Assembly: GCA_001786765.1 (NCBI GenBank)
Contig: MFTH01000010.1
Coordinates: 34,105-98,104 of the forward strand
DNA: 64,000 bases
Direction: 5' to 3'
Origin: Candidatus Nomurabacteria bacterium RIFCSPHIGHO2_01_FULL_37_25
Lineage (GTDB): Bacteria; Patescibacteriota; Minisyncoccia; Phycocordibacterales; UBA9973
Below the pieces are notes generated by a model. The model was not told the origin of the DNA and made no database searches. It worked only from the letters and a program-made list of their open reading frames with translations. The position numbers were made by a program, and so were the translations under genes. Positions 1 through 64,000 of this stretch are shown in pieces; within the stretch, counting starts at the first letter, position 1; the number at the start of each line of letters is the position of its first letter.

Positions 1-188
1 ATGAAACACAATCTATTGATCAATTCTCTTATGGAGTTTCAGATCGAGGAGCATCTATCAGAATTCCAATTGCGTCAGTTCAAAATGGGTGGAAAGGTTG
101 GCTGGAAGACCGAAGACCGAATTCTGCCGCTGACCCTTATAAAGTTGCCGCTAGGATAATTAAAACAGTAAAAACTGTAAAACTATAA
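1..188 (+). CDS. Glutamine synthetase, C-terminal fragment (type II-like); 5' partial at window edge
   Basis: Frame 3 translates to ...FSYGVSDRGASIRIP...GWKGWLEDRRPNSAADPY..., ending at TAA 186-188; this matches the conserved C-terminal motifs of GSII-type glutamine synthetases. Confidence 0.5.
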   Translation, partial: ETQSIDQFSYGVSDRGASIRIPIASVQNGWKGWLEDRRPNSAADPYKVAARIIKTVKTVKL

Positions 189-332
189 ATTTGCAAAAAA
201 ATTATCTTTTGTGTAATCCCATTAGATACTCTAATAAAAAATTTATATAATATTTTCCCCTATATTTTACTTTTATTTATATCTCTGATACATTCTTTGA
301 TGAGTATCTAACGGGACAGATACTTAATTTTT

Positions 333-2618
333 ATGAAATTACTTATCGTTGAATCACCATCAAAAGCAAAAACAATTGAAAAATATTTAGAAAATATTTC
401 TACCTCAAGAGCGGACAGATTTACTGTGCGCGCATCTGTGGGACATATTCGCGATCTGCCAAAATCAAATAAAACAGCGATAGATATAGAAGCCGGTTTC
501 GTTCCACATTACGAAATTTCTAAGGGTAAAGAAAAAATTATCCACGAATTGCAAGAGTTAGCCGAAAAATCAAAAGAGATAATACTCGCGACTGATCCTG
601 ACCGTGAAGGAGAAGCTATCGCTTGGCATATAGAGACACTTTTGAAAAAAGATAAAAAAATAAATGCGCCAATACAAAGAGTGGCTTTTTATGAAATAAC
701 TAAAGAAGCGATAGAAGAAGCGCTCAAACACCCGCGCAAGATTGATACTAATTTACGCAAAGCTCAAGAAGCGCGTCGAGTATTGGACCGGCTCGTGGGA
801 TATGATCTCTCTGGTCTCATTTGGAAAAAAGTGCGATACGGACTTTCGGCCGGTCGTGTTCAATCTCCCGCATTGCGTATAATAATGGAACGCGAGCGTG
901 AAATTCGCGCATTTATTCCGGAGAAATTTTGGAGAATTCTCGGACTTTTTGAAACCGAAAAAGGCGAAAAGATTACTTTAGAATGCAGTGAAGAACCTCG
1001 CGATCAAAAATTAGTTGAAAAAATATTAGAGATAGGAAAAAAAGAAAGTTGGATAATAAAAGATGTGAAAGAGTCAGAACAAAAACGCTCCCCTCGCGCG
1101 CCTTTTACTACTTCTACATTACAACAAACGGCAAGTTCACGCTTAGGCTACTCTCCTTCACGCACTATGCAAATAGCCCAAAAACTCTACGAAGCTGGAC
1201 ACATAACATATATGCGAACTGACAGCACGAATCTGTCTCTGGTCGCTCAAACACAAATAATTGCATTCATTAAAAATAAATATGGTGAAGAATACGCAGA
1301 GTCAAGAATTTACAAAACTAAATCTAAAAACGCCCAAGAAGCCCACGAAGCAATACGTCCTACACATATAGAAAACCTTACCGCTCTCAGTGAAGACCAA
1401 GACAGATTATACAGATTGATCTGGGAGCGCGCTGTGTCTTCGCAAATGACTGATGCAAAATTATTAAAAACCAAAATTTTGGCAAATGTTAAAGTCGCGG
1501 AAGCTTCCGCAATTCCAGATTTTTATGCTAATGGTTCTCGTTTGCTTTTCCCCGGCTGGCTTGCGGTAGACAAGGATGCGCGGGGCGATGATGTAGAATT
1601 GCCTAAATGCAGTGTTGGAGAAAAATTAAAATTGTTAAACCTTATAAATGAAGAAAAATTTACTGAACCATTAGGCAGATACAGTGAAGCAGGATTAATT
1701 AAAGAACTCGAGGCTAGAGGCATAGGCAGACCGTCCACTTATGCGTCTATTATGAAAACAATTGAAGAGCGAGGTTATGTTAATAAAGAAGGAAAAACAT
1801 TGTTTCCCACAGATGTCGGTGAAGTTGTGTCGGATTTCTTGGAGAAACACTTTATGAATTATATCTCTGACAGCTTTACGGCTGAAATGGAGGATAAACT
1901 CGACGAAATATCAGAAGGTCAGCGTGAATACGAAAAAACGCTCAAAGATTTTTACGGACCATTTCTTAAAGACATAAAATTAAAAGAAAAACTAGAGAAA
2001 GCTACAAATCTAGGTGAGGCGCCAGAGAATATAAAATGTCCAAAGTGTGGAGAGAAAATGATTATAAAACTTTCTCGCGGAGGTAAATTTTATTCTTGTT
2101 CAAAATATCCAGACTGTGATGGAGCTCTGATGCTAGATGGCACAGAATTACAAGGTTCCAAAGAAACTGGAGAATTATGTCCTAAATGCGGTGTTGATGA
2201 AAAAGATTTGCCCCGCGAAGCTTCAGCGAAATGGGGCGGAAAACTCGTTATCAAAGAACGACGCGACGGCACTGGCACTTTTATCTCTTGTTCTCGCTAT
2301 CCAAAATGTAAATTTATAAAAAGCGATGAAGCTGACGAAATGAAAAAAAGGACGGGTGTGATGTGTCCTATCTGCAAAACTGACCTGCCTGCCGGTAGGC
2401 AGGGAGATATGAGTGAACGCCGTGGGAGATTTGGTATTTTTTATTCTTGTTCAAATTATCCTGAATGTAAATTCGCAATCAAAGCCAAACCGACAGGCGC
2501 AATATGCAAAGAGTGCGGAAGCCTGATGATGCAAGGCACAAAAACTATTCCCGAACGTTGTTCAAACAAGGCTTGCAAAATGCACAACCCTCATAAAATA
2601 ACAAAAATTGAAAAATAG
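333..2618 (+). CDS. topA: DNA topoisomerase I with four C-terminal C4 zinc-ribbon repeats
   Basis: Toprim N-terminus (LLIVESPSKAKTIEKYL), active-site region, repeated CPxC...SCSxYPxC ribbons; ends with TAG. Confidence 0.95.
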   Translation: MKLLIVESPSKAKTIEKYLENISTSRADRFTVRASVGHIRDLPKSNKTAIDIEAGFVPHYEISKGKEKIIHELQELAEKSKEIILATDPDREGEAIAWHIETLLKKDKKINAPIQRVAFYEITKEAIEEALKHPRKIDTNLRKAQEARRVLDRLVGYDLSGLIWKKVRYGLSAGRVQSPALRIIMEREREIRAFIPEKFWRILGLFETEKGEKITLECSEEPRDQKLVEKILEIGKKESWIIKDVKESEQKRSPRAPFTTSTLQQTASSRLGYSPSRTMQIAQKLYEAGHITYMRTDSTNLSLVAQTQIIAFIKNKYGEEYAESRIYKTKSKNAQEAHEAIRPTHIENLTALSEDQDRLYRLIWERAVSSQMTDAKLLKTKILANVKVAEASAIPDFYANGSRLLFPGWLAVDKDARGDDVELPKCSVGEKLKLLNLINEEKFTEPLGRYSEAGLIKELEARGIGRPSTYASIMKTIEERGYVNKEGKTLFPTDVGEVVSDFLEKHFMNYISDSFTAEMEDKLDEISEGQREYEKTLKDFYGPFLKDIKLKEKLEKATNLGEAPENIKCPKCGEKMIIKLSRGGKFYSCSKYPDCDGALMLDGTELQGSKETGELCPKCGVDEKDLPREASAKWGGKLVIKERRDGTGTFISCSRYPKCKFIKSDEADEMKKRTGVMCPICKTDLPAGRQGDMSERRGRFGIFYSCSNYPECKFAIKAKPTGAICKECGSLMMQGTKTIPERCSNKACKMHNPHKITKIEK

Positions 2619-2650
2619 ACAGTGTATAAATTTAGATATATAATTCTCTT

Positions 2651-4126
2651 ATGAAAAATGCATATGACGTCGGAGAAATACTAAAATTGATGGGAAAAAT
2701 AAATAAGAAAGAAGAAGAACTTATAATAAAAGCTTATAGGTTTGCGCAGCGCGCGCATGAAGGTCAAAAAAGATTAAGCGGAGAACCTCATTTCACTCAC
2801 CCTTTTGAAACAGCCAAAACTTTAGCTTCACTGGGTATGGACGCGGAAACAATCTCGGCCGGATTAATGCATGATGTTCTGGAAGATACTAAGACAGGAG
2901 AAGAAGAAATGAGAAAAGAATTTGGAGAAAATATAGTTTTTCTAGTAAATGGCGTGACAAAACTTGGAACTTTGAAATATAGAGGACACGAAAGACATGT
3001 GGAAAGTTTGAGGAAATTCTTTGTGGCGATGGCAAATGATCTACGCACAGTTATCATAAAGTTTGCCGACAGACTGCATAATTTAAAAACTTTGGAATTT
3101 TTAAGAGAAGATAAAAGACGTAGGATTGCCATAGAATCAATCGAAGTGTATGCGCCACTGGCTAACCGTCTAGGTATGGGAAAATTTAAAGGCGAACTGG
3201 AAGACGCCGCTTTTCCGTTTGCTTTTCCAGAAGAATATAAACAAACCGAAGAAATAATAAAAGAAAAAAAAGATTTATATGAAAAAAACTTAGACGAAAT
3301 ACAGAAAAAGCTTCGAAAAGAATTGAATAAAAACAAAATCAAAGTGGTGGAAATAAATTATAGAATGAAACATAAGTACAGCTTATGGAAAAAACTCTTA
3401 AAGCGCGAAATGGATATAGAAAAAGTATATGACCTGATCGCTTTGCGGGTGGTAGTAGAAAGCATAGAAGAATGTTATAGAGTGTTAGGAATAATACATT
3501 CCCTTTGGAATCCATTACCCGGCAGGATAAAAGACTACATCGCGGTGCCAAAACACAATGGCTACCGCTCCATTCACACCACTATTTTCACCGGTTCGGG
3601 CGGAATCGCAGAAATTCAAATACGAACAAAAGAAATGCATGCCGAAGCGGCTTATGGTATCGCGGCTCATTTCGCCTACAAAGAACAAGGAAATAAAAAA
3701 GTGGAAAATGATAAATCAAAATTCAAATGGATAGAAGAATTAAAAAATTTGAATTACTCTCCGGATGAACCAAAAAAATTCATTGAGCATTTAAAGATGG
3801 ATTTTTTTAATGATCGCATTTTCGTTTTTACACCCAAGGGGGATGTAATAGATATGCCAGAGGATTCGTGTTCGCTTGATTTTGCTTATTTGATACATTC
3901 GGATATCGGAGAACATACCTTTGGCGCAAAAGTCAACGGCAAAATGGTTCAGCTTTTTACAAAATTAAAAAACGGAGACATTGTGGAAATAATAACTAAA
4001 AAAGATTCCAGACCGTCCAGAAAGTGGTTAGAATTCGTAAAAACTTCTGTCGCTAAAAAACATATAAGATCATATCTGGAAAAAAACACCTTACTTGCTA
4101 GGCTTAAATCTTTCGGTCGTTCTTAA
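2651..4126 (+). CDS. rel: Small bifunctional (p)ppGpp synthetase/hydrolase (RelA/SpoT homolog; HD + synthetase + TGS, no ACT domain)
   Basis: HD motif HDVLEDT, synthetase motifs (YRSIHTTI), TGS-like C-terminus. Confidence 0.88.
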   Translation: MKNAYDVGEILKLMGKINKKEEELIIKAYRFAQRAHEGQKRLSGEPHFTHPFETAKTLASLGMDAETISAGLMHDVLEDTKTGEEEMRKEFGENIVFLVNGVTKLGTLKYRGHERHVESLRKFFVAMANDLRTVIIKFADRLHNLKTLEFLREDKRRRIAIESIEVYAPLANRLGMGKFKGELEDAAFPFAFPEEYKQTEEIIKEKKDLYEKNLDEIQKKLRKELNKNKIKVVEINYRMKHKYSLWKKLLKREMDIEKVYDLIALRVVVESIEECYRVLGIIHSLWNPLPGRIKDYIAVPKHNGYRSIHTTIFTGSGGIAEIQIRTKEMHAEAAYGIAAHFAYKEQGNKKVENDKSKFKWIEELKNLNYSPDEPKKFIEHLKMDFFNDRIFVFTPKGDVIDMPEDSCSLDFAYLIHSDIGEHTFGAKVNGKMVQLFTKLKNGDIVEIITKKDSRPSRKWLEFVKTSVAKKHIRSYLEKNTLLARLKSFGRS

Positions 4127-5142
4127 ACGCTAAAATTAGAAATATTATATAAATCACTATCATCCCCGCCTGCCAATTGGCGGGCAGGTTTTTTAATTTC
4201 TTCTTTTGATCTATCATCGATCGGCGTATCTTCAATTTCTATATCAGATTTGTTTTTATTGATGTAGTTTTGAAGCATTTCCGCTTGCGCCGGCAAGATG
4301 TTTGATTTATTTTCACTGTTTGATTTATTTATCAAACTCAAAATAGTCCGCAGGTCTTCTATGGAAAAATAATCTATCTTGATTTGTCCGCCTAATTCTT
4401 TTCTGTCAATATGCACGCGGGTGCCTAATTTTTCTTGAAATTCTTCTTCGAGTTCAGTTATTTCTGGATCTGGCATAAACTCTTTCTTGCGTACTCGGTC
4501 ATAAGCTATTTTCCTTGCTAGTCTTTCCGCTTCACGCACGGTAATTTTTTTATATACAATTTCTTTAAATAATACTAACTGCTCTTCTCCATGATCGGCT
4601 AACATTAGTAATGGTCGTGTATGACCTTCGGTAATTTTACCTTCAGACAAACCGGCTATTATTTCTTCGGGTAAAGTTAAAATACGCAAAGAGTTAGACA
4701 CATATTCCCTACTCCTGCCCATTTTTTTTGCAATCTCATTATGAGTAAATTTAAATTCATTAGCTAATCGAAAAAAAGCGCGAGCGCGATCAACAGCATT
4801 CAAATCTTCACGTTGCAAGTTTTCAATAATGGCGAGTTCAAGCTTCATAATAGCAGTGTCCCCAGCTCGGATTATAACTGGCACTTGCGAGACTCCAGCC
4901 AAAATAGCCGCGCGCAATCTGCGTTCACCTGCTATGAGCTCATATTCAGTAACTAGTCCACCTCCATCTTTTTCCACTTCCATGCGAGAAACTGTCAACG
5001 GCTGGAGCACTCCGTATTGTTTTATGGAATCAGATAAATCTTGCAGACGCATTTCATCAAAATCCCGTCTTGGTTGATATGGGTTGGGTTTTATTTTATC
5101 GGTGTCAATCCAGAAAATTGAATTTGAATATAAATTAGACAT
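4123..5142 (-). CDS. parB: ParB/Spo0J-like partition protein
   Basis: ParB box LIAGERRLRAA, HTH region, C-terminal extension. Confidence 0.82.
   Translation of the reverse strand: MSNLYSNSIFWIDTDKIKPNPYQPRRDFDEMRLQDLSDSIKQYGVLQPLTVSRMEVEKDGGGLVTEYELIAGERRLRAAILAGVSQVPVIIRAGDTAIMKLELAIIENLQREDLNAVDRARAFFRLANEFKFTHNEIAKKMGRSREYVSNSLRILTLPEEIIAGLSEGKITEGHTRPLLMLADHGEEQLVLFKEIVYKKITVREAERLARKIAYDRVRKKEFMPDPEITELEEEFQEKLGTRVHIDRKELGGQIKIDYFSIEDLRTILSLINKSNSENKSNILPAQAEMLQNYINKNKSDIEIEDTPIDDRSKEEIKKPARQLAGGDDSDLYNISNFSV
4164..4194. terminator. GC hairpin (CCGCCTGCC..GGCGGGCAGG) plus T-run between convergent rel and parB
   Basis: Stem-loop followed by TTTTTT; bidirectional position. Confidence 0.6.
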
Positions 5143-5215
5143 AAAGTCATTCTAACACATAAAGAATTTTTTAAAATTGATTTTTAAGTATTTTTGTGTA
5201 AAATGTGTGGATACT

Positions 5216-5302
5216 GCCCAGGTGGCGGAATTGGTAGACGCGATAGACTCAAAATCTATTGATGGCAACATCATGAGAGTTCGATTCTCTCCCTGGGCAC
5301 CA
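5216..5302 (+). tRNA. tRNA-Leu(CAA), long variable arm, CCA encoded
   Basis: Acceptor GCCCAGG/CCTGGGC, anticodon loop CTCAAAA, T-loop GTTCGATTC; preceded by TTGATT-17-TAAAAT promoter. Confidence 0.85.
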
Positions 5303-5437
5303 GAAAGGAAAAATTATGTTATACTAAATATAGTCACCAAAACCGCAAAAGAACCCGGAGAAAAACACTCGGCTCGCCTGCCCGCCTCTGGAGGGAACCA
5401 TATTTTGAATTTTGGGGGAAGAAAATTTTTTAATCAT

Positions 5438-6259
5438 ATGAATTCAAAAAAGATAATATTGATTATAGTTTCCTTAGTTCTTGTAGCTGGAGTTGGTTTT
5501 TATTTTTATGGCTTACCACCTATAAAATACTGGACTAAAAATCCGACCAACTTTGAAGAATGCAAAGAAGCTACACGAGGATTTATCATAAAAACATTAC
5601 CGGCCCAATGCGAGTTTCGAGGACAGAATTTTGTGGACCAATCGCAATAGACTCCACCAGTAACAACAAATAATCCTCCAGTAACCACGACAGAGAATCC
5701 TTCTCTATCAGCAGATAAAAAGAGTGTCGTTGCAGATGGTAAGGTTTTGTTAGCCATTGATAATGATACAATTTTTAATTGGTTCAAAACCGAAAGCCAG
5801 TTATGTGATGGATACAATCTAACCAGCAATCCTGATCGCAAGATGTTTTGTGAAAACAAAACATCTTTCAAGAACCAAACTAAATTTGCCTCAGTTGTTG
5901 TTTCTCCTGATAAAATGAAAATTGGTTTTACCATAGAAAGCGATACGTTGTCTCCTGATAAAGTTGTTGGCATTTTTTTACGCTCTACCAATAAAGTTAA
6001 TATTCTGACCAATTACTATCTCGGAAATGAATTTATTAGTTTTTCTCCGAGTGGTGCCAACTTTGTTTATCAAAGTGGCTGTTTTGAGGGAATATGCGGA
6101 CTGTTTGTCAAAAATTCCGAAACCTTTGCTATCAAAGCTAGTTTGAATAATCCCGAGTTTGCCGATTACAGAAGTCAGAATGCCATTTTTGTAAGATGGA
6201 TTTCAGACAATCAAGTTGAATATAAACTTGGGACAGAATTAAAACAAGAGTCGTTTTAA
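5438..6259 (+). pseudogene. Secreted membrane-anchored protein with PT-rich linker, interrupted by an in-frame TAG at 5648-5650 (N-terminal part 5438-5650, remainder 5651-6259 in the same frame)
   Basis: ATG 5438, TM anchor, in-frame amber stop, then TPPVTTNNPPVTTTENPS linker and a globular domain with no internal ATG before 5747. Confidence 0.4.
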
Positions 6260-6451
6260 TTCTGAATTTTAGTCGCCAAAGAAAAACTTGCCCGTCCGCC
6301 GAAGTTTTAACGAAGGCGGGAAATTGTCACTCGCCTCGCTAGCGCTATGGCGAAGCGGGTCGGTGCGGCTCCCCACCTGCGCCGAAATGCGTTCGGACTA
6401 ATTCAAGACTCTAAGTCGAAATTAATTATTAACTTTGCTATAATTAAACAT

Positions 6452-7051
6452 ATGAATCAAAAAGGATTTGTGAATATTGTTTTGATTGTGGTAATTGTAA
6501 CCGTTACCGCTATTGGTGGGTATTTTGCTTTTGTTAAAAAGTTGAGACCAATTGCTCAACAACCAACACAAACTCCTATTCAAACACCTACAGTATCTCC
6601 AACGTCTCCCCAGACCAAACCTGTCACTACCACAGTTCAAAATCCGGTAGTTAATAAATGGAAAACTTTCCAAAACAGCCGTTTTGCTTTTCAATTTGAA
6701 TATCCAACAGAATGGAGCGTGTTGGATAAGCTGGACGACCCATACGGTGTTAATTTTTGGTTGACGGAAAAGAATTCTGCTGCCGTAATCATGGATGTAG
6801 AAAGTGGGATAAATTTGTCGGTTATGGGGGTTTCTTATTGTGGCGCATACCCACAAGATAAAAGATGTGAATCTTTGAAAACTGAAAGCGATGGCTATGT
6901 AACCATTGACTGGAACGTAAGCGGAGGAGCCAACGCTATGTTTAGCTCGCAGAACGATACTTATGGGGTGAGTTTTACTTTGCATAAAATAAATTCTGAT
7001 ACAAAAGCTATTTTCAAAAAAGTTCTTTCGACTTTTAAATTCTTAAAATAA
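6452..7051 (+). CDS. Hypothetical secreted protein with prepilin-like N-terminus (QKGF...hydrophobic) and PT-rich linker
   Basis: MNQKGFVNIVLIVVIV... then QQPTQTPIQTPTVSPTSPQTKP linker; same architecture as the upstream gene; ORF-track start 6347 is probably too early. Confidence 0.5.
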   Translation: MNQKGFVNIVLIVVIVTVTAIGGYFAFVKKLRPIAQQPTQTPIQTPTVSPTSPQTKPVTTTVQNPVVNKWKTFQNSRFAFQFEYPTEWSVLDKLDDPYGVNFWLTEKNSAAVIMDVESGINLSVMGVSYCGAYPQDKRCESLKTESDGYVTIDWNVSGGANAMFSSQNDTYGVSFTLHKINSDTKAIFKKVLSTFKFLK

Positions 7052-7198
7052 TTTGCCGTCAAACCTGCCTGCCGGTAGGCAGGGAAAAACTTAAAATAAA
7101 GTAGCAAAAAAAAAACAGCAAATCCTGTAAAAAAGTTATCCCCACCAGTTGAATAATGATAAGTTGCATTATCTCGTATATGAGATATACTATTTGGT

Positions 7199-8716
7199 AT
7201 GCAAACACAAACAGAACAGCAAAAAATAGGCTATTTTATTAAAGAATTACGCGAACATCGCGGGATGACACAAAAGCAATTCGCCAAAATGTTAAACACT
7301 TCCCAAAGCTCAATTCCCCGAATGGAAAAAGGTGAGCAGAATTTCACGACAGAATTACTTTTAAAAATAAGCAATGTTTTAGACCACCAGATAGTTTCTA
7401 TAAATGATTCTATTGATTTCAAAGTTAATGGAGGAAAAAAATTAAATGGAACTATTAAAACAAATTTTTCAAAAAACGGTTCTGTCGGACTTTTGTGCGC
7501 TTCTCTTCTAAATAGTGGCAAAACGACACTCCATGGTATTGCCCGGATTGAAGAAGTTTATAGAGTAATTGAAATTCTAGAGAGTATCGGAGTGACAGTC
7601 AAATGGATTAATCAAAACACTTTGACAGTCATACCTCCAAAGAAATTTAATTTAGAAAATATTAATATTGACTCAGCAATAAAAACACGTTCAGTTGTTA
7701 TGCTAATAGGACCACTCATTCATAAGTTGTCTTCTTTTTCTCTTCCACATCCCCATGGTTGCAATCTAGGCAAACGCACAATTGCGGCGCATATATTTGC
7801 ATTAGAAAAACTTGGGGTAAAAATAAAAACTACCGCAAAAAATTATGAGATAACTAAAGGGAAACTCAAAAGAGGAGAAATAGTGATGTATGAATCCGGA
7901 GACACTGCTTGTGAAAACGTTTTGACAGCTTCTGCCCTTATTCCGGGTACTACAAAAATAAATTTCACCAGCGCAAACTACATGGTGCAAGAAGTATGTT
8001 TTTTTCTTGAGGTGTTAGGAGTAAAAATTGACGGAATTGGCGCCTCGAGTTTAACTGTTCATGGAATAGCTCATATAAATAAAGATGTTGAATATTGGAA
8101 CAGTGAAGACCCGATCGAATCCATGATGTTCATTTCCGCCGCAATCGGGACTGATTCACATATAACCATCACCCGCGCTCCTATAGATTTTTTGTCTCTA
8201 GAAATAGAAAAATTAAAGAGAATGAATTTGAAATATAAAATTTCAAAAATTTATCATTCTTATAATGGTCGTACTAAACTCGCTGATATAGAAATCTTTC
8301 CAAGTAAATTAAAAGCCTTAAATGACAAGCTTCATTCCAACCCTTACCCGGGAATAAATATAGACAACCTGCCATTTTTTGTGCCGATTGCCATAAAGGC
8401 CAAAGGTCAAACGATGATTCACGATTGGGTTTATGAAAATAGAGCAATATATCTGACAGAATTAAATCGTTTAGGCGCTGATATCACTCTGGCTGACCCT
8501 CATCGTCTATATATAAATGGCGGAACACCACTGAAAGGAGCTCAGGTCGTCTGTCCCCCAGCTTTGCGTCCATCAATGGTGATTCTTATTTCAATGCTAG
8601 GAGCTAGCGGAACTTCAATCCTGCGAAATGTTTATATGATAAATCGTGGTTATGAAGAAATTGCAGAGAGGCTGAATTCTATCGGCGCAGATATTAAAAT
8701 AATTAAAGGGAATTAA
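7199..8716 (+). CDS. murA: UDP-N-acetylglucosamine 1-carboxyvinyltransferase with N-terminal XRE-type HTH domain fused
   Basis: N-terminal HTH_3 (GMTQKQFAKMLNTSQSSIPRMEKG), then full MurA (active-site Cys in HPHGCNLGKR, C-terminal RGYEEIAERLNSIGADIKIIKG). Confidence 0.8.
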   Translation: MQTQTEQQKIGYFIKELREHRGMTQKQFAKMLNTSQSSIPRMEKGEQNFTTELLLKISNVLDHQIVSINDSIDFKVNGGKKLNGTIKTNFSKNGSVGLLCASLLNSGKTTLHGIARIEEVYRVIEILESIGVTVKWINQNTLTVIPPKKFNLENINIDSAIKTRSVVMLIGPLIHKLSSFSLPHPHGCNLGKRTIAAHIFALEKLGVKIKTTAKNYEITKGKLKRGEIVMYESGDTACENVLTASALIPGTTKINFTSANYMVQEVCFFLEVLGVKIDGIGASSLTVHGIAHINKDVEYWNSEDPIESMMFISAAIGTDSHITITRAPIDFLSLEIEKLKRMNLKYKISKIYHSYNGRTKLADIEIFPSKLKALNDKLHSNPYPGINIDNLPFFVPIAIKAKGQTMIHDWVYENRAIYLTELNRLGADITLADPHRLYINGGTPLKGAQVVCPPALRPSMVILISMLGASGTSILRNVYMINRGYEEIAERLNSIGADIKIIKGN

Positions 8717-9645
8717 TGCACCTTTTGAAAAATAACTTTTTGCGGGGTTTCGAGCCGGGCGGGGCGAGAATTATAGTTATCTTGGGCCAAACTGCCACAG
8801 GGAAAAGTGACTTGGCGGTAAAAATTGCCAAAAAAATAGGCGGAGAAATAATTTCAGCTGATTCAAGACAAGTTTATAAAGGACTCGATATTGGCACTGG
8901 TAAAATTACAGAAAAAGAAATGCAGACCATACCGCATTATCTGCTGGATGTTGCAAATCCCAAAAAACAATTTACTGTAGCGCAATATAAAATCCTGGCA
9001 GATAAAAAGATAAAAGAAGTAATTGATAGAGATAAAATACCGATACTTTGCGGTGGTACAGGATTTTATATTGATGCGGTAACAAAAGGTATGATTTTTC
9101 CAAAAGTTCCACCAAATAAAAAATTAAGAAAAGACTTGGAACAAAAAACAGCTGAGACTCTTTTTAATATCCTGAAAAAATTAGATAAAGATAGGGCAAA
9201 AAGTATAGATTCTAAAAACAAAGTCCGGTTGATAAGAGCAATTGAGATAGCTAAAGCTTTAGGTGAAGTCCCTAAAATTACGGAGGCAACGCCTCCGTAT
9301 AAATTTATAAAAATAGGGTTAAAAGTTCCAGAGAAAACTCTAAAAAGAAAAATAAGAATCAGACTACGCAAGCGCATACGAAGTGGTATGGCGATAGAGC
9401 TTTACAATCTTCGTAAAGCTGGAGTGCCGTGGAAAAGATTCATTGAATTAGGTTTCGATCAAAAGTATATTGCATTATTTTTGCAAGGGAAAATATCTAA
9501 TAAAGAAATGCTAGAAAAACTTTTTAAAAGTAATTGGCAATACGCAAAACGCCAGATGACTTGGTTCAAACGCGACAAAGAAATTAAATGGTTCTCCCCT
9601 GTTTCTTACAAAAAAATAAAAATCTATATAGAAAATAAACTTTAA
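8716..9645 (+). CDS. miaA: tRNA dimethylallyltransferase
   Basis: P-loop GQTATGKS, ADSRQVYKGLDIGTGK, HYLLDV motifs. Confidence 0.9.
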   Translation: MHLLKNNFLRGFEPGGARIIVILGQTATGKSDLAVKIAKKIGGEIISADSRQVYKGLDIGTGKITEKEMQTIPHYLLDVANPKKQFTVAQYKILADKKIKEVIDRDKIPILCGGTGFYIDAVTKGMIFPKVPPNKKLRKDLEQKTAETLFNILKKLDKDRAKSIDSKNKVRLIRAIEIAKALGEVPKITEATPPYKFIKIGLKVPEKTLKRKIRIRLRKRIRSGMAIELYNLRKAGVPWKRFIELGFDQKYIALFLQGKISNKEMLEKLFKSNWQYAKRQMTWFKRDKEIKWFSPVSYKKIKIYIENKL

Positions 9646-10241
9646 GATTTTCTTTCTTTTTTCTCTTTTATAGTTTCGTAAACAATAGGTAAAACTGAAA
9701 CTAAAACAATCAATATAACAACATACGAAAGATAATCTTTAATCTGTGGAAATATTTGGCCCAAAAAATATCCTAAAAGAGTAACACTTGTTGACCATAA
9801 AAAAGAACTTATTAAACTATATTTGATAAACAAACTATATTTCATATGCGCAATTCCCGCCACTATGGGTACGAATGTTCGCGCTATTGGCACAAAACGA
9901 GAAAATATTACAGTAAACTTTCCGTGTTTGTCAAAAAAATTATGTGTTTTATTTATGTGTTCTTCTTTTAGAATTTTTCTAAAAAAATAAAACTGGTTTA
10001 GTTTTTTTAAATTAATACCTATTTCATACCCCATTATTCCACCAAGAAAAGTACTAATAAATATAAGAGGAATTAAAAAATAAATTTTTAATTCAAAAGC
10101 GTAAGCCAAAAGCCCCGCAGTAAAAAGCAAACTATCCCCGGGTAAAGCAAAAAATATCCCAGATTCTAAAAAAACAATGATAAAAATTCCTAGATATCCG
10201 TAGGTGGTAATAAGATATGGAATGTTGAAAAGTTGAGTCAT
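9642..10241 (-). CDS. DedA/VTT-family membrane protein
   Basis: Polytopic membrane protein with DedA-like LPGDSLLFTAG motif. Confidence 0.75.
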   Translation of the reverse strand: MTQLFNIPYLITTYGYLGIFIIVFLESGIFFALPGDSLLFTAGLLAYAFELKIYFLIPLIFISTFLGGIMGYEIGINLKKLNQFYFFRKILKEEHINKTHNFFDKHGKFTVIFSRFVPIARTFVPIVAGIAHMKYSLFIKYSLISSFLWSTSVTLLGYFLGQIFPQIKDYLSYVVILIVLVSVLPIVYETIKEKKERKS

Positions 10242-10352
10242 AAAATAATTTCAAATCCTGGAATGGAACACTATACAAAACATTGTTCTTAGGTGAAATA
10301 ATATTTTTCGGGACTTTAATATTGTAAATTAATTTAATAAATCAGCCGAGAA

Positions 10353-10571
10353 TTATAAATCATCGACCTTCAAACCGGTATGTTTTGCTATGCGCGATAA
10401 CATTTTTGAACCAAGTTCATCGTTGTTGTTAAAAGCCCAAATATAATTCGCATAGCCCACTTTTTCGAGTACCATGTGCGACGAACTTTTATGCCTTTTT
10501 ATTTCCCAGCCAATTTTAATCAGAGCTCTAAAGACTTTGCCTGCTTTACTGCTTGGCCACTTATTATTCAT
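10353..10571 (-). CDS. hicA: HicA-family toxin (mRNA interferase)
   Basis: ~70 aa, GW..R..SHMVLEK...H.G pattern of the YcfA/HicA family; 4-nt overlap with upstream hicB. Confidence 0.7.
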   Translation of the reverse strand: MNNKWPSSKAGKVFRALIKIGWEIKRHKSSSHMVLEKVGYANYIWAFNNNDELGSKMLSRIAKHTGLKVDDL

Positions 10572-10792
10572 GACAAAGAGAAAGCAATATTAGAAAATCC
10601 AAAAACTTTATTACTTGTGTTTTCTTCTATTTCTTCCGCAATGATTCGAAACGTAAGCGCTTCCACATTTGCTTGAGCCTGTTCTTGAGTATCACCATAT
10701 GCAAGCACGCCCGGAATTTCGATAACTTCAGCAATCCACCTGCCATCTGTTTCTTGTTCTGTTTCTATTGTATATTTACGTTCGTTTAACAT
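10568..10792 (-). CDS. hicB: HicB-family antitoxin (UPF0150)
   Basis: YTIETEQETDGRWIAEVIEIPGVLAYGDTQEQA, typical HicB N-terminal domain. Confidence 0.7.
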   Translation of the reverse strand: MLNERKYTIETEQETDGRWIAEVIEIPGVLAYGDTQEQAQANVEALTFRIIAEEIEENTSNKVFGFSNIAFSLS

Positions 10793-10844
10793 AGGTATAT
10801 TTTAATATAGAAAAATTATTATTGCAAGCAACTTTTTTAATATG

Positions 10845-10915
10845 CGGGCGATGAGAGAATTGAACTCCCGACGTCGGTTTTGGAGACCGAAGTTATACCA
10901 CTTAACTAATCGCCC
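10845..10915 (-). tRNA. tRNA-Trp(CCA), CCA not fully encoded
   Basis: Reverse complement GGGCGAT...TCGGTCTCCAAAACCGA...GGGAGTTCAATTCTCTCATCGCCCG; anticodon CCA. Confidence 0.85.
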
Positions 10916-10984
10916 TTATTTTGAAAACCAAACAATAAAGAACGACCAAAGCCGTCTCTAGTATAACAGAAAAGTGAGCAAAAT

Positions 10985-11143
10985 CTACTTTTTGGCCTCT
11001 TTATGCTTAGTTTGTTTACGGCACCAATTGCAGTATTTTTTGAGCTCGATTTTTTTAGTAACGAGTTTCTTGTTTTTACTAGACCAGTAATTTATTCGTT
11101 TACAAGTCTCACAGGCAAGTTTTATAAGTCTATCTTGTGACAT
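10985..11143 (-). CDS. rpmG: 50S ribosomal protein L33
   Basis: 52 aa MSQDRLIKLACETCKRINYWSSKNKKLVTKKIELKKYCNWCRKQTKHKEAKK; classic rpmG/tRNA-Trp neighbourhood; below the ORF-track length cutoff. Confidence 0.8.
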   Translation of the reverse strand: MSQDRLIKLACETCKRINYWSSKNKKLVTKKIELKKYCNWCRKQTKHKEAKK

Positions 11144-11178
11144 AGATAGATATTAGTATAAAATTTTACTAAAAGCAA

Positions 11179-12321
11179 CTACTTAATGACCCTCGGCAGT
11201 AGCGAACTAATGCGAGTAGTTATCTCATAATTTATGGTGTCTAATTTGTTTGCTATTTCTTCTGCTGTAATTTCTTCCTTATTTTGGCATCCTAAAATTA
11301 CCACTTCATCTTCAATTTTTACATTAACCAAATGACTTATATCAACTGTGAACATATTCATTGATACTCTTCCAATAATTTCACATCTAGCGCCTTTTAT
11401 TAAAACTTCCCCCTTATTTGAAAGACCACGATCTACCCCGTCAGCATAACCTTGTGGAATTATAGCTATTTTTGTTGTTTTTTTTGTTTTATAAGTCAAT
11501 CCATATCCGATAGTGTTTCCTTTCGGTAAAATTTTAATTTGCGCGATTTTTGTTTTCCAAGACATTATCGGTTTTAAATTAAATTCAGAATTTTTATATG
11601 TAGATTTCAAGTATTCTGATGGCCACATACCATAAATAGAAAGACCGAGTCTCACAATAGAATTAATTCCTGTATTTTTTTCGTAAATTAAAGTACCAGA
11701 ACTTGCAGATATATGCGTCTCTAGATTTTTGAATCCATATGCATACGCAAGGCTTAAAGCTTTTTTATATTCGTTAATTTGCTTTTGCGCATGAGTAAAA
11801 TTGGCAGTGTCTTCGATGTTTGCAAAATGCGCGTATATGCCAGAAAATTTTATATATTTACTTTTTTTTATCTCTCGAAATAGTTCCGGTAAATCACACA
11901 ATAAAAACCCTTCCCGCCCCAGATACGCGTCAAATGGAATATGGATTTCTTGTCTTGTTTTAAGTTTTTGCGCTGTTTTGTTCAACTCTCTTAATTGTTC
12001 AATTGAAAAAATAGCCAATGTGCATCCTAGTTTCATTATCTCGATTAGATCTGTCTTTTGCACATACCCAAAAAGCAAAACTGATCTTTTGCTTACTTTA
12101 CGTAATAATTTTAATTCTTCGAGACTGTTTACAAAAAAGTAATCTACATATGGCTCAAGAATTTTGGCGACCTCATTCTGCCCATGACCATAAGCATTGC
12201 CTTTTATAACCACAGAAATTTTAGTTCCTTTTTTTATTAAATTCCTAAAATGCTTAACATTATGAATCAAATTTTTTTTAGAAATTTCAATATAAGAAAG
12301 TGGTAATTTTTTCTTTAACAT
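11179..12321 (-). CDS. alr: Alanine racemase
   Basis: PLP-lysine motif VVIKGNAYGHG, two-domain Alr architecture. Confidence 0.88.
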   Translation of the reverse strand: MLKKKLPLSYIEISKKNLIHNVKHFRNLIKKGTKISVVIKGNAYGHGQNEVAKILEPYVDYFFVNSLEELKLLRKVSKRSVLLFGYVQKTDLIEIMKLGCTLAIFSIEQLRELNKTAQKLKTRQEIHIPFDAYLGREGFLLCDLPELFREIKKSKYIKFSGIYAHFANIEDTANFTHAQKQINEYKKALSLAYAYGFKNLETHISASSGTLIYEKNTGINSIVRLGLSIYGMWPSEYLKSTYKNSEFNLKPIMSWKTKIAQIKILPKGNTIGYGLTYKTKKTTKIAIIPQGYADGVDRGLSNKGEVLIKGARCEIIGRVSMNMFTVDISHLVNVKIEDEVVILGCQNKEEITAEEIANKLDTINYEITTRISSLLPRVIK

Positions 12322-12334
12322 ATTGGTATGATAT

Positions 12335-14752
12335 TTAATATCCTTTATTTTTTATCAAAAGCTCTAAAAATTCTTTTGGAAATATTGGTTTTTTTTCAGC
12401 TAATGCTTGATGATATAAAACCGTTGAAGGAGTAAGCCCCGGTAGAGTATTAATTTCAATTATTATAATATTGCCTGTTTTAATATGAACAAAGATGTCT
12501 ATTCTCGCATAACTCTTAACACCGACTCTCTCAGCAACCATTTCAATCAAACTTTTAACCTTATTTAAATTCTTTTCTGAAATAATTTCTTTAGGTGGTG
12601 GAGTAATGTTCACACCAGTACCTCCTTGAAATTTTTCTTCTACGCTTAATATCGTGTCTTCAGCAATGGTAATGGACGGTGAAAATGATCTGATTTTACC
12701 GTTCTCTTCAAAAACTCCAACTGTCATTTCCACATATCCGCTTTTAGGAATGTGTTTGATTTTGCCCCCATGCACTTTTAATTTATCCGTCTCAATAAAT
12801 GATTCAAAAATAATGTCTTGCACTTTTCCTTCAGGCATATCAATACTATTGATCTGATTTGTGAAAGTGTGTGGCTTGGCCACTTTAACTTTGTTTTTTA
12901 TTAAAGAAATATAAGTAGCCAAATCTTTTTTATTAAAAAGTCTAACCACGCCGGCTGAACAACCATCGCCCCTAGGTTTGCCAATAATCGTTTTTGTGCC
13001 AAATCTCTTTATAAGCATGTTCCAATGTGACTCTATGAGAGTATCATCCATATTGTTCGGAACATCATTTATCTTAAAAAGGGCATGCGAAGCAATGCTC
13101 ACATGTTCAATTTCTTCACTTTCTATTTTTTCATTTATCGCCCATTTATCCATACACAAATGAGAAGTAACGCTATCAGGTCCGTTGAAGATAACTTTTT
13201 TATCTTCTAAAATTTTCTGGATAGTGCCATCTTCACCTATCCCCCCATGTAAAGCTAAGAAAATAAATTTATGCTTTGTTATGACTTCATCCAAAGAATA
13301 TTTTTTAGGTATAAAAAAATCTTCAGTGGTGTCGGATTTTTCTAAACATAATTTTATTTTTATTTTTTCAATAAGATAAGAAAGCCTCTTAACATTTTTT
13401 TTCGCATTTTTAGCATTTTGAATTATTTCCTCAACAGTGTGATTGAGAATGTATGAGTAAGGAAGCTCCCAGACTTCTTTTTTTGGACCCAATAAATAAG
13501 GATAAGGTTTATAAATAAAAGAGCTACGTAATTTAAGCCAGACATTTGTGCCACTCATCAGTGAGACTTGCCTTTCGGCTGTTTCTCCGCCAAAAAGCAC
13601 TGCTAAAGGCTTGCGTTTTTTAGTAATAAAAATATTCTCGACAGATGTTTTAATTTTTCGACGTATAAACGCATTGTTCACAATATAGCGAAAAATATCT
13701 TGATGTGAAAAGCCAATTCTAGAGGATTGCTGAAACAAGAAACTATTCTGCTCCATACCAGAAATAGGATTAAAATCAGAAAACCAAATATTCCCGTCCG
13801 GCATTAAAAAACCATCAAAACGCGCGAAATCCCGCATACCAAAAACAGAAAATAATTGTTCTGCTTCAATTTGAATTTTTTCAATAATTTCGTTGCTAAA
13901 TCTCGGGGGACAATGATAAGTAACTTGATTGGTCGGCAGATATTTTTTACGAAAATCAAAAAATTGATTTTGATCATACTTCATTTCTACCTCTGAAGGT
14001 ATAAGAGCAACAGGCCTATTAAATTTGTTTTGTAATATAATTACGGTAAATTCTTTTCCATCAACAAAAGGCTCTATCACTACGCGAGTGTCTATACGCT
14101 TACTAAATAAACTTAAAGTCGCCTCAACTGCGTCTTTAATGTTCTCCACAGAGAAAACACCAATACTAGACCCACCAGAAGCTGGTTTTACTATTGCGCG
14201 ATTTATTTTTTCTTTTTTCCAGAATTTATTTACCTTGTTGATAATTTCTTTTTTAGTATCAGTAATTTTTATAACAATAGAATTCGGAGCATAAAAATGA
14301 AGTGAACGAAGATATTCATTTGCTTTATATTTATCAAAAGATATTTTGCAACTTTTTGATGAAGATCCGATAAATTGAATCCGATGTTTTTCTAAAAAAC
14401 TTTGAATCTCTCCGTCTTCACCAAATGATCCGTGAATACAAGGGAAAACAATATCAACACTTTTTAAAATACGAACAAGCGCTGATTCTTTTAGTTTGGA
14501 TTTATTGTCCAACTTAAAATCAAAATCGCTTGGAGTATTGGAATACAATTGAGCAATGGATATTTTATAAGGCTTTTTATGTTCATTGAAATAAATTGGA
14601 ACAATTGTCACATTTTGACTTCCCAGGTGATCTAAGACACTTCGAGCAGAGTTCATAGATATACCCCTCTCTAGCGATGGCCCACCACATAATACAGCTA
14701 CAGAAACTTTTTCATCTTTATTTTTTATGGATTTTTTATACATTTTTTGCAA
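12335..14752 (-). CDS. ddl: Tandem D-alanine--D-alanine ligase fusion (two complete Ddl/ATP-grasp modules in one 805-aa protein)
   Basis: Two Ddl N-domains (VAVLCGGPSLERGIS...; LAVLFGGETAERQVS...) and two HG.FGEDG motifs; adjacent to alr. Confidence 0.75.
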   Translation of the reverse strand: MQKMYKKSIKNKDEKVSVAVLCGGPSLERGISMNSARSVLDHLGSQNVTIVPIYFNEHKKPYKISIAQLYSNTPSDFDFKLDNKSKLKESALVRILKSVDIVFPCIHGSFGEDGEIQSFLEKHRIQFIGSSSKSCKISFDKYKANEYLRSLHFYAPNSIVIKITDTKKEIINKVNKFWKKEKINRAIVKPASGGSSIGVFSVENIKDAVEATLSLFSKRIDTRVVIEPFVDGKEFTVIILQNKFNRPVALIPSEVEMKYDQNQFFDFRKKYLPTNQVTYHCPPRFSNEIIEKIQIEAEQLFSVFGMRDFARFDGFLMPDGNIWFSDFNPISGMEQNSFLFQQSSRIGFSHQDIFRYIVNNAFIRRKIKTSVENIFITKKRKPLAVLFGGETAERQVSLMSGTNVWLKLRSSFIYKPYPYLLGPKKEVWELPYSYILNHTVEEIIQNAKNAKKNVKRLSYLIEKIKIKLCLEKSDTTEDFFIPKKYSLDEVITKHKFIFLALHGGIGEDGTIQKILEDKKVIFNGPDSVTSHLCMDKWAINEKIESEEIEHVSIASHALFKINDVPNNMDDTLIESHWNMLIKRFGTKTIIGKPRGDGCSAGVVRLFNKKDLATYISLIKNKVKVAKPHTFTNQINSIDMPEGKVQDIIFESFIETDKLKVHGGKIKHIPKSGYVEMTVGVFEENGKIRSFSPSITIAEDTILSVEEKFQGGTGVNITPPPKEIISEKNLNKVKSLIEMVAERVGVKSYARIDIFVHIKTGNIIIIEINTLPGLTPSTVLYHQALAEKKPIFPKEFLELLIKNKGY

Positions 14753-14855
14753 AAAATTATTTTTAATACACCCTTTAATATAAAGGAAAAAATAAAAAAG
14801 TCAAAAAATAATGTGGATAACTTAATTTTTTTGCAAAAAAATAAGTAGAAAGTTT

Positions 14856-15578
14856 TTAAACATTTATTATTGCACTTTGAAGATCTCTAGGAACTTTAGT
14901 TAGATTCTTATAGCCATTTTTTGTAATTAAAATCATGTCTTCAATTCGCACTCCGCCGAAACCTTTTAAATATATTCCGGGTTCAACAGTCACCACACAA
15001 CCCGCTGGAAGAATATCTTCACTTTTTGGTTTTAAATTTGGCCATTCGTGAATGACGGTGCCTACCCCATGACCAAGACCGTGTTTAAAATTATTTTTAA
15101 ATTTTTTAGCCAAAAATTCTCTTGCTATTTTATCTATCACTTTTGCTCTTCTTTCCCCTTTTTGTATTTTCTTGATGGCTCTATTTTGGGCTTCTAACAC
15201 TGCTAAATATATTTTCTTTTGTTTAGCATTAGGTTCGCCAAAAAAATATGTACGGGTCATGTCGGAACAATAATGATTTACAGTTGTGCCAATATCAAAC
15301 ATTATTATGTCGCCTTTTTTTAACTTAGTTTTATTAGGTTCGTTATGAATGTTTGCTGTATTTTTACCAAAAGCAACTATAGGAGGGAAAGATAATACCG
15401 GCGCGCCTAACTTTATAAATCTTTTTGTTATAAATTCTGCTATCGCTGATTCTGTAACATTGATCTTTAATTTTCCTAAAGCTTCTCTTAGCACTCTCTC
15501 GCTGATTCTTTGCGCTCTAACTATGTTCGCCAGTTCCCTTTTACTTTTTACTGCCCTGACTTCCTGAATCAATTTCAT
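14856..15578 (-). CDS. map: Methionine aminopeptidase type I
   Basis: M24 motifs FDIGTTVNHYCSDMTRTYF, HGLGHGVG. Confidence 0.88.
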   Translation of the reverse strand: MKLIQEVRAVKSKRELANIVRAQRISERVLREALGKLKINVTESAIAEFITKRFIKLGAPVLSFPPIVAFGKNTANIHNEPNKTKLKKGDIIMFDIGTTVNHYCSDMTRTYFFGEPNAKQKKIYLAVLEAQNRAIKKIQKGERRAKVIDKIAREFLAKKFKNNFKHGLGHGVGTVIHEWPNLKPKSEDILPAGCVVTVEPGIYLKGFGGVRIEDMILITKNGYKNLTKVPRDLQSAIINV

Positions 15579-15641
15579 TTTTTATATTTTACTTACAACT
15601 CTGCGATAGCAGAGATATAAGTATTAAGGGTATATTAAATA

Positions 15642-16757
15642 TTAAAACAATTTAGTTACATCGTAATAAGTGATAATCAGCATCAAAAGTATTAAAATAC
15701 TAAAACCAATCATATTGATAGCATTGACTACCTTTGGATTAATGCGCGAACCTTTTATTTTTTCAATCAATAAAAAGAAAAGTCGCCCGCCATCTAACGC
15801 CGGGAAAGGAAGCAGATTTATAATTGCAAGATTAACAGAAATAAGCGCCATAAAAGACAGGAGATAAACAAAGCCGAATTCATAAGCATTGCCTACTATA
15901 CCCACTATGCCCACAGGACCTGTAACTGACGCAAAGCTACCTTTGCCGTATAATCCATCTACAACAAGCGTATAAAGTCCCAAAACTGTATCTTTAACCA
16001 CAAACAAAGTGAGACGCATTCCTTCTTTAAAAGCTGAAAAAATAGGTAATTTTGCTATTCCAATCATATCCATAGATATGCCTATTCTAATTTCTCCATC
16101 GATAGAATCTTTATGTGGTATTACTTTTGTAATATGAACATTTTTGTCTTTTCCTCGCAGATATCCTATTTCAATTTCTTCTTCTGGATGCAAAGTTATA
16201 AAAGATTTCAAAGTATTGGGATTAATATTATCCAAACCTGTCTGTCCATAGAGAGCAACTGGAGTTTTTACTGAAATTATTTTATCTCCTGACTTAAGAA
16301 GAGCTTTATCCGCAGGAGAATCAACCATAACAGAAACGACTGTCAAATTCACATCGTCTAGCTTATAACCTAACGGTTCACTGCCGACAGACGTCGGAAA
16401 TCCAGACATAAAACCAATAGAAAATAAAATCCAGGCCAATATAAAATTCGCAAATACTCCAGCAAATAAAACTATGGCTTGTTTCCATTTTGCTTTATTA
16501 ACAAAACTTCTTTCCTTGTCAGGACCACTTGTGTTTTCATCATCCGGATTTTCACCAAAAATTTTCACAAATCCGCCAAGCGGTAAAAGATTGAAAGTAT
16601 ATTCTGTCTCTCCATATTTGCGACCAAATAATTTCGGTGGAAAACCAAAACCAAATTCATCAACTCTAATATCAAACTTCTTCGCAGTAAAAAAATGTCC
16701 AAACTCGTGAACTACGACTAACACTAAAAGAATAATCAAAAAAATTAAAATATTCAT
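15642..16757 (-). CDS. rseP: RIP metalloprotease RseP (site-2 protease, M50)
   Basis: HEFGHF zinc motif, PDZ region, LAIINLLPFPALDGG. Confidence 0.85.
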   Translation of the reverse strand: MNILIFLIILLVLVVVHEFGHFFTAKKFDIRVDEFGFGFPPKLFGRKYGETEYTFNLLPLGGFVKIFGENPDDENTSGPDKERSFVNKAKWKQAIVLFAGVFANFILAWILFSIGFMSGFPTSVGSEPLGYKLDDVNLTVVSVMVDSPADKALLKSGDKIISVKTPVALYGQTGLDNINPNTLKSFITLHPEEEIEIGYLRGKDKNVHITKVIPHKDSIDGEIRIGISMDMIGIAKLPIFSAFKEGMRLTLFVVKDTVLGLYTLVVDGLYGKGSFASVTGPVGIVGIVGNAYEFGFVYLLSFMALISVNLAIINLLPFPALDGGRLFFLLIEKIKGSRINPKVVNAINMIGFSILILLMLIITYYDVTKLF

Positions 16758-16814
16758 CCTGTTAAAAATTCACTAATAAATAATATTTTATTGCGATATG
16801 TATTTTCCATGTTT

Positions 16815-17366
16815 TTATCCCATTACTTCCTTTTGTTTTTTCTCAAAACTTGCTTCTAAATTTCTGTTTATTTCATCAACAATCTTTTGTAATTCTTCTT
16901 TTGCTTTGAACTTTTCATCTTCTGTTAATTTTCCTTCTTTTTGTTTTGCCTGAATATCTTCCCAAATACGCTCGCGCTCGCGACGCGCTGTAATCCTCTC
17001 TCCCTCTAATTTTTCTTTTAAGACTTTTACTAGAGTCTGTCTCGTTTCCGTAGTTAACTGTGGAAAAATAACCCTAAGACCTAAATCATCAGTAGCAACT
17101 GAAAGACCTAAGTTAGCGCCAACTATAGCTTTTTCTATGTCTTTAATTTGACTTTTATCCCACGGCGCAATACGTAAAGTCTTCGGGTCTTCAATGGAGA
17201 TGTTGGCTATATTATTTAACGGAACATGCGAACCATACGATAAAACATTCACTCCATCAAGCACCATAGGCGACGCTCGTCCGATGTTTAATTGACTGTA
17301 TTCTTTGCCCAAAAATTCCTCTACTTTTTTTAATTCTATTTTAAAATTTGAAAAATTATATTGCAT
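16815..17366 (-). CDS. frr: Ribosome recycling factor
   Basis: Full-length RRF homology. Confidence 0.93.
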   Translation of the reverse strand: MQYNFSNFKIELKKVEEFLGKEYSQLNIGRASPMVLDGVNVLSYGSHVPLNNIANISIEDPKTLRIAPWDKSQIKDIEKAIVGANLGLSVATDDLGLRVIFPQLTTETRQTLVKVLKEKLEGERITARRERERIWEDIQAKQKEGKLTEDEKFKAKEELQKIVDEINRNLEASFEKKQKEVMG

Positions 17367-17378
17367 ATTTTTATTGTA

Positions 17379-18158
17379 TCACAAATTAGGAACTATTAAC
17401 GCCACAGATTCCATCAAAGTCTTAACGGAACTTCCGGGCATACGGAGAAATTCTCTAACTTTGAAAAAATGTTGCAAGCAAATTTGTAAAGAATTTTGAA
17501 CAATGTGGGTCCCGCTCGGTACTCCGAGAAGGGTCAAGCCGGAAAAATTCTTTACAAATTTGCTATGCAAAACAGCTTCTAATATATTTAAAAATTTTAG
17601 AGCTTTTGAACGAGTAGAATCTAAAGCAACAATTTCGTTGCCCTCCGCATCTTGCTCTTCTGTTTCGATTAATAATTCTTTAATAAAATCTATTCTTTTC
17701 TGTAAAGGCATACTGATAAATTTCTCTGCCTCTTGCCTTTCCATAGCTAGGTCTTCCATAGCTAGGTCTTGCCTAGCTGGAATTACGTAAAATCTAGAAA
17801 CAAGAGTCTTTAAGAGAGAATTAGCATCCGGCGCAACTAGAAAAAAATGCGTATTTTCTATTGGCTCCTCAAACATTTTCAGTAAAACATTTTGCGCATC
17901 TAAAGAAAAACTATTGACACAAATAACGAATATCTTTTTCTCGGAAGTAAAACTTTTATCCGTTGACATCGCGCGCAAATTAAATGCTTCATCTATTTTA
18001 AAATTATCAATTGTAATCTGACAAAAATCAGGGTTACCGGAAATTTTAATATTTAAATCTCTGCAGAATTTCAGTATTTCCGGCACAATGTTGTTTTTGT
18101 CCCCTTCAATAAGATAGGCGTGGTGTAAATTGTCTTTGTCTAAATGTTCTTTTATCAT
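17379..18158 (-). CDS. holB: DNA polymerase III delta-prime-like subunit (short)
   Basis: HAYLIEG motif and AAA-like N-domain; contains an in-frame DLAME-DLAME 15-bp tandem duplication. Confidence 0.65.
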   Translation of the reverse strand: MIKEHLDKDNLHHAYLIEGDKNNIVPEILKFCRDLNIKISGNPDFCQITIDNFKIDEAFNLRAMSTDKSFTSEKKIFVICVNSFSLDAQNVLLKMFEEPIENTHFFLVAPDANSLLKTLVSRFYVIPARQDLAMEDLAMERQEAEKFISMPLQKRIDFIKELLIETEEQDAEGNEIVALDSTRSKALKFLNILEAVLHSKFVKNFSGLTLLGVPSGTHIVQNSLQICLQHFFKVREFLRMPGSSVKTLMESVALIVPNL

Positions 18159-18188
18159 ACTGTTTATAAAATTGAAAACAATTTATTT

Positions 18189-19202
18189 CTACCTTTTATT
18201 TAAGAATGTTTTTTTGTACACATCCAAATGTTCGAGCGCTATGCCTGTGCCCTTAACTACGCAAAAAAGCGGATCCTCAGCCAAAGTCGCTTTCACCCCT
18301 ATTTTTTGATAAACCAAGTCAGTAATATTCCGCAAGAGAGATGACCCTCCAGTCATTATAATCCCTTGATCTATAATGTCCGATGCAAGTTCTGGCGGAG
18401 TTTCTTGCAACACATCTTTGATTGCTTTTATTATTTGTTTTAATTCTCCGTCTATCGCGCGCACTATTTCATTAGTTCCCACTCGCGCAGATCTAGGCAA
18501 CCCTTGAATGAAATCTCTGCCTTTTATGGTTACACTAAGTTCTTCCTCTAAAATTACAGCCGCGCCGATTTTTATTTTTACTTCTTCTGCTGTTCTGTCG
18601 CCTACTATTAAATTAAAAGTTTTTTTGATGTAATCAGCTATCGCTTGATCTATTTTATTCCCAGCGCATTTAACAGATGTAGAAGACACAATTCCACCGA
18701 GAGAGATAACTGCCACATCAGTTGTGCCCCCACCTATATCGACAACCATATGACCTTTTGATTCATAAATCGGAATACCAGCGCCAATGGCCGCCAATAT
18801 CGGCTCTTTTACCACATAAGCATTCTTTGCGCCTGCGCGTATTGTCGCTTCTATGACTGCTCTCCTTTCAGTAGAAGTAATACCGGCTGGAACCGAAACC
18901 ATCACATCCGGTTTTAAAAAATTAAACTGCCCCATCGCTTTATTTATAAAATAATACAACATCGCTTCTGTCACACGATAATCCGCAATGACGCCATCTT
19001 TCATCGGACAATAGACGATAATGGATTCTGGCGTTTTGCCAATCATGTCTTTAGCTTCAAAGCCAATAGCTAAAATCTTATTATCTTGTTCCGAAACTGC
19101 CACCACAGAAGGTTCATTTAAAACGATTCCCTTGCCGGGCAAAAGCACCAGAGTATTGGCTGTTCCTAAATCTATGCCTAATTTTTTTGTAAAAATACTC
19201 AT
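18189..19202 (-). CDS. mreB: Rod shape-determining protein MreB
   Basis: Actin-fold motifs GIDLGTANTLV, DIGGGTTD. Confidence 0.95.
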   Translation of the reverse strand: MSIFTKKLGIDLGTANTLVLLPGKGIVLNEPSVVAVSEQDNKILAIGFEAKDMIGKTPESIIVYCPMKDGVIADYRVTEAMLYYFINKAMGQFNFLKPDVMVSVPAGITSTERRAVIEATIRAGAKNAYVVKEPILAAIGAGIPIYESKGHMVVDIGGGTTDVAVISLGGIVSSTSVKCAGNKIDQAIADYIKKTFNLIVGDRTAEEVKIKIGAAVILEEELSVTIKGRDFIQGLPRSARVGTNEIVRAIDGELKQIIKAIKDVLQETPPELASDIIDQGIIMTGGSSLLRNITDLVYQKIGVKATLAEDPLFCVVKGTGIALEHLDVYKKTFLNKR

Positions 19203-19284
19203 CCCGTTAGAAGCAAGCCGCAGTCAAAAAACCACGACTAAACTCAATCATAGCTATTAAATTGCGACCACAGCTTCTAACGGG
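19203..19284 (-). promoter_or_regulatory. 5' leader inverted repeat CCCGTTAGAAG...CTTCTAACGGG enclosing ~60 nt, 3' arm abutting the mreB ATG
   Basis: 11-bp perfect inverted repeat; member of a family of five (see findings). Confidence 0.5.
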
Positions 19285-19326
19285 ACTCATAAAAGTAATA
19301 TATCATATATATGTTAAAATAAAAGT

Positions 19327-19662
19327 ATGAATGATGAAGAGAAAAATGACGCAAAAGATGGACTCGAAAATCCTTTCAAAGGATACTTGGCAAATTTGCA
19401 AAAACATAAATCTGCTATCAACCCAGTTCACGAGATCGTGAACTGCTACTACAAAATGAACGGATGGGAAAAAATGCCGAAAGAATTTTATACAGGAAGA
19501 TACGCTTACAACAAGCTAGCAAGTGAAGCTAAAAAATTATATGAAGCATGCAATGAAGTTTTAGATGACTGTATTTGGGCTTTAGATAAAATGAAGTATT
19601 TGGCAGAAAAAGGAAAATTCGACTGGTCTATCATTACCTGCTTGAAACATAAGTTGAAATAG
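19327..19662 (+). CDS. Hypothetical protein
   Basis: ORF with coding-like composition; no recognisable motif. Confidence 0.35.
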   Translation: MNDEEKNDAKDGLENPFKGYLANLQKHKSAINPVHEIVNCYYKMNGWEKMPKEFYTGRYAYNKLASEAKKLYEACNEVLDDCIWALDKMKYLAEKGKFDWSIITCLKHKLK

Positions 19663-19712
19663 TTTGCGAATTTTTTTATGTGTGTTATAGTCCTAATGAA
19701 AGGAGAGTAGAT

Positions 19713-19907
19713 ATGCAACATTATTTGTACATACTCTATGATGGGGGAAACCCCCGGGTGGTTTTCTTTGAGGGAGAAAAAAACGTAATTCTAGCTCGGC
19801 AACGAGCCGAGCGAGAATACGGAGAAGGAGGGAGGTTGTTCGTGGAGCTGGAGAAAGAGGAACAACCTCCAGCAACTGATGAAGAAATGATGGAGGAGCA
19901 TTATTAA
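19713..19907 (+). CDS. Hypothetical small acidic protein (GC-richer)
   Basis: ORF followed by a strong nested terminator; ATG at 19713 is the likely start. Confidence 0.3.
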   Translation: MQHYLYILYDGGNPRVVFFEGEKNVILARQRAEREYGEGGRLFVELEKEEQPPATDEEMMEEHY

Positions 19908-19918
19908 TACTCAAACAC

Positions 19919-19970
19919 ACCCGCCCGGGTGGGAGAGAACCTTCTCCCAACGGAGCGGGTTTTCTTTTTG
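19919..19970 (+). terminator. Rho-independent terminator (nested GC stem ACCCGC...GCGGGT plus TTTTCTTTTT)
   Basis: Inner hairpin TGGGAGAGAACCTTCTCCCA, outer stem, T-run. Confidence 0.65.
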
Positions 19971-20025
19971 TACTACGAAACATAAATTGAGATAACTTCT
20001 TAAGATTTCCGCATATGCAGAAATC

Positions 20026-20817
20026 TCACGAAACAATCACCGTAAACTCCCCTTTTTGTTTAACAGGGTTTTGAATTAAGTAATCTAAAATTTCTTTCGG
20101 CGTACCGGTTTTCAATTCTTCATAAATTTTTGTCAGTTCACGGGCGATACAGACTTTTTTATTGGGGCAAAATTTAGTGAGTGATTCTAAAGTTTTTAAA
20201 ATTCGATGTGGAGATTCGTAAAATACCATTGTTCTTTTTGATTCGGCAATTTCCTTAAATAAAGTTTCTCTGCCTTTTTTATGCGGTAAAAATCCTAAAA
20301 AAGTAAATTCGTGTGTCGGCAATCCAGAAGCAGAAAGCGCAGTGATAACAGCACTTGGTCCTGGTATAGGAATCACATCTACGACTATGTTAACATTCTC
20401 TGCGATAGCAGAGTTTGTTAAAAAGTTAAATTTTTCTCTAAACCCTTTAGAAGAAGGGTGAAGCGATTCAGCTTTGTTGAATTTAGCTTTTATCTCTGAG
20501 ACAAGCATAGCGCCAGGGTCTGATATCGTGGGAGTGCCAGCGTCAGAAACCAATGCCAAATTTTTCCCCCCTTCCAATAACTCAAAAATCTTTGCTAATT
20601 TACTGTTTTGTCTAGAGTTTTTCCCGGCAACATCGTCAGACGGATAGCTCATCGTTGGCGTATTAATATTGTATTTTTCTAAAATTTTTTTCGTCTGTCG
20701 CGTATCCTCACACAATATCAGATCAACACTTTTTAGTGTTTCAATCGCTCGGAGTGTGATATCCTGCAAATTCCCTATCGGCGTGGCAATAACATAAAAT
20801 TTAGACATTTTGATCAA
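20026..20817 (-). CDS. rsmI: 16S rRNA 2'-O-methyltransferase RsmI (tetrapyrrole-methylase family)
   Basis: YVIATPIGNLQDITLRAIETLKSVDLILCEDTR N-terminus. Confidence 0.85.
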   Translation of the reverse strand: MIKMSKFYVIATPIGNLQDITLRAIETLKSVDLILCEDTRQTKKILEKYNINTPTMSYPSDDVAGKNSRQNSKLAKIFELLEGGKNLALVSDAGTPTISDPGAMLVSEIKAKFNKAESLHPSSKGFREKFNFLTNSAIAENVNIVVDVIPIPGPSAVITALSASGLPTHEFTFLGFLPHKKGRETLFKEIAESKRTMVFYESPHRILKTLESLTKFCPNKKVCIARELTKIYEELKTGTPKEILDYLIQNPVKQKGEFTVIVS

Positions 20818-21071
20818 TTATACACATCATGGTCTCCTATAGCCAACAAAACTATTTCTTTTTTAGATTCATATTCAAATACAATACGTATTTTATAATT
20901 TACAGAAAAACTCCATTTATCTTTCATCGGTCCATGAAGTTTGTGAATTTTTAATACTGTCTGATCAGTAGAATTTTTAAAAATATCAATCTTAGATAAT
21001 ACTTCATCAAAAAGACTTTGCTCTAATTTATTAATTTGCTTAATAAACGAAGGCTTGAAAGATACTTGCAT
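20814..21071 (-). CDS. RelE/ParE-family type II toxin
   Basis: 85 aa, KIHKLHGPMKDKWSFSVNYKIRIVFEY...IGDHDVY pattern. Confidence 0.7.
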   Translation of the reverse strand: MQVSFKPSFIKQINKLEQSLFDEVLSKIDIFKNSTDQTVLKIHKLHGPMKDKWSFSVNYKIRIVFEYESKKEIVLLAIGDHDVYN

Positions 21072-21078
21072 AACATTA

Positions 21079-21288
21079 TTATTTAAATTTTTTCACTAAA
21101 TCCTTTAAATCCCCACGAAGAGTTGACTCTCGTTCAGCGCGAAGAACAGCGGCGACTGCTTCTTCTTCTGTAAGACGCTCTAAAGCTTTGCGCATAACTG
21201 CGGCTCTATTATTCGCGACACCAGACTTTACTAAATAATCCAAAGATAATTCTAATTTTGAATTCAAAGGCACAGATATTGTTGACAT
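21079..21288 (-). CDS. Ribbon-helix-helix (CopG/ParD-like) antitoxin
   Basis: 69 aa, ISVPL beta-strand plus helices; directly upstream of the RelE-like gene. Confidence 0.6.
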   Translation of the reverse strand: MSTISVPLNSKLELSLDYLVKSGVANNRAAVMRKALERLTEEEAVAAVLRAERESTLRGDLKDLVKKFK

Positions 21289-21379
21289 ATGATTATATAA
21301 TATTAACTTATAATACTATTATATAGTATAGTTTGATTATGAAATAGTCAAGTTAATCAGTACACTTTCATTCATATCT

Positions 21380-21871
21380 TTATCTCCTATATTTTCTAGC
21401 GCGCCATTTATCAGCGATTTTTACACGAGTAAGTGATCGCTCGAGTTCCGCTTCAAAATGTTCAAAATCTACATGTTCTTTATTCTGCATAGCCACCTTC
21501 ATCTCTTCTGCTCGAGTTTTTGCTTTTTCTATTTTCTCGTCTGAAATTTCAAATACATGTTCTGCAAAATCAGCCAAAATAGCCACTTCTGTCACATAAT
21601 CTAAACTTTTCCCCGACGCTTCTGGTCGGGGTTCCGACCCTTCTAGGCATCGGGATTTTATTTCCACAAAACCACCAGAAACTGCCATTGGTATATTCTC
21701 GCCTTTTGAGATTCCCACCACATCTCCCGAAGCAAGACCCACAATAAGAGGTATGTGCCCCGGCAAAACAGAGATTTCACCCTCCGTAGTGGGTATAACA
21801 ACTTCATCCACCATCTCTTCTAACACAAGACGTTCTGGGGTAACTATTTTTAATTTTAATTGTTTTGCCAT
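21380..21871 (-). CDS. atpC: ATP synthase F1 epsilon subunit (probable start MAKQLKLKIV; ORF track extends to 21949); carries a 17-aa in-frame insertion encoded by a GC-rich double hairpin
   Basis: Epsilon beta-sandwich and C-terminal helices; inserted SRCLEGSEPRPEASGKS segment encoded by 21611-21655. Confidence 0.85.
   Translation of the reverse strand: MAKQLKLKIVTPERLVLEEMVDEVVIPTTEGEISVLPGHIPLIVGLASGDVVGISKGENIPMAVSGGFVEIKSRCLEGSEPRPEASGKSLDYVTEVAILADFAEHVFEISDEKIEKAKTRAEEMKVAMQNKEHVDFEHFEAELERSLTRVKIADKWRARKYRR
21611..21655. repeat. GC-rich double-hairpin palindromic element (family P2), in-frame inside atpC
   Basis: CCCCGACgcttctgGTCGGGG plus a second CCGAC..TCGGG hairpin; ~60% GC in an AT-rich gene; copies at 47574-47618 and 36083-36122. 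Confidence 0.7.
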
Positions 21872-21997
21872 ATGTTTTTTGAAAATAAAATAGTTCTTTA
21901 GAAAAGCCTTGCGCAGGCTGTCGAGCCGAGCAGTTCGCTGGCGTAGCAACGCCAGATAGATTGCTTTTATAAAGAATCTATTTTATTTTCAAAGAAA

Positions 21998-23377
<1,380 letters not shown>

Positions 23378-23401
23378 TTATAATAAATTATTGTGTTCAT
23401 A

Positions 23402-24298
23402 TCAGCTAACTGATGCCATTCCAGCGCTAATTTCTGATATTTCCCGCGTAATATTCGACTGACGGGCTTTGTTAAACACTAAAGTTAAATCATCTATCAT
23501 TTCTCCACTTGCCTCTGATGCGTTTTTCATAGCTATCATTCTACTAGACTGTTCGGAAGCGTTTGATTCAAGAAACATTTGGTATATCTGCATTCTGGTT
23601 AATTTCTCCGCTAAACTTTCGATTAATTTTTCTTTATCTCCCTCAAATAAATAATCAATCTTAGTATTTTTTGCGAGATCTTCTTCTTTGTCCAAGGATT
23701 CAATTAGGTTTTTTAAATCTGTTTTATGAACGGGCAATATTTGTTTCAAATTTGGTTTTTGGGTCAAAGCAGAAATAAAATCCGTATAAGCAACTAAAAC
23801 TTTGTCATAATTTTCTTTTTTGTATTCATCAATCACCATTTTCGAAACAGGTAGAATACTAGAGAGAGTTATATCATCTGCCAAGTCAGTAAAACTCGCG
23901 ACAATGTTCCTGCCTAAACGACGCATGCCGACATCTCCCTTTTTCCCGATTGAAAGAATGTCTATATTAATATTTTTATTCTCTGACTTCAATAATAAAA
24001 TAGCTTTCTTGATGACTTGCGCATTATAGACTCCACACAAACCCCTGTTTGAGGTTATCAACACTAGTAAAACATTTTTTATTTTTCGTTCTGTAAAAAG
24101 CGGGTGAGCTAACTCTTCTAAATTTTTAGCAATAGAAGTTAAAATCTCCCAAGAATATTCGGCATATAGTCGGCTAGCCAAAGCGCTAGAAACTGCGCGC
24201 TTCATCTTTGAAGCCGCCACCAACTCCATCGCCTTGGTGATTTTTTTTGTATTTTTGATACTCTTTATTCTTCTTTTTATTTCCTTTGTGCCTGCCAT
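23402..24298 (-). CDS. atpG: ATP synthase F1 gamma subunit
   Basis: Gamma-subunit homology. Confidence 0.9.
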   Translation of the reverse strand: MAGTKEIKRRIKSIKNTKKITKAMELVAASKMKRAVSSALASRLYAEYSWEILTSIAKNLEELAHPLFTERKIKNVLLVLITSNRGLCGVYNAQVIKKAILLLKSENKNINIDILSIGKKGDVGMRRLGRNIVASFTDLADDITLSSILPVSKMVIDEYKKENYDKVLVAYTDFISALTQKPNLKQILPVHKTDLKNLIESLDKEEDLAKNTKIDYLFEGDKEKLIESLAEKLTRMQIYQMFLESNASEQSSRMIAMKNASEASGEMIDDLTLVFNKARQSNITREISEISAGMASVS

Positions 24299-24302
24299 AA
24301 AA

Positions 24303-25823
24303 TTATATAAAAGATTTTTTGAAATCTGCTATCACTTTTTTTAACTCTTCTTCTCCTTTTTCACTCCACATTTTCTGTTCTTTTATTTCTTTATAAAAGT
24401 TCTTGGCATTAGCTTCGCTATAATCTATCAATCCAGCCTCAAAAGTTTTAATTTTTTCTACTGGAACATCATCCATAAAACCTTTAGTCAAAGCATAAAA
24501 CACCACAATCTGATGCTCCATTTTCATTGGAGAATATTGAGATTGTTTTAATATTTCTATTGATCTTTTTCCCCTTTCGAGTTGGCGTTTTGTAGATTCA
24601 TCTAAATCAGAACCGAATTGCGCAAAAGCTTCAAGCTCTCGATACTGCGCAAGGTCTAGTTTCAAAGTTCCAGCCACTTTTTTCATAGCTTTTATTTGCG
24701 CATTTGAGCCGACACGAGACACAGAACTTCCGACATTGACCGCCGGACGAATACCTTTATAAAATAAATCAGTTTCTAAGAAAATCTGTCCATCAGTGAT
24801 AGAAATCACATTTGTCGGAATATAAGCTGTAATGTCTCCCGCTTGGGTTTCAATAATTGGAAATGCGGTGATTGACCCTCCGCCATATTTTTCATTTCTT
24901 CGACAAGCGCGTTCAAGCAAACGAGAATGTAAATAAAAAACATCTCCCGGATAAGCTTCACGCCCCGGCGGACGACGAAGAAGCAGAGAAATTTCACGAT
25001 AAGCTACCGCATGTTTTGAAAGGTCATCATAAATAATTAACACATCTTTGCCTTGATCCATAAAATATTCCGCAATTGAAACTCCGGTATACGGAGCAAT
25101 ATAAGAAAAAGCGGCTGATTCAGAAGCGCCAGCTGACACGATGACCGTATAGGCCATCGCTCCGCCTTCTTCTAAACGGACTTGGAGTTTTCTAAGTTTA
25201 GAATCTTTTTGACCGATTGAAACATAAACACAAATCATATTTTGACCTTTTTGATTTAAAATCGCATCGATTACAAGCGCAGTTTTCCCAGTCTGACGAT
25301 CGCCAATGATAAGTTCACGCTGACCACGACCGACGGGAATAATAGCGTCAATGGCTTTAATCCCAGTCGCGACAGGCTCACTCACGCTTTGTCTGGTTAT
25401 AACCCCGGGCGCAACTTTTTCAATCGGATAAGCCGAAGGTCCTGAGTTTTTCGAAGGATTATCTGCTTTTATAATTCCCTTGCCATCAATCGGGGTACCG
25501 ATAGCGTTCACCACTCTACCTATGATAGAATCAGAAACCGGAACTTCAAGAATTCTGCCAGTTGCTTTGACTTGATCGCCTTCTTTTATTTTTGAATAAT
25601 CTCCTAATATGATAACTCCCACGGAGTCTTCTTCAAGATTCAACACCACACCCACTTCAGCATTCGGAAAAGTAACCATTTCAGAAGATTTAACATCAGA
25701 AAGACCAGAAATTTTGGCAATACCGTCAAAAACCTCAATCACATTGCCGACTTTTTCTACTTTGAGAATAGATTTGAAGTTTTCAATTTCCTTTTTTAAG
25801 TTTTCTACAATGTGATTATTCAT
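24303..25823 (-). CDS. atpA: ATP synthase F1 alpha subunit
   Basis: Walker A GDRQTGKT and full homology. Confidence 0.97.
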
Positions 25824-26229
25824 ATTCAGTTTTTAAATGTTCTTGTAATTTATAAATTTTATTTTTAAGAGTCAAGTCGATTAATTCATTGTTCACTTCC
25901 ATATTGAATCCTCCTAATAATTTATCGTCGAGGTATTCTAAAAAAATAAATTCTTTGTCTCCGTAACGCTTTTTTAATATTTTTTCCAAATGGTCTTTAT
26001 GGTCATGACTTAATTTATATTTGCTCCAAATTTTTACTTCCACAACACCATTTGCATGATTGACTATATTATTCAAACTCTGAAGTATGTTTTTACTTTT
26101 AGACAACATCCTGCGACGAAATAAAAAATTCACAACATTTTTTATAACGGTGTGTTGTTCTGTGGTATGTTTATCCTTCACCGCCAAATATATGGCGCGA
26201 GCTATGTTATTGTTTGAAACAGTAGCCAT
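25816..26229 (-). CDS. atpH: ATP synthase delta (OSCP) subunit, short
   Basis: Operon position between atpF and atpA; OSCP-like helical protein. Confidence 0.7.
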
Positions 26230-26231
26230 AA

Positions 26232-26723
26232 TTATAAATCTTTTAATTCTTGCAATACTTTTTCATCGAAATTCTTGTCGTTTTTGGCGCCCAGTAATTT
26301 TTCCGTAGCCAACATAACCAAAGACACAATTTCATTTTTAGCTCCTTCGACTAATGCTTTTTTGTCAATTTCCATTTGCTCAATTCTCTTTTTTGTCCAC
26401 TGCTCATTATCCATTTTTATTCTATCCAGATTTTTTGCTCTCAATTGTTCTAAATCTTTTTGAAGTTCTTTTTGGGCGTCTATGCTTATTTGTCTTAATT
26501 TTATTGTATTCTTGTCATATTCTAGAGTAGCTTTTTGCAACAACTCGTTAGATTTTTTTGCATCGCTAAGACCCATTTCTATCTTTTCTCCCCGCTCTTT
26601 CATAAGTTTACCAAGAGGCTTGAGCGCGTAAAAATACAAAACAACAAAAACAACTCCGAAATTAATCGCCTGAGTTATAATTATTTTCCAATCTATGTGA
26701 AATGTGGAAATAATTGATTCCAT
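26232..26723 (-). CDS. atpF: ATP synthase Fo b subunit
   Basis: N-terminal TM then long charged helix. Confidence 0.85.
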   Translation of the reverse strand: MESIISTFHIDWKIIITQAINFGVVFVVLYFYALKPLGKLMKERGEKIEMGLSDAKKSNELLQKATLEYDKNTIKLRQISIDAQKELQKDLEQLRAKNLDRIKMDNEQWTKKRIEQMEIDKKALVEGAKNEIVSLVMLATEKLLGAKNDKNFDEKVLQELKDL

Positions 26724-26733
26724 TTCACTTTTA

Positions 26734-26973
<240 letters not shown>

Positions 26974-27046
26974 TTAAATAATAATATTTTTTTCCAACAA
27001 AGACGAGCAAACGCCTTTGGAGGAAACTTCGACTAATAATTTATAA

Positions 27047-27892
27047 CTAAACTGAAACTAATTGTTTTTCGTGATGTTCGGCATCATGCTCATCATGGTC
27101 TGTAGCTGAAATCGTAAAATAAACAACTAGCAACATTGAGAATATGAGCGCTTGAATCACTCCCACAAGTATTTCCAAAAAAAGAAAAGGTATCGGAATG
27201 ACATATGCCACGAGGGCTGCCATAGATGCCAATAAAACTTCCCCGGCAAATACATTGCCAAAAAGACGAAAAGAGAGTGAAGCGATTTTGGCAAATTCAC
27301 CGATAATCTCTAACAAGCCAACAAAGAACGTGACTGGAGCTGTAACAATCACCATTTTATCTCTTTTTATTTTGGTAAATATTTCTCCAAGCACCTTTAG
27401 ATTAACATATTTGTTAAAAGTTTTCCAGATGCCAATCGAAAAAATGCCAAAGAGGTTCGCTCCCACCACCGCCATCACCGCAAGCGCGATTGTTGTGTTC
27501 ATGTCCGCTGTGCCTCCGCGAAGAAATGGAATAAAAGAAAGTCCGTGTTCCCCTTCTTCTATAAGTCCAAAACCGCCAAGTGGAAGTATCCCGAGCCAAT
27601 TATTAATAAGAATAAAAAAGAAAACCGAAATAGCAATGGGGAAAATTTTCATAGAAAGCGCACGGCTATTTGTCACTTGGTCACACAGTGACAAAGCGCC
27701 ATCCACAATAATTTCAAAAATACTTTGTAATTTGTTGGGAATTTCTTTTAGTTGAATTCGTAAGACAAATGCTAAAATTATAATAATCCCCACAACTATC
27801 CAAGAAGAAAAGAGCGCGTTAGTGACAGTAAAATTTCCAAAGTGAAATATCGGTTCCGCAAATAATGTAATTTCGTGAGATATTTTTTCCAT
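27047..27892 (-). CDS. atpB: ATP synthase Fo a subunit
   Basis: Polytopic membrane protein with conserved Arg region (FRLFGNVFAGE). Confidence 0.9.
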   Translation of the reverse strand: MEKISHEITLFAEPIFHFGNFTVTNALFSSWIVVGIIIILAFVLRIQLKEIPNKLQSIFEIIVDGALSLCDQVTNSRALSMKIFPIAISVFFFILINNWLGILPLGGFGLIEEGEHGLSFIPFLRGGTADMNTTIALAVMAVVGANLFGIFSIGIWKTFNKYVNLKVLGEIFTKIKRDKMVIVTAPVTFFVGLLEIIGEFAKIASLSFRLFGNVFAGEVLLASMAALVAYVIPIPFLFLEILVGVIQALIFSMLLVVYFTISATDHDEHDAEHHEKQLVSV

Positions 27893-27895
27893 AAA

Positions 27896-28144
27896 TTATT
27901 TTTCCTTATTTAAATCTTTTAATTCTTTAACATATTTTCGGATAACTCGCACAATGCCAAAACATGAAAACAAAAAACCAAACAGAGCCAGAACGAGGAA
28001 TATGACCGGCTTCGTCCCGTAATGTTTGTCTAACATCTTACCAAATATTAGAGCTAAAACAATAGGAAATGCGATCCATGTAGAAACTTGAGTAAATAAA
28101 AAAACAGCTGGTTGCCAATATCTTTTATTTTTATTTTCTTCCAT
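27896..28144 (-). CDS. AtpZ/AtpI-like small membrane protein preceding the atp operon
   Basis: 82 aa, two TM helices, position upstream of atpB. Confidence 0.45.
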   Translation of the reverse strand: MEENKNKRYWQPAVFLFTQVSTWIAFPIVLALIFGKMLDKHYGTKPVIFLVLALFGFLFSCFGIVRVIRKYVKELKDLNKEK

Positions 28145-28149
28145 GTGAA

Positions 28150-28365
28150 CTAATTATACACTTTGCACAAACTTTTTTCGAGGGGAATTGGTCTAGTTTT
28201 TAAGTAGTGAAAATAATCCTTATCACTCTTGAAAGTATTTTCGCCGTGTATTATGAATAGTTGTGTTTTCTTTTTCATAAATCTAATATATCTATCTTGG
28301 AACGGCTTAACTTCTAATTTTTTCTTTCCATCTTTCATTATATTCTGCTCGTGTTTCTGATTCAT
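28150..28365 (-). CDS. Hypothetical small protein (possibly a gene fragment)
   Basis: 71-aa ORF, no clear domain. Confidence 0.25.
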   Translation of the reverse strand: MNQKHEQNIMKDGKKKLEVKPFQDRYIRFMKKKTQLFIIHGENTFKSDKDYFHYLKTRPIPLEKSLCKVYN

Positions 28366-28370
28366 TCATA

Positions 28371-29336
28371 TTATTTCAGCATCTGTGTTATCAAAGAAAC
28401 CATCAAATCTTTTTTGTTGGGATTACTCTCAGCAATTAGAAGTGTGAGTGCTGTAAGCGCATTTGGATTTATTTTTCTTATGGTTTTTATTCTCGTCTTC
28501 TTTAGAAACCAAATAAAAGCAAAAGCGCCAGAGCGTTTGTTGCCATCTATAAACGGATGATTTTTTACCATAAAATACAGCAAATGCGCCGCCTTTTCTT
28601 CAATGGTTTTATAAACTGGATTTCCGTCAAATGCTTGCATTACATTACCAACTATCCCTTCAACGCTCCCCTTCTTTCTTTCTTGAGCAAAAATATCTGT
28701 CATGTCGCCAGTTTTCATTAATTCTTTGCGTAAATTCAAAATTCCATTCATCAATTCTTCACCATTCAACTTGATTGATTTTTTATTCACACCAATCGGG
28801 CTTAAAGTCTCTTTATCGTACGCATCAAGCGATACCCAAGTACTAGAAAATTCTTTAATTAATTCAATCACTGCTTTTGGGTCAAGTGTAATATGCTCTG
28901 GTAATAACATTTGAATATCACCCACCGACTTCATAAAGGCATCATAATTATTCCCAATTTGTTTGCGATTTATTGTATAACCTTTAACAATATGTTCACG
29001 AATAATTTTCGTAGCCCATTTACGAAATTCCATTGCGCGTTTTGAATTAGTTCTGTAACCAACGGCTAGGATAATATCAAGAGAATAAACATTCACTGGT
29101 TTATCTGAATTTGTAATGTGCATTTTTTGCACATTGCTTTTTCCATCAATTTCCCGATCTTTGAGAATGTTCTTTATATGTTTTGTAACAACGGAACGAT
29201 CGGTTTGAAAAGCTTTAGCAATTTGAGCTTGTGTGGCCCAAATTGTCTCTTTCTTAAAATCCCCCCGAAGTTCTATAGCTCCGTTTTTTGCTTGATAAAT
29301 TACAATATTATTTTGTATAATTTTCTTCTTCATCAC
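28371..29336 (-). CDS. RhuM-family virulence protein with C-terminal Fic/DOC domain
   Basis: RhuM N-domain (TQAQIAKAFQTDRSVVTKHIKNIL), Fic motif HPFIDGNKRSGAFAFIWFL. Confidence 0.75.
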   Translation of the reverse strand: MMKKKIIQNNIVIYQAKNGAIELRGDFKKETIWATQAQIAKAFQTDRSVVTKHIKNILKDREIDGKSNVQKMHITNSDKPVNVYSLDIILAVGYRTNSKRAMEFRKWATKIIREHIVKGYTINRKQIGNNYDAFMKSVGDIQMLLPEHITLDPKAVIELIKEFSSTWVSLDAYDKETLSPIGVNKKSIKLNGEELMNGILNLRKELMKTGDMTDIFAQERKKGSVEGIVGNVMQAFDGNPVYKTIEEKAAHLLYFMVKNHPFIDGNKRSGAFAFIWFLKKTRIKTIRKINPNALTALTLLIAESNPNKKDLMVSLITQMLK

Positions 29337-29549
29337 ATAATTTTTACCACATTAAATCATTACTGTAAATGCTTCATCTGGTGCATTCAACCACTATAAA
29401 ATCAAGAATTATGTGTGTAAAATCCATAGTTTTGTTGGGTGATGTTATCTTAACCTTTACGCGAAATTATTTCAAATAAGGTGAAGTGTTTTCTTCAGGG
29501 ATTGGTTTTTGGGCTGTATTTTGGTCATTGGGTATATTTTATATATTAT

Positions 29550-30398
29550 CTATTCACAAAACACCACTTCTTCTACGGGAATTTCTAATTGCTCCGCAAA
29601 CCAAGCTCTTGCCGTTTCCTGATCACCCAATGCATCAACCAATTTATTTTCAAGCGCAAGTGCGCCGGGCATTGAAGAACCATCAGCAAGTTTCGCAACT
29701 TGCTCAACTGGTAAATTTCTATTTTCCGCGACTTCTTTTATAAATTGCTCGTGATAGATTTTTAAATCGCGTTCAATCAAATCTCGCTCCGCAGGTGTAA
29801 GTGGCTTATCAGGATTTCCATAATCTTTAAATTTTGCGGATGCAAGCGAAACATATTGCAACCCTTCTTTAGTATTTTTGGCAGTATTTTCTAAATAAGA
29901 CAGGGTGATGCCGATACTTCCCACATCAGAAAGAGGAGAAGCGATTATTTTTTCAGCGCCTGTGGCTAAGAGATACGCGCCCGAAGTTCCCATTTCCCGT
30001 ATAAGAGCTACAACTGGTAATGAAGAATTTTTGAATCCATTTGCAATAATTTCTGAAGCAACTGGCGAACCACCACTAGAATCAATGCGAGCTAAAACAC
30101 CTAGGACATTCGGATCACTTTCAGCCCATCGAAGTGTATCCAGTGTATCGTCAGGATTCGTTGAAGGGGGCATTTCGTTTCCACTTCCGTCCTCATAAAC
30201 TCCAGCATAAGGGACAATATCTCCAGTTATTGGAATTACAGCAATGTTGCAAGAACCATCACTTATCATTGTGCTTGCGTTATATCCACTCCATTCGTCA
30301 TGCCATGAACCAAATATTCGAAGTCCAACAGCAAATACGACAATTATCGCTAAAGCCCATAGCGTAATTATTTTTAGTTGTGGCTTAATTGTTTCCAT
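29550..30398 (-). CDS. sppA: Signal peptide peptidase SppA (S49, 36K type)
   Basis: N-terminal TM, S49 catalytic-serine region (IASPLSDVGSIGI). Confidence 0.8.
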   Translation of the reverse strand: METIKPQLKIITLWALAIIVVFAVGLRIFGSWHDEWSGYNASTMISDGSCNIAVIPITGDIVPYAGVYEDGSGNEMPPSTNPDDTLDTLRWAESDPNVLGVLARIDSSGGSPVASEIIANGFKNSSLPVVALIREMGTSGAYLLATGAEKIIASPLSDVGSIGITLSYLENTAKNTKEGLQYVSLASAKFKDYGNPDKPLTPAERDLIERDLKIYHEQFIKEVAENRNLPVEQVAKLADGSSMPGALALENKLVDALGDQETARAWFAEQLEIPVEEVVFCE

Positions 30399-30705
30399 AA
30401 GGTTAATTTTAGCATTTTTAATGCTTACATAAAAGTTTGATTTAAAAAAGATACAATTTCTCTATATCATTATTTTTTCTTTCTGATATACTTTAGAAGT
30501 ACTTTTATGCTTTCTAAAACATCATTAATTTCTAAATTTTCAAAATTATTACTCACCATAGAATTTTTAGTGGCAATTTGCTTGACATTGCACCTGTGGG
30601 AAACTTTGACTTTTGAATTAAATTTTGTTAGTATTTAGGTAAGCAAGTAATTCCCCGAACGTGAGGCTCCGTATGGTTCCTCTATATAGCGTTCGGGGAT
30701 TTGCT

Positions 30706-31356
30706 TTATCCAAAAAGTGGATTTTCCTCAACAATATCAGATTTAATAATATTGTAATAACTCTCATCTCCATGTTCATATTTCCTAAATATCGCCCACG
30801 ACAACATATCAACAACCTGTAAGGCCTTTTCTTGTGTTGTAGATTTTATTTCAATATCTATATCAATTTTGTGATTATTTTTTGTCTGACTTTTTAGGTA
30901 AGTAGTGAAATTTTGATTCAAAAACTTGTTTGTCTCTCGTCGTGAAGCAATCAGAGAAATTTTCTCGTCAGTGGGAATAAGTTTTTTAGTATAAACACGA
31001 TCTAAAAGAATATTTGTGACATAATTATATAAAACCTGTTTCTCATCTTGTAGTTTTGTATATACTTTTTTCTTATTCAAATATATAACTAGAACATTTG
31101 ACATGTTTTTCTCTCTAAATAAATTCAGCAATTTTTGTCTTGTCTTTGGAGTTTCCTTGAAAGCATGCAAGACCCCGTTATGATTTTTGACTTCAGTTTT
31201 TGAAAAACCTTTAAAAATCTTTTTTACAATTCTTTCGATTAAAACCTTCTCTTTTACAAATAAAAAAGTGATAATAAAATATTTTGAAGTTTTTTTCTTC
31301 TTAAAATTAAAACCAAGATCCCCGCTTTCGTCTAGGAATATATACGCCATTGTCAA
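30706..31356 (-). CDS. DUF3800-family protein
   Basis: N-terminal IFLDESGDLGF motif characteristic of DUF3800. Confidence 0.6.
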   Translation of the reverse strand: MTMAYIFLDESGDLGFNFKKKKTSKYFIITFLFVKEKVLIERIVKKIFKGFSKTEVKNHNGVLHAFKETPKTRQKLLNLFREKNMSNVLVIYLNKKKVYTKLQDEKQVLYNYVTNILLDRVYTKKLIPTDEKISLIASRRETNKFLNQNFTTYLKSQTKNNHKIDIDIEIKSTTQEKALQVVDMLSWAIFRKYEHGDESYYNIIKSDIVEENPLFG

Positions 31357-31376
31357 ATATTTCTTGAAACTCTTTT

Positions 31377-31943
31377 TTAACTACCTATTTTTATTGATAA
31401 TATTTTTTCAAAAAAACTAATAATGGAATAAGTCATTAAACCAACAAAAAAATTTATAGATGGTAAGAGGTGGTAAAATAATATAGACTTAGGTTCAGAT
31501 ATATTTTCATTAAAAATTACAAATATCAACAACGATGAAAATAATATAAATATTGAATAAGAAAAATAGGCTAATTCTATGTCTTTCCCAGATTTTTCCT
31601 TAAAACCACTTGAAATAAAAATAAAATTACGAACAAGTAAACCAAGTAATCCTGTTGCTAAACTTAATACAAACCAGCCAATTAAGGTAAAATCAATAAT
31701 GAAATTCCAGGGACATAAAATAACTAATGCAAATAAAAATAAAGCGATAATTATACTAACTAACCATTTCGAAACTTTGTCACGCTCGGGCTTATAATCT
31801 TTTTTCTTATCCCAATTTTCGCACTGTTCTTTTATAAACTTCTTTATAGACTTTTCTTCGCCTTCAATTTCAATGATATTTTTGTTTTTATCTATCTTAA
31901 TTTTGGTCATATGTGTGCATAAATTTCTTTTAATATTTAACAA
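31377..31943 (-). CDS. Hypothetical 4-TM membrane protein
   Basis: Charged N-terminal region then four hydrophobic helices; co-operonic with the flanking genes. Confidence 0.45.
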   Translation of the reverse strand: MLNIKRNLCTHMTKIKIDKNKNIIEIEGEEKSIKKFIKEQCENWDKKKDYKPERDKVSKWLVSIIIALFLFALVILCPWNFIIDFTLIGWFVLSLATGLLGLLVRNFIFISSGFKEKSGKDIELAYFSYSIFILFSSLLIFVIFNENISEPKSILFYHLLPSINFFVGLMTYSIISFFEKILSIKIGS

Positions 31944-31949
31944 ACAATT

Positions 31950-34418
31950 CTATTTCAGCAGTTCGTATTCAAACAATTTTGGCTGGATTTTTGTTTCATA
32001 ATATTTATTAAGTTTTGTTTTTAAAGCTAATAGTTTTGTATTTAGTTGAGGATGATCATAAATTATTATTTCATTTTCATCTTTATGGTTAGTATTGAGC
32101 TCATTGTCTATTTGATATGTTCCATAAGTGTATTTGAAATTGTAATTTTTGATTTTCTTAGCCTCACTTAACACTTCCTTGAATGAAGCTAAAAGTTCTT
32201 TTTCTGATTCTAAAAGTTTAAATGATTTCAATTTTTCCGTGGCAACCGTTTTACCATCAAAACATAATTCATTTCGATAAAATCTGCCATCGGAACCATC
32301 GAATGATCTGCACTTATTGAAATAAGATAGACACGTATAAATTAAACAGGATTTTAGAAAATCCTTATCATACGTATAAGCACTGCCACCATCAGATGTC
32401 TTGAAAATGGTACCTTTCTCCCACCAACGACTACCTGAATCATATTTACCAGCCGCAAAAAGTGGTAACTTTTCTAAATAATTACCGGTATGTATATAAA
32501 AACCATGACCATCATACAATCCGCAACGAACCATTGTTGTTGCCAGTCTAGGATGATCAAACCCGAACTCTCTTGAAACTAAATAACCGAGTATGGATTT
32601 ATTGAAGATTGGTTTAATCGAGGCCTTAGTATACTGCTTTTGTGTTTCTCTCCCATCTAACTCAAGTAGAACTCCGACATCATCACTGTTTGTTGCTTCA
32701 TATTTATCATATAATTTACTAATAAGATTATGCGCTTTTTTTACTTTAACCTTATGTAGAGGTGAGATATTCAAAACATTGGTATTTGAGGTACCTTGTA
32801 TATCTATATCGTAAGCCATTAATATAAGTTCTTCCTTTTTCTCATCTAAGTTTTGCCATAAAATACAACTGATTGCCGATGGACCAGCATGAAAATGTAC
32901 ACGATTAAACAAGAATCCATCAATAAATTTATGATCTCCGAGACTAAGCGATTTCCAGTACTTGATAGGACTAAACAATATAAAATAATCATCTGTTTTA
33001 TTTAGATAATATTTATAAGCACTTGAAATAAAAAGATTGGATAAGTCATTTAGTGCTGGTCCTTTTAACTCTCCTCGCAATTGTTCTTTTACATAACTCG
33101 TATAACCCTTAGTTGCATTGGTATGGCTATTGCTTGCAGTATCACGAAATGGTGGATTTTCTAATAAAATAATATTAATTTTTTTATCTTTTACAAAATT
33201 ATTCAACTCAAAAATAGAGTTAATATACTCCTTACTCATTTTTATTTTTCCTTTGCCGAGTATAAATTGCTCACTCAGTGCATCACCCCCATTAACTAAG
33301 GCCTCCTTACCAGAAATTTCACCTGGAGGCGGAATAATCATTTTTACTTTGTTGCCGATGCGTTCATTTAAAACAACCCATTCTTTCAATTCATAGGTGT
33401 TAACAATGGCGTGAGATAATTCATTGTCAAAAATATAATCTCTGATTTTAGTTTTTGTTGGAAATTTTTCAAGGTATTTAAGAGTTATTTGATTAACATC
33501 ATCAAGTTTTAATCTTTTTAGTATGTGGGGGATAAAGTTTGCTTTTTCTGAAATATATTTTTCAATAAACTCATCTGATAAATATTTTTGCAATTCACCA
33601 ATAGTAATATCATTTACCTGTTTATCAGTTAAGAATTCCAAAAGATTGCCGGTTCCAGCGCAACGATCAAGAATAATATAATCATTACTTTTCGGAATCT
33701 GAGCAATAGCTTTACGCACAAGCTCAATGGCTTTTTTGCAGTAGCTAGGAGGCGTATAAAAAGCACCGAGCTCCTTGCGGTGCATCTTATCATTTAGAAG
33801 ATCCATTATATATTTAAAGTCTTTTTCTTCTCCTTTCCATGGATAAATGAACCTTTTAAAATATTTTGGCTCACGAAATTCTTCAAATAATTTAATCTTA
33901 GTGGCTTTAGGATTTTCAGAATAAAAACGATTGGACCAACCGACAACGTCATAGATATCGATAGTCACTTTAGTAAAATTGTTTGTTTGCACTAATTCAA
34001 TGATGCGTTGAATTCCGACTGGTTTATCGTATTTAATAACCTCCGGTTTTATTATTGTACTAAACTTATCATTGCCCTTACTAGCAGCGCCGATAAAAGG
34101 AGGACAGTTAATATATTTATTGGCAAAATCTTGAGACTTAAAGAGGTAGGCAATTTCTTGATTCAGATCTACTAATAAAATGTTTGCAGGAATACTAACA
34201 CCCTTGACACGCATATGGTTTAGATATTTTAGCGCTTGAAAAAGGGTGGTATTGATATTATTTATGTTAAGTTTAAATTCAAATATATTTCCATTATAGA
34301 TACCGTCAGTATTGTTGCTAAGTTCGGTATCTGTAATACCAAATTTACCAAAAAATTCAATTTGCCCTTCGCGCTCAGATAGAAAATTATTTACAGATTT
34401 AAATGTTTTTTTTATCAT
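31950..34418 (-). CDS. MmeI-like type IIG restriction-modification enzyme (N-terminal PD-(D/E)xK-like D-x8-EFK, gamma-class N6-adenine methyltransferase core, C-terminal TRD-like region)
   Basis: Motif X GAFYTP, motif I DRCAGTGNLL, motif IV LLENPPF; N-terminal DGIYNGNIFEFK resembles the MmeI D-x9-ExK nuclease motif. Confidence 0.65.
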   Translation of the reverse strand: MIKKTFKSVNNFLSEREGQIEFFGKFGITDTELSNNTDGIYNGNIFEFKLNINNINTTLFQALKYLNHMRVKGVSIPANILLVDLNQEIAYLFKSQDFANKYINCPPFIGAASKGNDKFSTIIKPEVIKYDKPVGIQRIIELVQTNNFTKVTIDIYDVVGWSNRFYSENPKATKIKLFEEFREPKYFKRFIYPWKGEEKDFKYIMDLLNDKMHRKELGAFYTPPSYCKKAIELVRKAIAQIPKSNDYIILDRCAGTGNLLEFLTDKQVNDITIGELQKYLSDEFIEKYISEKANFIPHILKRLKLDDVNQITLKYLEKFPTKTKIRDYIFDNELSHAIVNTYELKEWVVLNERIGNKVKMIIPPPGEISGKEALVNGGDALSEQFILGKGKIKMSKEYINSIFELNNFVKDKKINIILLENPPFRDTASNSHTNATKGYTSYVKEQLRGELKGPALNDLSNLFISSAYKYYLNKTDDYFILFSPIKYWKSLSLGDHKFIDGFLFNRVHFHAGPSAISCILWQNLDEKKEELILMAYDIDIQGTSNTNVLNISPLHKVKVKKAHNLISKLYDKYEATNSDDVGVLLELDGRETQKQYTKASIKPIFNKSILGYLVSREFGFDHPRLATTMVRCGLYDGHGFYIHTGNYLEKLPLFAAGKYDSGSRWWEKGTIFKTSDGGSAYTYDKDFLKSCLIYTCLSYFNKCRSFDGSDGRFYRNELCFDGKTVATEKLKSFKLLESEKELLASFKEVLSEAKKIKNYNFKYTYGTYQIDNELNTNHKDENEIIIYDHPQLNTKLLALKTKLNKYYETKIQPKLFEYELLK

Positions 34419-34524
34419 AAATTTATTTCAAAAGTTCATCCGCAGAAACCCCTAACGCTTTTGCTAATCTCATAAAAAAACGGATTCGTTTCATATTTTA
34501 CCCTAGTTTTTGATTCGTTCATAA

Positions 34525-35676
34525 TTATTTTTCGGCGCCACTAAACAAGCTAACATATTCATCATAAATATATGATTGACCATATTTCTTATCTTTATCT
34601 TTTGGAGTAAGAATCCCTATTTTTATAAATCTATCAATAACAGTCTGTGCTCCTGCGCGAGTAAACCCTGTCCATTTTTGAACGACAGTATTGTTTACGA
34701 TCGGTTGTCCGTAAAGTTTAGGTAAAACTTTAATGGCGCTTTCTGATGCTCGCTTACCCAATGTCTGTACTTTTCCCATATCCTGTTGGCGTAGCATGGT
34801 GATTTTGCCAACAATATCAATCGCCTCATTAGCAATCTCAATAACTCCATCAAGAAAAAAATCCACCCAATCAGACACAACCCCATGATGATAACCAAAA
34901 AGCTTCTCGTAATAGAGTTGCTGATGTTTCTTGAAGTAAGATGATAAGAAAAGTACCGGCTTCTCAAGAAATTTTTCTTTCCATAAATAGAAAGTGATGA
35001 GCATGCGACCCGTCCTGCCATTTCCATCAAGAAAAGGGTGGATTGTCTCAAATTGCGCGTGCAAAAGACCCGCCTTGATAACGGTCAAGGTCCCATCTTC
35101 ATCGTGCATATAATTCTCAAGATCGGTAAGCGCTTTATGCATCGCATCTACCGGAGGCGGTACAAATCGCGCGTTGTCGGGCCGAGTTCCTCCAATCCAG
35201 TTTTGAGTTTTACGAAACTCGCCAGGATCAGAAAAGTGAGTAGCTCTGGCTTTGTGCATCAATTTTTCGTGAAGTTCTCGGATGAACCGCAGAGTTAAGG
35301 GAAAGTCATCCGCCACTATGCGCTTCATTCCATAATTTAAAGCCTTAATGTAATGCAAAATATCATCAACATCTTCAGGAATGTTTGTATTGATTTTGAC
35401 TTCCGCCTCAATGGCATCAATCATCGTCGCCATAGTGCCCTCGATTTGGCTTGACGAGGCGGCGTCTTTGCGTAAGTACATAAGCAAGAAAAAATCAGCG
35501 TCAGGCAAAAGCTTGGTGATGCCATCTAATTTGCCAAGGAGCCGTGTTGCTTCGTTGTTTTTCTTAAGAATTTTTGAATCAAAATCAAAATTCTCTTTTG
35601 GCGGAAAAGGATTAGGAATAAAGGCTTTAAATCCTTCTTTTTGCTCTTTATTTATGCCAATTTGTATTGATTTCAT
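34525..35676 (-). CDS. Fic-family protein (AMPylator-type)
   Basis: HPFLDGNGRTGRMLITFYLW Fic motif, Fic_N region, C-terminal wHTH. Confidence 0.85.
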   Translation of the reverse strand: MKSIQIGINKEQKEGFKAFIPNPFPPKENFDFDSKILKKNNEATRLLGKLDGITKLLPDADFFLLMYLRKDAASSSQIEGTMATMIDAIEAEVKINTNIPEDVDDILHYIKALNYGMKRIVADDFPLTLRFIRELHEKLMHKARATHFSDPGEFRKTQNWIGGTRPDNARFVPPPVDAMHKALTDLENYMHDEDGTLTVIKAGLLHAQFETIHPFLDGNGRTGRMLITFYLWKEKFLEKPVLFLSSYFKKHQQLYYEKLFGYHHGVVSDWVDFFLDGVIEIANEAIDIVGKITMLRQQDMGKVQTLGKRASESAIKVLPKLYGQPIVNNTVVQKWTGFTRAGAQTVIDRFIKIGILTPKDKDKKYGQSYIYDEYVSLFSGAEK

Positions 35677-35712
35677 AAGGTTTGTTTCTATCTTTTTTAT
35701 AATGTATACAAC

Positions 35713-35860
35713 TTTGAATTACGAAACTCGTCGAAGGCATGTCTTTTTTAGGGGGTTTCGAGGCTGTCGAGCCGAGAACTTCAGGATTTTTTAAGCTTAA
35801 AAAAATCCGTACCCTAGAAAAAGACATGCCTAGAAAGAGTTTTGTAATTCATGATATACA
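35713..35860. mobile_element. MITE-like element copy 1 (~148 bp, 17-bp TIRs TTTGAATTACGAAACT / AGTTT[TC]GTAATTC[AA])
   Basis: TIRs flank a core with GGCTGTCGAGCCGAG and the perfect palindrome GGATTTTTTAAGCTTAAAAAAATCC. Confidence 0.75.
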
Positions 35861-35979
35861 AAGTATAGCAGTTTGTATCTTTTTGGTCAAGAGATGTATA
35901 CAAACCTACGATTCCCCACTAAACGCCTTATTCATCGTGAATTACCTCATTTTTCACTCGTTCCCTCTGAAGTTTCGAT

Positions 35980-36054
35980 TGGTGAGCGTGGATGGAATCG
36001 GACCATCGGCCTCTGTCTTATCAGGACAGCGTTCTACCACTGAACTACACGCTC
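35980..36054 (-). tRNA. tRNA-Ile(GAT) with atypical T-loop (TCCGATT), CCA encoded
   Basis: Reverse complement GAGCGTGTAGTTCAGTGGTAGAACGCTGTCCTGATAAGACAGAGGCCGATGGTCCGATTCCATCCACGCTCACCA; canonical cloverleaf but C at the usually invariant U55. Confidence 0.65.
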
Positions 36055-36082
36055 ATACTTAAATTTTAAAATGACACTGAAA

Positions 36083-36122
36083 GCCGACGATTCTGTCGGC
36101 TCCCCGACCAAATGCGTCGGGG
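36083..36122. repeat. Intergenic copy of the GC-rich double-hairpin element (family P2)
   Basis: GCCGACgattctGTCGGC and CCCCGACcaaatgcGTCGGGG. Confidence 0.65.
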
Positions 36123-36147
36123 CTACACGCTCAAAACTTGTGAATTA

Positions 36148-36300
36148 CGAAACTCGTCGAAGGCATGTCTTTTTTAGGGGGTTTCGAGGCTGTCGAGCCG
36201 AGAACTTCAGGATTTTTCAACCTGCCTGCCGGCAGGCAGGGCTTCGAAAAATCCGTATCCTAGAAAAAGACATGCCTAGAAAGAGTTTCGTAATTCAAAG
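36148..36300. mobile_element. MITE-like element copy 2 with nested CCTGCCTGCCGGCAGGCAGGG palindrome replacing the central AAGCTT hairpin
   Basis: Same TIRs and core as copy 1; 36221-36241 carries the P1 palindrome. Confidence 0.75.
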
Positions 36301-36335
36301 TCAAAACATAAACAAATATAACATAAACAAAACAA

Positions 36336-36365
36336 AAAACCACCCAAGGTGGTTTTTTGTTTAAT
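36336..36365. terminator. Bidirectional rho-independent terminator (AACCACCCAAGGTGGTT flanked by A and T runs)
   Basis: Perfect hairpin with poly-T on both strands, downstream of the RRM gene. Confidence 0.7.
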
Positions 36366-36404
36366 CTTTTGTCTAAATATAAACCCACGCTAAGCGTGAT
36401 AAGT

Positions 36405-36725
36405 TTAGTATTCTCGGCGTCCACCTCCTCCCCCATAACCTCCTCGGTCATTGCCTCCACTTCTTGGTGGTCGAGCTTCCATAGGGCGAGCTTCATTGAC
36501 AGTAAGTTTACGTCCTTCGAATTCTTGGTCATTAAACATAGAGATAGCTTTTGTTGCTTCATCCTGTGTTGCCATTTCTACGAATCCAAAACCTTTTGAA
36601 CGACCAGACATCTTGTCCATAATAATCACAGCAGATACAACTGATCCTGCTTGCGCGAAGAGCTCTTTCAGAGCGTCTTCTTGAGTGCTGTAAGGGAGTC
36701 CCCCTACATATAGCTTTGTAGCCAT
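36405..36725 (-). CDS. RRM-domain RNA-binding protein with Gly/Arg-rich tail
   Basis: RNP-2 LYVGGL, RNP-1 KGFGFVEM, C-terminal RGGYGGGGG. Confidence 0.85.
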   Translation of the reverse strand: MATKLYVGGLPYSTQEDALKELFAQAGSVVSAVIIMDKMSGRSKGFGFVEMATQDEATKAISMFNDQEFEGRKLTVNEARPMEARPPRSGGNDRGGYGGGGGRREY

Positions 36726-36972
36726 ATTGTTACTTCTTCCTTTTTTACGAAAAAGGACAAAAAACTACTTAATAAAACGTAGAAACTCTTTCGCTTAAGT
36801 GAGAAACTACCTAGATAGTGTAATATAAAATAAATTAAAACGCAAACAATTTACTAACTTTCTATTTCTCATCTTAAAGAACTTTTACACAACTAGCGAG
36901 TACATTAAAAAAAGTTATTTTTTTGTTTTTGTTTCTTTTTTCATACGACTAAAACTAAGCAGAAATTCTGGT

Positions 36973-37449
36973 TCATTCTTTCATGCAAACATCCCTACAA
37001 ACTTTTACACCGTCCTCATTGGCGCAAGACAAACATTCAGAGGAAAGTTTACAGTTGTAAGTAACCTCTGTGGGTTTATAGCCCTTTAACATATTAATTG
37101 TAATATCTTCTGCTGGATATTCATATTGTTGCGCAGTAATATACCCGGCCTTTTTTGACATCAAATTGGCAGAACTCCCAACCCTGTATAAAATCTGAAA
37201 ATAACCTAAAGAATCTGTGTGTACGCTATTCACATACATTTTATCCCACACAATGTTGCCATTTTGGAAACCCCAACCAACTTGGTTTACAGAAACTTCT
37301 GCATTATTTATAACTTCGTTAGTCCCACAATCGCGTACATAGCCACTAATAACTTTCTCGCGACGAGTGTAAATAAAAAATACTGTAATAACCAAGATAA
37401 GAATTAATCCTAGAAACAATCTTGTTTTTGAAGTAAATAGTAAATTCAT
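36973..37449 (-). CDS. Hypothetical membrane-anchored Cys-rich secreted protein
   Basis: N-terminal TM, eight Cys in the C-terminal part. Confidence 0.4.
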   Translation of the reverse strand: MNLLFTSKTRLFLGLILILVITVFFIYTRREKVISGYVRDCGTNEVINNAEVSVNQVGWGFQNGNIVWDKMYVNSVHTDSLGYFQILYRVGSSANLMSKKAGYITAQQYEYPAEDITINMLKGYKPTEVTYNCKLSSECLSCANEDGVKVCRDVCMKE

Positions 37450-37461
37450 AAGAATGTAATT

Positions 37462-37535
37462 GACTCAATAAATTTCTGAATTACTTTGAATTATATCACA
37501 CCCATCTATAAGGGATACTAAAAGATAAAGTGGAT
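37462..37535. promoter_or_regulatory. Repeated promoter/5'UTR cassette, copy A (GACTCAATAAATTTCTGAATTACTTTGAATTATA..CACAC..ATAAGGGATACTAAAAGATAAAGTG)
   Basis: ~75-bp near-identical copy at 38860-38934, partial copy at 38090-38127; contains TTGAAT..TATAAG promoter-like hexamers. Confidence 0.5.
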
Positions 37536-37538
37536 AAA

Positions 37539-37829
37539 TTATTTCAGATTTATTTCAAGCTTCTCTACCCGCACAGTTAGATTATCTATTTTTCTATCAT
37601 AAGCTACATGGTCAGTATACAAAGTGGAAATATTGTCTCTGAAAGATTTACTATCTTCGTGTACCGCTTTAATTTCTTTCAACACTACTTGCAATACATC
37701 TCCTTGAGTTTTTTGTGTTTTCAAGTCTGCTTTTGTAGCCATCTTATTTTCTAACCTCTCAAAACTATTATTCATTATAATAACTAGTTTATCGATGGTC
37801 ATCTTTTTAGTTTTTGTTTCTTTTTTCAT
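37539..37829 (-). CDS. Hypothetical coiled-coil protein
   Basis: 96-aa ORF, heptad-like pattern; its 5' end and upstream region are partly duplicated at 36925-36951. Confidence 0.35.
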   Translation of the reverse strand: MKKETKTKKMTIDKLVIIMNNSFERLENKMATKADLKTQKTQGDVLQVVLKEIKAVHEDSKSFRDNISTLYTDHVAYDRKIDNLTVRVEKLEINLK

Positions 37830-38207
37830 ACTCCTGAATCATACTAAACACTATTTTTTATGCAAACTATGGATTACTCTTCCTTCTTCTCTACTTGATG
37901 ACTTAGAAAAGGAATAACGTGCATCTTGAGACGCACGTCATTAAAAACTACCACCGTAGAGTCCTGAAAAAGAATATTACGGCGAGATAAAAAACGACAC
38001 TAAAAACCACAATACCTAGAATTTCCATCACAAAAAACCCCTTTCTTCTGGATGTACTGTGTTGTTTTTTTGTTACATCCGCCGGTTAATATATCACAAA
38101 GATACTAAAAGATAAAGTGGATTACTCAATGTCTTTCGTAATATGCTCGATATTTTATACTCCGCTAAGCCATATCTTATTTTGATTTTTTGTAAATCTG
38201 ATCATGA

Positions 38208-38831
38208 TTACTTAGTAAATTTAAAGGTTTTAGCTATCTGGCGGGCCACATTTATTCTTTCCTCCCCATCTTTAGAAGGAAAGGTGCCAAAACTATAACC
38301 CGTGTTATCCTTTACAAAGATTGTCGAAATACTAATATTCTGAAATCTATCCGTTACAACTATTTCTTTTGCTGGCAGTCCAGAAAAGATACTTTCTTTC
38401 CAATTTAAACTGGCATCATATTTATTTTTTAGAAACTCTTGTAAATTTGTCTGATCAGGATAAACACTTAAGCCTATATGAAACTTATATGTTGGCTCAC
38501 TTGATGGACGAAGAGTAACAATAGTAGATCTAACACCATAATTGTCATTATCTTCTAGCCAATCATCCGGATACTTAAACTCAAACCCATACTTTTCATT
38601 GCGATAGGTTTTCCAATTTACGGTTTCATCTTTAATAGGATCAATAAGTAGTAATGTTTCACCACTTTTCTTCTCAACCACATCATCTGATACTTGAACA
38701 TTATCCCCTATTGGTACTTGAGTACCTTTGCCCCCATTTAGAAAAAAACCCATCTTCAAAACTCCCACACCTAAAATGGCTACAATGCCGACTACGACGA
38801 GTATGCCGATAAAGCCAAATCCTTTTTGCAT
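38208..38831 (-). CDS. Hypothetical secreted protein with prepilin-like N-terminus
   Basis: MQKGFGFIGILVVVGIVAILG resembles a class III (type IV pilin) signal but lacks Glu5. Confidence 0.45.
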   Translation of the reverse strand: MQKGFGFIGILVVVGIVAILGVGVLKMGFFLNGGKGTQVPIGDNVQVSDDVVEKKSGETLLLIDPIKDETVNWKTYRNEKYGFEFKYPDDWLEDNDNYGVRSTIVTLRPSSEPTYKFHIGLSVYPDQTNLQEFLKNKYDASLNWKESIFSGLPAKEIVVTDRFQNISISTIFVKDNTGYSFGTFPSKDGEERINVARQIAKTFKFTK

Positions 38832-38859
38832 AAAATAAAAAATAATTTGTTAATAATAC

Positions 38860-38934
38860 GACTCAATAAATTTCTGAATTACTTTGAATTATACCACACA
38901 CATCCATAAGGGATACTAAAAGATAAAGTGTATT
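38860..38934. promoter_or_regulatory. Repeated promoter/5'UTR cassette, copy B
   Basis: See 37462-37535. Confidence 0.5.
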
Positions 38935-39913
38935 ACTCGTCTTCCCCCACTAATCCAGAATCAAGTGTGGCAATGATCTCCCCCATGTCGCCTTCCATGA
39001 TTTTTGGCAAATTGTGCCAAGATTTTTTGATACGATGATCGGTCACACGATCTTGTGGAAAGTTATAGGTGCGAATTTTCTCTGATCTATCGCCAGTGCC
39101 TATTTGGTCTTTACGCTCTCCCGCATACTTTTTTGCTTCTTTTTCTTCTTCTAACTGCTGTAATTTCGCAGATAAAATTTGCATCGCTTTTTCACGATTT
39201 GCGAGCTGACTTCTTTGATTACTTGAACGCACATCAATGCCAGTAGGCTTATGAATTAACCGCACAGCTGTTTCAACTTTGTTCACATTTTGTCCGCCTT
39301 TTCCTCCTGAGCGAGAATATTCCATTTCCAGATCAGCCGGATTAATTTCAAAATTTACTTTTTTTCTAATTGGAAGCACCGCCACCGACGCAGTGGAAGT
39401 ATGCACTCGGCCATTTTTCTCCGTCGCAGGTATTCTCTGCACTCGATGCACGCCTTGCTCATAACGCATTTTTTTATACACATTGTTATTTTTGTCTTTG
39501 CCTTTAATTTCAAAACTCGCTTCTTTATAACCACTCAAGTCGCTTTTGGATTCATAATTTGTTTTCCATTCCCAATTTTCCATTTCAGAAAATTTTTCAT
39601 ACATATGCGCTAACTCCCAAGCAAATAAAGAGGCTTCATCTCCACCGGCTCCAGCTCTCACCTCAAGCACTATTTCATTTGAAAAATCTTCCTTTGCTTC
39701 TTCTTCTTTATCTTTATCTAAAATTTCTTGTATTTGTTTTTCTACTCCTTCTTTTTCCTCCTGAATTGATTTCAGTTCGGCTGCCGCCATTTCATGCAAA
39801 GTTTCATCACTTGCCAACATTTCTCGCACTTCAGATTCTTGACGTTCTAAACGCTGAAGCGACTCCGCAAGATAACTCGTACGGTGGTCTTTTTTTAATT
39901 CTTCAATATTCAT
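38933..39913 (-). CDS. prfA: Peptide chain release factor 1
   Basis: GGQ motif, PAT tripeptide (RF1 type). Confidence 0.93.
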
Positions 39914-40132
39914 TTATTTTTTTATTTTCGCAGTTGCGGCGCTACGTTTTTTAAATCTTTCCACACGTCCAGCGGTGTCTATGATTTTTTCATTACCAGT
40001 ATAAAAAGGGTGGCATTGACTACAAATTTCTATTTTTATTTCAGGCATAGTTGAACCAACTTCAAAAACCGCTCCGCAGGCGCAAGTGGCTTTAGTCTTT
40101 ATATCATATTTAGGGTGTATGTCTTTTTTCAT
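39914..40132 (-). CDS. rpmE: 50S ribosomal protein L31
   Basis: [10 protein letters not shown]-terminus, CxxC zinc motifs. Confidence 0.9.
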
Positions 40133-40252
40133 CCCGTTAGAGATAGGAAACCTTTGGATTTCCGTACATAAAATTATTTTTTATAAACCGAATCAACCAT
40201 TATTATTAAATATTTCTCCTTGACCCCATTAAACTAATTGATCTTTAACGGG
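40133..40252 (-). promoter_or_regulatory. 5' leader inverted repeat (CCCGTTAAAGA...TCTCTAACGGG-ATG) of rpmE
   Basis: 11-bp arms (one mismatch) enclosing ~100 nt; 3' arm abuts the start codon. Confidence 0.45.
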
Positions 40253-40281
40253 ATTCATTATCTAGAGAGATTATCATGATT

Positions 40282-41637
40282 TTAGTTGGAAAGCAAATCA
40301 ATGTTCGCTTGAATATTTTCTTTTAATTTTTTAACACTTCGACTATAACTGCAGGAAGAGCCCCCAGAACCATAATATTTACAAGCTGCTTTATTCTGCG
40401 CGCTCTGACTTGCGCCTACAGCTCCAAGATCAGTAAGATACATACTAGAAGCCATAAAAGCGTCTTCTGGAGACCATGGATTCGGATAATGTTTTAGAAT
40501 ATCTTGCAAACGATCAATAAATAACTTCCATGTAGAAGGTATAAATTGGGCTGGCCCCATGGCTCCACCCCACCCCACAACCCCGGCAATCGGACAAGAA
40601 ACTGCTGTTTGGAAAGCATTTAATTTAAGCTCTGTCGTGATTTCTAAAAATGGCCCTACATCACGAGTGGGTTTCATCACATTTGAAAATGGTGTTCCTG
40701 TATTTTTCCCTACACCTGCTCCTGTTTCAGTATTTGTCAAATAACATTGTCCAACATTTGCGCCAAGATTGCTCTCTTGAGTAAGAATTGCGAGCAAGAA
40801 AGCAGGGTCAATGCCTAGACTTGCTTTTGCAACATTGGCATATGAAAGCGCTGTACCGAAATCAATTTTTTGTGAAATACCAGCCAAATTAAAGAGGGCG
40901 CTACGAATTTTGTCAGCTTGGATTTTTTTCTGCGTCGCCAGTTTCTGATATTCCATTTCTTTATTTTTAGAAATAGCTAAAAGTTGTTTTTTTTGAGCTT
41001 CAGACTTAGCGACGGTTTTTTGCGTGCTCTCTAATTCTTCTTTTGCGTCAGTTTCAGCGTCTTGTTTTTTTTCTAAATCTTGTTTAACAACTTCATTTTG
41101 AGTTTTGATGCCTCTGATAATATCCACTGAATCTTTAACCGCTTGTTTAATGGAAGCGTAAGATTCTAAATCACCATAAAAATCCGAAATATCTTCATTG
41201 GATAAAATCAAATGCACTAGATTTTCTTCGCCAAATTCATTAGTTTTGCGTAAAAGTTGAGCGAGCGACTCATGTTCGCGCTCTATTTTATTTGTTAGTG
41301 ATTTAATGGTGCTTACCCTCTCCGCAATATTTACTTTTAATTGAGCGATGATGAGCGCTCGCGCTTTTATTTTTGTTTTGAGAGCATTAATCTGGCTAGT
41401 CAAATAATCCACATCCCCTTTGATAGTACCGGTTTGCTTTTGCTGTTCTTTTTGTTTATTTAATAAATCTGCAAGTTGAGCTTCAATCTGTGTAAGTTCA
41501 CTGCGACAATAATCTTTTTCAGACTGAGTAGAAGATGTTTTTAAAGTTAAACAATCAAAAACGGCTCCCGCTTTATATATGGATATGCTTAAAAAAAGGA
41601 AAAAAATAAAAATAAAAACCATGGTTCTTTTCACCAT
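40282..41637 (-). CDS. Secreted coiled-coil protein with C-terminal lytic-transglycosylase-like domain
   Basis: Signal/TM, long coiled coil, C-terminal AILTQESNLG...GAMGPAQFIPSTW resembles SLT-type catalytic regions. Confidence 0.5.
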   Translation of the reverse strand: MVKRTMVFIFIFFLFLSISIYKAGAVFDCLTLKTSSTQSEKDYCRSELTQIEAQLADLLNKQKEQQKQTGTIKGDVDYLTSQINALKTKIKARALIIAQLKVNIAERVSTIKSLTNKIEREHESLAQLLRKTNEFGEENLVHLILSNEDISDFYGDLESYASIKQAVKDSVDIIRGIKTQNEVVKQDLEKKQDAETDAKEELESTQKTVAKSEAQKKQLLAISKNKEMEYQKLATQKKIQADKIRSALFNLAGISQKIDFGTALSYANVAKASLGIDPAFLLAILTQESNLGANVGQCYLTNTETGAGVGKNTGTPFSNVMKPTRDVGPFLEITTELKLNAFQTAVSCPIAGVVGWGGAMGPAQFIPSTWKLFIDRLQDILKHYPNPWSPEDAFMASSMYLTDLGAVGASQSAQNKAACKYYGSGGSSCSYSRSVKKLKENIQANIDLLSN

Positions 41638-41663
41638 AGTCTTTATTATAGCATAAAATTATA

Positions 41664-42344
41664 TTATTTTTTTTCTGTCTTTTCTTCTTTGGTTGATGTA
41701 GCGACAGCTTCTGCGTCTTCAGCTCCTTTCTCTTCTTTTTTGCCCTTCTTTTCAACCTCAATGGCAGATAAATCAACCGATGCGGTAACTTCTTTTTCTT
41801 CTACTTGCGCAATAATAGAAGCGACAACTTCAGCGCCGGAAGTGACAGCCACAACACCGTCCGGCAATTTTATATCGGAAACTAAAATATTATTTTCAAG
41901 ACTTTTAAGCGAAGAAATATCGACTGTTAAATTATGCGGCAAGTCTTTCGGTAATGCTTCTATCTCAATCTCATGAAGCACTTTAACGAGATTCCCAATT
42001 CCACTTTTAACAGCGCCGGCTATGCCTTCAAAAACAAGTGGCGCTTTAATGCGTATCTTCTTTTTCATATCTATAGCCAAAAAATCTACATGTATCGGCT
42101 CGTCTGTCACTGGGTCAACTTGAACTTCATGAATAAGCGCGTCTACATCGCCATTTGCAGTTGAGATTTTGATAGCAGAAGACTCCCCCGCATCTCGCCA
42201 GATTTTTTTAAATTCAATATTCGATAGCGTTACAGAAGTGGTAGTTTCTCCCGCGCCATAAAACACAGCTGGAATTTTCCCGGATTTTCTTAAAAAACTT
42301 AATTTAACATCTTTGTCTCTCTTGTCAGCTTTGATTATAAACAT
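41664..42344 (-). CDS. rplY: 50S ribosomal protein L25 (Ctc form) with K/E-rich tail
   Basis: L25/Ctc N-domain homology. Confidence 0.85.
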   Translation of the reverse strand: MFIIKADKRDKDVKLSFLRKSGKIPAVFYGAGETTTSVTLSNIEFKKIWRDAGESSAIKISTANGDVDALIHEVQVDPVTDEPIHVDFLAIDMKKKIRIKAPLVFEGIAGAVKSGIGNLVKVLHEIEIEALPKDLPHNLTVDISSLKSLENNILVSDIKLPDGVVAVTSGAEVVASIIAQVEEKEVTASVDLSAIEVEKKGKKEEKGAEDAEAVATSTKEEKTEKK

Positions 42345-42438
42345 AAAAATAGTATACAGAAAAAAAAGAAAAAAGCAACTTTATACGCTTAATAAATAAC
42401 TTTTATTTTAATTCTTATGTTATATTAATTAAGCTTGT

Positions 42439-42515
42439 CCCGTTAGAGATAACGGAATTAATGCTATGTTATATAATTAACTCACAAAAAAATATTTATG
42501 AAAATCTCTAACGGG
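42439..42515 (+). promoter_or_regulatory. 5' leader inverted repeat (CCCGTTAGAGAT...ATCTCTAACGGG-ATG) of rnr
   Basis: 12-bp perfect inverted repeat enclosing ~55 nt; 3' arm ends at the rnr ATG. Confidence 0.5.
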
Positions 42516-44564
42516 ATGAAAAAAAACCAAATAAAAAGACTCGAGGGTATCATGTCTATTTCCTCAAAAGGCGTTGGATATGTAAAAGTTCCAGAATTGA
42601 AAGAAGATATAGAAATTGATTCAAAATACTTGAATACTGCTATGCATGGAGATACTGTGGAAATCATTTTACATCCTAAAGAAAAAAGTCGCTCCGCTTA
42701 TGCCAAAGGCTACGGCGAGAGAAAACAAACAGCCGAAGTATCAAAAATAATTTCTCGTATTAAAACTTGTTTTGCCGGGGTTTTAGAATCGGAACCCTCT
42801 AAGTTTGGAACAAAAAATAATATTTATTTTTTGAAACCAGACGATACGAAAATGTACACAGATATTTTGATACCTGAAAGAGCGTTGCACGAAGCGAAAG
42901 CGGGGCAAAAAGTTTTTGTGGAAATAGTTTCATGGGAAAATGCAAACAAAGCGCCAGAGGGAAAAGTAATTAAAATTTTAGGTCAACCCGGAGATAATGA
43001 TACAGAAATGCATGCAATCGCCATGGAAAAAGGTTTTGATAGCGAATTTCCAAGAAAAGTGAAAGATGAGGCTAAAAATATCTCCGCCCACAATAAACAC
43101 GCGTCAGACAAAAAAGAAAATGATTATGCGGAACGACGCGATTTTAGAAAAATCTTAACTTTCACTATTGACCCAATAGACGCAAAAGACTTTGATGATG
43201 CAATTTCTTTCCAAGAATTAAAAAATAGCGAATACGAAATAGGTATTCATATCGCTGACGTTTCGCATTATGTAAAAGTCGGTAGCGCTCTTGATGATGA
43301 AGCGCGCCAGCGTGGAACTTCGGTGTATTTAGTAGATAGAACAATACCCATGCTCCCAGAAGAACTATCAAACGATTTATGCAGTTTAGTGCCAAATAAA
43401 GACAGACTCACAATGAGCGCAGTTTTTATAATAGACAAAAATGCCAAAATAAAAAGTGAGTGGTATGGACGCACTGTGATACATTCTCAAAAAAGATTTA
43501 CTTATGAAGAGGCTGGCGAGACAATCAAAAAAGCTAATGCTCCGCTCCATAAAGAATTATCAATCTTAAACAATCTGGCAAAAAAATTAACTTTAGATCG
43601 ATTTGCGCAGGGAGCAATATCTCTAGACCAAGAAGAAGTAAAATTTGTATTAGATCCTAAAGGAGTACCGATAAAAGTGGTGGTGAAAGAGCGTGGTGAT
43701 TCAAATAAGTTAATTGAGGAATTTATGCTTTTAGCTAATAAAAAAGTGGCTGAAGTATTATCTCCAAAATTATTTCAAGAGCGTCCTGATAAAAAAGCGG
43801 AAAAAGAAAATAGCGTATCTCTTTATCGCATACACGATTTACCCAGTAAAGAAAAAATGGCGGATTTGGCTTTTTTCTTACAAAGCTTGGGACACAAAGT
43901 AACTCTCCGAGATGGAATTATCCCCAGTTATGAGATAAATAATCTTCTGAAAAAATTAGCGGGGAAAAATGAAGAAAATACTGTGCAACGAGCAGTAGTG
44001 AGGTCTATGGCTAAAGCAATTTATTCCACTAAAAATATAGGACATTATGGGCTCGCATTTCCTTATTATACTCATTTTACTTCTCCAATTAGAAGATACC
44101 CAGACATTGTGGTGCATAGATTGCTCAATGATTATCTTGCAAAGAAAAAAGTTGGAAAAACCTCGCCCGACTCCCCCGTAAATATATGGCCAAAAGAAAA
44201 ATTGCTTGAATATGAAAAAATTGCCAGAATTTCATCCGAACAAGAAAAGCGCGCTTCTGACGCCGAAAGAATTTCAATAAAATACAAACAGGTTGAATAT
44301 ATGAGCAAACGTCTTGGAGAAAGTTTTGTGGGAGTGATAAGTGGCATAACAGAATGGGGTATTTATGTGGAAGAGATAGAAACCAAATGTGAAGGATTAG
44401 CGCGAGTGCGAGATATGAAAGACGACTTTTACATTTTTAATGAAAAAAAACTTGAATTGACTGGACAAAAAAACAAAAATAAATACCGTTTGGGTGATCG
44501 TGTTAAAATAAAAGTAAAGGGAGTTGATTTAGAAAGAAAAACAATAGACTATGTTTTGATATGA
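42516..44564 (+). CDS. rnr: Ribonuclease R (cold-shock, RNB and S1 domains)
   Basis: RNB catalytic motifs, C-terminal S1; ORF track begins at 42498, the second ATG at 42516 is more likely. Confidence 0.88.
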   Translation: MKKNQIKRLEGIMSISSKGVGYVKVPELKEDIEIDSKYLNTAMHGDTVEIILHPKEKSRSAYAKGYGERKQTAEVSKIISRIKTCFAGVLESEPSKFGTKNNIYFLKPDDTKMYTDILIPERALHEAKAGQKVFVEIVSWENANKAPEGKVIKILGQPGDNDTEMHAIAMEKGFDSEFPRKVKDEAKNISAHNKHASDKKENDYAERRDFRKILTFTIDPIDAKDFDDAISFQELKNSEYEIGIHIADVSHYVKVGSALDDEARQRGTSVYLVDRTIPMLPEELSNDLCSLVPNKDRLTMSAVFIIDKNAKIKSEWYGRTVIHSQKRFTYEEAGETIKKANAPLHKELSILNNLAKKLTLDRFAQGAISLDQEEVKFVLDPKGVPIKVVVKERGDSNKLIEEFMLLANKKVAEVLSPKLFQERPDKKAEKENSVSLYRIHDLPSKEKMADLAFFLQSLGHKVTLRDGIIPSYEINNLLKKLAGKNEENTVQRAVVRSMAKAIYSTKNIGHYGLAFPYYTHFTSPIRRYPDIVVHRLLNDYLAKKKVGKTSPDSPVNIWPKEKLLEYEKIARISSEQEKRASDAERISIKYKQVEYMSKRLGESFVGVISGITEWGIYVEEIETKCEGLARVRDMKDDFYIFNEKKLELTGQKNKNKYRLGDRVKIKVKGVDLERKTIDYVLI

Positions 44565-46504
44565 AACAAAATCTAAATCAAAAAACTTTACAGATAATTA
44601 AATTATTTTTTTGGACGCTATTTCCTATCATCTTAGGTGTTTTTCTTGTTTCACTTGTAATAATCATTTTTAATAAAATTAATTATGCGAAAATACAGGA
44701 AACAGGAAACAACACAGCAATAGCCATACAATCTCTAACTCCAGAAGAAATAAAAGAAGAAAAACCCAGATATTTCTATTTAAATAATGCTAGTGAAGAG
44801 CCTAAGGTCGGAGCCATTGCGTACTTGGTCGGAGACTTGAATACAGGCGAAGTAATACTGTCAAAAAATCAGAATCAGAAATTTCCAATCGCTTCTGTTT
44901 CTAAACTTATGACTGCATTGGTTACAAGAGAGATAACAAATCAAAATGATGTTGCGCAAGTAAGCAAAAAAGCTTTAGCCACAAAGGGCACAAATGGCAA
45001 TCTCCGGGTAGGAGAAAAAATAAAAACTACAGATTTATTATATCCCCTTCTTTTAGAATCAAGCAACGATGCCGCAGAAGTGCTCGCAGAACATTTTGGA
45101 CGAGACATTTTTATAAAAAAAATGAACCAACAATCTGAAATATTAAAAATGTCAGAAACATTCTATAAAGACCCGAGCGGGCTGTCAGAGAAAAATCAAT
45201 CAACCGTTTCAGATATATTTAAGTTAGTTGGATACTTGAATCAGCAAAAGAAAGATTTATTAGAGATAACAACAAAGCGAAGTTATTCAAATAAAAAACA
45301 CAGCTGGTCAAATATCAACCAATTCATACAAAAAGACGGATATTTTGGCGGCAAAAGCGGATATACAGACCCCGCTAAACAAACTGTCGTTTCTCTTTTC
45401 AATCTACCCCTTGGCCAAACGGGCTATCGCCCTATCGCTATCACTTTATTGCAAAGCGCTGATCGACAGAGGGACGTGGAAACTATTTTAAAATATTTAA
45501 ATAAAAATATATATTATGGAGGATCAGCCGATGCGAATACAAACTGGGTGGAAGAAAGGGTTGGTATGCCAAATATTAAAGACTTGGATTTCGTAACACT
45601 AGCTTTCGGGGGTGATATAATGCTTGATCGCGGAGTAAAAAATTCAGTCAGAAAAAATTTCAACAATGATTACTCTAAACTTTTTGAAAAACCAGATTTG
45701 GTTAACTTATTAAAAAAAGTTGACATTATCTTTGCTAATCTGGAAGGCGCAGCCTCAGATAAAGGCGCGGATTTAAAAAATTTATATTCTTTCAGGATGG
45801 ATCCGACGGTTGTCCCAGCTTTAAAAAATGCAGGTATGAGTATCTTGTCAGTAGCTAATAATCATATCGGGGACTTCGGTCGTATTGCTTTTATTGACAC
45901 ACTTGGGCTCTTAAAAGAAAATGAAATACTTTACACCGGAGGAGGAATAGATAAAACAGAAGCCGAAAAGCCTGTGATTATTGAAAAATACGGAATAAAA
46001 ATTGGATTTCTTGGTTTCTCAGACAAAGGACCGGACTACATGATAGCGGATAAAGAAAAAGCGGGCATACTTCTTGCAAATGATCCAAACTTTGATGAAA
46101 TAATAAAAAATGCTAGCGAACAAGTTGACTACCTGGTTGTCTCATTTCACTTTGGCGAAGAATATCAAACAAAACACAATGAAAGACAGAAATATCTGGC
46201 TCATAAAGCCGTGGACAATGGCGCAAAAATAATAATAGGACACCACCCGCATGTTATACAAGACACAGAAATTTATAAAAATAGTTTCATCATTTATTCA
46301 CTCGGAAATTTTATTTTTGATCAAACATTCAGCGCTGAAACCATGGAAGGTATGCTCCTTAATATTAAATTATGGAGAGACAGAAATATGACAGTTAGAA
46401 AAGACATACTAAAATTAAATAAAACTTTCCAACCGGATAAAATCATCAAAGGCAAAGAGGAAAAGATAAAATTTGAAGATACAAAAATACAAGAAAGATT
46501 ATGA
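44561..46504 (+). CDS. Fusion of D-alanyl-D-alanine carboxypeptidase (S11) with CapA/PgsA-type metallophosphatase domain
   Basis: SxxK motif (ASVSKLMTALV) in the N-half; CapA-like GGDIMLDRGV, HHPH motifs in the C-half. Confidence 0.7.
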   Translation: MKQNLNQKTLQIIKLFFWTLFPIILGVFLVSLVIIIFNKINYAKIQETGNNTAIAIQSLTPEEIKEEKPRYFYLNNASEEPKVGAIAYLVGDLNTGEVILSKNQNQKFPIASVSKLMTALVTREITNQNDVAQVSKKALATKGTNGNLRVGEKIKTTDLLYPLLLESSNDAAEVLAEHFGRDIFIKKMNQQSEILKMSETFYKDPSGLSEKNQSTVSDIFKLVGYLNQQKKDLLEITTKRSYSNKKHSWSNINQFIQKDGYFGGKSGYTDPAKQTVVSLFNLPLGQTGYRPIAITLLQSADRQRDVETILKYLNKNIYYGGSADANTNWVEERVGMPNIKDLDFVTLAFGGDIMLDRGVKNSVRKNFNNDYSKLFEKPDLVNLLKKVDIIFANLEGAASDKGADLKNLYSFRMDPTVVPALKNAGMSILSVANNHIGDFGRIAFIDTLGLLKENEILYTGGGIDKTEAEKPVIIEKYGIKIGFLGFSDKGPDYMIADKEKAGILLANDPNFDEIIKNASEQVDYLVVSFHFGEEYQTKHNERQKYLAHKAVDNGAKIIIGHHPHVIQDTEIYKNSFIIYSLGNFIFDQTFSAETMEGMLLNIKLWRDRNMTVRKDILKLNKTFQPDKIIKGKEEKIKFEDTKIQERL

Positions 46505-46536
46505 GTAGACTCTGTATATGATAAAATTACTCATCT

Positions 46537-46570
46537 GTCTAAGATTTCCGCATATGCGGAAATCTTAGAC
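46537..46570. repeat. 34-bp perfect palindrome GTCTAAGATTTCCGCATATGCGGAAATCTTAGAC (family P3) between convergent genes
   Basis: Perfect dyad; related copies at 20003-20026 and 52081-52106 with half-site 51429-51447. Confidence 0.8.
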
Positions 46571-46572
46571 TC

Positions 46573-47181
46573 TTAGACATGGTATCCGGCTTTTGTAAGC
46601 AATTCTTTTAATAAGTGTATCGGCATACCAACGATACTTTCTTCGTTACCCTCAATTTTTTTAACATAGGGTCTTAAAATGGGATGCTGAACACCAAAAC
46701 CACCAGCTCGACCAAGCGGATCTCCAATTTTTATAAAATTTTCAATTACAGACTCTGAAAATGGATTCCAAAAAACTTGCGCCTTAGCAACACCCTCATA
46801 ATATACTCCTGTGGCAGTGTTAAAGATAACAATGGCTGTTACCCCTTCCGGAGCCACGCCTGCGCTATATTCTCTCAGAAATTTACGCGCTTCTTCTTCC
46901 GACTCCGGTTTTTCCCTCAGTTTTCCATTACACACTGCAACAGCATCAGAAGTAATAAGAAGGGCTGGCTCGTTAATTTTTGATATAAGAACATTCGCCT
47001 TAGCCCTCGCTAGCAAAAGCGGTCTTTTATATGGATCATTCTCTATGATTTCTTTTTCATCTAACTCAGGAATTAAAACTTCAAAAACATAACCCGCTTT
47101 TTCCATGAGATCCTTTCTATATTTAGAAGATGAGCCAAGAATTAATTTCATAAAATTATTTCGCAATTTGTGTAGCTTCAT
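46573..47181 (-). CDS. maf: Maf-like nucleoside triphosphate pyrophosphatase
   Basis: Maf-family homology (LILGSSSKYRKDLM...). Confidence 0.82.
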   Translation of the reverse strand: MKLHKLRNNFMKLILGSSSKYRKDLMEKAGYVFEVLIPELDEKEIIENDPYKRPLLLARAKANVLISKINEPALLITSDAVAVCNGKLREKPESEEEARKFLREYSAGVAPEGVTAIVIFNTATGVYYEGVAKAQVFWNPFSESVIENFIKIGDPLGRAGGFGVQHPILRPYVKKIEGNEESIVGMPIHLLKELLTKAGYHV

Positions 47182-49339
47182 TAAATTTTACAGAGAGAAG
47201 TTTAGAGGCTCCATTTGCGCCTATTGTGACTCCATAAAGCACTCCAGCGCGAGACATCGTCTCGCGGTTGTGAGTAACGACAATAAGCTGTGAATGTTTA
47301 GAGAGTTTCTCTAACATATCACCGTATTTGCGCGAATTTGCTTCGTCAAGCGCGGCATCGGTTTCATCCAATACCAAAAACGGTGGCGGATTTACTTGAG
47401 ACATAGCGAAGAGAAGGGCTATAGATGTGAGCGACCTCTCTCCGCCTGAGAGCGCATGAAGCTCTTTGACTTTTTTGTGAGGAAGCTTCACATTTATTTC
47501 TATTCCCTGTTCGAGCACGGATTCTTCTTCATCAATAAAGTCTTCCTCTAATTCTATATCTTCATAATTTTTTCCCGACGCTTGCGGTCGGGACCCCGAC
47601 TCCTCTGGGCGTCGGGACTTTTTATTTTCAACAACAATAGCAAGAGAACCTGTACCCCCATCGAACATTAGAGAAAAGAATTCTTGAAATTCCACATTTA
47701 TCTTTTTGATACCCTCTTTAAACTCTACATCAATTTTCTCTTTCAATTCTGCTATAAGCTTTTGTAATGATTCAACGCTTTTTGTTAAATCTTCTAATTC
47801 TTTTGCTAAAAATTGGTCCCGTTCTGAGACTTCTTTAAATTCTTTCAAAACCTCTGCTCCACTACCAACACCGGTATCTTCTAATTTTATTTTTAGGCGT
47901 TCAATTTTTTTCTTTAGTTCTTCTTGAGTAATTTCTTCTGCATTACCCTTTTTAATTTCATAATCTTTATAAGACAAAACAAGAGCTCCAATGAGCGCGA
48001 CGCCTTCTTTGATCTCATTATGAAAAGCTTCTGTCCGATTTTTTAAATTTCCCTCTTTGATAATTACCAACTCTAAAGCCGAAGACAGCTCCTGATGCTT
48101 AACTTTGAATTTAAATTTTTCTTTTTCAAGATCACGCAAAGATTCTATTTCTTTGTTTATCTCTTGCTTTAATGCTTCTATTTGCGCATTTAATTCTTTT
48201 TCTTTATTTTCTATATCTCGCGCCTCCTCTAGAAGACTAGACTGCGAAACTTTTAATTCTATTAGTTCTTTCTCGTTATTCTCTTTATTTTCTATTTGTT
48301 CTTTATTTATTTCTCCTAATTCTTTTCCGCATGTTGGACATCTGCCTAAGAGACCTCCGAGTTTTACTCTATTATTTTTCGCTTCTATCATTCCTTCTAT
48401 TCTGCCGAGCTTGCGTTCTATCTCATTCTTTAGCACTCTAATTCCACTCATTTTTTTCTCAACAATTTTTAATTCTTCAATTTTCTTATTCCCCTTAATA
48501 GAATTGCCGACTTCAATATCATGAATCTTGGGAGTTATCTGTTTTAGTTCATCGTTAATTTTATTTCTTTCGACTAACAAGCCAGATAATTCTAAATCTA
48601 AATAAATACTTTCTTTCTTGAAATATTCTCTATAGAAAGTCGAGAGCTCAATCTGCATTTCTTTCACTTTCTCAAGCTTCTCTACTTGTTTCTTCAAAAA
48701 ATTAAAATGCGGGGCGTTTTCTCTTCGTAACATTACTACTTCTTTCATATTATTAGATGTTCGTTCCAACTTGCGCTCGGATTCTTTTATTTTATATTGA
48801 TATATCTTAAGCCCGAGCGCATCTTCCACCATTTCTTTTCTATCTTTTGGACTCGCATTTAAAATCCTATCCGCTTCGCCTTGCGAAATAATATGATGCC
48901 CAGAGGAGCCGATGTTTACAGAAGCTAAAAGATTATGAACATCTTTTAACCTTACTTCTTCTCCATTTAGAATATATTTATTTAATCCGTCAGAATGCAC
49001 CTCGCGAGAAATAATGATGGTGTCATAATTTAGATTTATATTTTCCCCCGTATCATTTTCAAGTTTAAAAATTTTATCGGAATTATTGAAATATATCGCG
49101 ACATTTGCTCTGGAGCCTTTAGACAAGCTTTTTGACCCTTTGAAAATAAGATCAAGTCCCGACTTTCCACGCATTGACTTCATTGATTGTTCACCTAAGA
49201 CATAACGAAGAGCCTCCACTACATTAGATTTTCCAGAACCATTGGGACCGACGATGCAAACAATAGGACTCTCAAATTCCAAAACAGTTTTTTGAGCAAA
49301 AGATTTAAAACCATTTATTTCAAGAGTTTTGAGCCTCAT
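47156..49339 (-). CDS. smc: Short SMC-type ATPase (727 aa) with CxxC (CPTCG) at the coiled-coil apex in place of a canonical hinge; contains an in-frame GC-rich element insertion
   Basis: SMC N-head (FKSF, GPNGSGKSN), C-head LSGGERSLTSIALLFA...LDETDAALD...LYGVT; CPTCG near residue 335 of 727; inserted SRRPEESGSRPQASGK encoded at 47574-47618. Confidence 0.75.
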   Translation of the reverse strand: MRLKTLEINGFKSFAQKTVLEFESPIVCIVGPNGSGKSNVVEALRYVLGEQSMKSMRGKSGLDLIFKGSKSLSKGSRANVAIYFNNSDKIFKLENDTGENINLNYDTIIISREVHSDGLNKYILNGEEVRLKDVHNLLASVNIGSSGHHIISQGEADRILNASPKDRKEMVEDALGLKIYQYKIKESERKLERTSNNMKEVVMLRRENAPHFNFLKKQVEKLEKVKEMQIELSTFYREYFKKESIYLDLELSGLLVERNKINDELKQITPKIHDIEVGNSIKGNKKIEELKIVEKKMSGIRVLKNEIERKLGRIEGMIEAKNNRVKLGGLLGRCPTCGKELGEINKEQIENKENNEKELIELKVSQSSLLEEARDIENKEKELNAQIEALKQEINKEIESLRDLEKEKFKFKVKHQELSSALELVIIKEGNLKNRTEAFHNEIKEGVALIGALVLSYKDYEIKKGNAEEITQEELKKKIERLKIKLEDTGVGSGAEVLKEFKEVSERDQFLAKELEDLTKSVESLQKLIAELKEKIDVEFKEGIKKINVEFQEFFSLMFDGGTGSLAIVVENKKSRRPEESGSRPQASGKNYEDIELEEDFIDEEESVLEQGIEINVKLPHKKVKELHALSGGERSLTSIALLFAMSQVNPPPFLVLDETDAALDEANSRKYGDMLEKLSKHSQLIVVTHNRETMSRAGVLYGVTIGANGASKLLSVKFNEATQIAK
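47574..47618. repeat. GC-rich double-hairpin palindromic element (family P2), in-frame inside smc
   Basis: CCCGACgcttgcgGTCGGG and CCCCGACtcctctgggcGTCGGG. Confidence 0.7.
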
Positions 49340-49354
49340 ATTCTGTATTTTCTA

Positions 49355-50050
49355 TTAATCCATCCAATTTTTGACTTTTAATGCCATTTCAGCGGCTTTT
49401 TGTTCCGCTTCCTGTTTTGATTTACCACGACCTTCAGCTATCAAATTAGACCCAAAAAAAATACCGACTGTAAAATGTTTATCATGGTCTGGACCTGATT
49501 CACTGAGAACTCTGTACGCTGGCGTAAGGTTTATAAATTCCTGCGCTTTTTCCTGCACTAGAGATTTTGCATCACGCCAAAGTTTCTTTGCCACTATTTC
49601 TTCTGTTTTAGGTAAAAGAGATTCGCGTACAAATTTATCTACTGCCTTTATTCCTTGATCCAGATATAAAGCCCCGATATACGCTTCATATGTATTTGCT
49701 AAAATATATTGCCTTGCTTTGCCATTGTCCTTTTTCTCACCCTTGGATAAAAGCAGATAATCATTCATGCCCATAACTGTCGCAACCTCAGAAATAATGA
49801 CAGCGTTGACCAAAGCTGAACGCAAAGCGGTCAATTCCCCTTCTGTGCAATTTGGATATTTTTTGTAAAGAAAATCAGTTACGATAAGTTCCAGCACAGC
49901 ATCACCCAAGAATTCTAAACGCTCATTGTGTGACAGCTTGGTTGATGCATTCTCATTTATGTAAGAACGATGTATAAAAGCCTGCTCTAACAAACTCTTA
50001 TTTTTAAAAATTATCTTAGTTTTTTTCTCAAAATTTGAAAACTGAATCAT
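49355..50050 (-). CDS. rnc: Ribonuclease III
   Basis: ERLEFLGDAVLEL signature plus dsRBD. Confidence 0.92.
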   Translation of the reverse strand: MIQFSNFEKKTKIIFKNKSLLEQAFIHRSYINENASTKLSHNERLEFLGDAVLELIVTDFLYKKYPNCTEGELTALRSALVNAVIISEVATVMGMNDYLLLSKGEKKDNGKARQYILANTYEAYIGALYLDQGIKAVDKFVRESLLPKTEEIVAKKLWRDAKSLVQEKAQEFINLTPAYRVLSESGPDHDKHFTVGIFFGSNLIAEGRGKSKQEAEQKAAEMALKVKNWMD

Positions 50051-50061
50051 ATTTTTTATTT

Positions 50062-51072
50062 TTATTTTTTAAGCTTATCAACTTTTTTTTCATTCCCCTT
50101 TAATATATGAACTGCTTTTGCAATAAGCGGAATAATATCATTATAAATACGAAGCTCCGGCACTTCTGTCATCTCAAACCACCTAGCGCCATCAAGTCCA
50201 CCAGACTTTTCTAGCTCCAATTCTTTATACTCGCTATATGCCAAAAAGTAAACAACCTTCTTCAGACTTTTACCACGCTCTGGATGTGTCGCCACATATT
50301 CATTCCTTCCAAGTTCTTCTTTTATTACAATATCCAACCCAATTTCCTTTTTAATCGTTTTTATCGTGGCTTCTTTTATATCTTGATATTCTTCAGCTTT
50401 GCCTTTAGAAAGAGTCCAGTAGCCAAAGACGTCGTGCACAAATGCAAATAAAATAGTATTATCGGTTCCTGATTCTGAACTATTATATGAACCAGTAGGC
50501 TTTTTCGCATATACTAATGCGCCCACTAGATTCTCAACTGGCAATTGAGTAACATCTATTACTTCTTTCTGCTTTTTAGATTCAACATCATTTATATTTT
50601 TTTGATATGTTTTTTTATGTCCTTTGTCGGGCTCGCCTATTTCTTTGTAAACTGCGCCGAGCACACCATTTACAAATTTACCAGAATTTTCCCCGCCGAA
50701 AGTTTTAGCTAATTCTATAGCTTCATTGATTGCCACTTTCGGAGGCACCTGGGACCTATCACCAAACAAAAGTTCAGTTAACCCAATTCGTAGGATATTT
50801 CTATCAACAATAGAGATTTTATCTACCGGCCAGTCTGGCGCAGCCTTTTCCATAATCTCATCAATTATCACTCGCTTTTTTAAAATTTTATCGATTAAAG
50901 AAAATACAAAGGGATCTTCCTCAATCCCAGGAGCAAATTCTTTTAAATTTCTATTTAATGCCGTCTTTATATAGTCGTCAACAAAACTATCCCCTTTTTT
51001 TTCTATAGGTAAGAAATCCCACTCAAAAAGCGTTTGAAGCACTATTGATCTTGAAAGGTGCCTATTTGCCAT
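50062..51072 (-). CDS. nusB: NusB-like N-terminal domain fused to C-terminal NUDIX hydrolase
   Basis: NusB motifs (VDRNILRIGLTELLF, KFVNGVLGAV), then NUDIX box GKAEEYQDIKEATIKTIKKEIGL. Confidence 0.75.
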   Translation of the reverse strand: MANRHLSRSIVLQTLFEWDFLPIEKKGDSFVDDYIKTALNRNLKEFAPGIEEDPFVFSLIDKILKKRVIIDEIMEKAAPDWPVDKISIVDRNILRIGLTELLFGDRSQVPPKVAINEAIELAKTFGGENSGKFVNGVLGAVYKEIGEPDKGHKKTYQKNINDVESKKQKEVIDVTQLPVENLVGALVYAKKPTGSYNSSESGTDNTILFAFVHDVFGYWTLSKGKAEEYQDIKEATIKTIKKEIGLDIVIKEELGRNEYVATHPERGKSLKKVVYFLAYSEYKELELEKSGGLDGARWFEMTEVPELRIYNDIIPLIAKAVHILKGNEKKVDKLKK

Positions 51073-51094
51073 AAATTAATGAACAAAATGAGAT

Positions 51095-51319
51095 TTATTT
51101 TTCTGCTTGTTTTGCCTTTTCTTTCTTTTGTTTCTTTTCTGCTTTTTTGACTAAATCTAAAACTTTCTTTCCTCGATAAAAACCACAAGACGGACACACT
51201 ACGTGACGTCTTTTCAAAGCTTTGCAATTTTCACATTTGGAAAAACTTGTACTAGCTAAAGCGTGGTGAGAACGCCTATTTCCTGTATGCGATTTTGTGC
51301 TCCTCATTCGTACTACCAT
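51095..51319 (-). CDS. rpmF: 50S ribosomal protein L32
   Basis: MVVRMRSTKSHTGNRRSHHAL plus CxxC. Confidence 0.85.
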   Translation of the reverse strand: MVVRMRSTKSHTGNRRSHHALASTSFSKCENCKALKRRHVVCPSCGFYRGKKVLDLVKKAEKKQKKEKAKQAEK

Positions 51320-51459
51320 AATATTTATATCCTAACATATTAGAAGCGAAATGCAATTTTTTTTCAATTTTCTATAAGTTTATGATTGCCAGAAAGTAAA
51401 CGTCTTCTTATTTTTTCCCAACTTTTACGCATATGCTAGAATCTTATGAAAAAGATAAA

Positions 51460-52080
51460 TTAAAATAAATGAAAATTTTTCTTTAACTTTTCTTCTCTTA
51501 AGAAGTTTTCTACAGTCAAAACCTCCACATATTTCCCCACTCCAAAGAAATCAGCAATAAAGATTATTTCGTCTTCACAAGGATAAGGATAAATCCAAGC
51601 GGATTTTTGAAATTGGAAAAAATTTAATTCTTTCAAATGATACCGTAATGCTTCTCTACCTTTTGTAAATCTCATCGGAATATCAAACATAACTAATCTC
51701 CATTTGCTATCCCATCTTTTTGGCTTGTTAATCTTCATCAGCTCAATATCGAAAGCTCTGAGTCTCGTATTTCCTTTTTTAGTAATTTTTACTATAGTTT
51801 TTCCGTTCTTGTCAGCGACATATTCTATGAGTTTTTGACGTCTAATATTATCAATAGCGCTTTGTATTTGTTTTTTAGAATACTTTTTAGATCCTTCAAA
51901 CATCTTAAAACATTGCACTGCATTACCCATAACTCCTGCGCCCAACACCAGCATAGGCATTAAAGATACAGCCAACACACAAAGAGCAACTGTGGAAATT
52001 TTTGCTTCAGTTGTATCAGACTCTAAAAAATCTTTTAATCTCTTTGAATACCCTGCTTTATTATTTTTTCCCATATACAT
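51460..52080 (-). CDS. PaaX-family-like regulator (N-terminal TM segment, wHTH, PaaX_C-like W..W.L..FDIP...LR..L...F.....S.W..P) bracketed by inverted half-palindromes
   Basis: RWDSKWRLVMFDIPMRFTKGREALRYHLKELNFFQFQKSAWIYP matches the PaaX C-terminal pattern; IRs at 51429-51447 and 52081-52099. Confidence 0.45.
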   Translation of the reverse strand: MYMGKNNKAGYSKRLKDFLESDTTEAKISTVALCVLAVSLMPMLVLGAGVMGNAVQCFKMFEGSKKYSKKQIQSAIDNIRRQKLIEYVADKNGKTIVKITKKGNTRLRAFDIELMKINKPKRWDSKWRLVMFDIPMRFTKGREALRYHLKELNFFQFQKSAWIYPYPCEDEIIFIADFFGVGKYVEVLTVENFLREEKLKKNFHLF

Positions 52081-52107
52081 AAGATTCTAGCATATGCGGA
52101 AATCTTA

Positions 52108-52245
52108 GGTAAATAATGCCTCCTTTTTATAGCTCATATGGAGGGCAGGGGCTTGCGCCCCTGCCCTAGAGAGGAAGGGGAAAGTCGATTGAATGGGCTA
52201 GGGGGGTCAGCAACTATTGTTGCTGACCCCCCCCTCCCAAAATAT
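52108..52245 (+). other. GC-rich highly structured element upstream of thrS (two perfect long hairpins inside a GGAGGG/CCCTCC outer stem)
   Basis: GGGCAGGGGCttgcGCCCCTGCCC (10 bp) and GGGGGGTCAGCAACtattGTTGCTGACCCCCC (14 bp). Confidence 0.5.
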
Positions 52246-52264
52246 TATTAACAAAAAATAGATA

Positions 52265-54043
52265 ATGTGTGATATTATAAATAACATAAATTATATGAAC
52301 GAAAATAATAAACTGCAAAATTTAAGACATACTTTAGCCCACTTACTCGCCGCATCTATAAGGGCAATTTATAAAGATTCTCAAAATGCCATTGGTCCGG
52401 CCATAGACGATGGCTTTTATCAGGATTTTGAGTTGGTTGAACCAATTTCCGAAAATGATTTACCAAAAATAGAGAAAAAAATGCGAGAGCTTTTGAAAAA
52501 GTGGAACGCTTTTGAAAAACGAGAAGTAACCCCGCAAGAAGCAAAAAAAGAGTTTGCTTGGAATAAATACAAAGTTGAATTAATTGAAGAATTTGCAAAA
52601 GACGGGAAAAATCTGACTTTCTACACTTGTGGTGATTTTATAGATTTGTGCAAAGGAGGACATTTAGAAAATCCTAGTAAAGAACTTCCGTTTGACGCTT
52701 TCAAACTAGACCGTGTGGCCGGAGCTTACTGGCGTGGAGATGAAAAGAATAAAATGCTTACGCGTATTTATGGTTTAGCCTTTGAAACCAAAGAAGAATT
52801 AGACGCATACATAATGCAAAGAATAGAAGCAGAGAAAAGAGACCACAGAGAGTTGGGCAAAAAATTAGAATTATTCACTTTTGATGAAGAGGTCGGGAAG
52901 GGTCTGCCTATTTGGTTGCCAAAGGGAAATATAATTAAAGAAGAATTAGAAAATTGGGCAAAAGAGACAGAAAAAAAATGGAATTACCAAAGAGTCACGA
53001 CCCCAATAATCACAAAAGAAAATTTGTTTTACACCTCTGGGCATTTGCCTTTATACAAAGAAAGCATGTATGCGCCTATATCTATCGAAGAAGAAAATTA
53101 CTATATAAAACCGATGAATTGTCCTTTTCATCATAAAGTATTTTCTGCCCTTCCCAGAAGTTATAAAGATTTGCCTCTTCGTCTGGCAGAATACGGATGG
53201 TGTCATAGATATGAAGATTCTGGAAGTCTTTTTGGGCTGATGAGAGTGCGTGGAATGCAAATGAATGATGCTCACATATATACAACACAAGAGCAAGCGA
53301 TAAATGAATTTGTGGATGTAATAAGATTGCACGAATATTATTACAAAGTGCTTGATATAGATAAATATGAGATGGAATTGGCTTTGCGAGATCCAAAAAA
53401 AATAGATAAATATCATGGCGAAGAAAAAGATTGGAAAATGGCAGAAGAAATGACAATAAAAGCTATGGAACTCTCAGGAGTGCCGTTTAAGATAGTCCAT
53501 GAAGGAGCCGCCTTTTACGGACCAAAAATGGATTTCCAAATATATTCTTCTATCGGCAGATCTTTCACTGCTTCAACAAATCAATTAGATTTATACATGG
53601 GTAAAAGATTCAAGTTAGAATATACAGACAAAGATGGGTCTAGAAAAACACCATTTATAATACACCGAGCTCCGCTTGGAACCCACGAAAGATTTATTGG
53701 ATTTTTAATAGAACACTTTGGCGGCGCCTTCCCTCTTTGGCTTTCGCCTGTACAGGTCAAGGTCATACCCGTGCGGGAAAATCATAATGAATACGCGAGA
53801 AAAATTTTTGAATCATTAAGAGAAAATAATATCCGCGTAGAACTTGACGAAGGAGACCAAAACCTAGGCACGAAAGTTCGTGACGCTAAAAATAACAAGC
53901 TACCCTACTGGATAGTCGTCGGTGATAAAGAAATTGAAGCGAATAAAATAACTTTAGAATCACGCGATTCCGGTCAGCTTGGGCAAATGAGTCGCGAAGA
54001 ACTCATAAAAAAACTTTTGGAAGAAATAAAGAATAAAAAATAA
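52265..54043 (+). CDS. thrS: Threonyl-tRNA synthetase lacking the N-terminal TGS domain
   Basis: Editing/SAD HxxxH (HTLAHLL), class II motifs, anticodon-binding domain. Confidence 0.9.
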   Translation: MCDIINNINYMNENNKLQNLRHTLAHLLAASIRAIYKDSQNAIGPAIDDGFYQDFELVEPISENDLPKIEKKMRELLKKWNAFEKREVTPQEAKKEFAWNKYKVELIEEFAKDGKNLTFYTCGDFIDLCKGGHLENPSKELPFDAFKLDRVAGAYWRGDEKNKMLTRIYGLAFETKEELDAYIMQRIEAEKRDHRELGKKLELFTFDEEVGKGLPIWLPKGNIIKEELENWAKETEKKWNYQRVTTPIITKENLFYTSGHLPLYKESMYAPISIEEENYYIKPMNCPFHHKVFSALPRSYKDLPLRLAEYGWCHRYEDSGSLFGLMRVRGMQMNDAHIYTTQEQAINEFVDVIRLHEYYYKVLDIDKYEMELALRDPKKIDKYHGEEKDWKMAEEMTIKAMELSGVPFKIVHEGAAFYGPKMDFQIYSSIGRSFTASTNQLDLYMGKRFKLEYTDKDGSRKTPFIIHRAPLGTHERFIGFLIEHFGGAFPLWLSPVQVKVIPVRENHNEYARKIFESLRENNIRVELDEGDQNLGTKVRDAKNNKLPYWIVVGDKEIEANKITLESRDSGQLGQMSREELIKKLLEEIKNKK

Positions 54044-54047
54044 CCTA

Positions 54048-54190
54048 GTTTGAATTACGAAACTCTTACTTGGCATATCTTTTTCTAGGGTACAGATTTT
54101 TTGAAGCTTAAAAAATCTTGAAGTTTGCTCGCCGTCGCTCGCAAAACCCCCTAAAAAAGACATGCCTGCGACAAGTTTCGTAATTCAAAG
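54048..54190. mobile_element. MITE-like element copy 3 (opposite orientation, ~85% identity to copy 1), followed by a degenerate partial copy at ~54205-54275
   Basis: Same 17-bp TIRs TTTGAATTACGAAACT...AGTTTCGTAATTCAAAG and AAGCTT-centred internal hairpin. Confidence 0.75.
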
Positions 54191-54337
54191 TTAATTAGTA
54201 TAAATTCCAAAAAAACTCGTCGCAGGTGTAGTTTTTGGTAGACATTGCGCAGGCTGACGAGCCGAGCATAGCAAATTTTCAGCAGAAAATTATGCGTGTC
54301 TAACAAAAATTATACCGAGAAAGAGTTTTTTTGGAAT

Positions 54338-55249
54338 TTACAAACTTAAAGCCATTTTTGATTTCCAAAAAAAGAAAGCAATTATGAACATTGTCATAAG
54401 CGGAGATAAATATTCTGGAATATGAAAATCAAAACTATGCAATATCATAATAATACCTAGCACCAATATAGAATACATCGCGCCATTTTTTAAATAAACA
54501 TATTTTTTAATTCGTTCTATATTGCTGATGGTGACCTGTCGCACCAATAACGCGCCAAAACCATTTCCAATTAAAATCAAAGGCACAGAGAGAGTAAAAG
54601 CAAAAGCGCCGAGCACTCCGTCAATAGAAAAAGTGGTATCAATTATTTCTAAAAAGAAAAGTTTGCTCAAATCCGAATGCGCGCTACCAAGCAATTTCCT
54701 TTCCTGTTCTTCGGCATTTTGTTTGAAACCATGAGTAATAAAAAATAAACTTGAGCCGACGACAGCTCCAAAGCCCATTATGTTACTCTCTTTGAGCGCA
54801 AACCAAGAAATAATTGCAAGTAAAACAGAAACTACAGCATAAAACCAAACTCCTTTTGACATGAAAAATTTCTCTGTCCTCGGTAAACCAAGCTTTTTAT
54901 CTTCTAGAAACAGCCAATGTAAAAATAAAAACAAAAGAAAAACTCCGCCAGCGACGAGCAAAATTGGCGCGGATTTTTCTATGGATTCCAGAACCACAGG
55001 GTCAGAAGACCAAGCCGCTGAAAAAATCTGCATTGGGCTAAGACTTGTGTTAAAAGCCCAAATTATAGCAAAAGGTAAAAGCCCACGAACTAAAAATACC
55101 GCAATAAACATTCCCCAAGTTAGAAACCACCTCCGAGCGCGAGAGCCCATGGTGGAGAGCACCTCGGCATTTATAATAGCATTATCCACAGACGAAACTG
55201 CTTCAAAAAGCGAGAGACCAATGATAGTAATAAGGGCGGAAAATAGCAT
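54338..55249 (-). CDS. TerC/DUF475-family integral membrane protein
   Basis: SVDNAIINA motif, ~8 TM helices. Confidence 0.65.
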   Translation of the reverse strand: MLFSALITIIGLSLFEAVSSVDNAIINAEVLSTMGSRARRWFLTWGMFIAVFLVRGLLPFAIIWAFNTSLSPMQIFSAAWSSDPVVLESIEKSAPILLVAGGVFLLFLFLHWLFLEDKKLGLPRTEKFFMSKGVWFYAVVSVLLAIISWFALKESNIMGFGAVVGSSLFFITHGFKQNAEEQERKLLGSAHSDLSKLFFLEIIDTTFSIDGVLGAFAFTLSVPLILIGNGFGALLVRQVTISNIERIKKYVYLKNGAMYSILVLGIIMILHSFDFHIPEYLSPLMTMFIIAFFFWKSKMALSL

Positions 55250-55466
55250 TTAAATATTAATATATAAATTTTTTGCCAAGATTTTTATAAAAACTCTTTT
55301 ATTTTTTCCTGAAAAAAAACCTGCATATCGCTCTTTGACTCTTGCTTTTTAATCCATATAATATTTTCATCGTCTAAATCTTCAGGTGATGTTAATTGCT
55401 CACAAAAAAGCGCATTTATCCCAAACTTTTTTTGTTTCTTGATTTAGAGATTCATAATGCATATTA

Positions 55467-55709
55467 TTATGATTTAAACATTATATTTGCTAATTTTATT
55501 GCGGAAGGTCTGATAGCTGAAACAGAGATATTGTTGAGTGTTTTTTGAACTTCAGAAACACCATAAAAAGATTTTATCCATCGCCAATGGTCTAAATCCC
55601 CATACGCAATGGTATTTGTAATAATCGTATTCTTCATCGTTTTTGGATCGCATTTTTCAAAATCATATGACCAAAGAATGGAGCGAAATATTTCGGGTAG
55701 CCTTTTCAT
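55467..55709 (-). CDS. Hypothetical small protein (possible remnant)
   Basis: 80-aa ORF, no motif. Confidence 0.2.
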   Translation of the reverse strand: MKRLPEIFRSILWSYDFEKCDPKTMKNTIITNTIAYGDLDHWRWIKSFYGVSEVQKTLNNISVSAIRPSAIKLANIMFKS

Positions 55710-55747
55710 ACTTGTATATTATAACAACAAATAAGCGGCAAAAATAC

Positions 55748-55952
55748 TTGACTTTTTCATTTTATTGTGCTATACTATAAGGGTAATAAGGTCTTTGAAA
55801 ATATAATATGTTTCGAGTTATTCTTGAGTGGTTCGCCCATCAAGTAGCTAAAGAAATTTAGCTCTTTGCTCGGCGAACGACTCGAAAAATAAATCCATTC
55901 CGACGAAAGTCGGAATACAACATGCGTCTATGAGGCGCAAAGGGAGAAGGAA
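55748..55952 (+). promoter_or_regulatory. Promoter (TTGACT-17-TATACT) plus ~170-nt structured leader, copy 1
   Basis: Near-identical promoter and colinear leader at 57351-57556, with compensatory stem changes. Confidence 0.65.
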
Positions 55953-56672
55953 ATGGAAACCAAGAAAAGACGGCGGAATCCCTGGGGCCCAGTTTTAAAA
56001 AATCCAAAGGCAACACAGGACACTGCAGTTGGGACTGCAGTTCCACCGCCACAGAAGAAACAAAAGATGGTGGAATGGCTGGTGGGGGGGATATTTATTT
56101 TTCTGGTCCTGGTATGCGGATTCTACTTTGAGTTCGCGTACCGAGTCCTGGCTGTAGTTGGGCTCGGGATCACCATGGCTGTACTCATGGTACAGTCTAT
56201 CTTCTCCGAGAAAGAGGTGAGTTTTTGGACCACCTTGGGAAAGGTTGTTGGAAACAACAACTGGATTTACTGGTGGATCTTCTTGTCTGGGATGGCTTGT
56301 CTCCTGATAGGATTTTTCTCAAACAACATTCCGAGAAAAATCTATACGGTGCTTGTCATAATAGACAATCCTGTAAGTCCCGGTAATTGGAGTAAGGCCG
56401 CAGAGAGTCTTACTCTAGAGGACCCTTTTAAAAACAACGACGACAACCCCTTCCTCGCAACAAACGAAGGAACTCAAGGCAGTTCCCTCTTCGCAGGAGA
56501 GGAGGCGAAATGGGGTTTCGCCGGTCTTCAATTCCTCTTGCTGGCTCTGCCAGCAAGGTTCGTCTCTTACTGGGACGAAATGAAGAGGAAGGCGAAAAAA
56601 AAGGAGAAGGGCCAGAGCTGGATTAGCTGGTTCTTCAGCCACGTCCTCTTTGAATTAATCTGGCCTGGGTAG
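55953..56672 (+). CDS. Hypothetical polytopic membrane protein (GC-rich island)
   Basis: GC-rich ORF with SD AAGGGAGAAGGAA before the ATG; several TM helices. Confidence 0.5.
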   Translation: METKKRRRNPWGPVLKNPKATQDTAVGTAVPPPQKKQKMVEWLVGGIFIFLVLVCGFYFEFAYRVLAVVGLGITMAVLMVQSIFSEKEVSFWTTLGKVVGNNNWIYWWIFLSGMACLLIGFFSNNIPRKIYTVLVIIDNPVSPGNWSKAAESLTLEDPFKNNDDNPFLATNEGTQGSSLFAGEEAKWGFAGLQFLLLALPARFVSYWDEMKRKAKKKEKGQSWISWFFSHVLFELIWPG

Positions 56673-56693
56673 GTAATAGAGGAGACCAAAAAT

Positions 56694-57206
56694 ATGCCGA
56701 GAATCTTCATAATGTTGGTGGTGTTGGTGCTTTCAATTTACTCTTTTGGATGCGGGGGGGAGAATAAGTATGAAAAGACCATAAGTTCTGCTGAAAAGCA
56801 GGACAGGGATAGCCCCCCTGCAAATTATGAAGAGGCGCAAAAACGCTTCAACCAAGTAGCCAAGTATCTTGACTACTTGGAGAAGCATCCGGAGAGTTCT
56901 TCCCCAGAACTCACAGCAAGGGCAAAGGCCCTGCTGGATAGCCGTAAAGCGGCGGCTATGGCTAAAGGATGGAATGTCGCCGCCGGAGCGCTAGAGAAGG
57001 TAGTGCAAAAGGCGAAGGAAGTGGCGAAGGAAGTGCTGGGCACCATTGGCGTCACAGACCTACCCAGCGCTGCCAAAAAGGTCGAGGAGGCAAGAGATTG
57101 GGTCCTTAGGGACCCGGAAAGAGAAGAACAGTTCTCCTGCAAGGATATCGACGGTAACCCCGTCGACGTCACGAAGGAAGGTTTTGCCCATCTCTGCGTA
57201 AGGTAG
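56694..57206 (+). CDS. Hypothetical lipoprotein (GC-rich island)
   Basis: Signal peptide with lipobox-like ...YSFGC, helical body. Confidence 0.5.
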   Translation: MPRIFIMLVVLVLSIYSFGCGGENKYEKTISSAEKQDRDSPPANYEEAQKRFNQVAKYLDYLEKHPESSSPELTARAKALLDSRKAAAMAKGWNVAAGALEKVVQKAKEVAKEVLGTIGVTDLPSAAKKVEEARDWVLRDPEREEQFSCKDIDGNPVDVTKEGFAHLCVR

Positions 57207-57264
57207 AAAGGAGGAAAAAACTTACGCAGGTGGGGAGGGTGCGCGACCCTATAACGCGCAAATT

Positions 57265-57298
57265 GGGCGGACTCAGAAATGAGTACCGCCCTTTTTTT
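57265..57298 (+). terminator. Rho-independent terminator
   Basis: GGGCGGactcagaaatgagtaCCGCCC plus TTTTTTT. Confidence 0.75.
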
Positions 57299-57350
57299 AT
57301 TTTAATATTATAAAATAAGGATAAAATAGCTTTTTTGTCAAGATTAAACC

Positions 57351-57556
57351 TTGACTTTTTCATTTTATTGTGCTATACTATAAAGGTAATCAGGTCTTTG
57401 AAAATATAATATGTTCTGAGTCATTCTTGAGCAGTTTGCCTATCAAGTAGCTAAAGAGATTTGGCTCTTTGCTTGGCAAACGAGCTCAAGGAATGGAAAC
57501 TTCTCTGGTGAAAGCCAGAGTACAAATGCGTCATCTTGACGCGAAAGGAGTCCACA
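57351..57556 (+). promoter_or_regulatory. Promoter (TTGACT-17-TATACT) plus ~170-nt structured leader, copy 2
   Basis: See copy 1; the ORF-track ORF 57469-57702 lies inside the leader and is probably not coding. Confidence 0.65.
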
Positions 57557-58654
57557 ATGTGGACATTGATTATTTTATTAGCGGCCAGTTACTGGGCATC
57601 CACTGGGATACCCGGGTGGCCGTTGTCAACATGGCAGACGTCCCTGGTGGCGGGAGCCCTATATGGGCTCTATCGACTGGCGTGCTGGATGCAGTGGATT
57701 GATGGTGGCCATCATACCACCACACCAGTTAGCACCGCCGCCGGACACAGTGGAGGAAGTGGTGGTATGTGGGGAGGGATACCAAAGCTAGGACTTTGGT
57801 ACGTTCTCACAACCGCCCTAATGATGATAGGTACATACATAGTCAACGTGCAAAACGTTGACATGTTTATGTATTTCATAACATTAGGGGGACGGTCGTG
57901 GATTTATCCTTTATCCACAACGGATGCTATCCTCTGGACGTCTACCCTGGCTCTCATGTCAGCGGTCGCCTGGCTAGCAGTGGAGGGGAGATGGCGACCG
58001 GCTGGATGGATATTCGGGATAACCTTTATAACTCTCCTTGTTTTTAGGGAGTTCGGTCCGTTCTTCGAGGCGATCCGGCCGATCCCGAGCTCCGGTCCTG
58101 TCACGCCGGGCATCGGCGAAAGTCAAGAGAGGGCGGACCTGAACGCCGCCCTAGTCAAGCGAGGAGCGCTCCCCGTAGCGGGGGAGGTGGTGGCCAAGTT
58201 TGGGTTCGGGGAGGTAGACCCAAAGGAAGGTTTCCTCCTCGGCCTGGTTTCCCGAGGGTGGGTGTGGTGGATGGGCGCACCCACCTACGACCCCAAGAAG
58301 GGGGCAGTCCTGGGGAGATTGTATCAGTTTTGGGAATGGGCGGCTGGAGAAAGCCCACTCCCATCTCGCGCGCCGGCGGTAGTGTTTTCCCCCACCCCTG
58401 CGCCGGCGGGACCGCTGAGAAGCTGTTCCGTCCCCTGCGAGATGTGGGTGGATTGGGAGGAGGACATCAAAACGGGTGGGCGAGACGTTTTGGTCCTCTT
58501 CCACGGAAAGGAGGAATGGTTCCGCCTTTCCGGAGGGAATGAAAAGGATATCCCCAGGGAGGTTTTCTCCCCCGGCAAGGCAAAGTTTGCTTTGCCGGAC
58601 GACGGCGACGACGCGTCGCCCATAATGGTAAAAATTTTCGCGGCGAAAAAATAA
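57557..58654 (+). CDS. Hypothetical polytopic membrane protein with Pro/Gly-rich C-terminal region (GC-rich island)
   Basis: ATG at 57557 preceded by AAAGGAG; ~8 TM helices; ORF-track start 57536 is a TTG upstream. Confidence 0.5.
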   Translation: MWTLIILLAASYWASTGIPGWPLSTWQTSLVAGALYGLYRLACWMQWIDGGHHTTTPVSTAAGHSGGSGGMWGGIPKLGLWYVLTTALMMIGTYIVNVQNVDMFMYFITLGGRSWIYPLSTTDAILWTSTLALMSAVAWLAVEGRWRPAGWIFGITFITLLVFREFGPFFEAIRPIPSSGPVTPGIGESQERADLNAALVKRGALPVAGEVVAKFGFGEVDPKEGFLLGLVSRGWVWWMGAPTYDPKKGAVLGRLYQFWEWAAGESPLPSRAPAVVFSPTPAPAGPLRSCSVPCEMWVDWEEDIKTGGRDVLVLFHGKEEWFRLSGGNEKDIPREVFSPGKAKFALPDDGDDASPIMVKIFAAKK

Positions 58655-58740
58655 AAATTTTTACCGCGAGCGCCTGACCAGCGCAAACGAGGTCAGAAAG
58701 GAGAAAGGCCACAATCGCGTCTGGCCAACGCACACAAAAG

Positions 58741-58773
58741 GGCGTCTCAACGAGACGCCCTTTTCTATTTTTA
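58741..58773 (+). terminator. Rho-independent terminator
   Basis: GGCGTCTCaacgGAGACGCC plus TTTTCTATTTTT. Confidence 0.8.
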
Positions 58774-58783
58774 CTAAACAGAA

Positions 58784-59107
58784 TTATGGATAATCAGGTA
58801 AATCTACTATCCCTTGTTCAGGATCTATCCCTTCTATGTTTGGGAAGGTGCTCAATATAACTCCAAGAATAGTCCAGACACCCATCATGATAGTCAATCC
58901 GACAACACCCCAAAGCATATGGCTCTTCCCGGTTGTCTTTTTCTCGTCATTACTCTGATTGTTAATGAATTGAAACATACCGAAAAGAAAATACGCCAAC
59001 GCTAAAGCGAAGAGCAACAGAATAAGCGGGTTTATAATTTCTCTATTAACATTCGCTATAAAACTATTCACGCTCGCATAAGCTATCTTTGTTTCAAATA
59101 AATCCAT
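58784..59107 (-). CDS. TrbC/VirB2-like pilin-family small membrane protein (paralog 1, no signal peptide)
   Basis: Two TM helices separated by a short charged loop; shares its core with the four downstream paralogs. Confidence 0.5.
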   Translation of the reverse strand: MDLFETKIAYASVNSFIANVNREIINPLILLLFALALAYFLFGMFQFINNQSNDEKKTTGKSHMLWGVVGLTIMMGVWTILGVILSTFPNIEGIDPEQGIVDLPDYP

Positions 59108-59118
59108 TGATTCTAAAA

Positions 59119-59511
59119 CTAGAAAGGAGTGGTTGGAAAAGTGATAGTTTGAGGATTTGTATCAATTCCAAAAGTGTTTGTTAGAATCTTTACGAGTCCC
59201 CATACGGTAACAATAACAGCCAAGCCAATTATGCCAAATATTATTCTGTCTCGTCCTTTCTTTTTTGCTTCTGCATCATCTCCAATAACATAAGAAATTA
59301 CTCCCCATACAAAGTAAATGACCCCTAAGATAATTATAATAGGAACAATTTGAGTAAAAAGTTGAGCTATCTTACATAAGATAGCTTCAATTGTGCCTGT
59401 ACCCACACTAGCACAATTAGTAGAAGTACCCCCCGTCGTCACCTGCGCCAATGCCATAACAGGCGCTAGACCTAAAACAAAACCCGACAAAACAATTAAT
59501 TTCTTTTTCAT
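59119..59511 (-). CDS. TrbC/VirB2-like pilin-family protein (paralog 2, with signal peptide)
   Basis: Signal peptide, then IIILGVIYFVWGVISYVIGDDAEAKKKGRDRIIFGIIGLAVIVTVWGLV core. Confidence 0.55.
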   Translation of the reverse strand: MKKKLIVLSGFVLGLAPVMALAQVTTGGTSTNCASVGTGTIEAILCKIAQLFTQIVPIIIILGVIYFVWGVISYVIGDDAEAKKKGRDRIIFGIIGLAVIVTVWGLVKILTNTFGIDTNPQTITFPTTPF

Positions 59512-59622
59512 CCCGTTTAGAAATTATGATATCCGTACATTACCTTTAGGTATATAAAGAAACACAATTCTTACTTTTATAATTTCTCCCGTTTTCTAAA
59601 TTTCTAACGGGATTCAAAACGA
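59512..59622 (-). promoter_or_regulatory. 5' leader inverted repeat (CCCGTTAGAAATT...AATTTCTAAACGGG-ATG) of pilin paralog 2
   Basis: 13/14-bp arms enclosing ~80 nt; 3' arm abuts the ATG. Confidence 0.45.
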
Positions 59623-59726
59623 CTTTGATAATAATTAATAATACTTAATAAAGAACTACCATGCTATTGTACCACAAACAGTATCAAAAAAGAAAGCAAG
59701 CCCCGTCTGAATAAAGACGCTGAAAG

Positions 59727-60302
59727 TTATGGGGGTGGTGTCTTAACTTGTGGAATAAAACTAGTGTTAATCCCAAAGGTAGTACCTAGTATTTCAACCA
59801 ACCCCCAAACGGAAACCATCACCGTCAAAGCAATCAACCCCCAAAGCATAAATTGCTTGCCTTTTTGCTTTTTCGCCTCTTCGTCGCTTTTGATAACATA
59901 CTGCACCACACCCCAGACAAACATCACCATCGCTAAAGCGAAAATAAGAGGAATGATAGCGTTGTTAATAATGGTGGTGATATAACACACAAGGTCTTGA
60001 AATCTCGGATAGGGACCAAGAGTTTGGCAAGTGTCTATGGGCTCAAAGACGGGCCCAGTTGCATTTGTAAGCCCGAAAGTTTCAGCAATAATGCTTACAA
60101 GTCCCCATACAGACACAATAACAGTCAAGCCAATGATGCCATATATTATTCTATCTCTCCCTTTCTTTTTTGCTTCATCACCGCCCCCTATAACATACTG
60201 CACCACGCCCCAGACAAAATAGACCACTCCTAAAGCAACCAAAACAGGAATGATTGAACTAAGAATATTATACGCCTCAAATATTAAATCCTCTATGGTC
60301 AT
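59727..60302 (-). CDS. Tandem-duplicated TrbC/VirB2-like pilin-family protein (two complete core modules in one ORF)
   Basis: Two copies of ...LGVVYFVWGVVQYVIGGGDEAKKKGRDRIIYGIIGLTVIVSVWGLV... / ...LAMVMFVWGVVQYVIKSDEEAKKQKGKQFMLWGLIALTVMVSVWGLV... Confidence 0.55.
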   Translation of the reverse strand: MTIEDLIFEAYNILSSIIPVLVALGVVYFVWGVVQYVIGGGDEAKKKGRDRIIYGIIGLTVIVSVWGLVSIIAETFGLTNATGPVFEPIDTCQTLGPYPRFQDLVCYITTIINNAIIPLIFALAMVMFVWGVVQYVIKSDEEAKKQKGKQFMLWGLIALTVMVSVWGLVEILGTTFGINTSFIPQVKTPPP

Positions 60303-60320
60303 GATTTTAATTCTTAAATT

Positions 60321-60731
60321 TTACGGTCCAAGCTCGGTAACGGTAGCTGATATGAGTTCTGCGATAGCCCACGACCCTAAGAGTATCGCCGCGCCGATCA
60401 AAGTATATAAGAGAGCGTTTTTAGCTTTAGTTAATTTTTCTGAATTGCCCATCGCTGATACAAAAAGAAAACCGCAATAAATGACAGCCAGAGCGACAAT
60501 GGGAATGCCTATTTTTAGCACACCTTCTAAAAGAACCTTGATAAATTCCTGAATGGTATTTGTGCTTATTGGGTTGCAAATTTTATCTTTACAAAGGTCA
60601 GAAGGAGTAGTACCCTGAATAGGTTCAGGAGAAGTAGTCTCTGCAAAAGAAAGAGCTGGCGCCGTAATCAAAAAAGCCATTAAAATTATTCGAAATAAAT
60701 TTTTAGTCAGATTTTTCTTAAAAAAATTCAT
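60321..60731 (-). CDS. TrbC/VirB2-like pilin-family protein (paralog 4; likely start MNFFKKNL)
   Basis: Signal peptide, core IPIVALAVIYCGFLFVSAMGNSEKLTKAKNALLYTLIGAAILLGSWAIAELI. Confidence 0.5.
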   Translation of the reverse strand: MNFFKKNLTKNLFRIILMAFLITAPALSFAETTSPEPIQGTTPSDLCKDKICNPISTNTIQEFIKVLLEGVLKIGIPIVALAVIYCGFLFVSAMGNSEKLTKAKNALLYTLIGAAILLGSWAIAELISATVTELGP

Positions 60732-60759
60732 ATTTAGATTACTTATATTATACATCATT

Positions 60760-61170
60760 TCAAAAAAATCTATCAATATCCTTATAACCTAAAATTGATA
60801 GTAAGGTTTTAACAATAAGCCAAGCGGCGGCGGCAAGGACAAGCCCGATAACGGCATTAGTAAAAATATTCTTTGCTTTTCCCCTAGCTTCTGTACTACC
60901 GCCAGAAGTTACGAGTTTAAAACCAGCGTAAAAGAACATTATGGCGGCGATAGGTATAGCCATATAGAAAAGAATAAAATCAATAATATTGTTTATAAGC
61001 TTCATAAAAGCGGTGAAATTGCATGGCTCCGCAATTGTTCCACTATCATCTGGAGTATTATTGCAAGGAACCAACCCTTTTAATGGATCAAAAGCGGCAA
61101 AAGAAATAACAGGCGCCACAAGCATTAAAAACACAGCGAGGGAAATAAAAAATTTTGTTGTTTTTGTCAT
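60760..61170 (-). CDS. TrbC/VirB2-like pilin-family protein (paralog 5)
   Basis: Signal peptide, core IPIAAIMFFYAGFKLVTSGGSTEARGKAKNIFTNAVIGLVLAAAAWLIV. Confidence 0.5.
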   Translation of the reverse strand: MTKTTKFFISLAVFLMLVAPVISFAAFDPLKGLVPCNNTPDDSGTIAEPCNFTAFMKLINNIIDFILFYMAIPIAAIMFFYAGFKLVTSGGSTEARGKAKNIFTNAVIGLVLAAAAWLIVKTLLSILGYKDIDRFF

Positions 61171-61217
61171 ATGATTTTATGAAATCATTTTATACAATCG
61201 TCCATTAAAGCGCTACA

Positions 61218-62516
61218 TTATCTTAATAATAACAACCCCAACTTGGAGCTTGCGTCAGAAATCGCATTTTCAACGGTCAGATTATTTGAGAGCACTTTAT
61301 CAATCATATTGCGAAAAATGTTGTCTGTGTCTGCGGGTGACGGGTCAAGCCAGCTCCTCGCATAAAGCGCTGAATCATAAAAAATTGAAGAATAGCTATC
61401 AGTCGGCTTCACCTTGAGTAAATCTCGGCGCGCTGGCGCCGTCCCGGTGGCTAAAGCGAACTTGGAAGCAAAATCCCCGGCAGACAAGAGTCCAGCCGCT
61501 GTAAAAGCAGTGTTGAAGTTCTTCGAAGAAGAGAGTATTGCTATCCCTGTTACATTAGCGCCAGTTAACTTAAAAGTAGAATCTTTTATTTGAGGCATTG
61601 GAGCAACTCCAAAATTTTGATTTGGATTTTTATTTACCAAAGACGCAAGCTCGCTCGCAAATCCAAAATAAAATATTAAATCTTCTCTTGAAAATACATT
61701 ATTAGAATTCGAAAATGACCTATTCCAAGAATATACGTCTTTATTTGGGTCAGCGAAATCCGTATAGAATTTTAAAATTTCGCTAAGATTATATTTTGGA
61801 TTAGCTGAAAGGGCGCTCAAACTAGAATTAAAAATTCCATTTTTCTCCAAAACGATTTTATTTCCTGCCTGCATAAAAAGAGTAGTTAAAATAGTTTTGG
61901 CATTAATAACATTTGAAAAATGTCCAAACGCAATCGCGCTTTTTATTATTTTATTTGAATCATCTTTTTTAGTAAGTTTCAGCGCAAGGCTAGTCAAATC
62001 ATCCCAAAAAGCCGGAGGATACACTACCCCATCCGCATCAAGAAGACTTCGATTATAATACATCATAAGAGGGTCAATAGATAAGGGAAAAGCTAGAACA
62101 CCTTTGGAGGTCAAAAATACTTCCCCTGCGCCGGCAAAATTATTCTTAAATGAAGCAAGTGGATAACTAGCATATGGAATGGAAATAATTCTATCAATAT
62201 AATGAAGGGCTAAATTGTCCGGCAAGAGAAACATATCAGGCCCAGAACCCGATGCTAAAGCTTCAAGTAAATCTTGGTCAAAACTTTCCGCTCTTTTTTG
62301 CGTATATTTCACAATAAAAGTAGGATTAGCTTTATTAAATTCCTCGAGAAGTGGAGACATGATATTGTCACCTACCGTTCCCCATAAGACAACAGTGCCG
62401 AGAACTCCCGGTTTGTTTTGCTCTCCAATTGGTATCGCGCCAGAAAAAACTAAAACACCAAAAATAGCTAAGACGATGAAAACAATTGTTATTATAAGTT
62501 GAAAATTTTCTTTCAT
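61218..62516 (-). CDS. ABC transporter substrate-binding protein (family 1, sugar-type)
   Basis: N-terminal TM/signal, SBP_bac_1-like fold motifs. Confidence 0.75.
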   Translation of the reverse strand: MKENFQLIITIVFIVLAIFGVLVFSGAIPIGEQNKPGVLGTVVLWGTVGDNIMSPLLEEFNKANPTFIVKYTQKRAESFDQDLLEALASGSGPDMFLLPDNLALHYIDRIISIPYASYPLASFKNNFAGAGEVFLTSKGVLAFPLSIDPLMMYYNRSLLDADGVVYPPAFWDDLTSLALKLTKKDDSNKIIKSAIAFGHFSNVINAKTILTTLFMQAGNKIVLEKNGIFNSSLSALSANPKYNLSEILKFYTDFADPNKDVYSWNRSFSNSNNVFSREDLIFYFGFASELASLVNKNPNQNFGVAPMPQIKDSTFKLTGANVTGIAILSSSKNFNTAFTAAGLLSAGDFASKFALATGTAPARRDLLKVKPTDSYSSIFYDSALYARSWLDPSPADTDNIFRNMIDKVLSNNLTVENAISDASSKLGLLLLR

Positions 62517-62634
62517 CCCGTACGAAATAGGACGCGTACGCTTGCACTACAGTTGTCCTTTTTATTATTTATAATATATTTAATCGGTTTCATAATTTTG
62601 TTTACTTTCATGCGTCCGCGATTTCGTTCGGGAT

Positions 62635-63150
62635 TCATTTCTTTATAAATATCATACCATAATGATGCTCGCCGGCGTTAATATCTCTATCAAAAACAAA
62701 ACCTTTTTTTTCAAACATTTCACGAGCTTTATTTTTTGGAATAATGGTTGTTGCATTCATAATTTGAGACTGCGACCAATCAATCAACAATACTCGCCCA
62801 TTTTGTTTTAATATTCTTTTTATTTCTTCGATGAACACCTCTTTGTTTTCCACTTGGAAAAGAACGTTGGAAGCAATAACCGCATCTACGATACTATTAC
62901 CTATTTTTGTTCCTTCAATTTTTTCAACATCACCCCAGAGAATTTCTACATTATTTAAACGGGCTTCTGTTATTTTGTTTTTTATTGTGTTCAAAAAATC
63001 TTTATTTATCTCAACAGCATAGACTTTTCCTTGAGGTACCATCGCCCCCGCGGCGACAGAGTAAAAACCAGTTCCTGCGCCCAAATCCGCCACAATGTTA
63101 TTTTCCTTTAGTCCAAAAGCTTTTAAATTTTTTATTGGATCGGTGAACAT
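62635..63150 (-). CDS. Class I SAM-dependent methyltransferase
   Basis: Motif I DLGAGTGFYS, small Rossmann MTase. Confidence 0.75.
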   Translation of the reverse strand: MFTDPIKNLKAFGLKENNIVADLGAGTGFYSVAAGAMVPQGKVYAVEINKDFLNTIKNKITEARLNNVEILWGDVEKIEGTKIGNSIVDAVIASNVLFQVENKEVFIEEIKRILKQNGRVLLIDWSQSQIMNATTIIPKNKAREMFEKKGFVFDRDINAGEHHYGMIFIKK

Positions 63151-63212
63151 CTATACATTATAGTATTAAAAAACTTAATTTGCATTGAAGTTATTAACAA
63201 AAAACCTTGATG

Positions 63213-63880
63213 TCAAAGAGACACTTTGACATAATACAGTGAATGAGTAATAGAGATTATAAAAAATTTAATATTGGATCAATAGCTCACATTTACAACA
63301 GAGGAAATAACAAGGAAAAAATATTTTTTGATGATCAAGATTACAGAGCTTTTCTTTTTAGACTTGCTTTAGTTTTAGGATTTGACCAAAAAGAATTACA
63401 AAACGAAAACTTGTTAAGTATGCCTTATTCCAGAATACGAATTGAATTTAAAGGAAAAAATAAATTCAAAATACATGCTTTTTGTCTTATGCCAAATCAT
63501 TTTCATTTATTAATTGAGCAAGTTGGAGATACCTCAATTTCAAAATTAATTTCAAAAGTCTGTTCAAGTTATTCTAAATATATAAATAAAAAATATAAAC
63601 GTGTTGGACATACTTTTCAAGATTGTTTTAAAGCTGTAATTATTGAGAATAATCCTCAACTAATGTGGGTTTCGTCTTATATCCACATGAATGCAGTAAA
63701 AGATGGTTTGGTAAAACACCCTTCTGAATATTTATGGAGTAGTTACAACGATTACACTTCCCTCAGAAATTTACCGTTAGTTACAAAAGAATTATTAATA
63801 GAAACTTTTGGCGATGAGAAAAATTTTATAGAACAAACATTGAATTTTAGTGTCAAAGTGTCTCTTTGACACCCTTACCT
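63213..63880 (+). mobile_element. IS200/IS605-type element carrying a RAYT-like Y1 transposase, flanked by complementary hairpins
   Basis: Left hairpin TGTCAAAGagacacTTTGACA (63215-63235); right GTGTCAAAGtgtctcTTTGACAC (63855-63877), the reverse complement of the left. Confidence 0.7.
63243..63869 (+). CDS. tnpA: IS200-like / REP-associated tyrosine transposase (HuH Y1)
   Basis: HuH motif LMPNHFHLL, catalytic Tyr region (WSSYNDY), ~200-aa RAYT-length form. Confidence 0.78.
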   Translation: MSNRDYKKFNIGSIAHIYNRGNNKEKIFFDDQDYRAFLFRLALVLGFDQKELQNENLLSMPYSRIRIEFKGKNKFKIHAFCLMPNHFHLLIEQVGDTSISKLISKVCSSYSKYINKKYKRVGHTFQDCFKAVIIENNPQLMWVSSYIHMNAVKDGLVKHPSEYLWSSYNDYTSLRNLPLVTKELLIETFGDEKNFIEQTLNFSVKVSL

Positions 63881-63898
63881 TTGACATATATGCACTAT

Positions 63899-64000
63899 TT
63901 AAAGCTTTTTGTAAATATCCCAATTCTTGTTTGAATCTCGAATAAATCCATCTATTTGAAAAGATAAAAATTCTAAAGCACCAAAATAAATTCCTCCGTG
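63899..64000 (-). CDS. C-terminal end of an unidentified gene (3' partial at window edge)
   Basis: Open frame ...HGGIYFGALEFLSFQIDGFIRDSNKNWDIYKKL ending at TAA 63899-63901. Confidence 0.25.
   Translation of the reverse strand, partial: HGGIYFGALEFLSFQIDGFIRDSNKNWDIYKKL

Follow-up and report, generated by a model that had tools for sequence, protein, structure and literature searches.

An apparently functional tRNA-Ile(GAU) gene with a clade-typical C55 T-loop in Candidatus Nomurabacteria

The DNA analysed here, which we call the window, is a 64-kb stretch of a Candidatus Nomurabacteria (CPR/Patescibacteria) genome. It carries on its minus strand a tRNA-Ile(GAU) gene that lies between a small RNA-binding protein gene and a lineage-specific accessory block, in a spacer that also holds MITE-like palindromes and the remnant of an older tRNA-Ile (Table 1). 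The window is rich in core genes, among them those for topoisomerase I, RelA/SpoT, ParB, MiaA, Alr, Ddl, RRF, MreB and the atp operon, and further those for RF1, L25, RNase R, SMC, RNase III, NusB and ThrRS. Exact matches to proteins of the window occur in assemblies from the Rifle aquifer, including the NCBI metagenome-assembled genomes (MAGs) GCA_001786035.1 and GCA_001786875.1. A phage origin of the region was rejected because megablast found no match in a phage collection and because the window holds core genes; the tRNA-Ile itself gave one weak partial match to a phage tRNA-Ile and none among plasmid sequences. An Rfam scan of the whole window returned three tRNAs only and no rRNA. The description of the gene as isolated and far from any rRNA, made in an earlier note on the sequence, therefore holds for these 64 kb.

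Table 1. Features of the tRNA-Ile locus and its surroundings (window coordinates)
Feature	Position	Strand	Basis and remarks
Peptide chain release factor 1 (RF1) gene	38933..39913	minus	NCBIfam and Pfam; synteny anchor
RRM_1 RNA-binding protein gene, 106 aa	36405..36725	minus	Pfam RRM_1, E = 1.2e-22; conserved upstream neighbour of tRNA-Ile
Terminator-like hairpin, 15-bp stem, after RRM-protein gene	36330..36362	minus	Terminator scan; same arrangement in relatives
Extended -10-like motif TGTTATATT	36315..36323	minus	Orthologue comparison; conserved tRNA-Ile promoter element of the clade
MITE-like palindrome copy 2, 163 nt	36138..36300		Target-site duplication TCAAAAC (36131-36137, 36301-36307); between conserved promoter and start of remnant
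Remnant of 5' part of older tRNA-Ile	36075..36132	minus	blastn-short match to tRNA positions 1-10
AT-rich spacer, 20 nt, between remnant and mature 5' end	36055..36074	minus	Direct reading
tRNA-Ile(GAU) gene, 72 nt plus encoded CCA (35980-35982)	35980..36054	minus	ARAGORN; Rfam RF00005
Anticodon GAT of tRNA-Ile	36022-36020	minus	
T-loop UCCGAUU of tRNA-Ile	35996..36002	minus	C55 = base 36001, U60 = base 35996; Rfam alignment and direct reading
MITE-like palindrome copy 1, 143 nt	35712..35854		Target-site duplication TATACAA (35705-35711, 35855-35861); between tRNA-Ile and Fic gene
Lineage-specific accessory block, 7.3 kb, 3' side of tRNA-Ile	28371..35676	minus	Pfam and NCBIfam
MITE-like element copy 3	54049..54191		No clear target-site duplication

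ARAGORN gives a clean call for the gene, as a tRNA-Ile with the anticodon GAT. The Rfam model RF00005 aligns with it over its full length (model positions 1-71) at 71.9 bits, against a gathering threshold of 29, with E = 9.6e-14; this is the best score among the three tRNAs of the window, ahead of tRNA-Trp (66.5 bits) and tRNA-Leu (61.0 bits). Both programs thus agree with the good cloverleaf and the encoded CCA that the earlier note had described, and add the strand, which it did not give. Read 5' to 3' on the minus strand, the gene is composed of the segments GAGCGTG TA GTTC AGTGGTA GAAC G CTGTC CTGATAA GACAG AGGCC GATGG TCCGATT CCATC CACGCTC A CCA, 75 nt in total. All four stems are fully paired and the CCA is encoded in the genome.

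The T-loop reads U54 C55 C56 G57 A58 U59 U60. Direct reading and the Rfam alignment both place a C where U55 is expected, as had been noticed from the letters TCCGATT, and on the plus strand this base is a G. U8, A14, G18, G19, U33, G53, U54, C56, A58 and C61 are all present and do not vary in an alignment of 19 alleles. With G18, G19, C56, the U54/A58 combination and the G53-C61 pair all canonical, C55 is the sole departure. The same holds when the gene is measured as a bacterial elongator tRNA-Ile(GAU): the RF00005 score, the covariation, the tertiary nucleotides and the isoacceptor identity nucleotides (G34 A35 U36, A37 A38 and A73, the CTGATAA loop and A73 being unvarying among orthologues) are all as expected, and only position 55, the TruB substrate and the partner of G18, has C instead of U. 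The two other tRNAs of the window have ordinary T-loops, UUCGAUU in Leu-CAA and UUCAAUU in Trp-CCA. Since an identical 75-nt gene is found in eight other independent assemblies of the same Candidatus Nomurabacteria species (NCBI, ENA, JGI), C55 is not an artefact of sequencing or assembly.

Compared with the canonical bacterial tRNA-Ile(GAU), of the E. coli tRNA-Ile1 type, the gene has the same 7/4/5/5 cloverleaf, U8, A14, G18G19, U33, GAU with A37 A38, 5-nt variable loop, G53-C61, U54, C56, A58, A73 and U12-A23. It differs in C55, and hence in having no Psi55, in a short D-loop of 7 nt, and in adjoining RF1, the RRM gene and the atp operon rather than lying in an rRNA spacer. The 29-41 pair is C-G in E. 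coli tRNA-Ile and G-C here.

The neighbourhood of the gene was compared in 80 species-representative Nomurabacteria/Paceibacteria MAGs, collected with RF1 as the query (RF1 identity 76-84%). ARAGORN finds a tRNA-Ile(GAT) in 58 of these 80 relatives, usually 0.5-4 kb downstream of RF1, and most of the loci without it stop soon after RF1. The gene order RF1, RRM protein, tRNA-Ile, atp operon is kept: the RRM gene is present in 68 of the 80 loci, the best matches reaching 94-98% amino acid identity, and atpB in 47. Such a conserved neighbourhood means that the tRNA-Ile is no orphan in the evolutionary sense, and the term "orphan", under which it had been noted, is misleading. Homologues of a 158-aa neighbour protein on longer contigs (P0006, P0010) are not syntenic.

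The orthologues also reveal how the gene is constrained. Its D arm, its anticodon loop with GAU and its A73 are unvarying in all of them, and the 58 RF1-linked copies share a single anticodon-stem sequence. The parts that do vary are the acceptor stem, in eight types, and the T stem, in five, and they change nearly always by compensating double substitutions. Across 19 distinct alleles 99.5% of the alignment cells are paired and 9 of the 21 pairs show compensatory changes, values reached by none of 500 shuffles; registers slid by 1-3 columns give 30-51% paired. Compensatory changes in the stems, together with invariant arms, imply that the tRNA is under purifying selection. Our comparison thus shows a conserved syntenic core gene with strong purifying selection on the cloverleaf and on the parts relevant to IleRS (anticodon loop, D arm and A73). 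Among the possibilities raised in the earlier note, that of a functional divergent tRNA appears well supported by a position and structure kept in 58 other species and by the compensatory substitutions. The pseudo-tRNA is contradicted by the same conservation and substitutions and by the intact stems.

Upstream of the gene, a promoter motif, TTTG(T/A)TATAGT or TGTTATATT, emerged from a comparison of the regions preceding 59 orthologues, in which the spacing was measured to the tRNA or to the remnant. In the standard layout of the clade the terminator of the RRM gene is followed by TTTGC-N17-TG(T/A)TATAGT or TGTTATATT and then, after 8-12 nt, by the tRNA-Ile. A generic sigma-70 scan finds no promoter directly upstream of the tRNA-Ile of the window and does not flag its TGTTATATT either. 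Between this motif and the gene stand MITE-like copy 2 and the remnant. The latter consists of GAGCGTGTAG (36132-36123) and TTCAGTG (36081-36075), which together correspond to tRNA positions 1-17 and are split by two GC-rich hairpins, CCCCGACGCATTTGGTCGGGG and AGCCGACAGAATCGTCGGCT, at 36122-36082. The same remnant with the same hairpins is found in two relatives (L043, L091), and in about one third of the orthologous loci the promoter is followed by a 5' remnant of an older tRNA-Ile and then by the intact gene. The remnants of relatives comprise positions 1-16 and often also 18-29 or 18-36, a GC-rich hairpin replaces their D-loop, and 6-46 nt of spacer separate them from the intact gene. There was no support for reading the GC-rich hairpins of the remnant as abundant REP-like repeats, since the window has one or two copies and relatives have few. 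A terminator-like hairpin (36104-36079) lies in the leader upstream of the tRNA-Ile, and a putative -10-like TAAAAT (36068-36063) inside the 20-nt spacer. An E-value-based Rfam scan of the spacer gave nothing credible besides the tRNA-Ile.

The palindromes that flank the gene resemble bacterial MITEs in their terminal inverted repeats of about 34-40 nt, the lack of an ORF, the 7-bp target-site duplications (in two of the three copies; that of copy 2 reads GTTTTGA on the minus strand), the occurrence in multiple copies and the long hairpin fold. Copy 2 folds as one long hairpin at -49.2 kcal/mol (z = -10.8). The third copy reveals a dispersed family, with at least three copies in the 64 kb, one in L014 and more in relatives. 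The elements have no Rfam family match. They differ from described MITEs in that no parent insertion sequence was identified: the only transposase of the window is of the Y1 (IS200-like) type, and transposases of this type are not known to make target duplications. When copy 2 is deleted in silico together with one copy of its duplication, TGTTATATT comes to lie 12 nt before GAGCGTGTAG, as in relatives. The spacer is therefore indeed rich in repeats, as had been noted, with two palindromic copies of 143-163 nt flanking the gene and a tRNA-Ile remnant besides.

On the 3' side, the accessory block encodes a Fic protein (34525-35676), unknown proteins of 822 and 188 aa, a DUF3800 protein, an S49 peptidase and a RhuM/Fic protein (28371-29336), and the conserved atp operon comes after it. 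By tblastn none of its genes is found in the 80 relatives, except for a RhuM/Fic homologue in four. Gene content of this lineage-specific kind beside a tRNA is what is looked for in a genomic island, and the question arises whether the tRNA-Ile might mainly serve as an attachment site, a sequence of tRNA origin retained for the integration of mobile elements. A block of 7.3 kb directly 3' of the gene would fit this, and so would two relatives. In L020 a 4.5-kb defence-type islet, which encodes an NOV_C nuclease-like protein, Vsr, a C5-methylase and a HATPase with Hypoth_Ymh, lies between a deleted pseudo-copy of tRNA-Ile (C55) and an intact copy (A55). The second relative is L081, where the anticodon loop of a resident tRNA-Ile of the GAGCGTG type is split by a 159-nt segment that holds a complete tRNA-Ile of the GTGTCTG type, with ATA duplicated at the junction. 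Against it, a blastn-short search of the 64-kb window with the tRNA yields one 10-nt copy of the 5' end, lying upstream, and nothing from the 3' part, and neither Pfam nor NCBIfam reveals an integrase or a tyrosine or serine recombinase in the block. Among all the relatives, copies of the tRNA 3' end within 1.5 kb on either side occur only in L081. An island of the integrase type at an attB site is thus not demonstrated, because both the 3' copy and the recombinase gene are missing, and the tRNA-Ile is conserved even where the island is absent. That the sequence is kept primarily for integration has, in our view, a negligible probability.

The locus shares with known integration hotspots at tRNA genes, where attB lies in the anticodon loop or the T-loop, the adjoining variable accessory and defence genes and the partial tRNA copies in relatives, including the split at the anticodon loop in L081. 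It differs from them in that the remnants are mostly 5' parts that lie between promoter and intact gene, often 6-46 nt away, and in that the window has neither an integrase nor a direct repeat of the 3' end. Other relatives point to turnover of the gene itself. One of them, L014, matches the window at 98.5% identity as far as the RRM stop codon and at about 71% beyond it; where the window has the block, L014 has genes for two response regulators, along with a tRNA-Ile that is the same U55 allele as in L049. The point of divergence marks either real recombination or a chimeric assembly joined at the RRM gene, which is highly conserved. In L092 the acceptor stem of the tRNA-Ile is chimeric. The patterns in L014, L020, L081 and L092 lead us to regard the tRNA-Ile locus as a hotspot of allele replacement and accessory-gene gain. 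The suggestion of the earlier note that the element might be an integration target therefore stands for the locus, as a site of rearrangement and insertion, and falls for the identity of the gene. The MITE repeats and the Fic block arrived later, at a site prone to insertions, and are no part of the function of the tRNA.

U55 is considered nearly universal and functionally important (PMC7609411, PMC1616971). C55, which had been taken as a peculiarity of one gene, is instead the majority state: with the window counted, 39 of the 59 species carry C55 and the other 20 U55. Among the 58 orthologues of the relatives the T-loop is TCCGATT (C55, U60) in 38, TTCGATC (U55, C60) in 16 and TTCGATT (U55, U60) in four. 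Acceptor stem, variable loop and T stem form 11 different combinations among the C55 genes, and several deep clades in a neighbour-joining tree of RF1 are uniformly C55. On this tree, which is rough and built from a single gene, Fitch parsimony requires about 10 switches at position 55, whereas random relabelling required at least 12 in 1000 of 1000 trials (mean 16.9). The distribution shows a state that has evidently been inherited and long-lived and has switched several times, and C55, the majority state, appears to be a clade-typical variant and not damage.

These counts bear directly on the possibility that the gene is a decaying copy, disabled by C55 and cut off from its promoter by repeat insertions. 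C55 does violate a near-universal rule, MITE-like copy 2 and the remnant do stand between the conserved promoter and the gene, and true pseudo-copies of tRNA-Ile are known at the loci of relatives (L020 364-432, L061 4872-4945 and fragments in L081). However, those pseudo-copies look different, being truncated, deleted or interrupted by hairpins, whereas the stems of this gene are all intact and covarying, and a disabling change would hardly be the majority state of 59 species and fixed in deep clades. Moreover, codons for the GAU anticodon are abundant. In 39 genes of the window AUU is the third commonest codon (43.7 per 1000), and AUU and AUC together make up 5.6% of codons, from which it follows that the genome needs this anticodon. 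We consider a decaying gene very improbable.

The variation at position 55 is tied to that at position 60. C55 is always found with U60, and the combination of C55 with C60 was never seen (Fisher p = 4e-11, a value that ignores phylogeny). Alleles that are otherwise identical, such as GAGCGTG/AGGTC/GATGG, come in a TCCGATT and a TTCGATC form, and nothing between the two was seen. A second gene shows the same flexibility: tRNA-Gln(UUG) has U55 in the species of the window (L104) and C55 in another Nomurabacteria species (L045). Variation in both Ile and Gln tRNAs suggests that the flexibility belongs to the clade and not to one gene.

A different explanation of the alternation would be that C55 is deaminated to U after transcription and then converted to Psi55. 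C and U do alternate freely at this position, and A or G almost never occurs, as would be expected of an editable C; the only A55 seen (TACGATT) belongs to a related tRNA-Ile of the metagenome contig L020. A precedent at another position is reportedly offered by Methanopyrus kandleri, in which CDAT8 edits C8 to U8 in tRNAs. Ordinary mutation, however, explains the transition bias equally well, and the genes adjoining the tRNA-Ile include no candidate deaminase. The strict linkage of C55 to U60 suggests that selection sees the C itself, and we know of no bacterial case of C-to-U editing at tRNA position 55. There is accordingly little reason to favour editing, which we regard as highly unlikely.

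It could also be argued that a canonical U55 tRNA-Ile(GAU) elsewhere in the genome, for instance in an rRNA spacer, does most of the translation, and that the C55 copy would be poorly competent for EF-Tu and the ribosome and would serve another role, regulatory or in aminoacyl transfer. Bacterial tRNAs with a deviant elbow can indeed be non-proteinogenic. The staphylococcal tRNA-Gly species that donate glycine to the cell-wall pentaglycine lack G18/G19 and U55/C56, exist beside canonical isoacceptors and are kept off the ribosome (PMC4574755). The likeness lies in the natural deviation at "invariant" elbow nucleotides. The Nomurabacteria tRNA-Ile, by contrast, deviates at position 55 only and does not show the loss of G18/G19 with U55/C56 that marks the S. 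aureus type, since G18, G19 and C56 are all kept. Its U55 and C55 forms are orthologous alleles of one gene at one locus, with identical D and anticodon arms, and would therefore most simply do the same job. Compensation maintains the T-stem and acceptor-stem pairs, and no second tRNA-Ile(GAU) is found in about 84 kb of this genome (the window and further DNA), a portion in which no rRNA operon was seen. Genomes of the CPR are small and their tRNAs are usually single-copy, which likewise speaks against a second gene. A specialised role for the C55 copy thus seems unlikely.

[quoted passage not shown] The core of that tRNA is remodelled, with a small D-loop, no G18G19 and G8, whereas the Nomurabacteria tRNA-Ile is otherwise fully canonical. 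The present case would thus differ from both the tRNA-Gly and the tRNA-Pyl, as it seems to concern an otherwise canonical and apparently essential elongator with a single change that is polymorphic among orthologues. In a literature search that was not exhaustive we found no description of C55/U55 variation in the tRNAs of CPR or other bacteria, although tRNA databases may hold it; a 2025 preprint on the tRNA genes of Patescibacteria covers group I introns and is silent on T-loops.

Taken together, the comparative data make it very probable that the gene is a working housekeeping elongator tRNA-Ile(GAU) and that C55 is a heritable, selectively tolerated and clade-typical variant. That C55 is tolerated is inferred from its conservation. 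The tRNA would read AUU and AUC codons. Judging from established tRNA structure, its C55 could not be converted to pseudouridine 55 by TruB. Nor would it accept the hydrogen bonds of G18, as in the usual G18-Psi55 contact, or serve as the N3-H donor in the U-turn of the T-loop, as Psi55 does. The elbow would presumably be held by the retained G19-C56, U54-A58 and G53-C61 and by the stacking of G18, which are evidently enough here. Transcription most likely starts from the conserved extended -10 promoter and would read through a leader of about 250 nt that comprises MITE-like copy 2 and the hairpin-interrupted remnant; RNase P would then free the mature 5' end, the 3' end already having its CCA. 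The TAAAAT of the 20-nt spacer may provide an alternative, nearer start. The long structured leader, including its terminator-like hairpin, could lower the expression of the tRNA-Ile.

In cytoplasmic tRNAs U55, as Psi55 in contact with G18, is near-universal by textbook knowledge, and TruB, the enzyme that makes Psi55, ranks among the most conserved tRNA modification enzymes. A tblastn search for TruB in 1.6 Mb of DNA gave no match, a result that is uninformative in so small a sample probed with an approximate query. The occurrence of C55 in what would be a highly used, essential elongator tRNA of most species in a clade amounts to a natural experiment. It bears on the real importance of the elbow contact and of Psi55, and on the chaperone role of TruB when its substrate cannot be modified, and it raises the possibility, open to testing, that positions 55 and 60 are structurally linked. 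For annotators, the implication is that C55 tRNAs in CPR genomes should not be flagged as pseudogenes. In addition, a single site in these very small genomes bears the traces of several processes: tRNA alleles were replaced repeatedly, MITEs inserted and accessory genes gained. What appears to be new here is the clade-typical C55 T-loop in a conserved elongator tRNA and, of secondary interest, an unusual turnover of alleles at the tRNA-Ile locus.

A broader reading may be offered tentatively, as a possibility that we think more doubtful than not. In Nomurabacteria, and perhaps in CPR more widely, U55/Psi55 may no longer be required, so that essential elongators (Ile-GAU, and Gln-UUG in at least one species) toggle between U55 and C55. 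C55 with U60 would then be an alternative solution to the contact between T-loop and D-loop, which could be tied to the loss or altered specificity of TruB or to the editing of C55. Separately, the tRNA-Ile may have been overwritten repeatedly by incoming alleles that insert into the resident copy or next to it and leave promoter-proximal 5' remnants, a kind of turnover that would be undescribed in bacteria. The alleles might arrive by recombination or, as the 159-nt insert of L081 hints, on a small mobile element with a tRNA-Ile of its own. Further variation of the gene is seen in metagenomes, where a search of contigs with the core pattern of the tRNA-Ile returned only two loci, L020 and L021, with A55 and an 8-nt anticodon loop as the variants.

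The intact tRNA-Ile gene is separated from the conserved promoter by remnants of a tRNA-Ile 5' part, both in the window (see the table of features) and at the orthologous loci L025, L028, L030, L033, L037, L043, L044, L047, L061, L078, L086, L088, L089, L091, L092 and L095, which are handles for fetched contigs and relatives' loci. In every one of these remnants a GC-rich hairpin interrupts the sequence at the D-loop. The hairpins fall into several families, and species that stand far apart on the RF1 tree have the same family in common.

A nested arrangement is present in contig L081, where a 159-nt segment that holds a complete tRNA-Ile(GAT) of the GTGTCTG type splits the resident GAGCGTG-type tRNA-Ile within its anticodon loop. 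The split junction reads …CCTGATA on one side of the insert and ATAAGACAG… on the other, with ATA duplicated, and an additional 5' fragment with a hairpin lies upstream, adjoining the promoter. On the metagenome contig L020, two copies of tRNA-Ile(GAT) bracket a 4.5-kb islet whose products are a NOV_C nuclease-like protein, Vsr, a C5 DNA methylase and a protein with HATPase_c_3 and Hypoth_Ymh. The upstream copy carries C55 and has lost 6 nt; the downstream copy is intact and carries A55 (TACGATT).

The contig L014 is 98.5% identical to the window as far as the RRM gene's stop codon, past which (around position 2640 of L014) the similarity falls to ~71% and the gene content is unlike that of the window, comprising two response regulators and a different tRNA-Ile allele. 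This switch is due either to recombination, with its breakpoint at the tRNA locus, or to a chimeric assembly joined at the very conserved RRM gene.

The tRNA-Ile-like gene of the metagenome contig L021 shares the acceptor and T stems of the window's tRNA-Ile and combines them with U55 and C60. An extra G expands its anticodon loop to 8 nt, for which ARAGORN gives the four-base anticodon 'gata', and the variable loop likewise contains one extra G. It may be a tRNA of the frameshift type or a pseudogene, or its extra bases may stem from a sequencing error. The C55 variant extends beyond tRNA-Ile alone, because the tRNA-Gln(TTG) at L045, from one Nomurabacteria species, has the T-loop TCCGATT; the T-loop of tRNA-Gln(TTG) at L104, from the window's own species, reads TTCGATT.

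Coordinates of the features described in the text
Feature	Location	Strand	Remark
tRNA-Ile 5' remnant	window 36075-36132		between conserved promoter and intact gene
tRNA-Ile	L081 (JBAZSZ010000001.1) 11926-11998		nested arrangement spans ~160 nt upstream to ~155 nt downstream
Two tRNA-Ile(GAT) copies	L020 (Ga0076126_128) 364-432 and 4915-4989		
tRNA-Ile-like gene	L021 (Ga0182028_1336166) 1321-1395	minus	ARAGORN
tRNA-Gln(TTG)	L045 18154-18225		
tRNA-Gln(TTG)	L104 2296-2367		
L014 contig	ERZ27254842 k141_2016637		
74-nt intergenic repeat	window 37462-37535 and 38860-38933		found via L014 comparison
RF1	window 38933-39913	-	326 aa, short
805-aa ORF	window 12335-14752	-	two complete D-Ala-D-Ala ligase modules
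Higher-GC segment	window 55953-58654 and 59119-61170		GC 45-48% vs ~35% elsewhere
Y1 transposase gene (IS200-like, PF01797)	window 63243-63869	+	

The Y1 transposase of the window, whose gene is flanked by two small methyltransferase genes, is unlikely to mobilise the palindromic MITEs, because these elements have 7-bp target duplications; it could be a domesticated transposase of the RAYT type. The two copies of the 74-nt repeat are ~95% alike, one lying directly after RF1 and the other just upstream of a 158-aa gene.

RF1 itself, directly preceded by the L31 gene, scores 370.6 bits, just below the NCBIfam equivalog cut-off of 400, and its short length is the same throughout the clade. Elsewhere in the window, the D-Ala-D-Ala ligase N and C domains are each matched twice in the 805-aa ORF, which is a tandem-duplicated or fused Ddl and adjoins an alanine racemase gene. 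Three proteins of the higher-GC segment (239, 170 and 372 aa) gave no Pfam match, and the segment adjoins five small tandem genes with the Pfam label T4SS_pilin (PF18895).

Follow-up and report, generated by a model that had tools for sequence, protein, structure and literature searches.

A candidate hairpin-forming miniature transposable element found at start codons in Patescibacteria and other bacterial phyla

The inverted repeats that precede several genes in the 64-kb stretch of DNA analyzed here (hereafter, the window) very probably form the two ends of a miniature transposable element that folds into a hairpin, is non-autonomous and belongs to the MITE type. Six TCCCGTTAGA…TCTAACGGGA inverted repeats are present in the window, compared to approximately 0.3 expected by chance, and they display several of the features by which MITEs are recognized: short, non-coding sequence, terminal inverted repeats, a duplication of defined length, presence/absence polymorphism and multiple copies (six in 64 kb). 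The first-pass annotation of this DNA had offered two readings of the motif, a shared translational control element or a small MITE supplying promoter plus start context. The existence of empty and filled sites, the 4-bp duplication and the occurrence of sub-families before unrelated genes in many phyla uphold the MITE, while a control element, as the primary identity of the motif, is at odds with an arbitrary gene set and with orthologues that are mostly empty. It is possible, and we put it forward tentatively, that these repeats represent a previously undescribed, cross-phylum 'start-codon-homing' family, whose insertion targets the first bases of genes and whose ends let the host gene survive. 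If correct, this would be a mobile element with the start codon as its preferred home, where ends that accommodate translation would allow it to persist.

Copies in the window and anatomy of the element

A scan of the window for inverted repeats of the form CCC[GA]...[CT]GGG, in which 10 or more of 12 positions pair, yields five gapless copies, versus 0.32 in shuffled sequences, to which the bulged pilin copy has to be added (Table 1). Likewise, TCTAACGGG has seven exact matches in the window (0.24 expected) and ACGGGATG has five (0.65 expected). The sites initially described at mreB, rpmE, rnr and a pilin gene are found in place; all four are accompanied by an inverted partner, and in all four the 3' arm abuts the ATG. 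The initial count of four copies plus a variant, however, rises to six. The putative compact variant upstream of topA is the 3' arm of a full element, and a sixth copy (62516-62633), bearing the variant arms CCCGAACGA/TCGTACGGG, had been overlooked before the gene at 61218-62516.

Table 1. Element copies in the window, with their target-site duplications and upstream open reading frames (uORFs)
Feature	Position	Strand	Remarks
Element copy 1, upstream of topA	217..316	+	5' arm TCCCATTAGATACTC at 217-231; 3' arm GAGTATCTAACGGGA at 302-316
Element copy 2, mreB start	19202..19285	-	Arms at 19203-19214 and 19273-19284
Copy 2 target-site duplication, downstream copy	19198..19201	-	TGAG in sense; empty orthologues have one copy only
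Copy 2 target-site duplication, upstream copy	19286..19289	-	
mreB uORF from old leaderless ATG	19207..19290	-	27 codons (MSPVRSCGRNLIAMIEFSRGFLTAACF), open across the whole element
Element copy 3, rpmE (L31) start	40132..40253	-	Duplication TGAA (+ strand TTCA at 40128-40131 and 40254-40257)
Element copy 4, rnr (RNase R) start	42438..42516	+	Arms at 42439-42450 and 42504-42515
Element copy 5, start of T4SS-pilin paralogue (59119-59511)	59511..59612	-	Gene-proximal (3') arm with one-base bulge; duplication TGAA (+ strand TTCA at 59507-59510 and 59613-59616)
Element copy 6, start of SBP_bac_1 gene (61218-62516)	62516..62633	-	Variant arms CCCGAACGAAAT / ATTTCGTACGGG; duplication TGAA (+ strand TTCA at 62512-62515 and 62634-62637)
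Copy 6 uORF from old ATG (62638-62636)	62513..62638	-	41 codons, open across the element, read in frame

The element can be written as 5'-T-CCCGTTAGA-nnn ... nnn-TCTAACGGG-A-3', has a median length of 76 bp (range 36-169) and is non-coding, with no conserved interior. Its terminal inverted repeats, TCCCGTTAGAnnn and nnnTCTAACGGGA, most often form a perfect stem of 12 bp (104 of 184 copies). Conservation across phyla covers the terminal 10 nt; another three positions of the arm are variable and yet remain complementary in 151 of 184 copies. The co-variation of the arm extensions noticed in the first pass is real. Such variable but paired positions suggest either a hairpin intermediate or selection for the hairpin, and a plain DDE/TIR model is insufficient to account for them. 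In the predicted RNA folds, the arm stem closes the structure in the five copies tested out of five (z from -2.3 to -7.9), the lowest z being that of mreB (-46.8 kcal/mol, z -7.9). The interior of this last copy is itself a near-perfect long hairpin and not the AT-rich segment that all arms had been thought to enclose.

The interiors of copies within the same genome are unrelated and unalignable, an uncommon trait in a MITE family with recent activity. They do share a polarity relative to the gene: an internal nCGGG, amounting to a third, partial 3' arm, outnumbers CCCG by 43 to 4 in the sense orientation, and Shine-Dalgarno-like sequences show a 12 to 2 ratio. Hexamers resembling a -10 box, on the other hand, have no strand bias within the element (65 sense, 81 antisense), and the idea that the MITE supplies a promoter is thus left unsupported; what it does supply is the start context, through its terminal A and the duplicated TGNN. 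Nested, tandem and decayed copies are also seen. In the window, the topA copy does not abut its ATG, which lies at 333, 17 nt past the 3' arm, and it lacks a target-site duplication, as its flanking 4-mers differ (GTAA at 213-216 and CAGA at 317-320). The rpmE copy has one A.C mismatch in its arm. The rpmE and rnr copies have identical gene-proximal arms, which lie 2385 bp from each other.

Insertion sites, orthologous loci and distribution

An exact 4-nt direct repeat lies beside the invariant T/A in 109 of 183 copies, whereas 14 would be expected and a 6-nt model fits only 36. The duplicated sequences, TGAA (52), TTGA (14), TAAA (14), TGGA (11) and TGAG (7) among them, follow the consensus TNNA. 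Comparison of empty and filled flanks at several independent sites gives a 6-nt overlap made up of T, the 4 bp and A. A true 6-bp duplication, or the core of a tyrosine-recombinase site (9-6-9), was considered and discarded because the outer hexamer positions match only at the level of composition, and a search of the target flanks for arm-like sequence found none. An IS608-type 'guide' model was also rejected since one sub-family shows several different duplications (those of the AGC sub-family being TGAG, TGGG and TGAA). About one third of the copies at start codons, the rnr copy included, have no duplication and present instead a recurrent RCYTG+T flank. At rnr, the flanks are CTTG (42434-42437) and TGAA (42517-42520), with GCTTGT as the 'class 2' flank. 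As the source of this odd flank, an inversion of the DNA separating this copy from that of rpmE was entertained and dismissed, given that empty and filled orthologues have homologous rnr promoters.

Insertion is overwhelmingly directly behind the first base (A) of a start codon, and the terminal A together with the duplicated TGNN re-creates an ATG 3' of the hairpin. The ORF is intact from this rebuilt ATG, and the old ATG, with its promoter or Shine-Dalgarno sequence, remains 5' of the element. At mreB, the terminal A (19202) opens the rebuilt ATG (19202-19200), and position 19290 together with the upstream duplication constitutes the old ATG (19290-19288), 6 nt past the -10 box GATATATT. The corresponding rebuilt and old codons of rpmE are at 40132-40130 and 40258-40256. 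At rnr, the terminal A (42516) is again the A of the ATG, and a further in-frame ATG is found inside the element at 42498; gene callers differ precisely on which of the two positions is the start. The pilin copy has no old ATG, its upstream hexamer being TTGAAT. In the cross-phylum sample, 84 of 149 copies adjoin an ATG that opens an ORF 50 or more codons long, as opposed to 1.2% at random positions, and in an unbiased 450-kb sample a start codon is abutted by all eight copies. The remaining 44% of cross-phylum copies lie away from a start codon, some of them upstream of -35 boxes. Within the window, TGAA sites number 94 in intergenic sequence and 20 at gene starts.

At mreB and rnr, orthologous loci from related Nomurabacteria/Paceibacteria are for the most part empty. 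Approximately 70 of 79 mreB loci (82-93% identity) are element-free and read as the -10 box GATATATT, 6 nt and ATG, while the site is filled in the window and in loci L151 and L158. The rnr site is empty and leaderless in L210 and L211 and filled in the window, L212 and L066, with both ends of the copy conserved in three species; the rnr locus L209 is a deletion derivative in which the 3' arm alone has been kept. In all, empty and filled sites were found at mreB, at its divergent neighbor, at rnr, at frr and in a pair of paralogues.

The termini occur in at least 120 stretches of species-representative genomes, mostly from many classes of the Patescibacteria, and also in the Omnitrophota, Planctomycetota, WOR-3 and Nitrospirae; viral contigs contribute only four matches. 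Among the genes downstream are those for DnaA, Ndk, LexA, HPF, L4, L13, aminoacyl-tRNA synthetases and membrane proteins, and sub-families with common interior ends precede different genes. Hence, neither the AGAAGCCRCGGTCGC sub-type as an mreB leader nor the UACGGAAAUC...GAUUUCCUAU sub-type as an L31 leader could be sustained, for their downstream genes differ. This wide occurrence in ultra-small groundwater bacteria argues for a jumping element and not for a dedicated regulatory switch. Moreover, a single family common to Patescibacteria, Omnitrophota and Planctomycetota suggests horizontal traffic of a transposition system among uncultured groundwater lineages. In the 1.4 Mb of fetched loci we found no autonomous partner and no long-range arm pair enclosing a transposase, and the ORFs lying beside solo arms or between long-range arm pairs are all housekeeping genes. 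Our search of the literature on start-codon MITEs, leaderless genes or REPIN/RAYT in Patescibacteria/CPR returned nothing relevant.

Translation through the element

Among 65 genes of the window, 6 are preceded by a Shine-Dalgarno-like sequence and 32 by a -10-like hexamer 4-9 nt 5' of the ATG, which indicates that the host genome is largely leaderless. With only 6 of 65 genes having any such sequence, the lack of a GGAGG reported for the genes carrying the motif is not distinctive. In a similar vein, 23 of 65 copies have a -10 box 5-8 nt 5' of the old ATG, compared to 6% of random ATGs. The frame of the old ATG is open across the interior in 32 of 66 copies, against 5 of 132 for the other two frames. 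Its end points are a UAA-N4-ATG arrangement in 20 cases (6.5 expected), an AUGA overlap in 5 (2.4 expected) and an in-frame fusion in 6, and the peptides of these uORFs show no conservation beyond MxPVR. The mreB uORF illustrates the first arrangement, its UAA (19209-19207) lying within the 3' arm, 4 nt ahead of the rebuilt ATG, and that of copy 6 the second, its UGA (62515-62513) overlapping the rebuilt ATG; the uORF of the rpmE copy ends after 9 codons. An open old-ATG frame combined with a UAA or UGA at the rebuilt ATG suggests termination-reinitiation, although such coupling would not be the sole route to expression, since half of the uORFs from old ATGs stop early. Signs that translation across the hairpin has been selected for are present among the copies. 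An effect on translation as a consequence of insertion is likely, judging from these signs and from a stem that, in a transcript with both arms, would take up the first two bases (A and U) of the start codon.

A mechanism can be proposed along these lines. The transcript issued from the old promoter would start at or near the old AUG and include both arms, whose 12-14 bp stem could take in the first two bases of the rebuilt AUG. Expression of the gene would come mainly from ribosomes that start on the old AUG and translate through the element. The 5' arm would be read as Pro-Val-Arg, stop-free in the frame set by the duplication, and the 3' arm would provide a UAA or UGA in two of the three frames, the third reading directly into the gene. 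Ribosomes would then terminate at the UAA 4 nt 5' of the rebuilt AUG, or at the overlapping UGA, and re-initiate, and the partial 3' arm within the interior might in addition occupy the 5' arm. Under the start-codon-homing proposal, the target might be the melted or initiating region of leaderless promoters. The terminal A, the stop-free 5' arm and the stops of the 3' arm would turn leaderless genes into uORF-coupled, hairpin-gated ones, and Patescibacteria, with their reduced genomes, may have co-opted the element as a mobile leader of general use.

Such an element would explain a recurrent 'motif' in Patescibacteria that could pass for a regulatory or ribosome-binding signal, and would offer a natural test of the tolerance of leaderless genes to acquiring a leader. 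For annotation purposes, its copies may serve to flag true start codons and short upstream ORFs.

Alternative explanations and related systems

The same repeats might constitute a dedicated cis-regulatory RNA, that is, a 5'-UTR hairpin hiding the start codons of a regulon and working as a protein- or temperature-controlled operator that the host has selected before many genes. The closure of the arm stem at the AUG in all folded copies, the polarity of the interiors (43 to 4 for the third arm, 12 to 2 for Shine-Dalgarno-like sequences) with their open frame, the conservation of the rnr copy and the UGU ending of the 'class 2' flanks, able to wobble-pair with the AUG (position -3), all fit this reading. 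We nonetheless regard it as unlikely, because most mreB and rnr orthologues lack the element, the downstream genes have nothing in common, the target-site duplication is the mark of insertion events and 44% of cross-phylum copies lie off start codons. Stem positions 1-12 hold 13 G.U against 14 A.C pairs, so that the few such pairs available (27) give no sign of the G.U excess looked for as an RNA-strand signature. At the gathering threshold Rfam identifies only three tRNAs in the whole window, and even at E<=1 the element is unmatched in nine loci with GC-rich copies. Paired DNA operators, between which a transcription factor would loop promoter DNA, could make use of identical half-sites flanking promoter-like sequence. 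Centre-to-centre distances of 68, 73, 89, 91 and 111 bp show no helical phasing, however, a DNA-binding protein would not require the pairing of the variable arm positions 10-12, and insertion polymorphism with target-site duplication is foreign to such a system, so that this reading is barely tenable.

Full arm complementarity at variable positions, mismatches that are symmetric between strands and a long-lived, vertical inheritance would likewise suit a REPIN-like unit, in which two inverted REPs are moved as a single-stranded DNA hairpin by a RAYT-type Y1 transposase, and a RAYT-like gene does lie in the window at 63243-63869 (Pfam Y1_Tnp, 1.4e-13; NCBIfam REP_Tyr_transpos, 68 bits). That score nevertheless falls short of the family cut-off (80), the palindrome on either side of the gene is a different one, TGTCAAAGnGnCnCTTTGACA, with only two occurrences in the window, and single arms of the element are neither palindromic nor self-complementary. 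Furthermore, Y1/HUH transposition of the IS200/IS605 type inserts 3' of a fixed tetra- or pentanucleotide and leaves no target-site duplication, in contrast with the 4-bp duplication of variable sequence seen here, and we judge this origin quite improbable. An inverton, in which a recombinase flips the segment between the repeats and thereby switches the downstream gene on or off, is more improbable still. Short AT-rich segments with -10-like hexamers directly 5' of genes would lend themselves to it, and a repeat core conserved at many loci would suit one master invertase. Yet the interior keeps one orientation in four independent assemblies for mreB and in three species for rnr, the segments span only 40-100 bp, phase variation is unlikely in housekeeping genes such as mreB, rpmE, topA and dnaA, and an inverton would not be expected to show empty sites or target-site duplications. 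Nor did the annotated parts of the window contain an invertase gene. Integron attC sites, which read RYYYAAC ... GTTRRRY and lie at the 3' end of cassettes, were rejected as well, since the core order is here reversed (GTTAGA ... TCTAAC) and the element precedes housekeeping genes.

Several known systems come close to the mobile, MITE-type element favored here. The Correia elements of Neisseria (CREE/NEMIS) are MITEs co-transcribed with their neighbors, with 26-bp terminal inverted repeats, a TA duplication, a conserved interior and a distribution restricted to one genus. Both are small and non-coding, with terminal inverted repeats, a short duplication and many copies near genes, and both yield mRNA hairpins able to alter expression and vary in presence between strains. 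Unlike Correia elements, the element described here has a conserved terminus of 10 nt with three variable paired positions, a 4-bp TNNA duplication, unrelated interiors, a cross-phylum spread and a near-exclusive residence at start codons, where the ATG is rebuilt. REPINs are extragenic, are made of REPs that are each palindromic with a conserved 5' tetranucleotide, leave no duplication and are served by a RAYT flanked by its own REPs. They share with the element the architecture of two inverted repeats and a spacer forming one long hairpin, compensatory change and long vertical persistence, and they differ from it in the 4-bp duplication and in the distinct palindrome that flanks the RAYT-like gene of the window. 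With regard to the termini, piggyBac/IS1380-type ends are a possible lead: they also combine CCC...GGG termini, terminal repeats about 13 bp long and a T..A target duplication of 4 bp, and the piggyBac repeat, CCCTAGAAAGATA, appears to resemble CCCGTTAGAAAGAT of some copies. The piggyBac target duplication is TTAA, whereas the element has an extra T/A outside CCC/GGG and a free target centre (TNNA), and no piggyBac/IS1380-like transposase was found near any copy in the fetched loci.

The Rickettsia palindromic elements (RPE) are inserted in frame inside coding sequences and translated within the protein. They are, like the element reported here, palindromic mobile elements within gene boundaries, and in both cases insertion appears to be tolerated because it leaves the reading frame usable. 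Unlike RPE, the element sits at the start codon, and the upstream frame ends at the rebuilt ATG in 25 of 31 open frames and is fused in 6. Finally, termination-reinitiation coupling, with its UAAnnnnAUG and AUGA overlaps, and leaderless initiation offer parallels. The element shares with the former a stop of the upstream frame 4 nt before or overlapping the main AUG, and with the latter an upstream AUG with which, in leaderless contexts, the transcript is predicted to begin. What would distinguish it from known coupling is that, as far as the compared sequences indicate, the whole arrangement is made in one step by a mobile element and not by operon evolution.

Copies of the element in the window and the anatomy of insertion

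Reading the sites directly bears out the coordinates, the paired arms and the abutment on the ATG that the first-pass annotation described at mreB, rpmE, rnr and a T4SS-pilin paralogue: at each, a CCCGTTAGA arm is followed after 55-110 nt by TCTAACGGG, with the ATG directly 3' of the 3' arm in gene orientation. The 9-mers TCTAACGGG and ACGGGATG occur, respectively, seven and five times in the window (0.24 and 0.65 expected), and a purpose-written inverted-repeat scan (CCC[GA]...[CT]GGG, at least 10 of 12 pairs) identifies five gapless copies of this hairpin-forming element, against 0.32 in shuffles, the bulged pilin copy being additional to these. The four reported copies are real, but the purported compact variant at topA is instead the 3' arm of a full element, and a sixth copy with variant arms had been missed. 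The arm stem closes the RNA fold in all five copies folded (z from -2.3 to -7.9), and the interiors of the window copies do not align with one another.

Element copies, associated frames and neighbouring features in the window
Feature	Position	Strand	Remarks
topA element copy	5' arm 217-231, 3' arm 302-316		full element
mreB	18189-19202	minus	3' arm abuts ATG
uORF of mreB copy	19290-19207		27 codons; ends at UAA
rpmE	39914-40132	minus	3' arm abuts ATG
rnr	42516-44564	plus	3' arm abuts ATG
T4SS-pilin paralogue	59119-59511	minus	3' arm abuts ATG; bulged element copy
Sixth element copy	62516-62633		variant arms CCCGAACGAAAT / ATTTCGTACGGG; precedes gene 61218-62516
uORF of sixth copy	62638-62513		41 codons; ends in AUGA overlap
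Second MITE-like family	35715-35851, 36141-36297, 54051-54187		related inverted repeat 54201-54340
tRNA-Ile	35980-36054		
Y1 (IS200-like) transposase gene	63243-63869	plus	208 aa, single-copy
Palindrome TGTCAAAGnGnCnCTTTGACA	63211-63231, 63851-63871		no other window copy
GC-rich block	55953-58654		GC 0.45-0.48 vs ~0.35 elsewhere
Five tandem T4SS_pilin paralogues	58784-61170		adjoin the block

The hexamers next to the element have the form A-T-n-n-A/G-T (left) and A-T-n-n-A-N (right), and direct repetition rises above composition at their inner positions only. With the boundaries set at T-CCCG...CGGG-A, an exact 4-nt direct repeat surrounds 109 of 183 copies (14 expected), a 6-nt repeat model fits only 36 of them and the two outer hexamer positions match independently of one another, all of which argues for an element 5'-TCCCGTTAGA...TCTAACGGGA-3' that duplicates 4 bp of its target site. 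The duplicated tetramers (TGAA 52, TTGA 14, TAAA 14, TGGA 11, TGAG 7) have a TNNA/YNNR consensus. At a start codon, A-TGNN-N becomes A-TGNN-[T...A]-TGNN-N; the last base of the element and the duplicate make up a new (rebuilt) ATG plus the first two nucleotides of codon 2, leaving the ORF unchanged. In the window, the mreB copy duplicates TGAG and the rpmE, pilin and sixth copies TGAA; those at topA and rnr present no duplication. Class 2 copies, which include the reported rnr site, carry RCYTG+T (ACTTGT, ACCTGT, GCTTGT, ACGTGT) in place of the duplicated start codon, at the exact position of the leaderless ATG in orthologues without the element and behind a homologous promoter; the terminal UGU of this flank could engage in wobble pairing with AUG.

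Perfect stems peak sharply at a length of 12 bp (104 of 184 copies); at arm positions 10-12, where 29 different triplets are found, the two arms still pair perfectly in 151 of 184 copies. The gene-proximal arms of the rpmE (40132) and rnr (42516) copies share 13 identical nt, ATCTCTAACGGGA then TGAAAAAA, and face each other 2385 bp apart with two genes between them; recombination between these arms could invert the segment, an event of which the orthologue comparison gives no sign.

Other features of the window were recorded alongside. The product of the Y1 transposase gene has its best match in the NCBIfam 'REP-associated tyrosine transposase' (68 bits, where the cut-off is 80); with the palindrome on both its sides, the gene appears to be a RAYT accompanied by REPs of its own and not related to the CCCGTTAGA element. 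A second MITE-like family (137-157 bp, terminal inverted repeats of ~34 bp, TGAATTACGAAACTCGTCGAAGGCATGTCTTTTT...) has two copies bracketing tRNA-Ile and one between thrS and a TerC gene. The block next to the pilin paralogues is likely to be foreign DNA; its three ORFs have no Pfam match on record, and two of them (55953-56672 and 56694-57206) carry Shine-Dalgarno (SD)-like sequences.

Empty and filled orthologous sites

The mreB region was compared across 80 metagenomic loci (MreB identity 82-93%), 79 of which, with usable upstream sequence, were examined. About 70 of the 79 lack the element and read '...TTGATTTTAGCACAAATATGATATATT-ACTTTT-ATGGGTATTTTT', in which 6 nt separate an extended -10 box from the ATG. 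The filled site reads ATGAGT[CCCG...82 nt...CGGG]ATGAGTATTTTT in the window and ATGGGT[...]ATGGG(A/T)ATTTTT in loci L151 and L158. An automated flank-to-flank comparison identified empty counterparts for copies at mreB, its divergent neighbour (L135, L167), a frr-like gene (L172, L181), a paralogue pair (L103) and further sites; in almost every case the flanks of filled and empty sites overlap by 6 nt. The rnr site, in turn, is empty and leaderless in L210 and L211 (TGCTATATT + 6 nt + ATG/GTG), filled in the window, L212 and L066, and reduced in L209 to 'ATGAAAATCTCTAACGGG-ATG', joined to the promoter. This partial deletion is analogous to five 'empty' mreB loci (L130, L132, L150, L143, L160), the -10-to-ATG spacer of which (AACGGG, GACGGG or GACGGA) matches the end of the 3' arm and is probably the footprint of a deleted copy, with leaderless spacing restored. 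For rnr (RNase R, 688 aa), the public call takes as its start an in-frame ATG within the element (42498), which adds MKISNG, coded by the 3' arm, to the product of the alternative start. Since the equivalent ATG is the leaderless start in L209 after loss of most of the element, the choice between 42498 and 42516 in the window is uncertain.

Another gene start (ATGCAAT...) is occupied in three related genomes (L170, 3113-3230; L172, 4835-4910; L181, 4747-4822), by a copy of 118 nt in one and of 76 nt in two. The duplication is of 5 bp (TGCAA) and the arm sequences vary between copies (GAT and AAT triplets; TTAGA versus a fully compensated TACGA core); this is either a hot spot for insertion or an old copy with compensated arm evolution. 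In eleven relatives (L138, L140, L146, L152, L161, L164, L165, L176, L177, L182, L184), a third hairpin element, CCCCCACACCTATTT...AAATAGGTGTSGGGG, lies ~40-110 nt 5' of mreB and interrupts its -10 box (gatata[...]tatatt). TATA(T) is apparently duplicated, which would regenerate the box; it is another small element landing on an expression signal.

Gene context and probable translation through the element

The exact pattern CCCGTTAGA-N45-75-TCTAACGGGAT, scanned in one genome per species, matches at least 120 stretches. Among the matches listed, most belong to Patescibacteria of many classes (including Saccharibacteria, Nomura-, Kerfeld-, Yanofsky-, Kaiser-, Levyi-, Doudna- and Moranbacteria), and others lie on long contigs from Omnitrophota, Planctomycetota, WOR-3 and Nitrospirae bins. 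Viral contigs yielded only four matches. A Parcubacteria contig with two element copies (L024) also contains a group I intron match at 3154-3454 (Rfam RF00028, 57.8 bits). The association with start codons proposed in the first-pass annotation is non-random: 84 of 149 copies within listed loci abut an ATG opening an ORF of 50 codons or more (1.2% for a random position), as do all eight copies in a motif-independent sample of 450 kb around mreB orthologues. TGAA sites in the window number 94 in intergenic sequence versus 20 at gene starts, so that ~18% of copies would be expected at starts if insertion were random and genic insertions were lost. The observed share reflects either targeting of gene starts by the machinery or survival of the insertions made there alone.

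The contig is of the Nomurabacteria/Paceibacteria type of Patescibacteria, from groundwater. SD-like sequences precede only 6 of the 65 window genes, and 32 of 65 have a -10-like hexamer 4-9 nt (mostly 6-8) 5' of the ATG, a leaderless arrangement; hence, GGAGG is indeed missing before the motif-bearing genes, but this is nothing special. The original (old) ATG, 5' of the element, retains its initiation signals: 23 of 65 copies have a -10 box 5-8 nt before it (6% of random ATGs, 25% of gene starts generally). In its frame the 5' arm always reads CCC GUU AGA (Pro-Val-Arg), free of stops. In 32 of 66 copies this uORF passes the entire interior without a stop, as against 5 of 132 for the other two frames and ~21% of shuffled interiors. 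Twenty open frames end at a UAA in the 3' arm, 4 nt 5' of the rebuilt ATG (6.5 expected), five at a UGA overlapping it (AUGA; 2.4 expected), and six continue in frame into the gene. The peptides are unrelated past MxPVR, and the conserved feature is the open frame, not its product. The most economical reading, with one statistical test in support, is that termination-reinitiation coupling may keep the gene expressed: ribosomes initiating on the old AUG would melt the hairpin and be delivered to the rebuilt AUG. Coupling is not universal, because half of the uORFs stop early. An internal partial 3'-arm copy (nCGGG), able to pair with the 5' arm, is found 43 times versus 4 in the opposite sense, and an SD-like sequence just 5' of TCTAACGGG in 12 of 82 copies versus 2 at the mirror position; both polarities agree with selection in the gene direction.

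Identity of the element and comparison with known systems

The first-pass annotation had proposed either a shared translational control element or a small MITE supplying promoter plus start context. The observation is real, and the empty and filled sites, the 4-bp duplication and the unrelated genes downstream mark what was observed as a mobile element and not as an RNA dedicated to regulation. These genes encode DnaA, Ndk, RsmD, YidD, RuvC, SMC, LexA, HPF, L4, L13, several aminoacyl-tRNA synthetases and membrane proteins. Copies with common inner ends form sub-families (AGAAGCCRCGGTCGC...GCGACCTGCTTCT; ...UACGGAAAUCnnnnGAUUUCCUAU-UCUAACGGG; a GC-rich 69-nt type), and within a single sub-family the downstream gene changes from genome to genome; some copies are nested, in tandem or minimal. 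A mobile family behaves in this way, unlike a leader co-evolving with its gene. The 10-nt termini are conserved between phyla while interiors are unrelated, and one class of GC-rich copies sits 5' of -35 boxes with TTGA duplicated (ATTGAT[...]ATTGACA), regenerating the functional hexamer. Promoter supply is not indicated, -10-like hexamers within copies numbering 65 sense versus 81 antisense. Nor do mismatches in the 12-bp stem (mRNA strand) show an RNA-specific signature, G.U (13) being about as frequent as A.C (14) in these small numbers, as expected if complementarity is maintained in DNA through a hairpin intermediate or arm-to-arm correction. The arms are thus best seen as transposon ends, and the mRNA hairpin as a by-product that the host must live with.

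Rfam holds no family for the element (window at the gathering threshold; nine loci at E<=1), no description of it was found in the literature, and the 1.4 Mb of loci searched yielded neither an autonomous partner nor a transposase. It has the defining features of MITEs apart from a cognate IS, not found in the loci searched; its unusual traits are start-codon specificity, ATG-rebuilding geometry and signs of translation through the element. Its termini and duplication may resemble those of piggyBac/IS1380 ends. In contrast to Correia, RUP and ERIC-type elements, it has a 4-bp TNNA duplication and unrelated interiors, spans phyla and resides on start codons. It departs from REPINs in its target duplication and non-palindromic arms, the RAYT-like gene in the window being flanked by another repeat and not by these arms; from attC sites in its reversed core order; and from RPEs, which are translated into protein, in that here the frame terminates.

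Follow-up and report, generated by a model that had tools for sequence, protein, structure and literature searches.

In reviews, the hinge is the defining feature of SMC proteins and the zinc hook that of Rad50 (PMC10586767). One proposal casts the hinge as a DNA gate; a recent one makes it a selective gate for obstacle bypass (PMC12647877). In B. subtilis, growth was normal with Smc(Zh), in which the hinge was swapped for the zinc hook of P. furiosus Rad50 (Burmann et al. 2017, PMC5344682), and mini-Smc proteins with shortened arms functioned at certain arm lengths only, the shortest functional being ~253–267 aa (PMC5344682). Natural zinc hooks are described for other members of the superfamily. 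In Rad50/SbcC (PF04423; 1L8D, 6ZFF), which process DNA ends, an antiparallel coiled coil carries a CPxCG motif at its apex, to which each chain gives two cysteines. The archaeal ASRPs (ClsN/coalescin, Sph1/2; PMC9389158) are chromosome-organising SMC-superfamily ATPases in which a zinc-hook motif takes the place of the hinge, but form a separate, archaea-specific family that is not orthologous to Smc and either coexists with or replaces the canonical protein. LmuB of the Lamassu system is a Rad50-derived defence protein of about 650 aa with ~20-nm coiled coils, a CPxCG hook in many members, an E-to-Q change in Walker B and an effector alongside. In the literature searched we found no description of a natural hook-bearing or hinge-less bacterial Smc.

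The gene described here lies in a window (the whole stretch of DNA that was analysed) of 64,000 nucleotides from the genome of a tiny bacterium of the Candidatus Nomurabacteria (CPR), and its product matches, residue for residue, hypothetical protein A2641_03365 from a Candidatus Nomurabacteria MAG (Table 1). With B. subtilis Smc, the ATPase of Smc-ScpAB, it shares the sequence and fold of the heads, the ATPase motifs, R57, the neck, the joint and an antiparallel intramolecular coiled coil. It differs in having no hinge, in the shortness of its arms (344-aa strands in the canonical protein), in an apex formed by a CPxCG loop (a two-helix hairpin in sister species) and in an acidic insertion in the C-terminal head. 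Smc(Zh) has the same plan, in that its heads and arms are those of Smc and a Rad50-type zinc hook links them where the hinge was, but it is artificial, whereas the Nomurabacteria protein is natural; and unlike the ASRPs it is the bacterial Smc orthologue itself, in a bacterium. None of the features that set LmuB apart (Rad50 derivation, altered Walker B, adjacent effector) applies to it.

Table 1. Positions in the window of the smc gene, its parts and the other genes discussed
Feature	Positions	Residues	Strand	Basis
smc, 727-aa hinge-less, short-armed Smc with CPxCG apex	47156..49339		-	ORF; Pfam; profile and PDB matches
ATPase head, N-terminal half (GFKSF, Walker A G31-S38, R57, Q-loop Q153)	48830..49339	1-170	-	sequence; 3zgx_A match
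N-terminal arm strand	48353..48829	171-329	-	SMC_prok_B profile positions 162-309
Exchangeable apex cassette	48206..48382	~320-378	-	stretch that sets hook-type apart from hairpin-type orthologues in sister species
Apex loop joining the arm helices	48305..48352	330-345	-	AF2 secondary structure (helix 285-329, loop, helix 346-450)
CPTCG zinc-hook motif (C334, P335, C337, G338)	48326..48340	334-338	-	conservation; Rad50-hook matches
C-terminal arm strand, with breaks at 460-471 and 490-493 (joint region)	47663..48304	346-559	-	SMC_prok_B profile positions 848-1055
ATPase head, C-terminal half (signature LSGGE, Walker B DE659, D-loop, H690)	47156..47662	560-727	-	sequence; PDB match
38-aa acidic insertion in C-terminal head	47513..47626	572-609	-	AF2 and family alignment
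rnc (RNase III), 15 nt upstream of smc	49355..50050		-	conserved rnc-smc synteny
maf, 192-aa form, beginning 4 nt past the smc stop	46573..47151		-	gene callers; Pfam
parB (ParB_N, HTH_ParB, ParB_C)	4123..5142		-	domain matches

Profile, PDB and fold scores, intact motifs and the rnc-smc gene order show that the product is a true Smc-type ATPase. It scored 496.9 bits against SMC_prok_B (TIGR02168), not reaching the curated equivalog cutoff of 567.35 because the middle ~540 positions of the profile are missing. Scores for the related families fell far below their own cutoffs: at most 73 bits for the Rad50 equivalog models (cutoffs 700–1087), 42.7 for the sbcc model (478.5), 40.8 for RecN (TIGR00634; 407.85) and 48.8 for the archaeal ASRP model (NF045487; 300). 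The best PDB match was the B. subtilis Smc head 3zgx_A (E = 2e–75, aa 2–206), with Rad50 heads at 1.5e–12; the top fold match was 5XEI, an Smc head with coiled coil and joint, and Pfam SMC_N extended over aa 3–712 (E = 7.7e–59). The ATPase motifs are complete (Walker A, Q-loop, signature, Walker B, D-loop and H-loop), the catalytic glutamate E659 is retained, and GFKSF (10–14), GPNGSGKS (31–38), LSGGE (630–634), LVLDETDAALD (655–665) and LYGVT (701–705) can be read directly in the sequence, as can GRCPTCGKELG (332–342) at the apex. The neck (aa ~165–240) is strongly conserved family-wide and LGRIEG (aa 311–316) is kept in both of the apex types described below; the acidic insertion is hypervariable among family members and is likely to be disordered. 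The AF2 heads were poor (pLDDT ~40) because alignments were shallow, and only the secondary structure and arm topology of that model were used. Membership of the Rad50/SbcC, RecN, ASRP, LmuB or mad3 groups was ruled out by scores and gene context.

The hinge is absent. A Pfam search found no SMC_hinge (PF06470) in the product at E ≤ 0.01 and none among 10 diverse family members at E ≤ 1, and in the AF2 model the arm helices are linked by a loop of only 16 residues, which leaves no room for a hinge; a degenerate hinge fold around the CxxC was ruled out on both grounds. SMC profile positions ~310–847, that is, the distal arms together with the hinge, have no equivalents in this protein, which falls ~40–50% below canonical Smc length. 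The arm helices (178–329 and 346–559 in AF2) make a coiled coil about half as long as the canonical one, with strands of ~165 aa (N-terminal) and ~220 aa (C-terminal) where ~340–344 aa per strand is usual; joined at the apex, they amount to about 150 paired residues, or ~22 nm. By approximate comparison with the B. subtilis series, these arms are some one super-helical period (~91–99 aa) shorter than the shortest functional mini-Smc, and the N-terminal strand (taken as 163 aa) lies near a minor natural mode at 163 aa in PMC5344682.

In place of the hinge, CPTCG occupies the point where the antiparallel coiled coil turns back. Its C334, P335, C337 and G338 are invariant in 120 of 120 homologues (72–100% identity), and CPxCG is invariant in 40 of 40 species-level orthologues, where synonymous codons have turned over at the motif (both TGT and TGC for each cysteine, all four codons for proline and for glycine); this is conservation far beyond chance. 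Exactly two cysteines occur within ±40 aa of the motif in all 40 of these orthologues, in 22 of which they are the only cysteines of the entire protein, and histidine is missing from the same interval in 15. Pfam Rad50_zn_hook (PF04423) was the most frequent match of apex fragments (24 of 32, best E = 9.2e–6), although the window's own fragment scored 14.7 bits, under the cutoff of 24.3. The first PDB matches of an apex profile were the P. furiosus Rad50 hooks 1L8D (2e–5) and 6ZFF (1.2e–4), with GRCPTCGKELGE aligned against GKCPVCGRELTD and with flanks of the same form, G-[KR]-C-P-x-C-G-[KR]-E-L. The position and conservation of the CxxC and its similarity to the Rad50 hook are thus shown; that likeness rests on a short motif, for which homology and convergence cannot be distinguished. 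Zinc binding and dimerisation through the hook are likely but inferred, as neither zinc nor a dimer has experimental or structural support; the AF2 model is of a monomer only, with apex pLDDT below 50.

A preliminary description of this gene, made from the sequence alone, had claimed a 727-aa protein with SMC-type heads, no recognisable hinge and a zinc-hook-like CxxC at the midpoint of the coiled coil. All of this held: length and quoted motifs by sequence, Pfam and profiles; the missing hinge by the lack of a PF06470 match and the 16-residue loop; and the hook by the placement of CPTCG at the turn and by the Rad50 hook being the best match in both Pfam and the PDB. Its further suggestion of zinc-mediated dimerisation is supported as a reading and remains an inference. 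The description was not refuted by the Pfam search and the AF2 model, which revealed no degenerate hinge around the CxxC, nor by the orthologues, in which the CxxC is strictly conserved within the same apex type.

The SMCs of ~700–780 aa in Paceibacteria form a large family, all hinge-less, with two apex modules: the CxxC hook (type A) or a Cys-free two-helix hairpin (type B), the latter in the majority of members. More than 150 clusters at 50% identity have this short architecture. We regard this family, with its two modules, as new. Types A and B interleave among sister species (10–16 parsimony changes, 60 bootstraps), sister pairs of unlike type were confirmed using the neighbouring genes rnc and nusB, and CxxC sequences were also scattered in a neighbour-joining tree of 50% representatives; all of these trees were distance-based, without a likelihood test. 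A single origin of the hook was ruled out, monophyly of the Nomurabacteria hook type being recovered in 0 of 100 bootstraps. What separates the two types is limited to aa ~300–375. With the types interleaved and their difference limited to that stretch, the apex behaves as an exchangeable cassette, swapped repeatedly between sister lineages; the two types and their interleaving are shown, and recombination as the route of exchange is inferred. Compared with solved structures, the type-B apex gave only weak matches to designed helical bundles (E ≥ 0.01), and we presume that it dimerises as a helical bundle. The existence of a Cys-free hairpin variant means that zinc is unnecessary for the function of the family, and a Cys-free helical tip in sister species that the hinge is dispensable in nature.

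The classical rnc-smc gene order is kept, as with B. subtilis Smc: of 80 related genomes, 77 have rnc as the closest recognised gene upstream, and the neighbours of smc across related loci were rnc, maf (downstream in a minority of genomes only), a PBP-PGA_cap protein and RNase R, with no Mre11/SbcD gene beside smc at any of these loci. The preliminary description had maf overlapping smc, which failed: the overlap arose because the longest ORF was taken, and gene callers place the beginning of maf at its second ATG (47151), with the Pfam Maf match beginning at residue 12. It had also stated that no scpA or scpB is nearby. This held, since neither a motif regex search nor phmmer with B. subtilis seeds (checked against the PDB beforehand) found ScpA/ScpB, the latter at E ≤ 10 in 1.56 Mb (the window and 83 loci), and no ScpA/ScpB Pfam domains occurred in the 10 kb past either end of the window, nor any ScpA/ScpB at up to 10 kb from smc in 80 related genomes. 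But scpA and scpB are not normally linked to smc, so their absence nearby is uninformative; these searches exclude linkage to smc only, not presence in the genome, and ScpA/ScpB of this organism, in contrast to those of Smc-ScpAB, remain unlocated. Neither the maf overlap nor the missing scpAB carries any weight for interpretation. Within the literature searched, the mention of ScpA/B in one CPR paper referred to genes of the host. As with B. subtilis Smc, ParB is encoded in the genome; ParB is the usual loader of Smc, and a link between this parB and the Nomurabacteria Smc is an inference only, with just a single 3-mismatch match to the parS consensus in the window, no better than chance. Elsewhere in the window, rRNA as the source of a high-GC stretch at 56–60 kb was ruled out by Rfam.

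The explanation we favor, and consider likely, is that this protein is the organism's chromosomal Smc (condensin) orthologue, naturally miniaturised and working as a zinc-bridged homodimer. It has retained complete Smc heads (catalytically intact, to judge by motifs), neck and joint, and has lost the distal half of each arm with the entire hinge, the two arm strands being linked instead by the short CPxCG loop. Since there are only two apex cysteines per chain, two chains together would hold one Zn2+ by four thiolates, as in the zinc hook of Rad50/SbcC. The apex dimer would be constitutive, with heads that engage and disengage with ATP, and the complex would act like Smc-ScpAB, loaded through ParB/parS and then entrapping and extruding DNA. 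Loop extrusion and the identity of the partners are inferred, and the dependence of the mechanism on a kleisin is assumed, not shown.

One rival accepts the Smc identity and denies the bridge: the CxxC would stabilise the turn locally, serve in redox or disulfide chemistry or bind a different partner, leaving dimerisation to arm–arm and head–head contacts alone. In its favor are the evidently functional Cys-free apex of sister species, the low confidence of the AF2 apex and the sub-cutoff score of the window's own fragment on Rad50_zn_hook. Against it, two thiolates cannot finish a tetrahedral zinc site within one chain, and the orthologues supply no extra cysteine within ±40 aa (40 of 40) and often no histidine (15 of 40); the motif is exactly at the coiled-coil turn, where to our knowledge no SMC-superfamily CPxCG is anything other than an intermolecular hook; and proline and glycine are conserved alongside both cysteines, matching hook geometry. 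We consider this reading unlikely. Much less credible, and largely refuted, is a Rad50/SbcC-type ATPase that repairs double-strand breaks together with a nuclease. The zinc-hook motif, short arms, missing hinge and weak matches to Rad50 and SbcC models would suit it, but the Rad50 equivalogs are outscored by SMC_prok_B (at most 73 vs. 497 bits) and Rad50 heads by Smc heads in the PDB (1.5e–12 vs. 2e–75), and the neighbours in this classical rnc-smc locus are rnc with maf or PBP, never Mre11/SbcD. Where Rad50/SbcC process DNA ends, the Nomurabacteria Smc would be expected, by inference, to fold the chromosome.

A defence SMC-like protein, either Lamassu LmuB or mad3 of the MADS system, fares no better and is likewise very improbable and largely refuted. 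PADLOC models matched over full length (mad3, 201 bits; LmuB, 102 bits), and LmuB is itself small with a CPxCG hook (PMC10586767); these scores are nonetheless far under the 497 bits for Smc, Walker B keeps the catalytic glutamate (DE659) where LmuB typically has E-to-Q (PMC10586767), no LmuA, LmuC or other mad genes are adjacent, and the gene belongs to a housekeeping operon, rpmF-nusB-rnc-smc, conserved in 77 of 80 related species as defence islands are not. Finally, a protein 40% shorter than canonical Smc that falls under the curated family cutoff might suggest a non-functional smc, whether truncated, decaying or the product of faulty assembly. Conservation all but excludes this: the open reading frame is intact, the same protein occurs on 23 contigs from independent samples, and the architecture recurs across the clusters noted above, with motifs strongly conserved amid synonymous turnover.

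Returning to the chromosomal, hinge-free Smc, a bolder reading can be attached to it, for and against which we see the balance as roughly equal: that the dimerisation tip of the Paceibacteria Smc, an essential motor of chromosome folding, is a freely exchangeable cassette, with hook and zinc-free hairpin swapped by recombination between sister species and functionally equivalent. The choice of Cys or Cys-free module could possibly follow zinc availability, as with the C+/C– paralogues of ribosomal proteins; alternatively, it may mirror conflict with elements that target the apex. If the cassette reading is true, nature has many times repeated the experiment of dispensing with the hinge.

On the evidence presented here, the chromosomal Smc of a large natural lineage apparently works hinge-free, on half-length arms tipped with a zinc hook or a small helical hairpin. 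An arrangement previously known only by engineering in B. subtilis (PMC5344682) would thereby be confirmed in nature, and the parts that an SMC protein cannot do without would come down to heads, neck, joint and a rigid arm whose length is permitted. The lineage offers a minimal SMC, of ~710 aa, to structural and single-molecule studies. The hook/hairpin polymorphism in sister species constitutes a natural experiment on the function of the apex, and raises a separate evolutionary question.

The 727-aa product of the smc gene matches, at 100% identity, a hypothetical protein deposited for a RIFCSPHIGHO2_01_FULL_37 MAG and was found on 23 contigs from independent samples; the source genome is Candidatus Nomurabacteria (Parcubacteria/Paceibacterota, CPR), and GC of the window is ~0.35. 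Every motif quoted in the preliminary description is present in this ORF. The heads belong to Smc rather than Rad50: NCBIfam SMC_prok_B gives 496.9 bits, against at most 73 for the Rad50 equivalogs, 49 for archaeal ASRP, 43 for SbcC and 41 for RecN, and the closest solved relatives are the Smc heads of B. subtilis, Geobacillus and Thermotoga (2e-75 to 8e-60), Rad50 heads reaching only 1.5e-12. All ATPase motifs are intact (Walker A, R57, Q-loop, LSGGE, Walker B with the catalytic Glu, D-loop and H-loop). The rnc gene lies 15 nt upstream, within an rpmF-nusB/Nudix-rnc-smc string, and is the nearest recognised upstream gene of smc in 77 of 80 related species; rnc-smc is a classical arrangement, known from B. 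subtilis. On head scores, intact motifs and this position together, we treat the gene as the Smc orthologue. An overlap of smc with maf, claimed earlier, failed: gene callers and the Pfam match both place the start of maf at the second ATG (47151), from which there is no overlap, and maf is downstream of smc in just six of the 80 related loci.

Pfam SMC_hinge had no match in this protein, and ten diverse relatives scanned with a threshold as loose as E ≤ 1 gave none either. Of the two arms, each scanned alone, the N-terminal one (aa 171-333) mapped to SMC_prok_B positions 162-309 and the C-terminal one (aa 339-560) to 848-1055. About 540 central profile positions thus have no equivalent: the hinge is absent, and each arm strand lacks its distal half. 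It is for want of these parts that the protein falls under the curated Smc cutoff (567 bits). In its AlphaFold2 model (mean pLDDT 69; arms confident, heads poor), helices at 178-273, 285-329, 346-450, 452-459, 472-489 and 494-559 accompany a loop at 330-345, and the top fold match is 5XEI, a Pyrococcus Smc head with coiled coil and joint. We estimate from ~150 paired residues, at ~0.15 nm per residue, an arm of roughly 22 nm, about half the canonical one.

The apex is probably a hook, although zinc binding is inferred. Its CPTCG (aa 334-338, coded by 48326-48340) is the single mid-protein CxxC, as in each of 120 homologues (72-100% identity), where C334, P335, C337 and G338 are invariant and flanking residues variable. 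Among 40 species-representative orthologues the first Cys codon is TGT in 29 and TGC in 11, the second is evenly split (20 and 20), and all four codons occur for the Pro as well as for the Gly. Exactly two Cys occur inside ±40 residues in all 40, and in 22 they are the sole cysteines of the whole protein. Two thiolates are too few to complete a zinc site, the logic on which the Rad50 hook works; with only two per chain at the apex, a second chain would therefore be needed. By sequence, the first match of a 78-aa apex piece was the P. furiosus Rad50 hook 1L8D (E 0.0038; GRCPTCGKELGE opposite GKCPVCGRELTD), which a profile of 32 apex fragments also matched (2e-5), along with the rod-form hook 6ZFF (1.2e-4). 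Pfam Rad50_zn_hook was the family matched by most fragments (24 of 32, best E 9.2e-6), the window's own scoring 14.7 bits, under the 24.3 cutoff. Because the motif is short, homology and convergence with Rad50 hooks cannot be told apart.

Short SMCs form a large family, whose members, where named, bear the labels Nomurabacteria, Vogelbacteria, Paceibacterota, Minisyncoccia or Patescibacteria. Among 1.84 billion cluster representatives searched, the best 150 matches (identity 42-69%) were all of 524-797 aa, all but three of 679-797. Just eight carry CxxC: seven mid-protein variants (CIYCA, CRTCK, CRYCG, CPVCG, CGYCG, CAACG and CAMCN) and a 524-aa fragment, P0122 (CPLCG). The others have no mid-protein CxxC, average about one Cys per whole protein, and replace the ~16-residue loop with a ~55-residue insert, modelled by AlphaFold2 in one member (P0121) as two short helices (337-356, 360-377) between the arm helices, without beta structure; no hinge signal came from the insert, nor did any solved structure match it significantly. 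We name the hook form type A and this hairpin form type B. Of the 80 GTDB species representatives closest to our protein, 40 are type A (699-782 aa, all but one <725), 38 type B (739-775 aa) and two unparsed. Conservation across the family covers the heads, the neck (aa ~165-240 and ~471-560) and, immediately ahead of the apex, an LGRIEG motif, but does not extend to the distal arm. Some database titles look wrong: one locus titled Burkholderiales (L061, JAMPXW010000001.1) and many TPA loci titled 'uncultured Candidatus Saccharibacteria' (such as L010, L012 and L014) all have a Nomurabacteria-type short smc (63-76% identity) with the same synteny.

Other readings were weighed. A CxxC without a chain-bridging role is unlikely beside the invariance of the motif and the presence of just two thiolates per chain at the apex. 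A Rad50/SbcC repair ATPase, which the hook itself would suggest, is very unlikely on the head scores, and equally so is a Lamassu LmuB or MADS mad3, for which PADLOC gave 102 and 201 bits. A decayed gene, conceivable from the shortened arms, is all but excluded by its conservation across the large family. RecN was excluded outright by score (41 bits). Zinc hooks are known in the superfamily from Rad50/SbcC, archaeal ASRP/ClsN and many LmuB (PMC10586767, PMC9389158), none of which, unlike our protein, is an Smc orthologue. The literature searched (full text; one relevant classification paper was not covered) gave us no description of a bacterial Smc that naturally lacks a hinge or bears a hook. 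The arm-length survey in PMC5344682 needed hinge alignment, and hinge-less Smcs would therefore be discarded there.

With ScpA and ScpB seeds verified against PDB, zero matches were obtained at E ≤ 10 across 1.56 Mb, and none in the 10 kb past either window end. The earlier remark that no scpA/scpB is nearby thus held as an observation; it rules out linkage to smc, not presence in the genome, and scpAB usually lies apart from smc. A kleisin would be compatible with the strongly conserved neck, which does not prove one.

In the mechanism we favor, two chains would share one Zn2+ through four apex cysteines, giving a constitutive dimer; this is likely, zinc and dimer both being inferred. The heads would go through their ATP cycle, which the short rigid arms would pass on, by analogy with proposals for Smc-ScpAB. 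ParB would supply the usual loading route; parB is present, and no parS site in the window is better than chance. That a hook can stand in for the hinge is experimentally established in a different organism, B. subtilis, where an Smc whose hinge had been exchanged for the P. furiosus zinc hook supported normal growth; arms worked there only in length windows that recur every ~91-99 aa (PMC5344682). From head boundary to first Cys our N-terminal strand measures 163 aa, roughly two of these periods below 344 and equal to a minor natural mode of 163 aa in that survey. With the joint counted, the C-terminal strand is longer at ~220 aa, which leaves the match merely suggestive.

The window also encodes Cys-containing zinc-ribbon forms of L31 and L32, which bear on the idea, no more than possible, that apex type tracks zinc economy.

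Coordinates of smc, parB and other features of the window
Feature	Position	Strand	Remarks
parB	4123-5142		N-terminal, HTH and C-terminal domains
HTH + EPSP_synthase-fold enzyme	7199-8716	+	505 aa; unusual cell-wall gene fusion
HicA-type toxin	10353-10792	-	small partner ORF upstream
Double D-Ala-D-Ala ligase	12335-14743	-	802 aa, two complete units; unusual cell-wall gene fusion
Likely mobile or defence island	28371-35676	-	low GC (~0.30); RhuM+Fic, S49 peptidase, DUF3800, 822-aa ORF without Pfam match, Fic_N+Fic
tRNA	35983-36054		adjoins island
L31	39914-40132	-	
Peptidase_S11-PGA_cap	44561-46504	+	D-Ala-D-Ala carboxypeptidase fused to CapA-like domain; convergent with smc/maf; commonest downstream smc neighbour in related genomes
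smc	47156..49339	-	727-aa ORF
Acidic insertion in Smc	47513-47626	-	aa 572-609 (38 aa), within C-terminal head; very low pLDDT; hypervariable family-wide
NusB-Nudix hydrolase fusion	50062-51072	-	directly upstream of rnc-smc; kept in related loci
L32	51095-51319	-	
PaaX_M (Cas2-like) protein	51460-52080	-	206 aa; N-terminal hydrophobic segment; upstream of rpmF-nusB-rnc-smc
High-GC stretch	55953-58654	+	GC 0.45-0.48 (profile 56000-60000) vs 0.35 genome; three ORFs (239, 170, 365 aa), no Pfam match on record; Rfam: no rRNA or other RNA family
T4SS_pilin ORFs	58784-61170	-	five tandem small membrane ORFs, each matching PF18895
Solute-binding protein	61218-62516		after T4SS_pilin ORFs
IS200-like Y1 transposase	63243-63869	+	near window end

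Types A and B remain mixed in trees from which the apex was omitted: type A monophyly had 0/100 bootstrap support, and parsimony required 10-16 type changes in all 60 bootstrap trees. Identity within types exceeded that between types by 0.00-0.03 in the heads, peaking at 0.30-0.32 at aa 316-345. With the apex left aside, 19 of 79 sequences have their nearest relative in the opposite type, as in the locus pairs L007(A)/L038(B), L015(A)/L031(B) and L029(A)/L044(B), at 86.7%, 87.2% and 88.7%. In pairwise alignments identity drops directly past LGRIEGMIE (~aa 320) and returns at ~aa 375-395, a drop also visible in DNA. The sister-species status of such pairs is confirmed by independent neighbouring genes: rnc (92%) and NusB-Nudix (88%, against 79% for the runner-up) both make L007 and L038 reciprocal best matches, and L029(A) and L043(A) group tightly with L044(B). 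The apex of these Smc proteins thus behaves like a cassette. Each apex module is homologous within its own type, which, by inference from distance methods only, makes repeated exchange by recombination more plausible than repeated re-invention.
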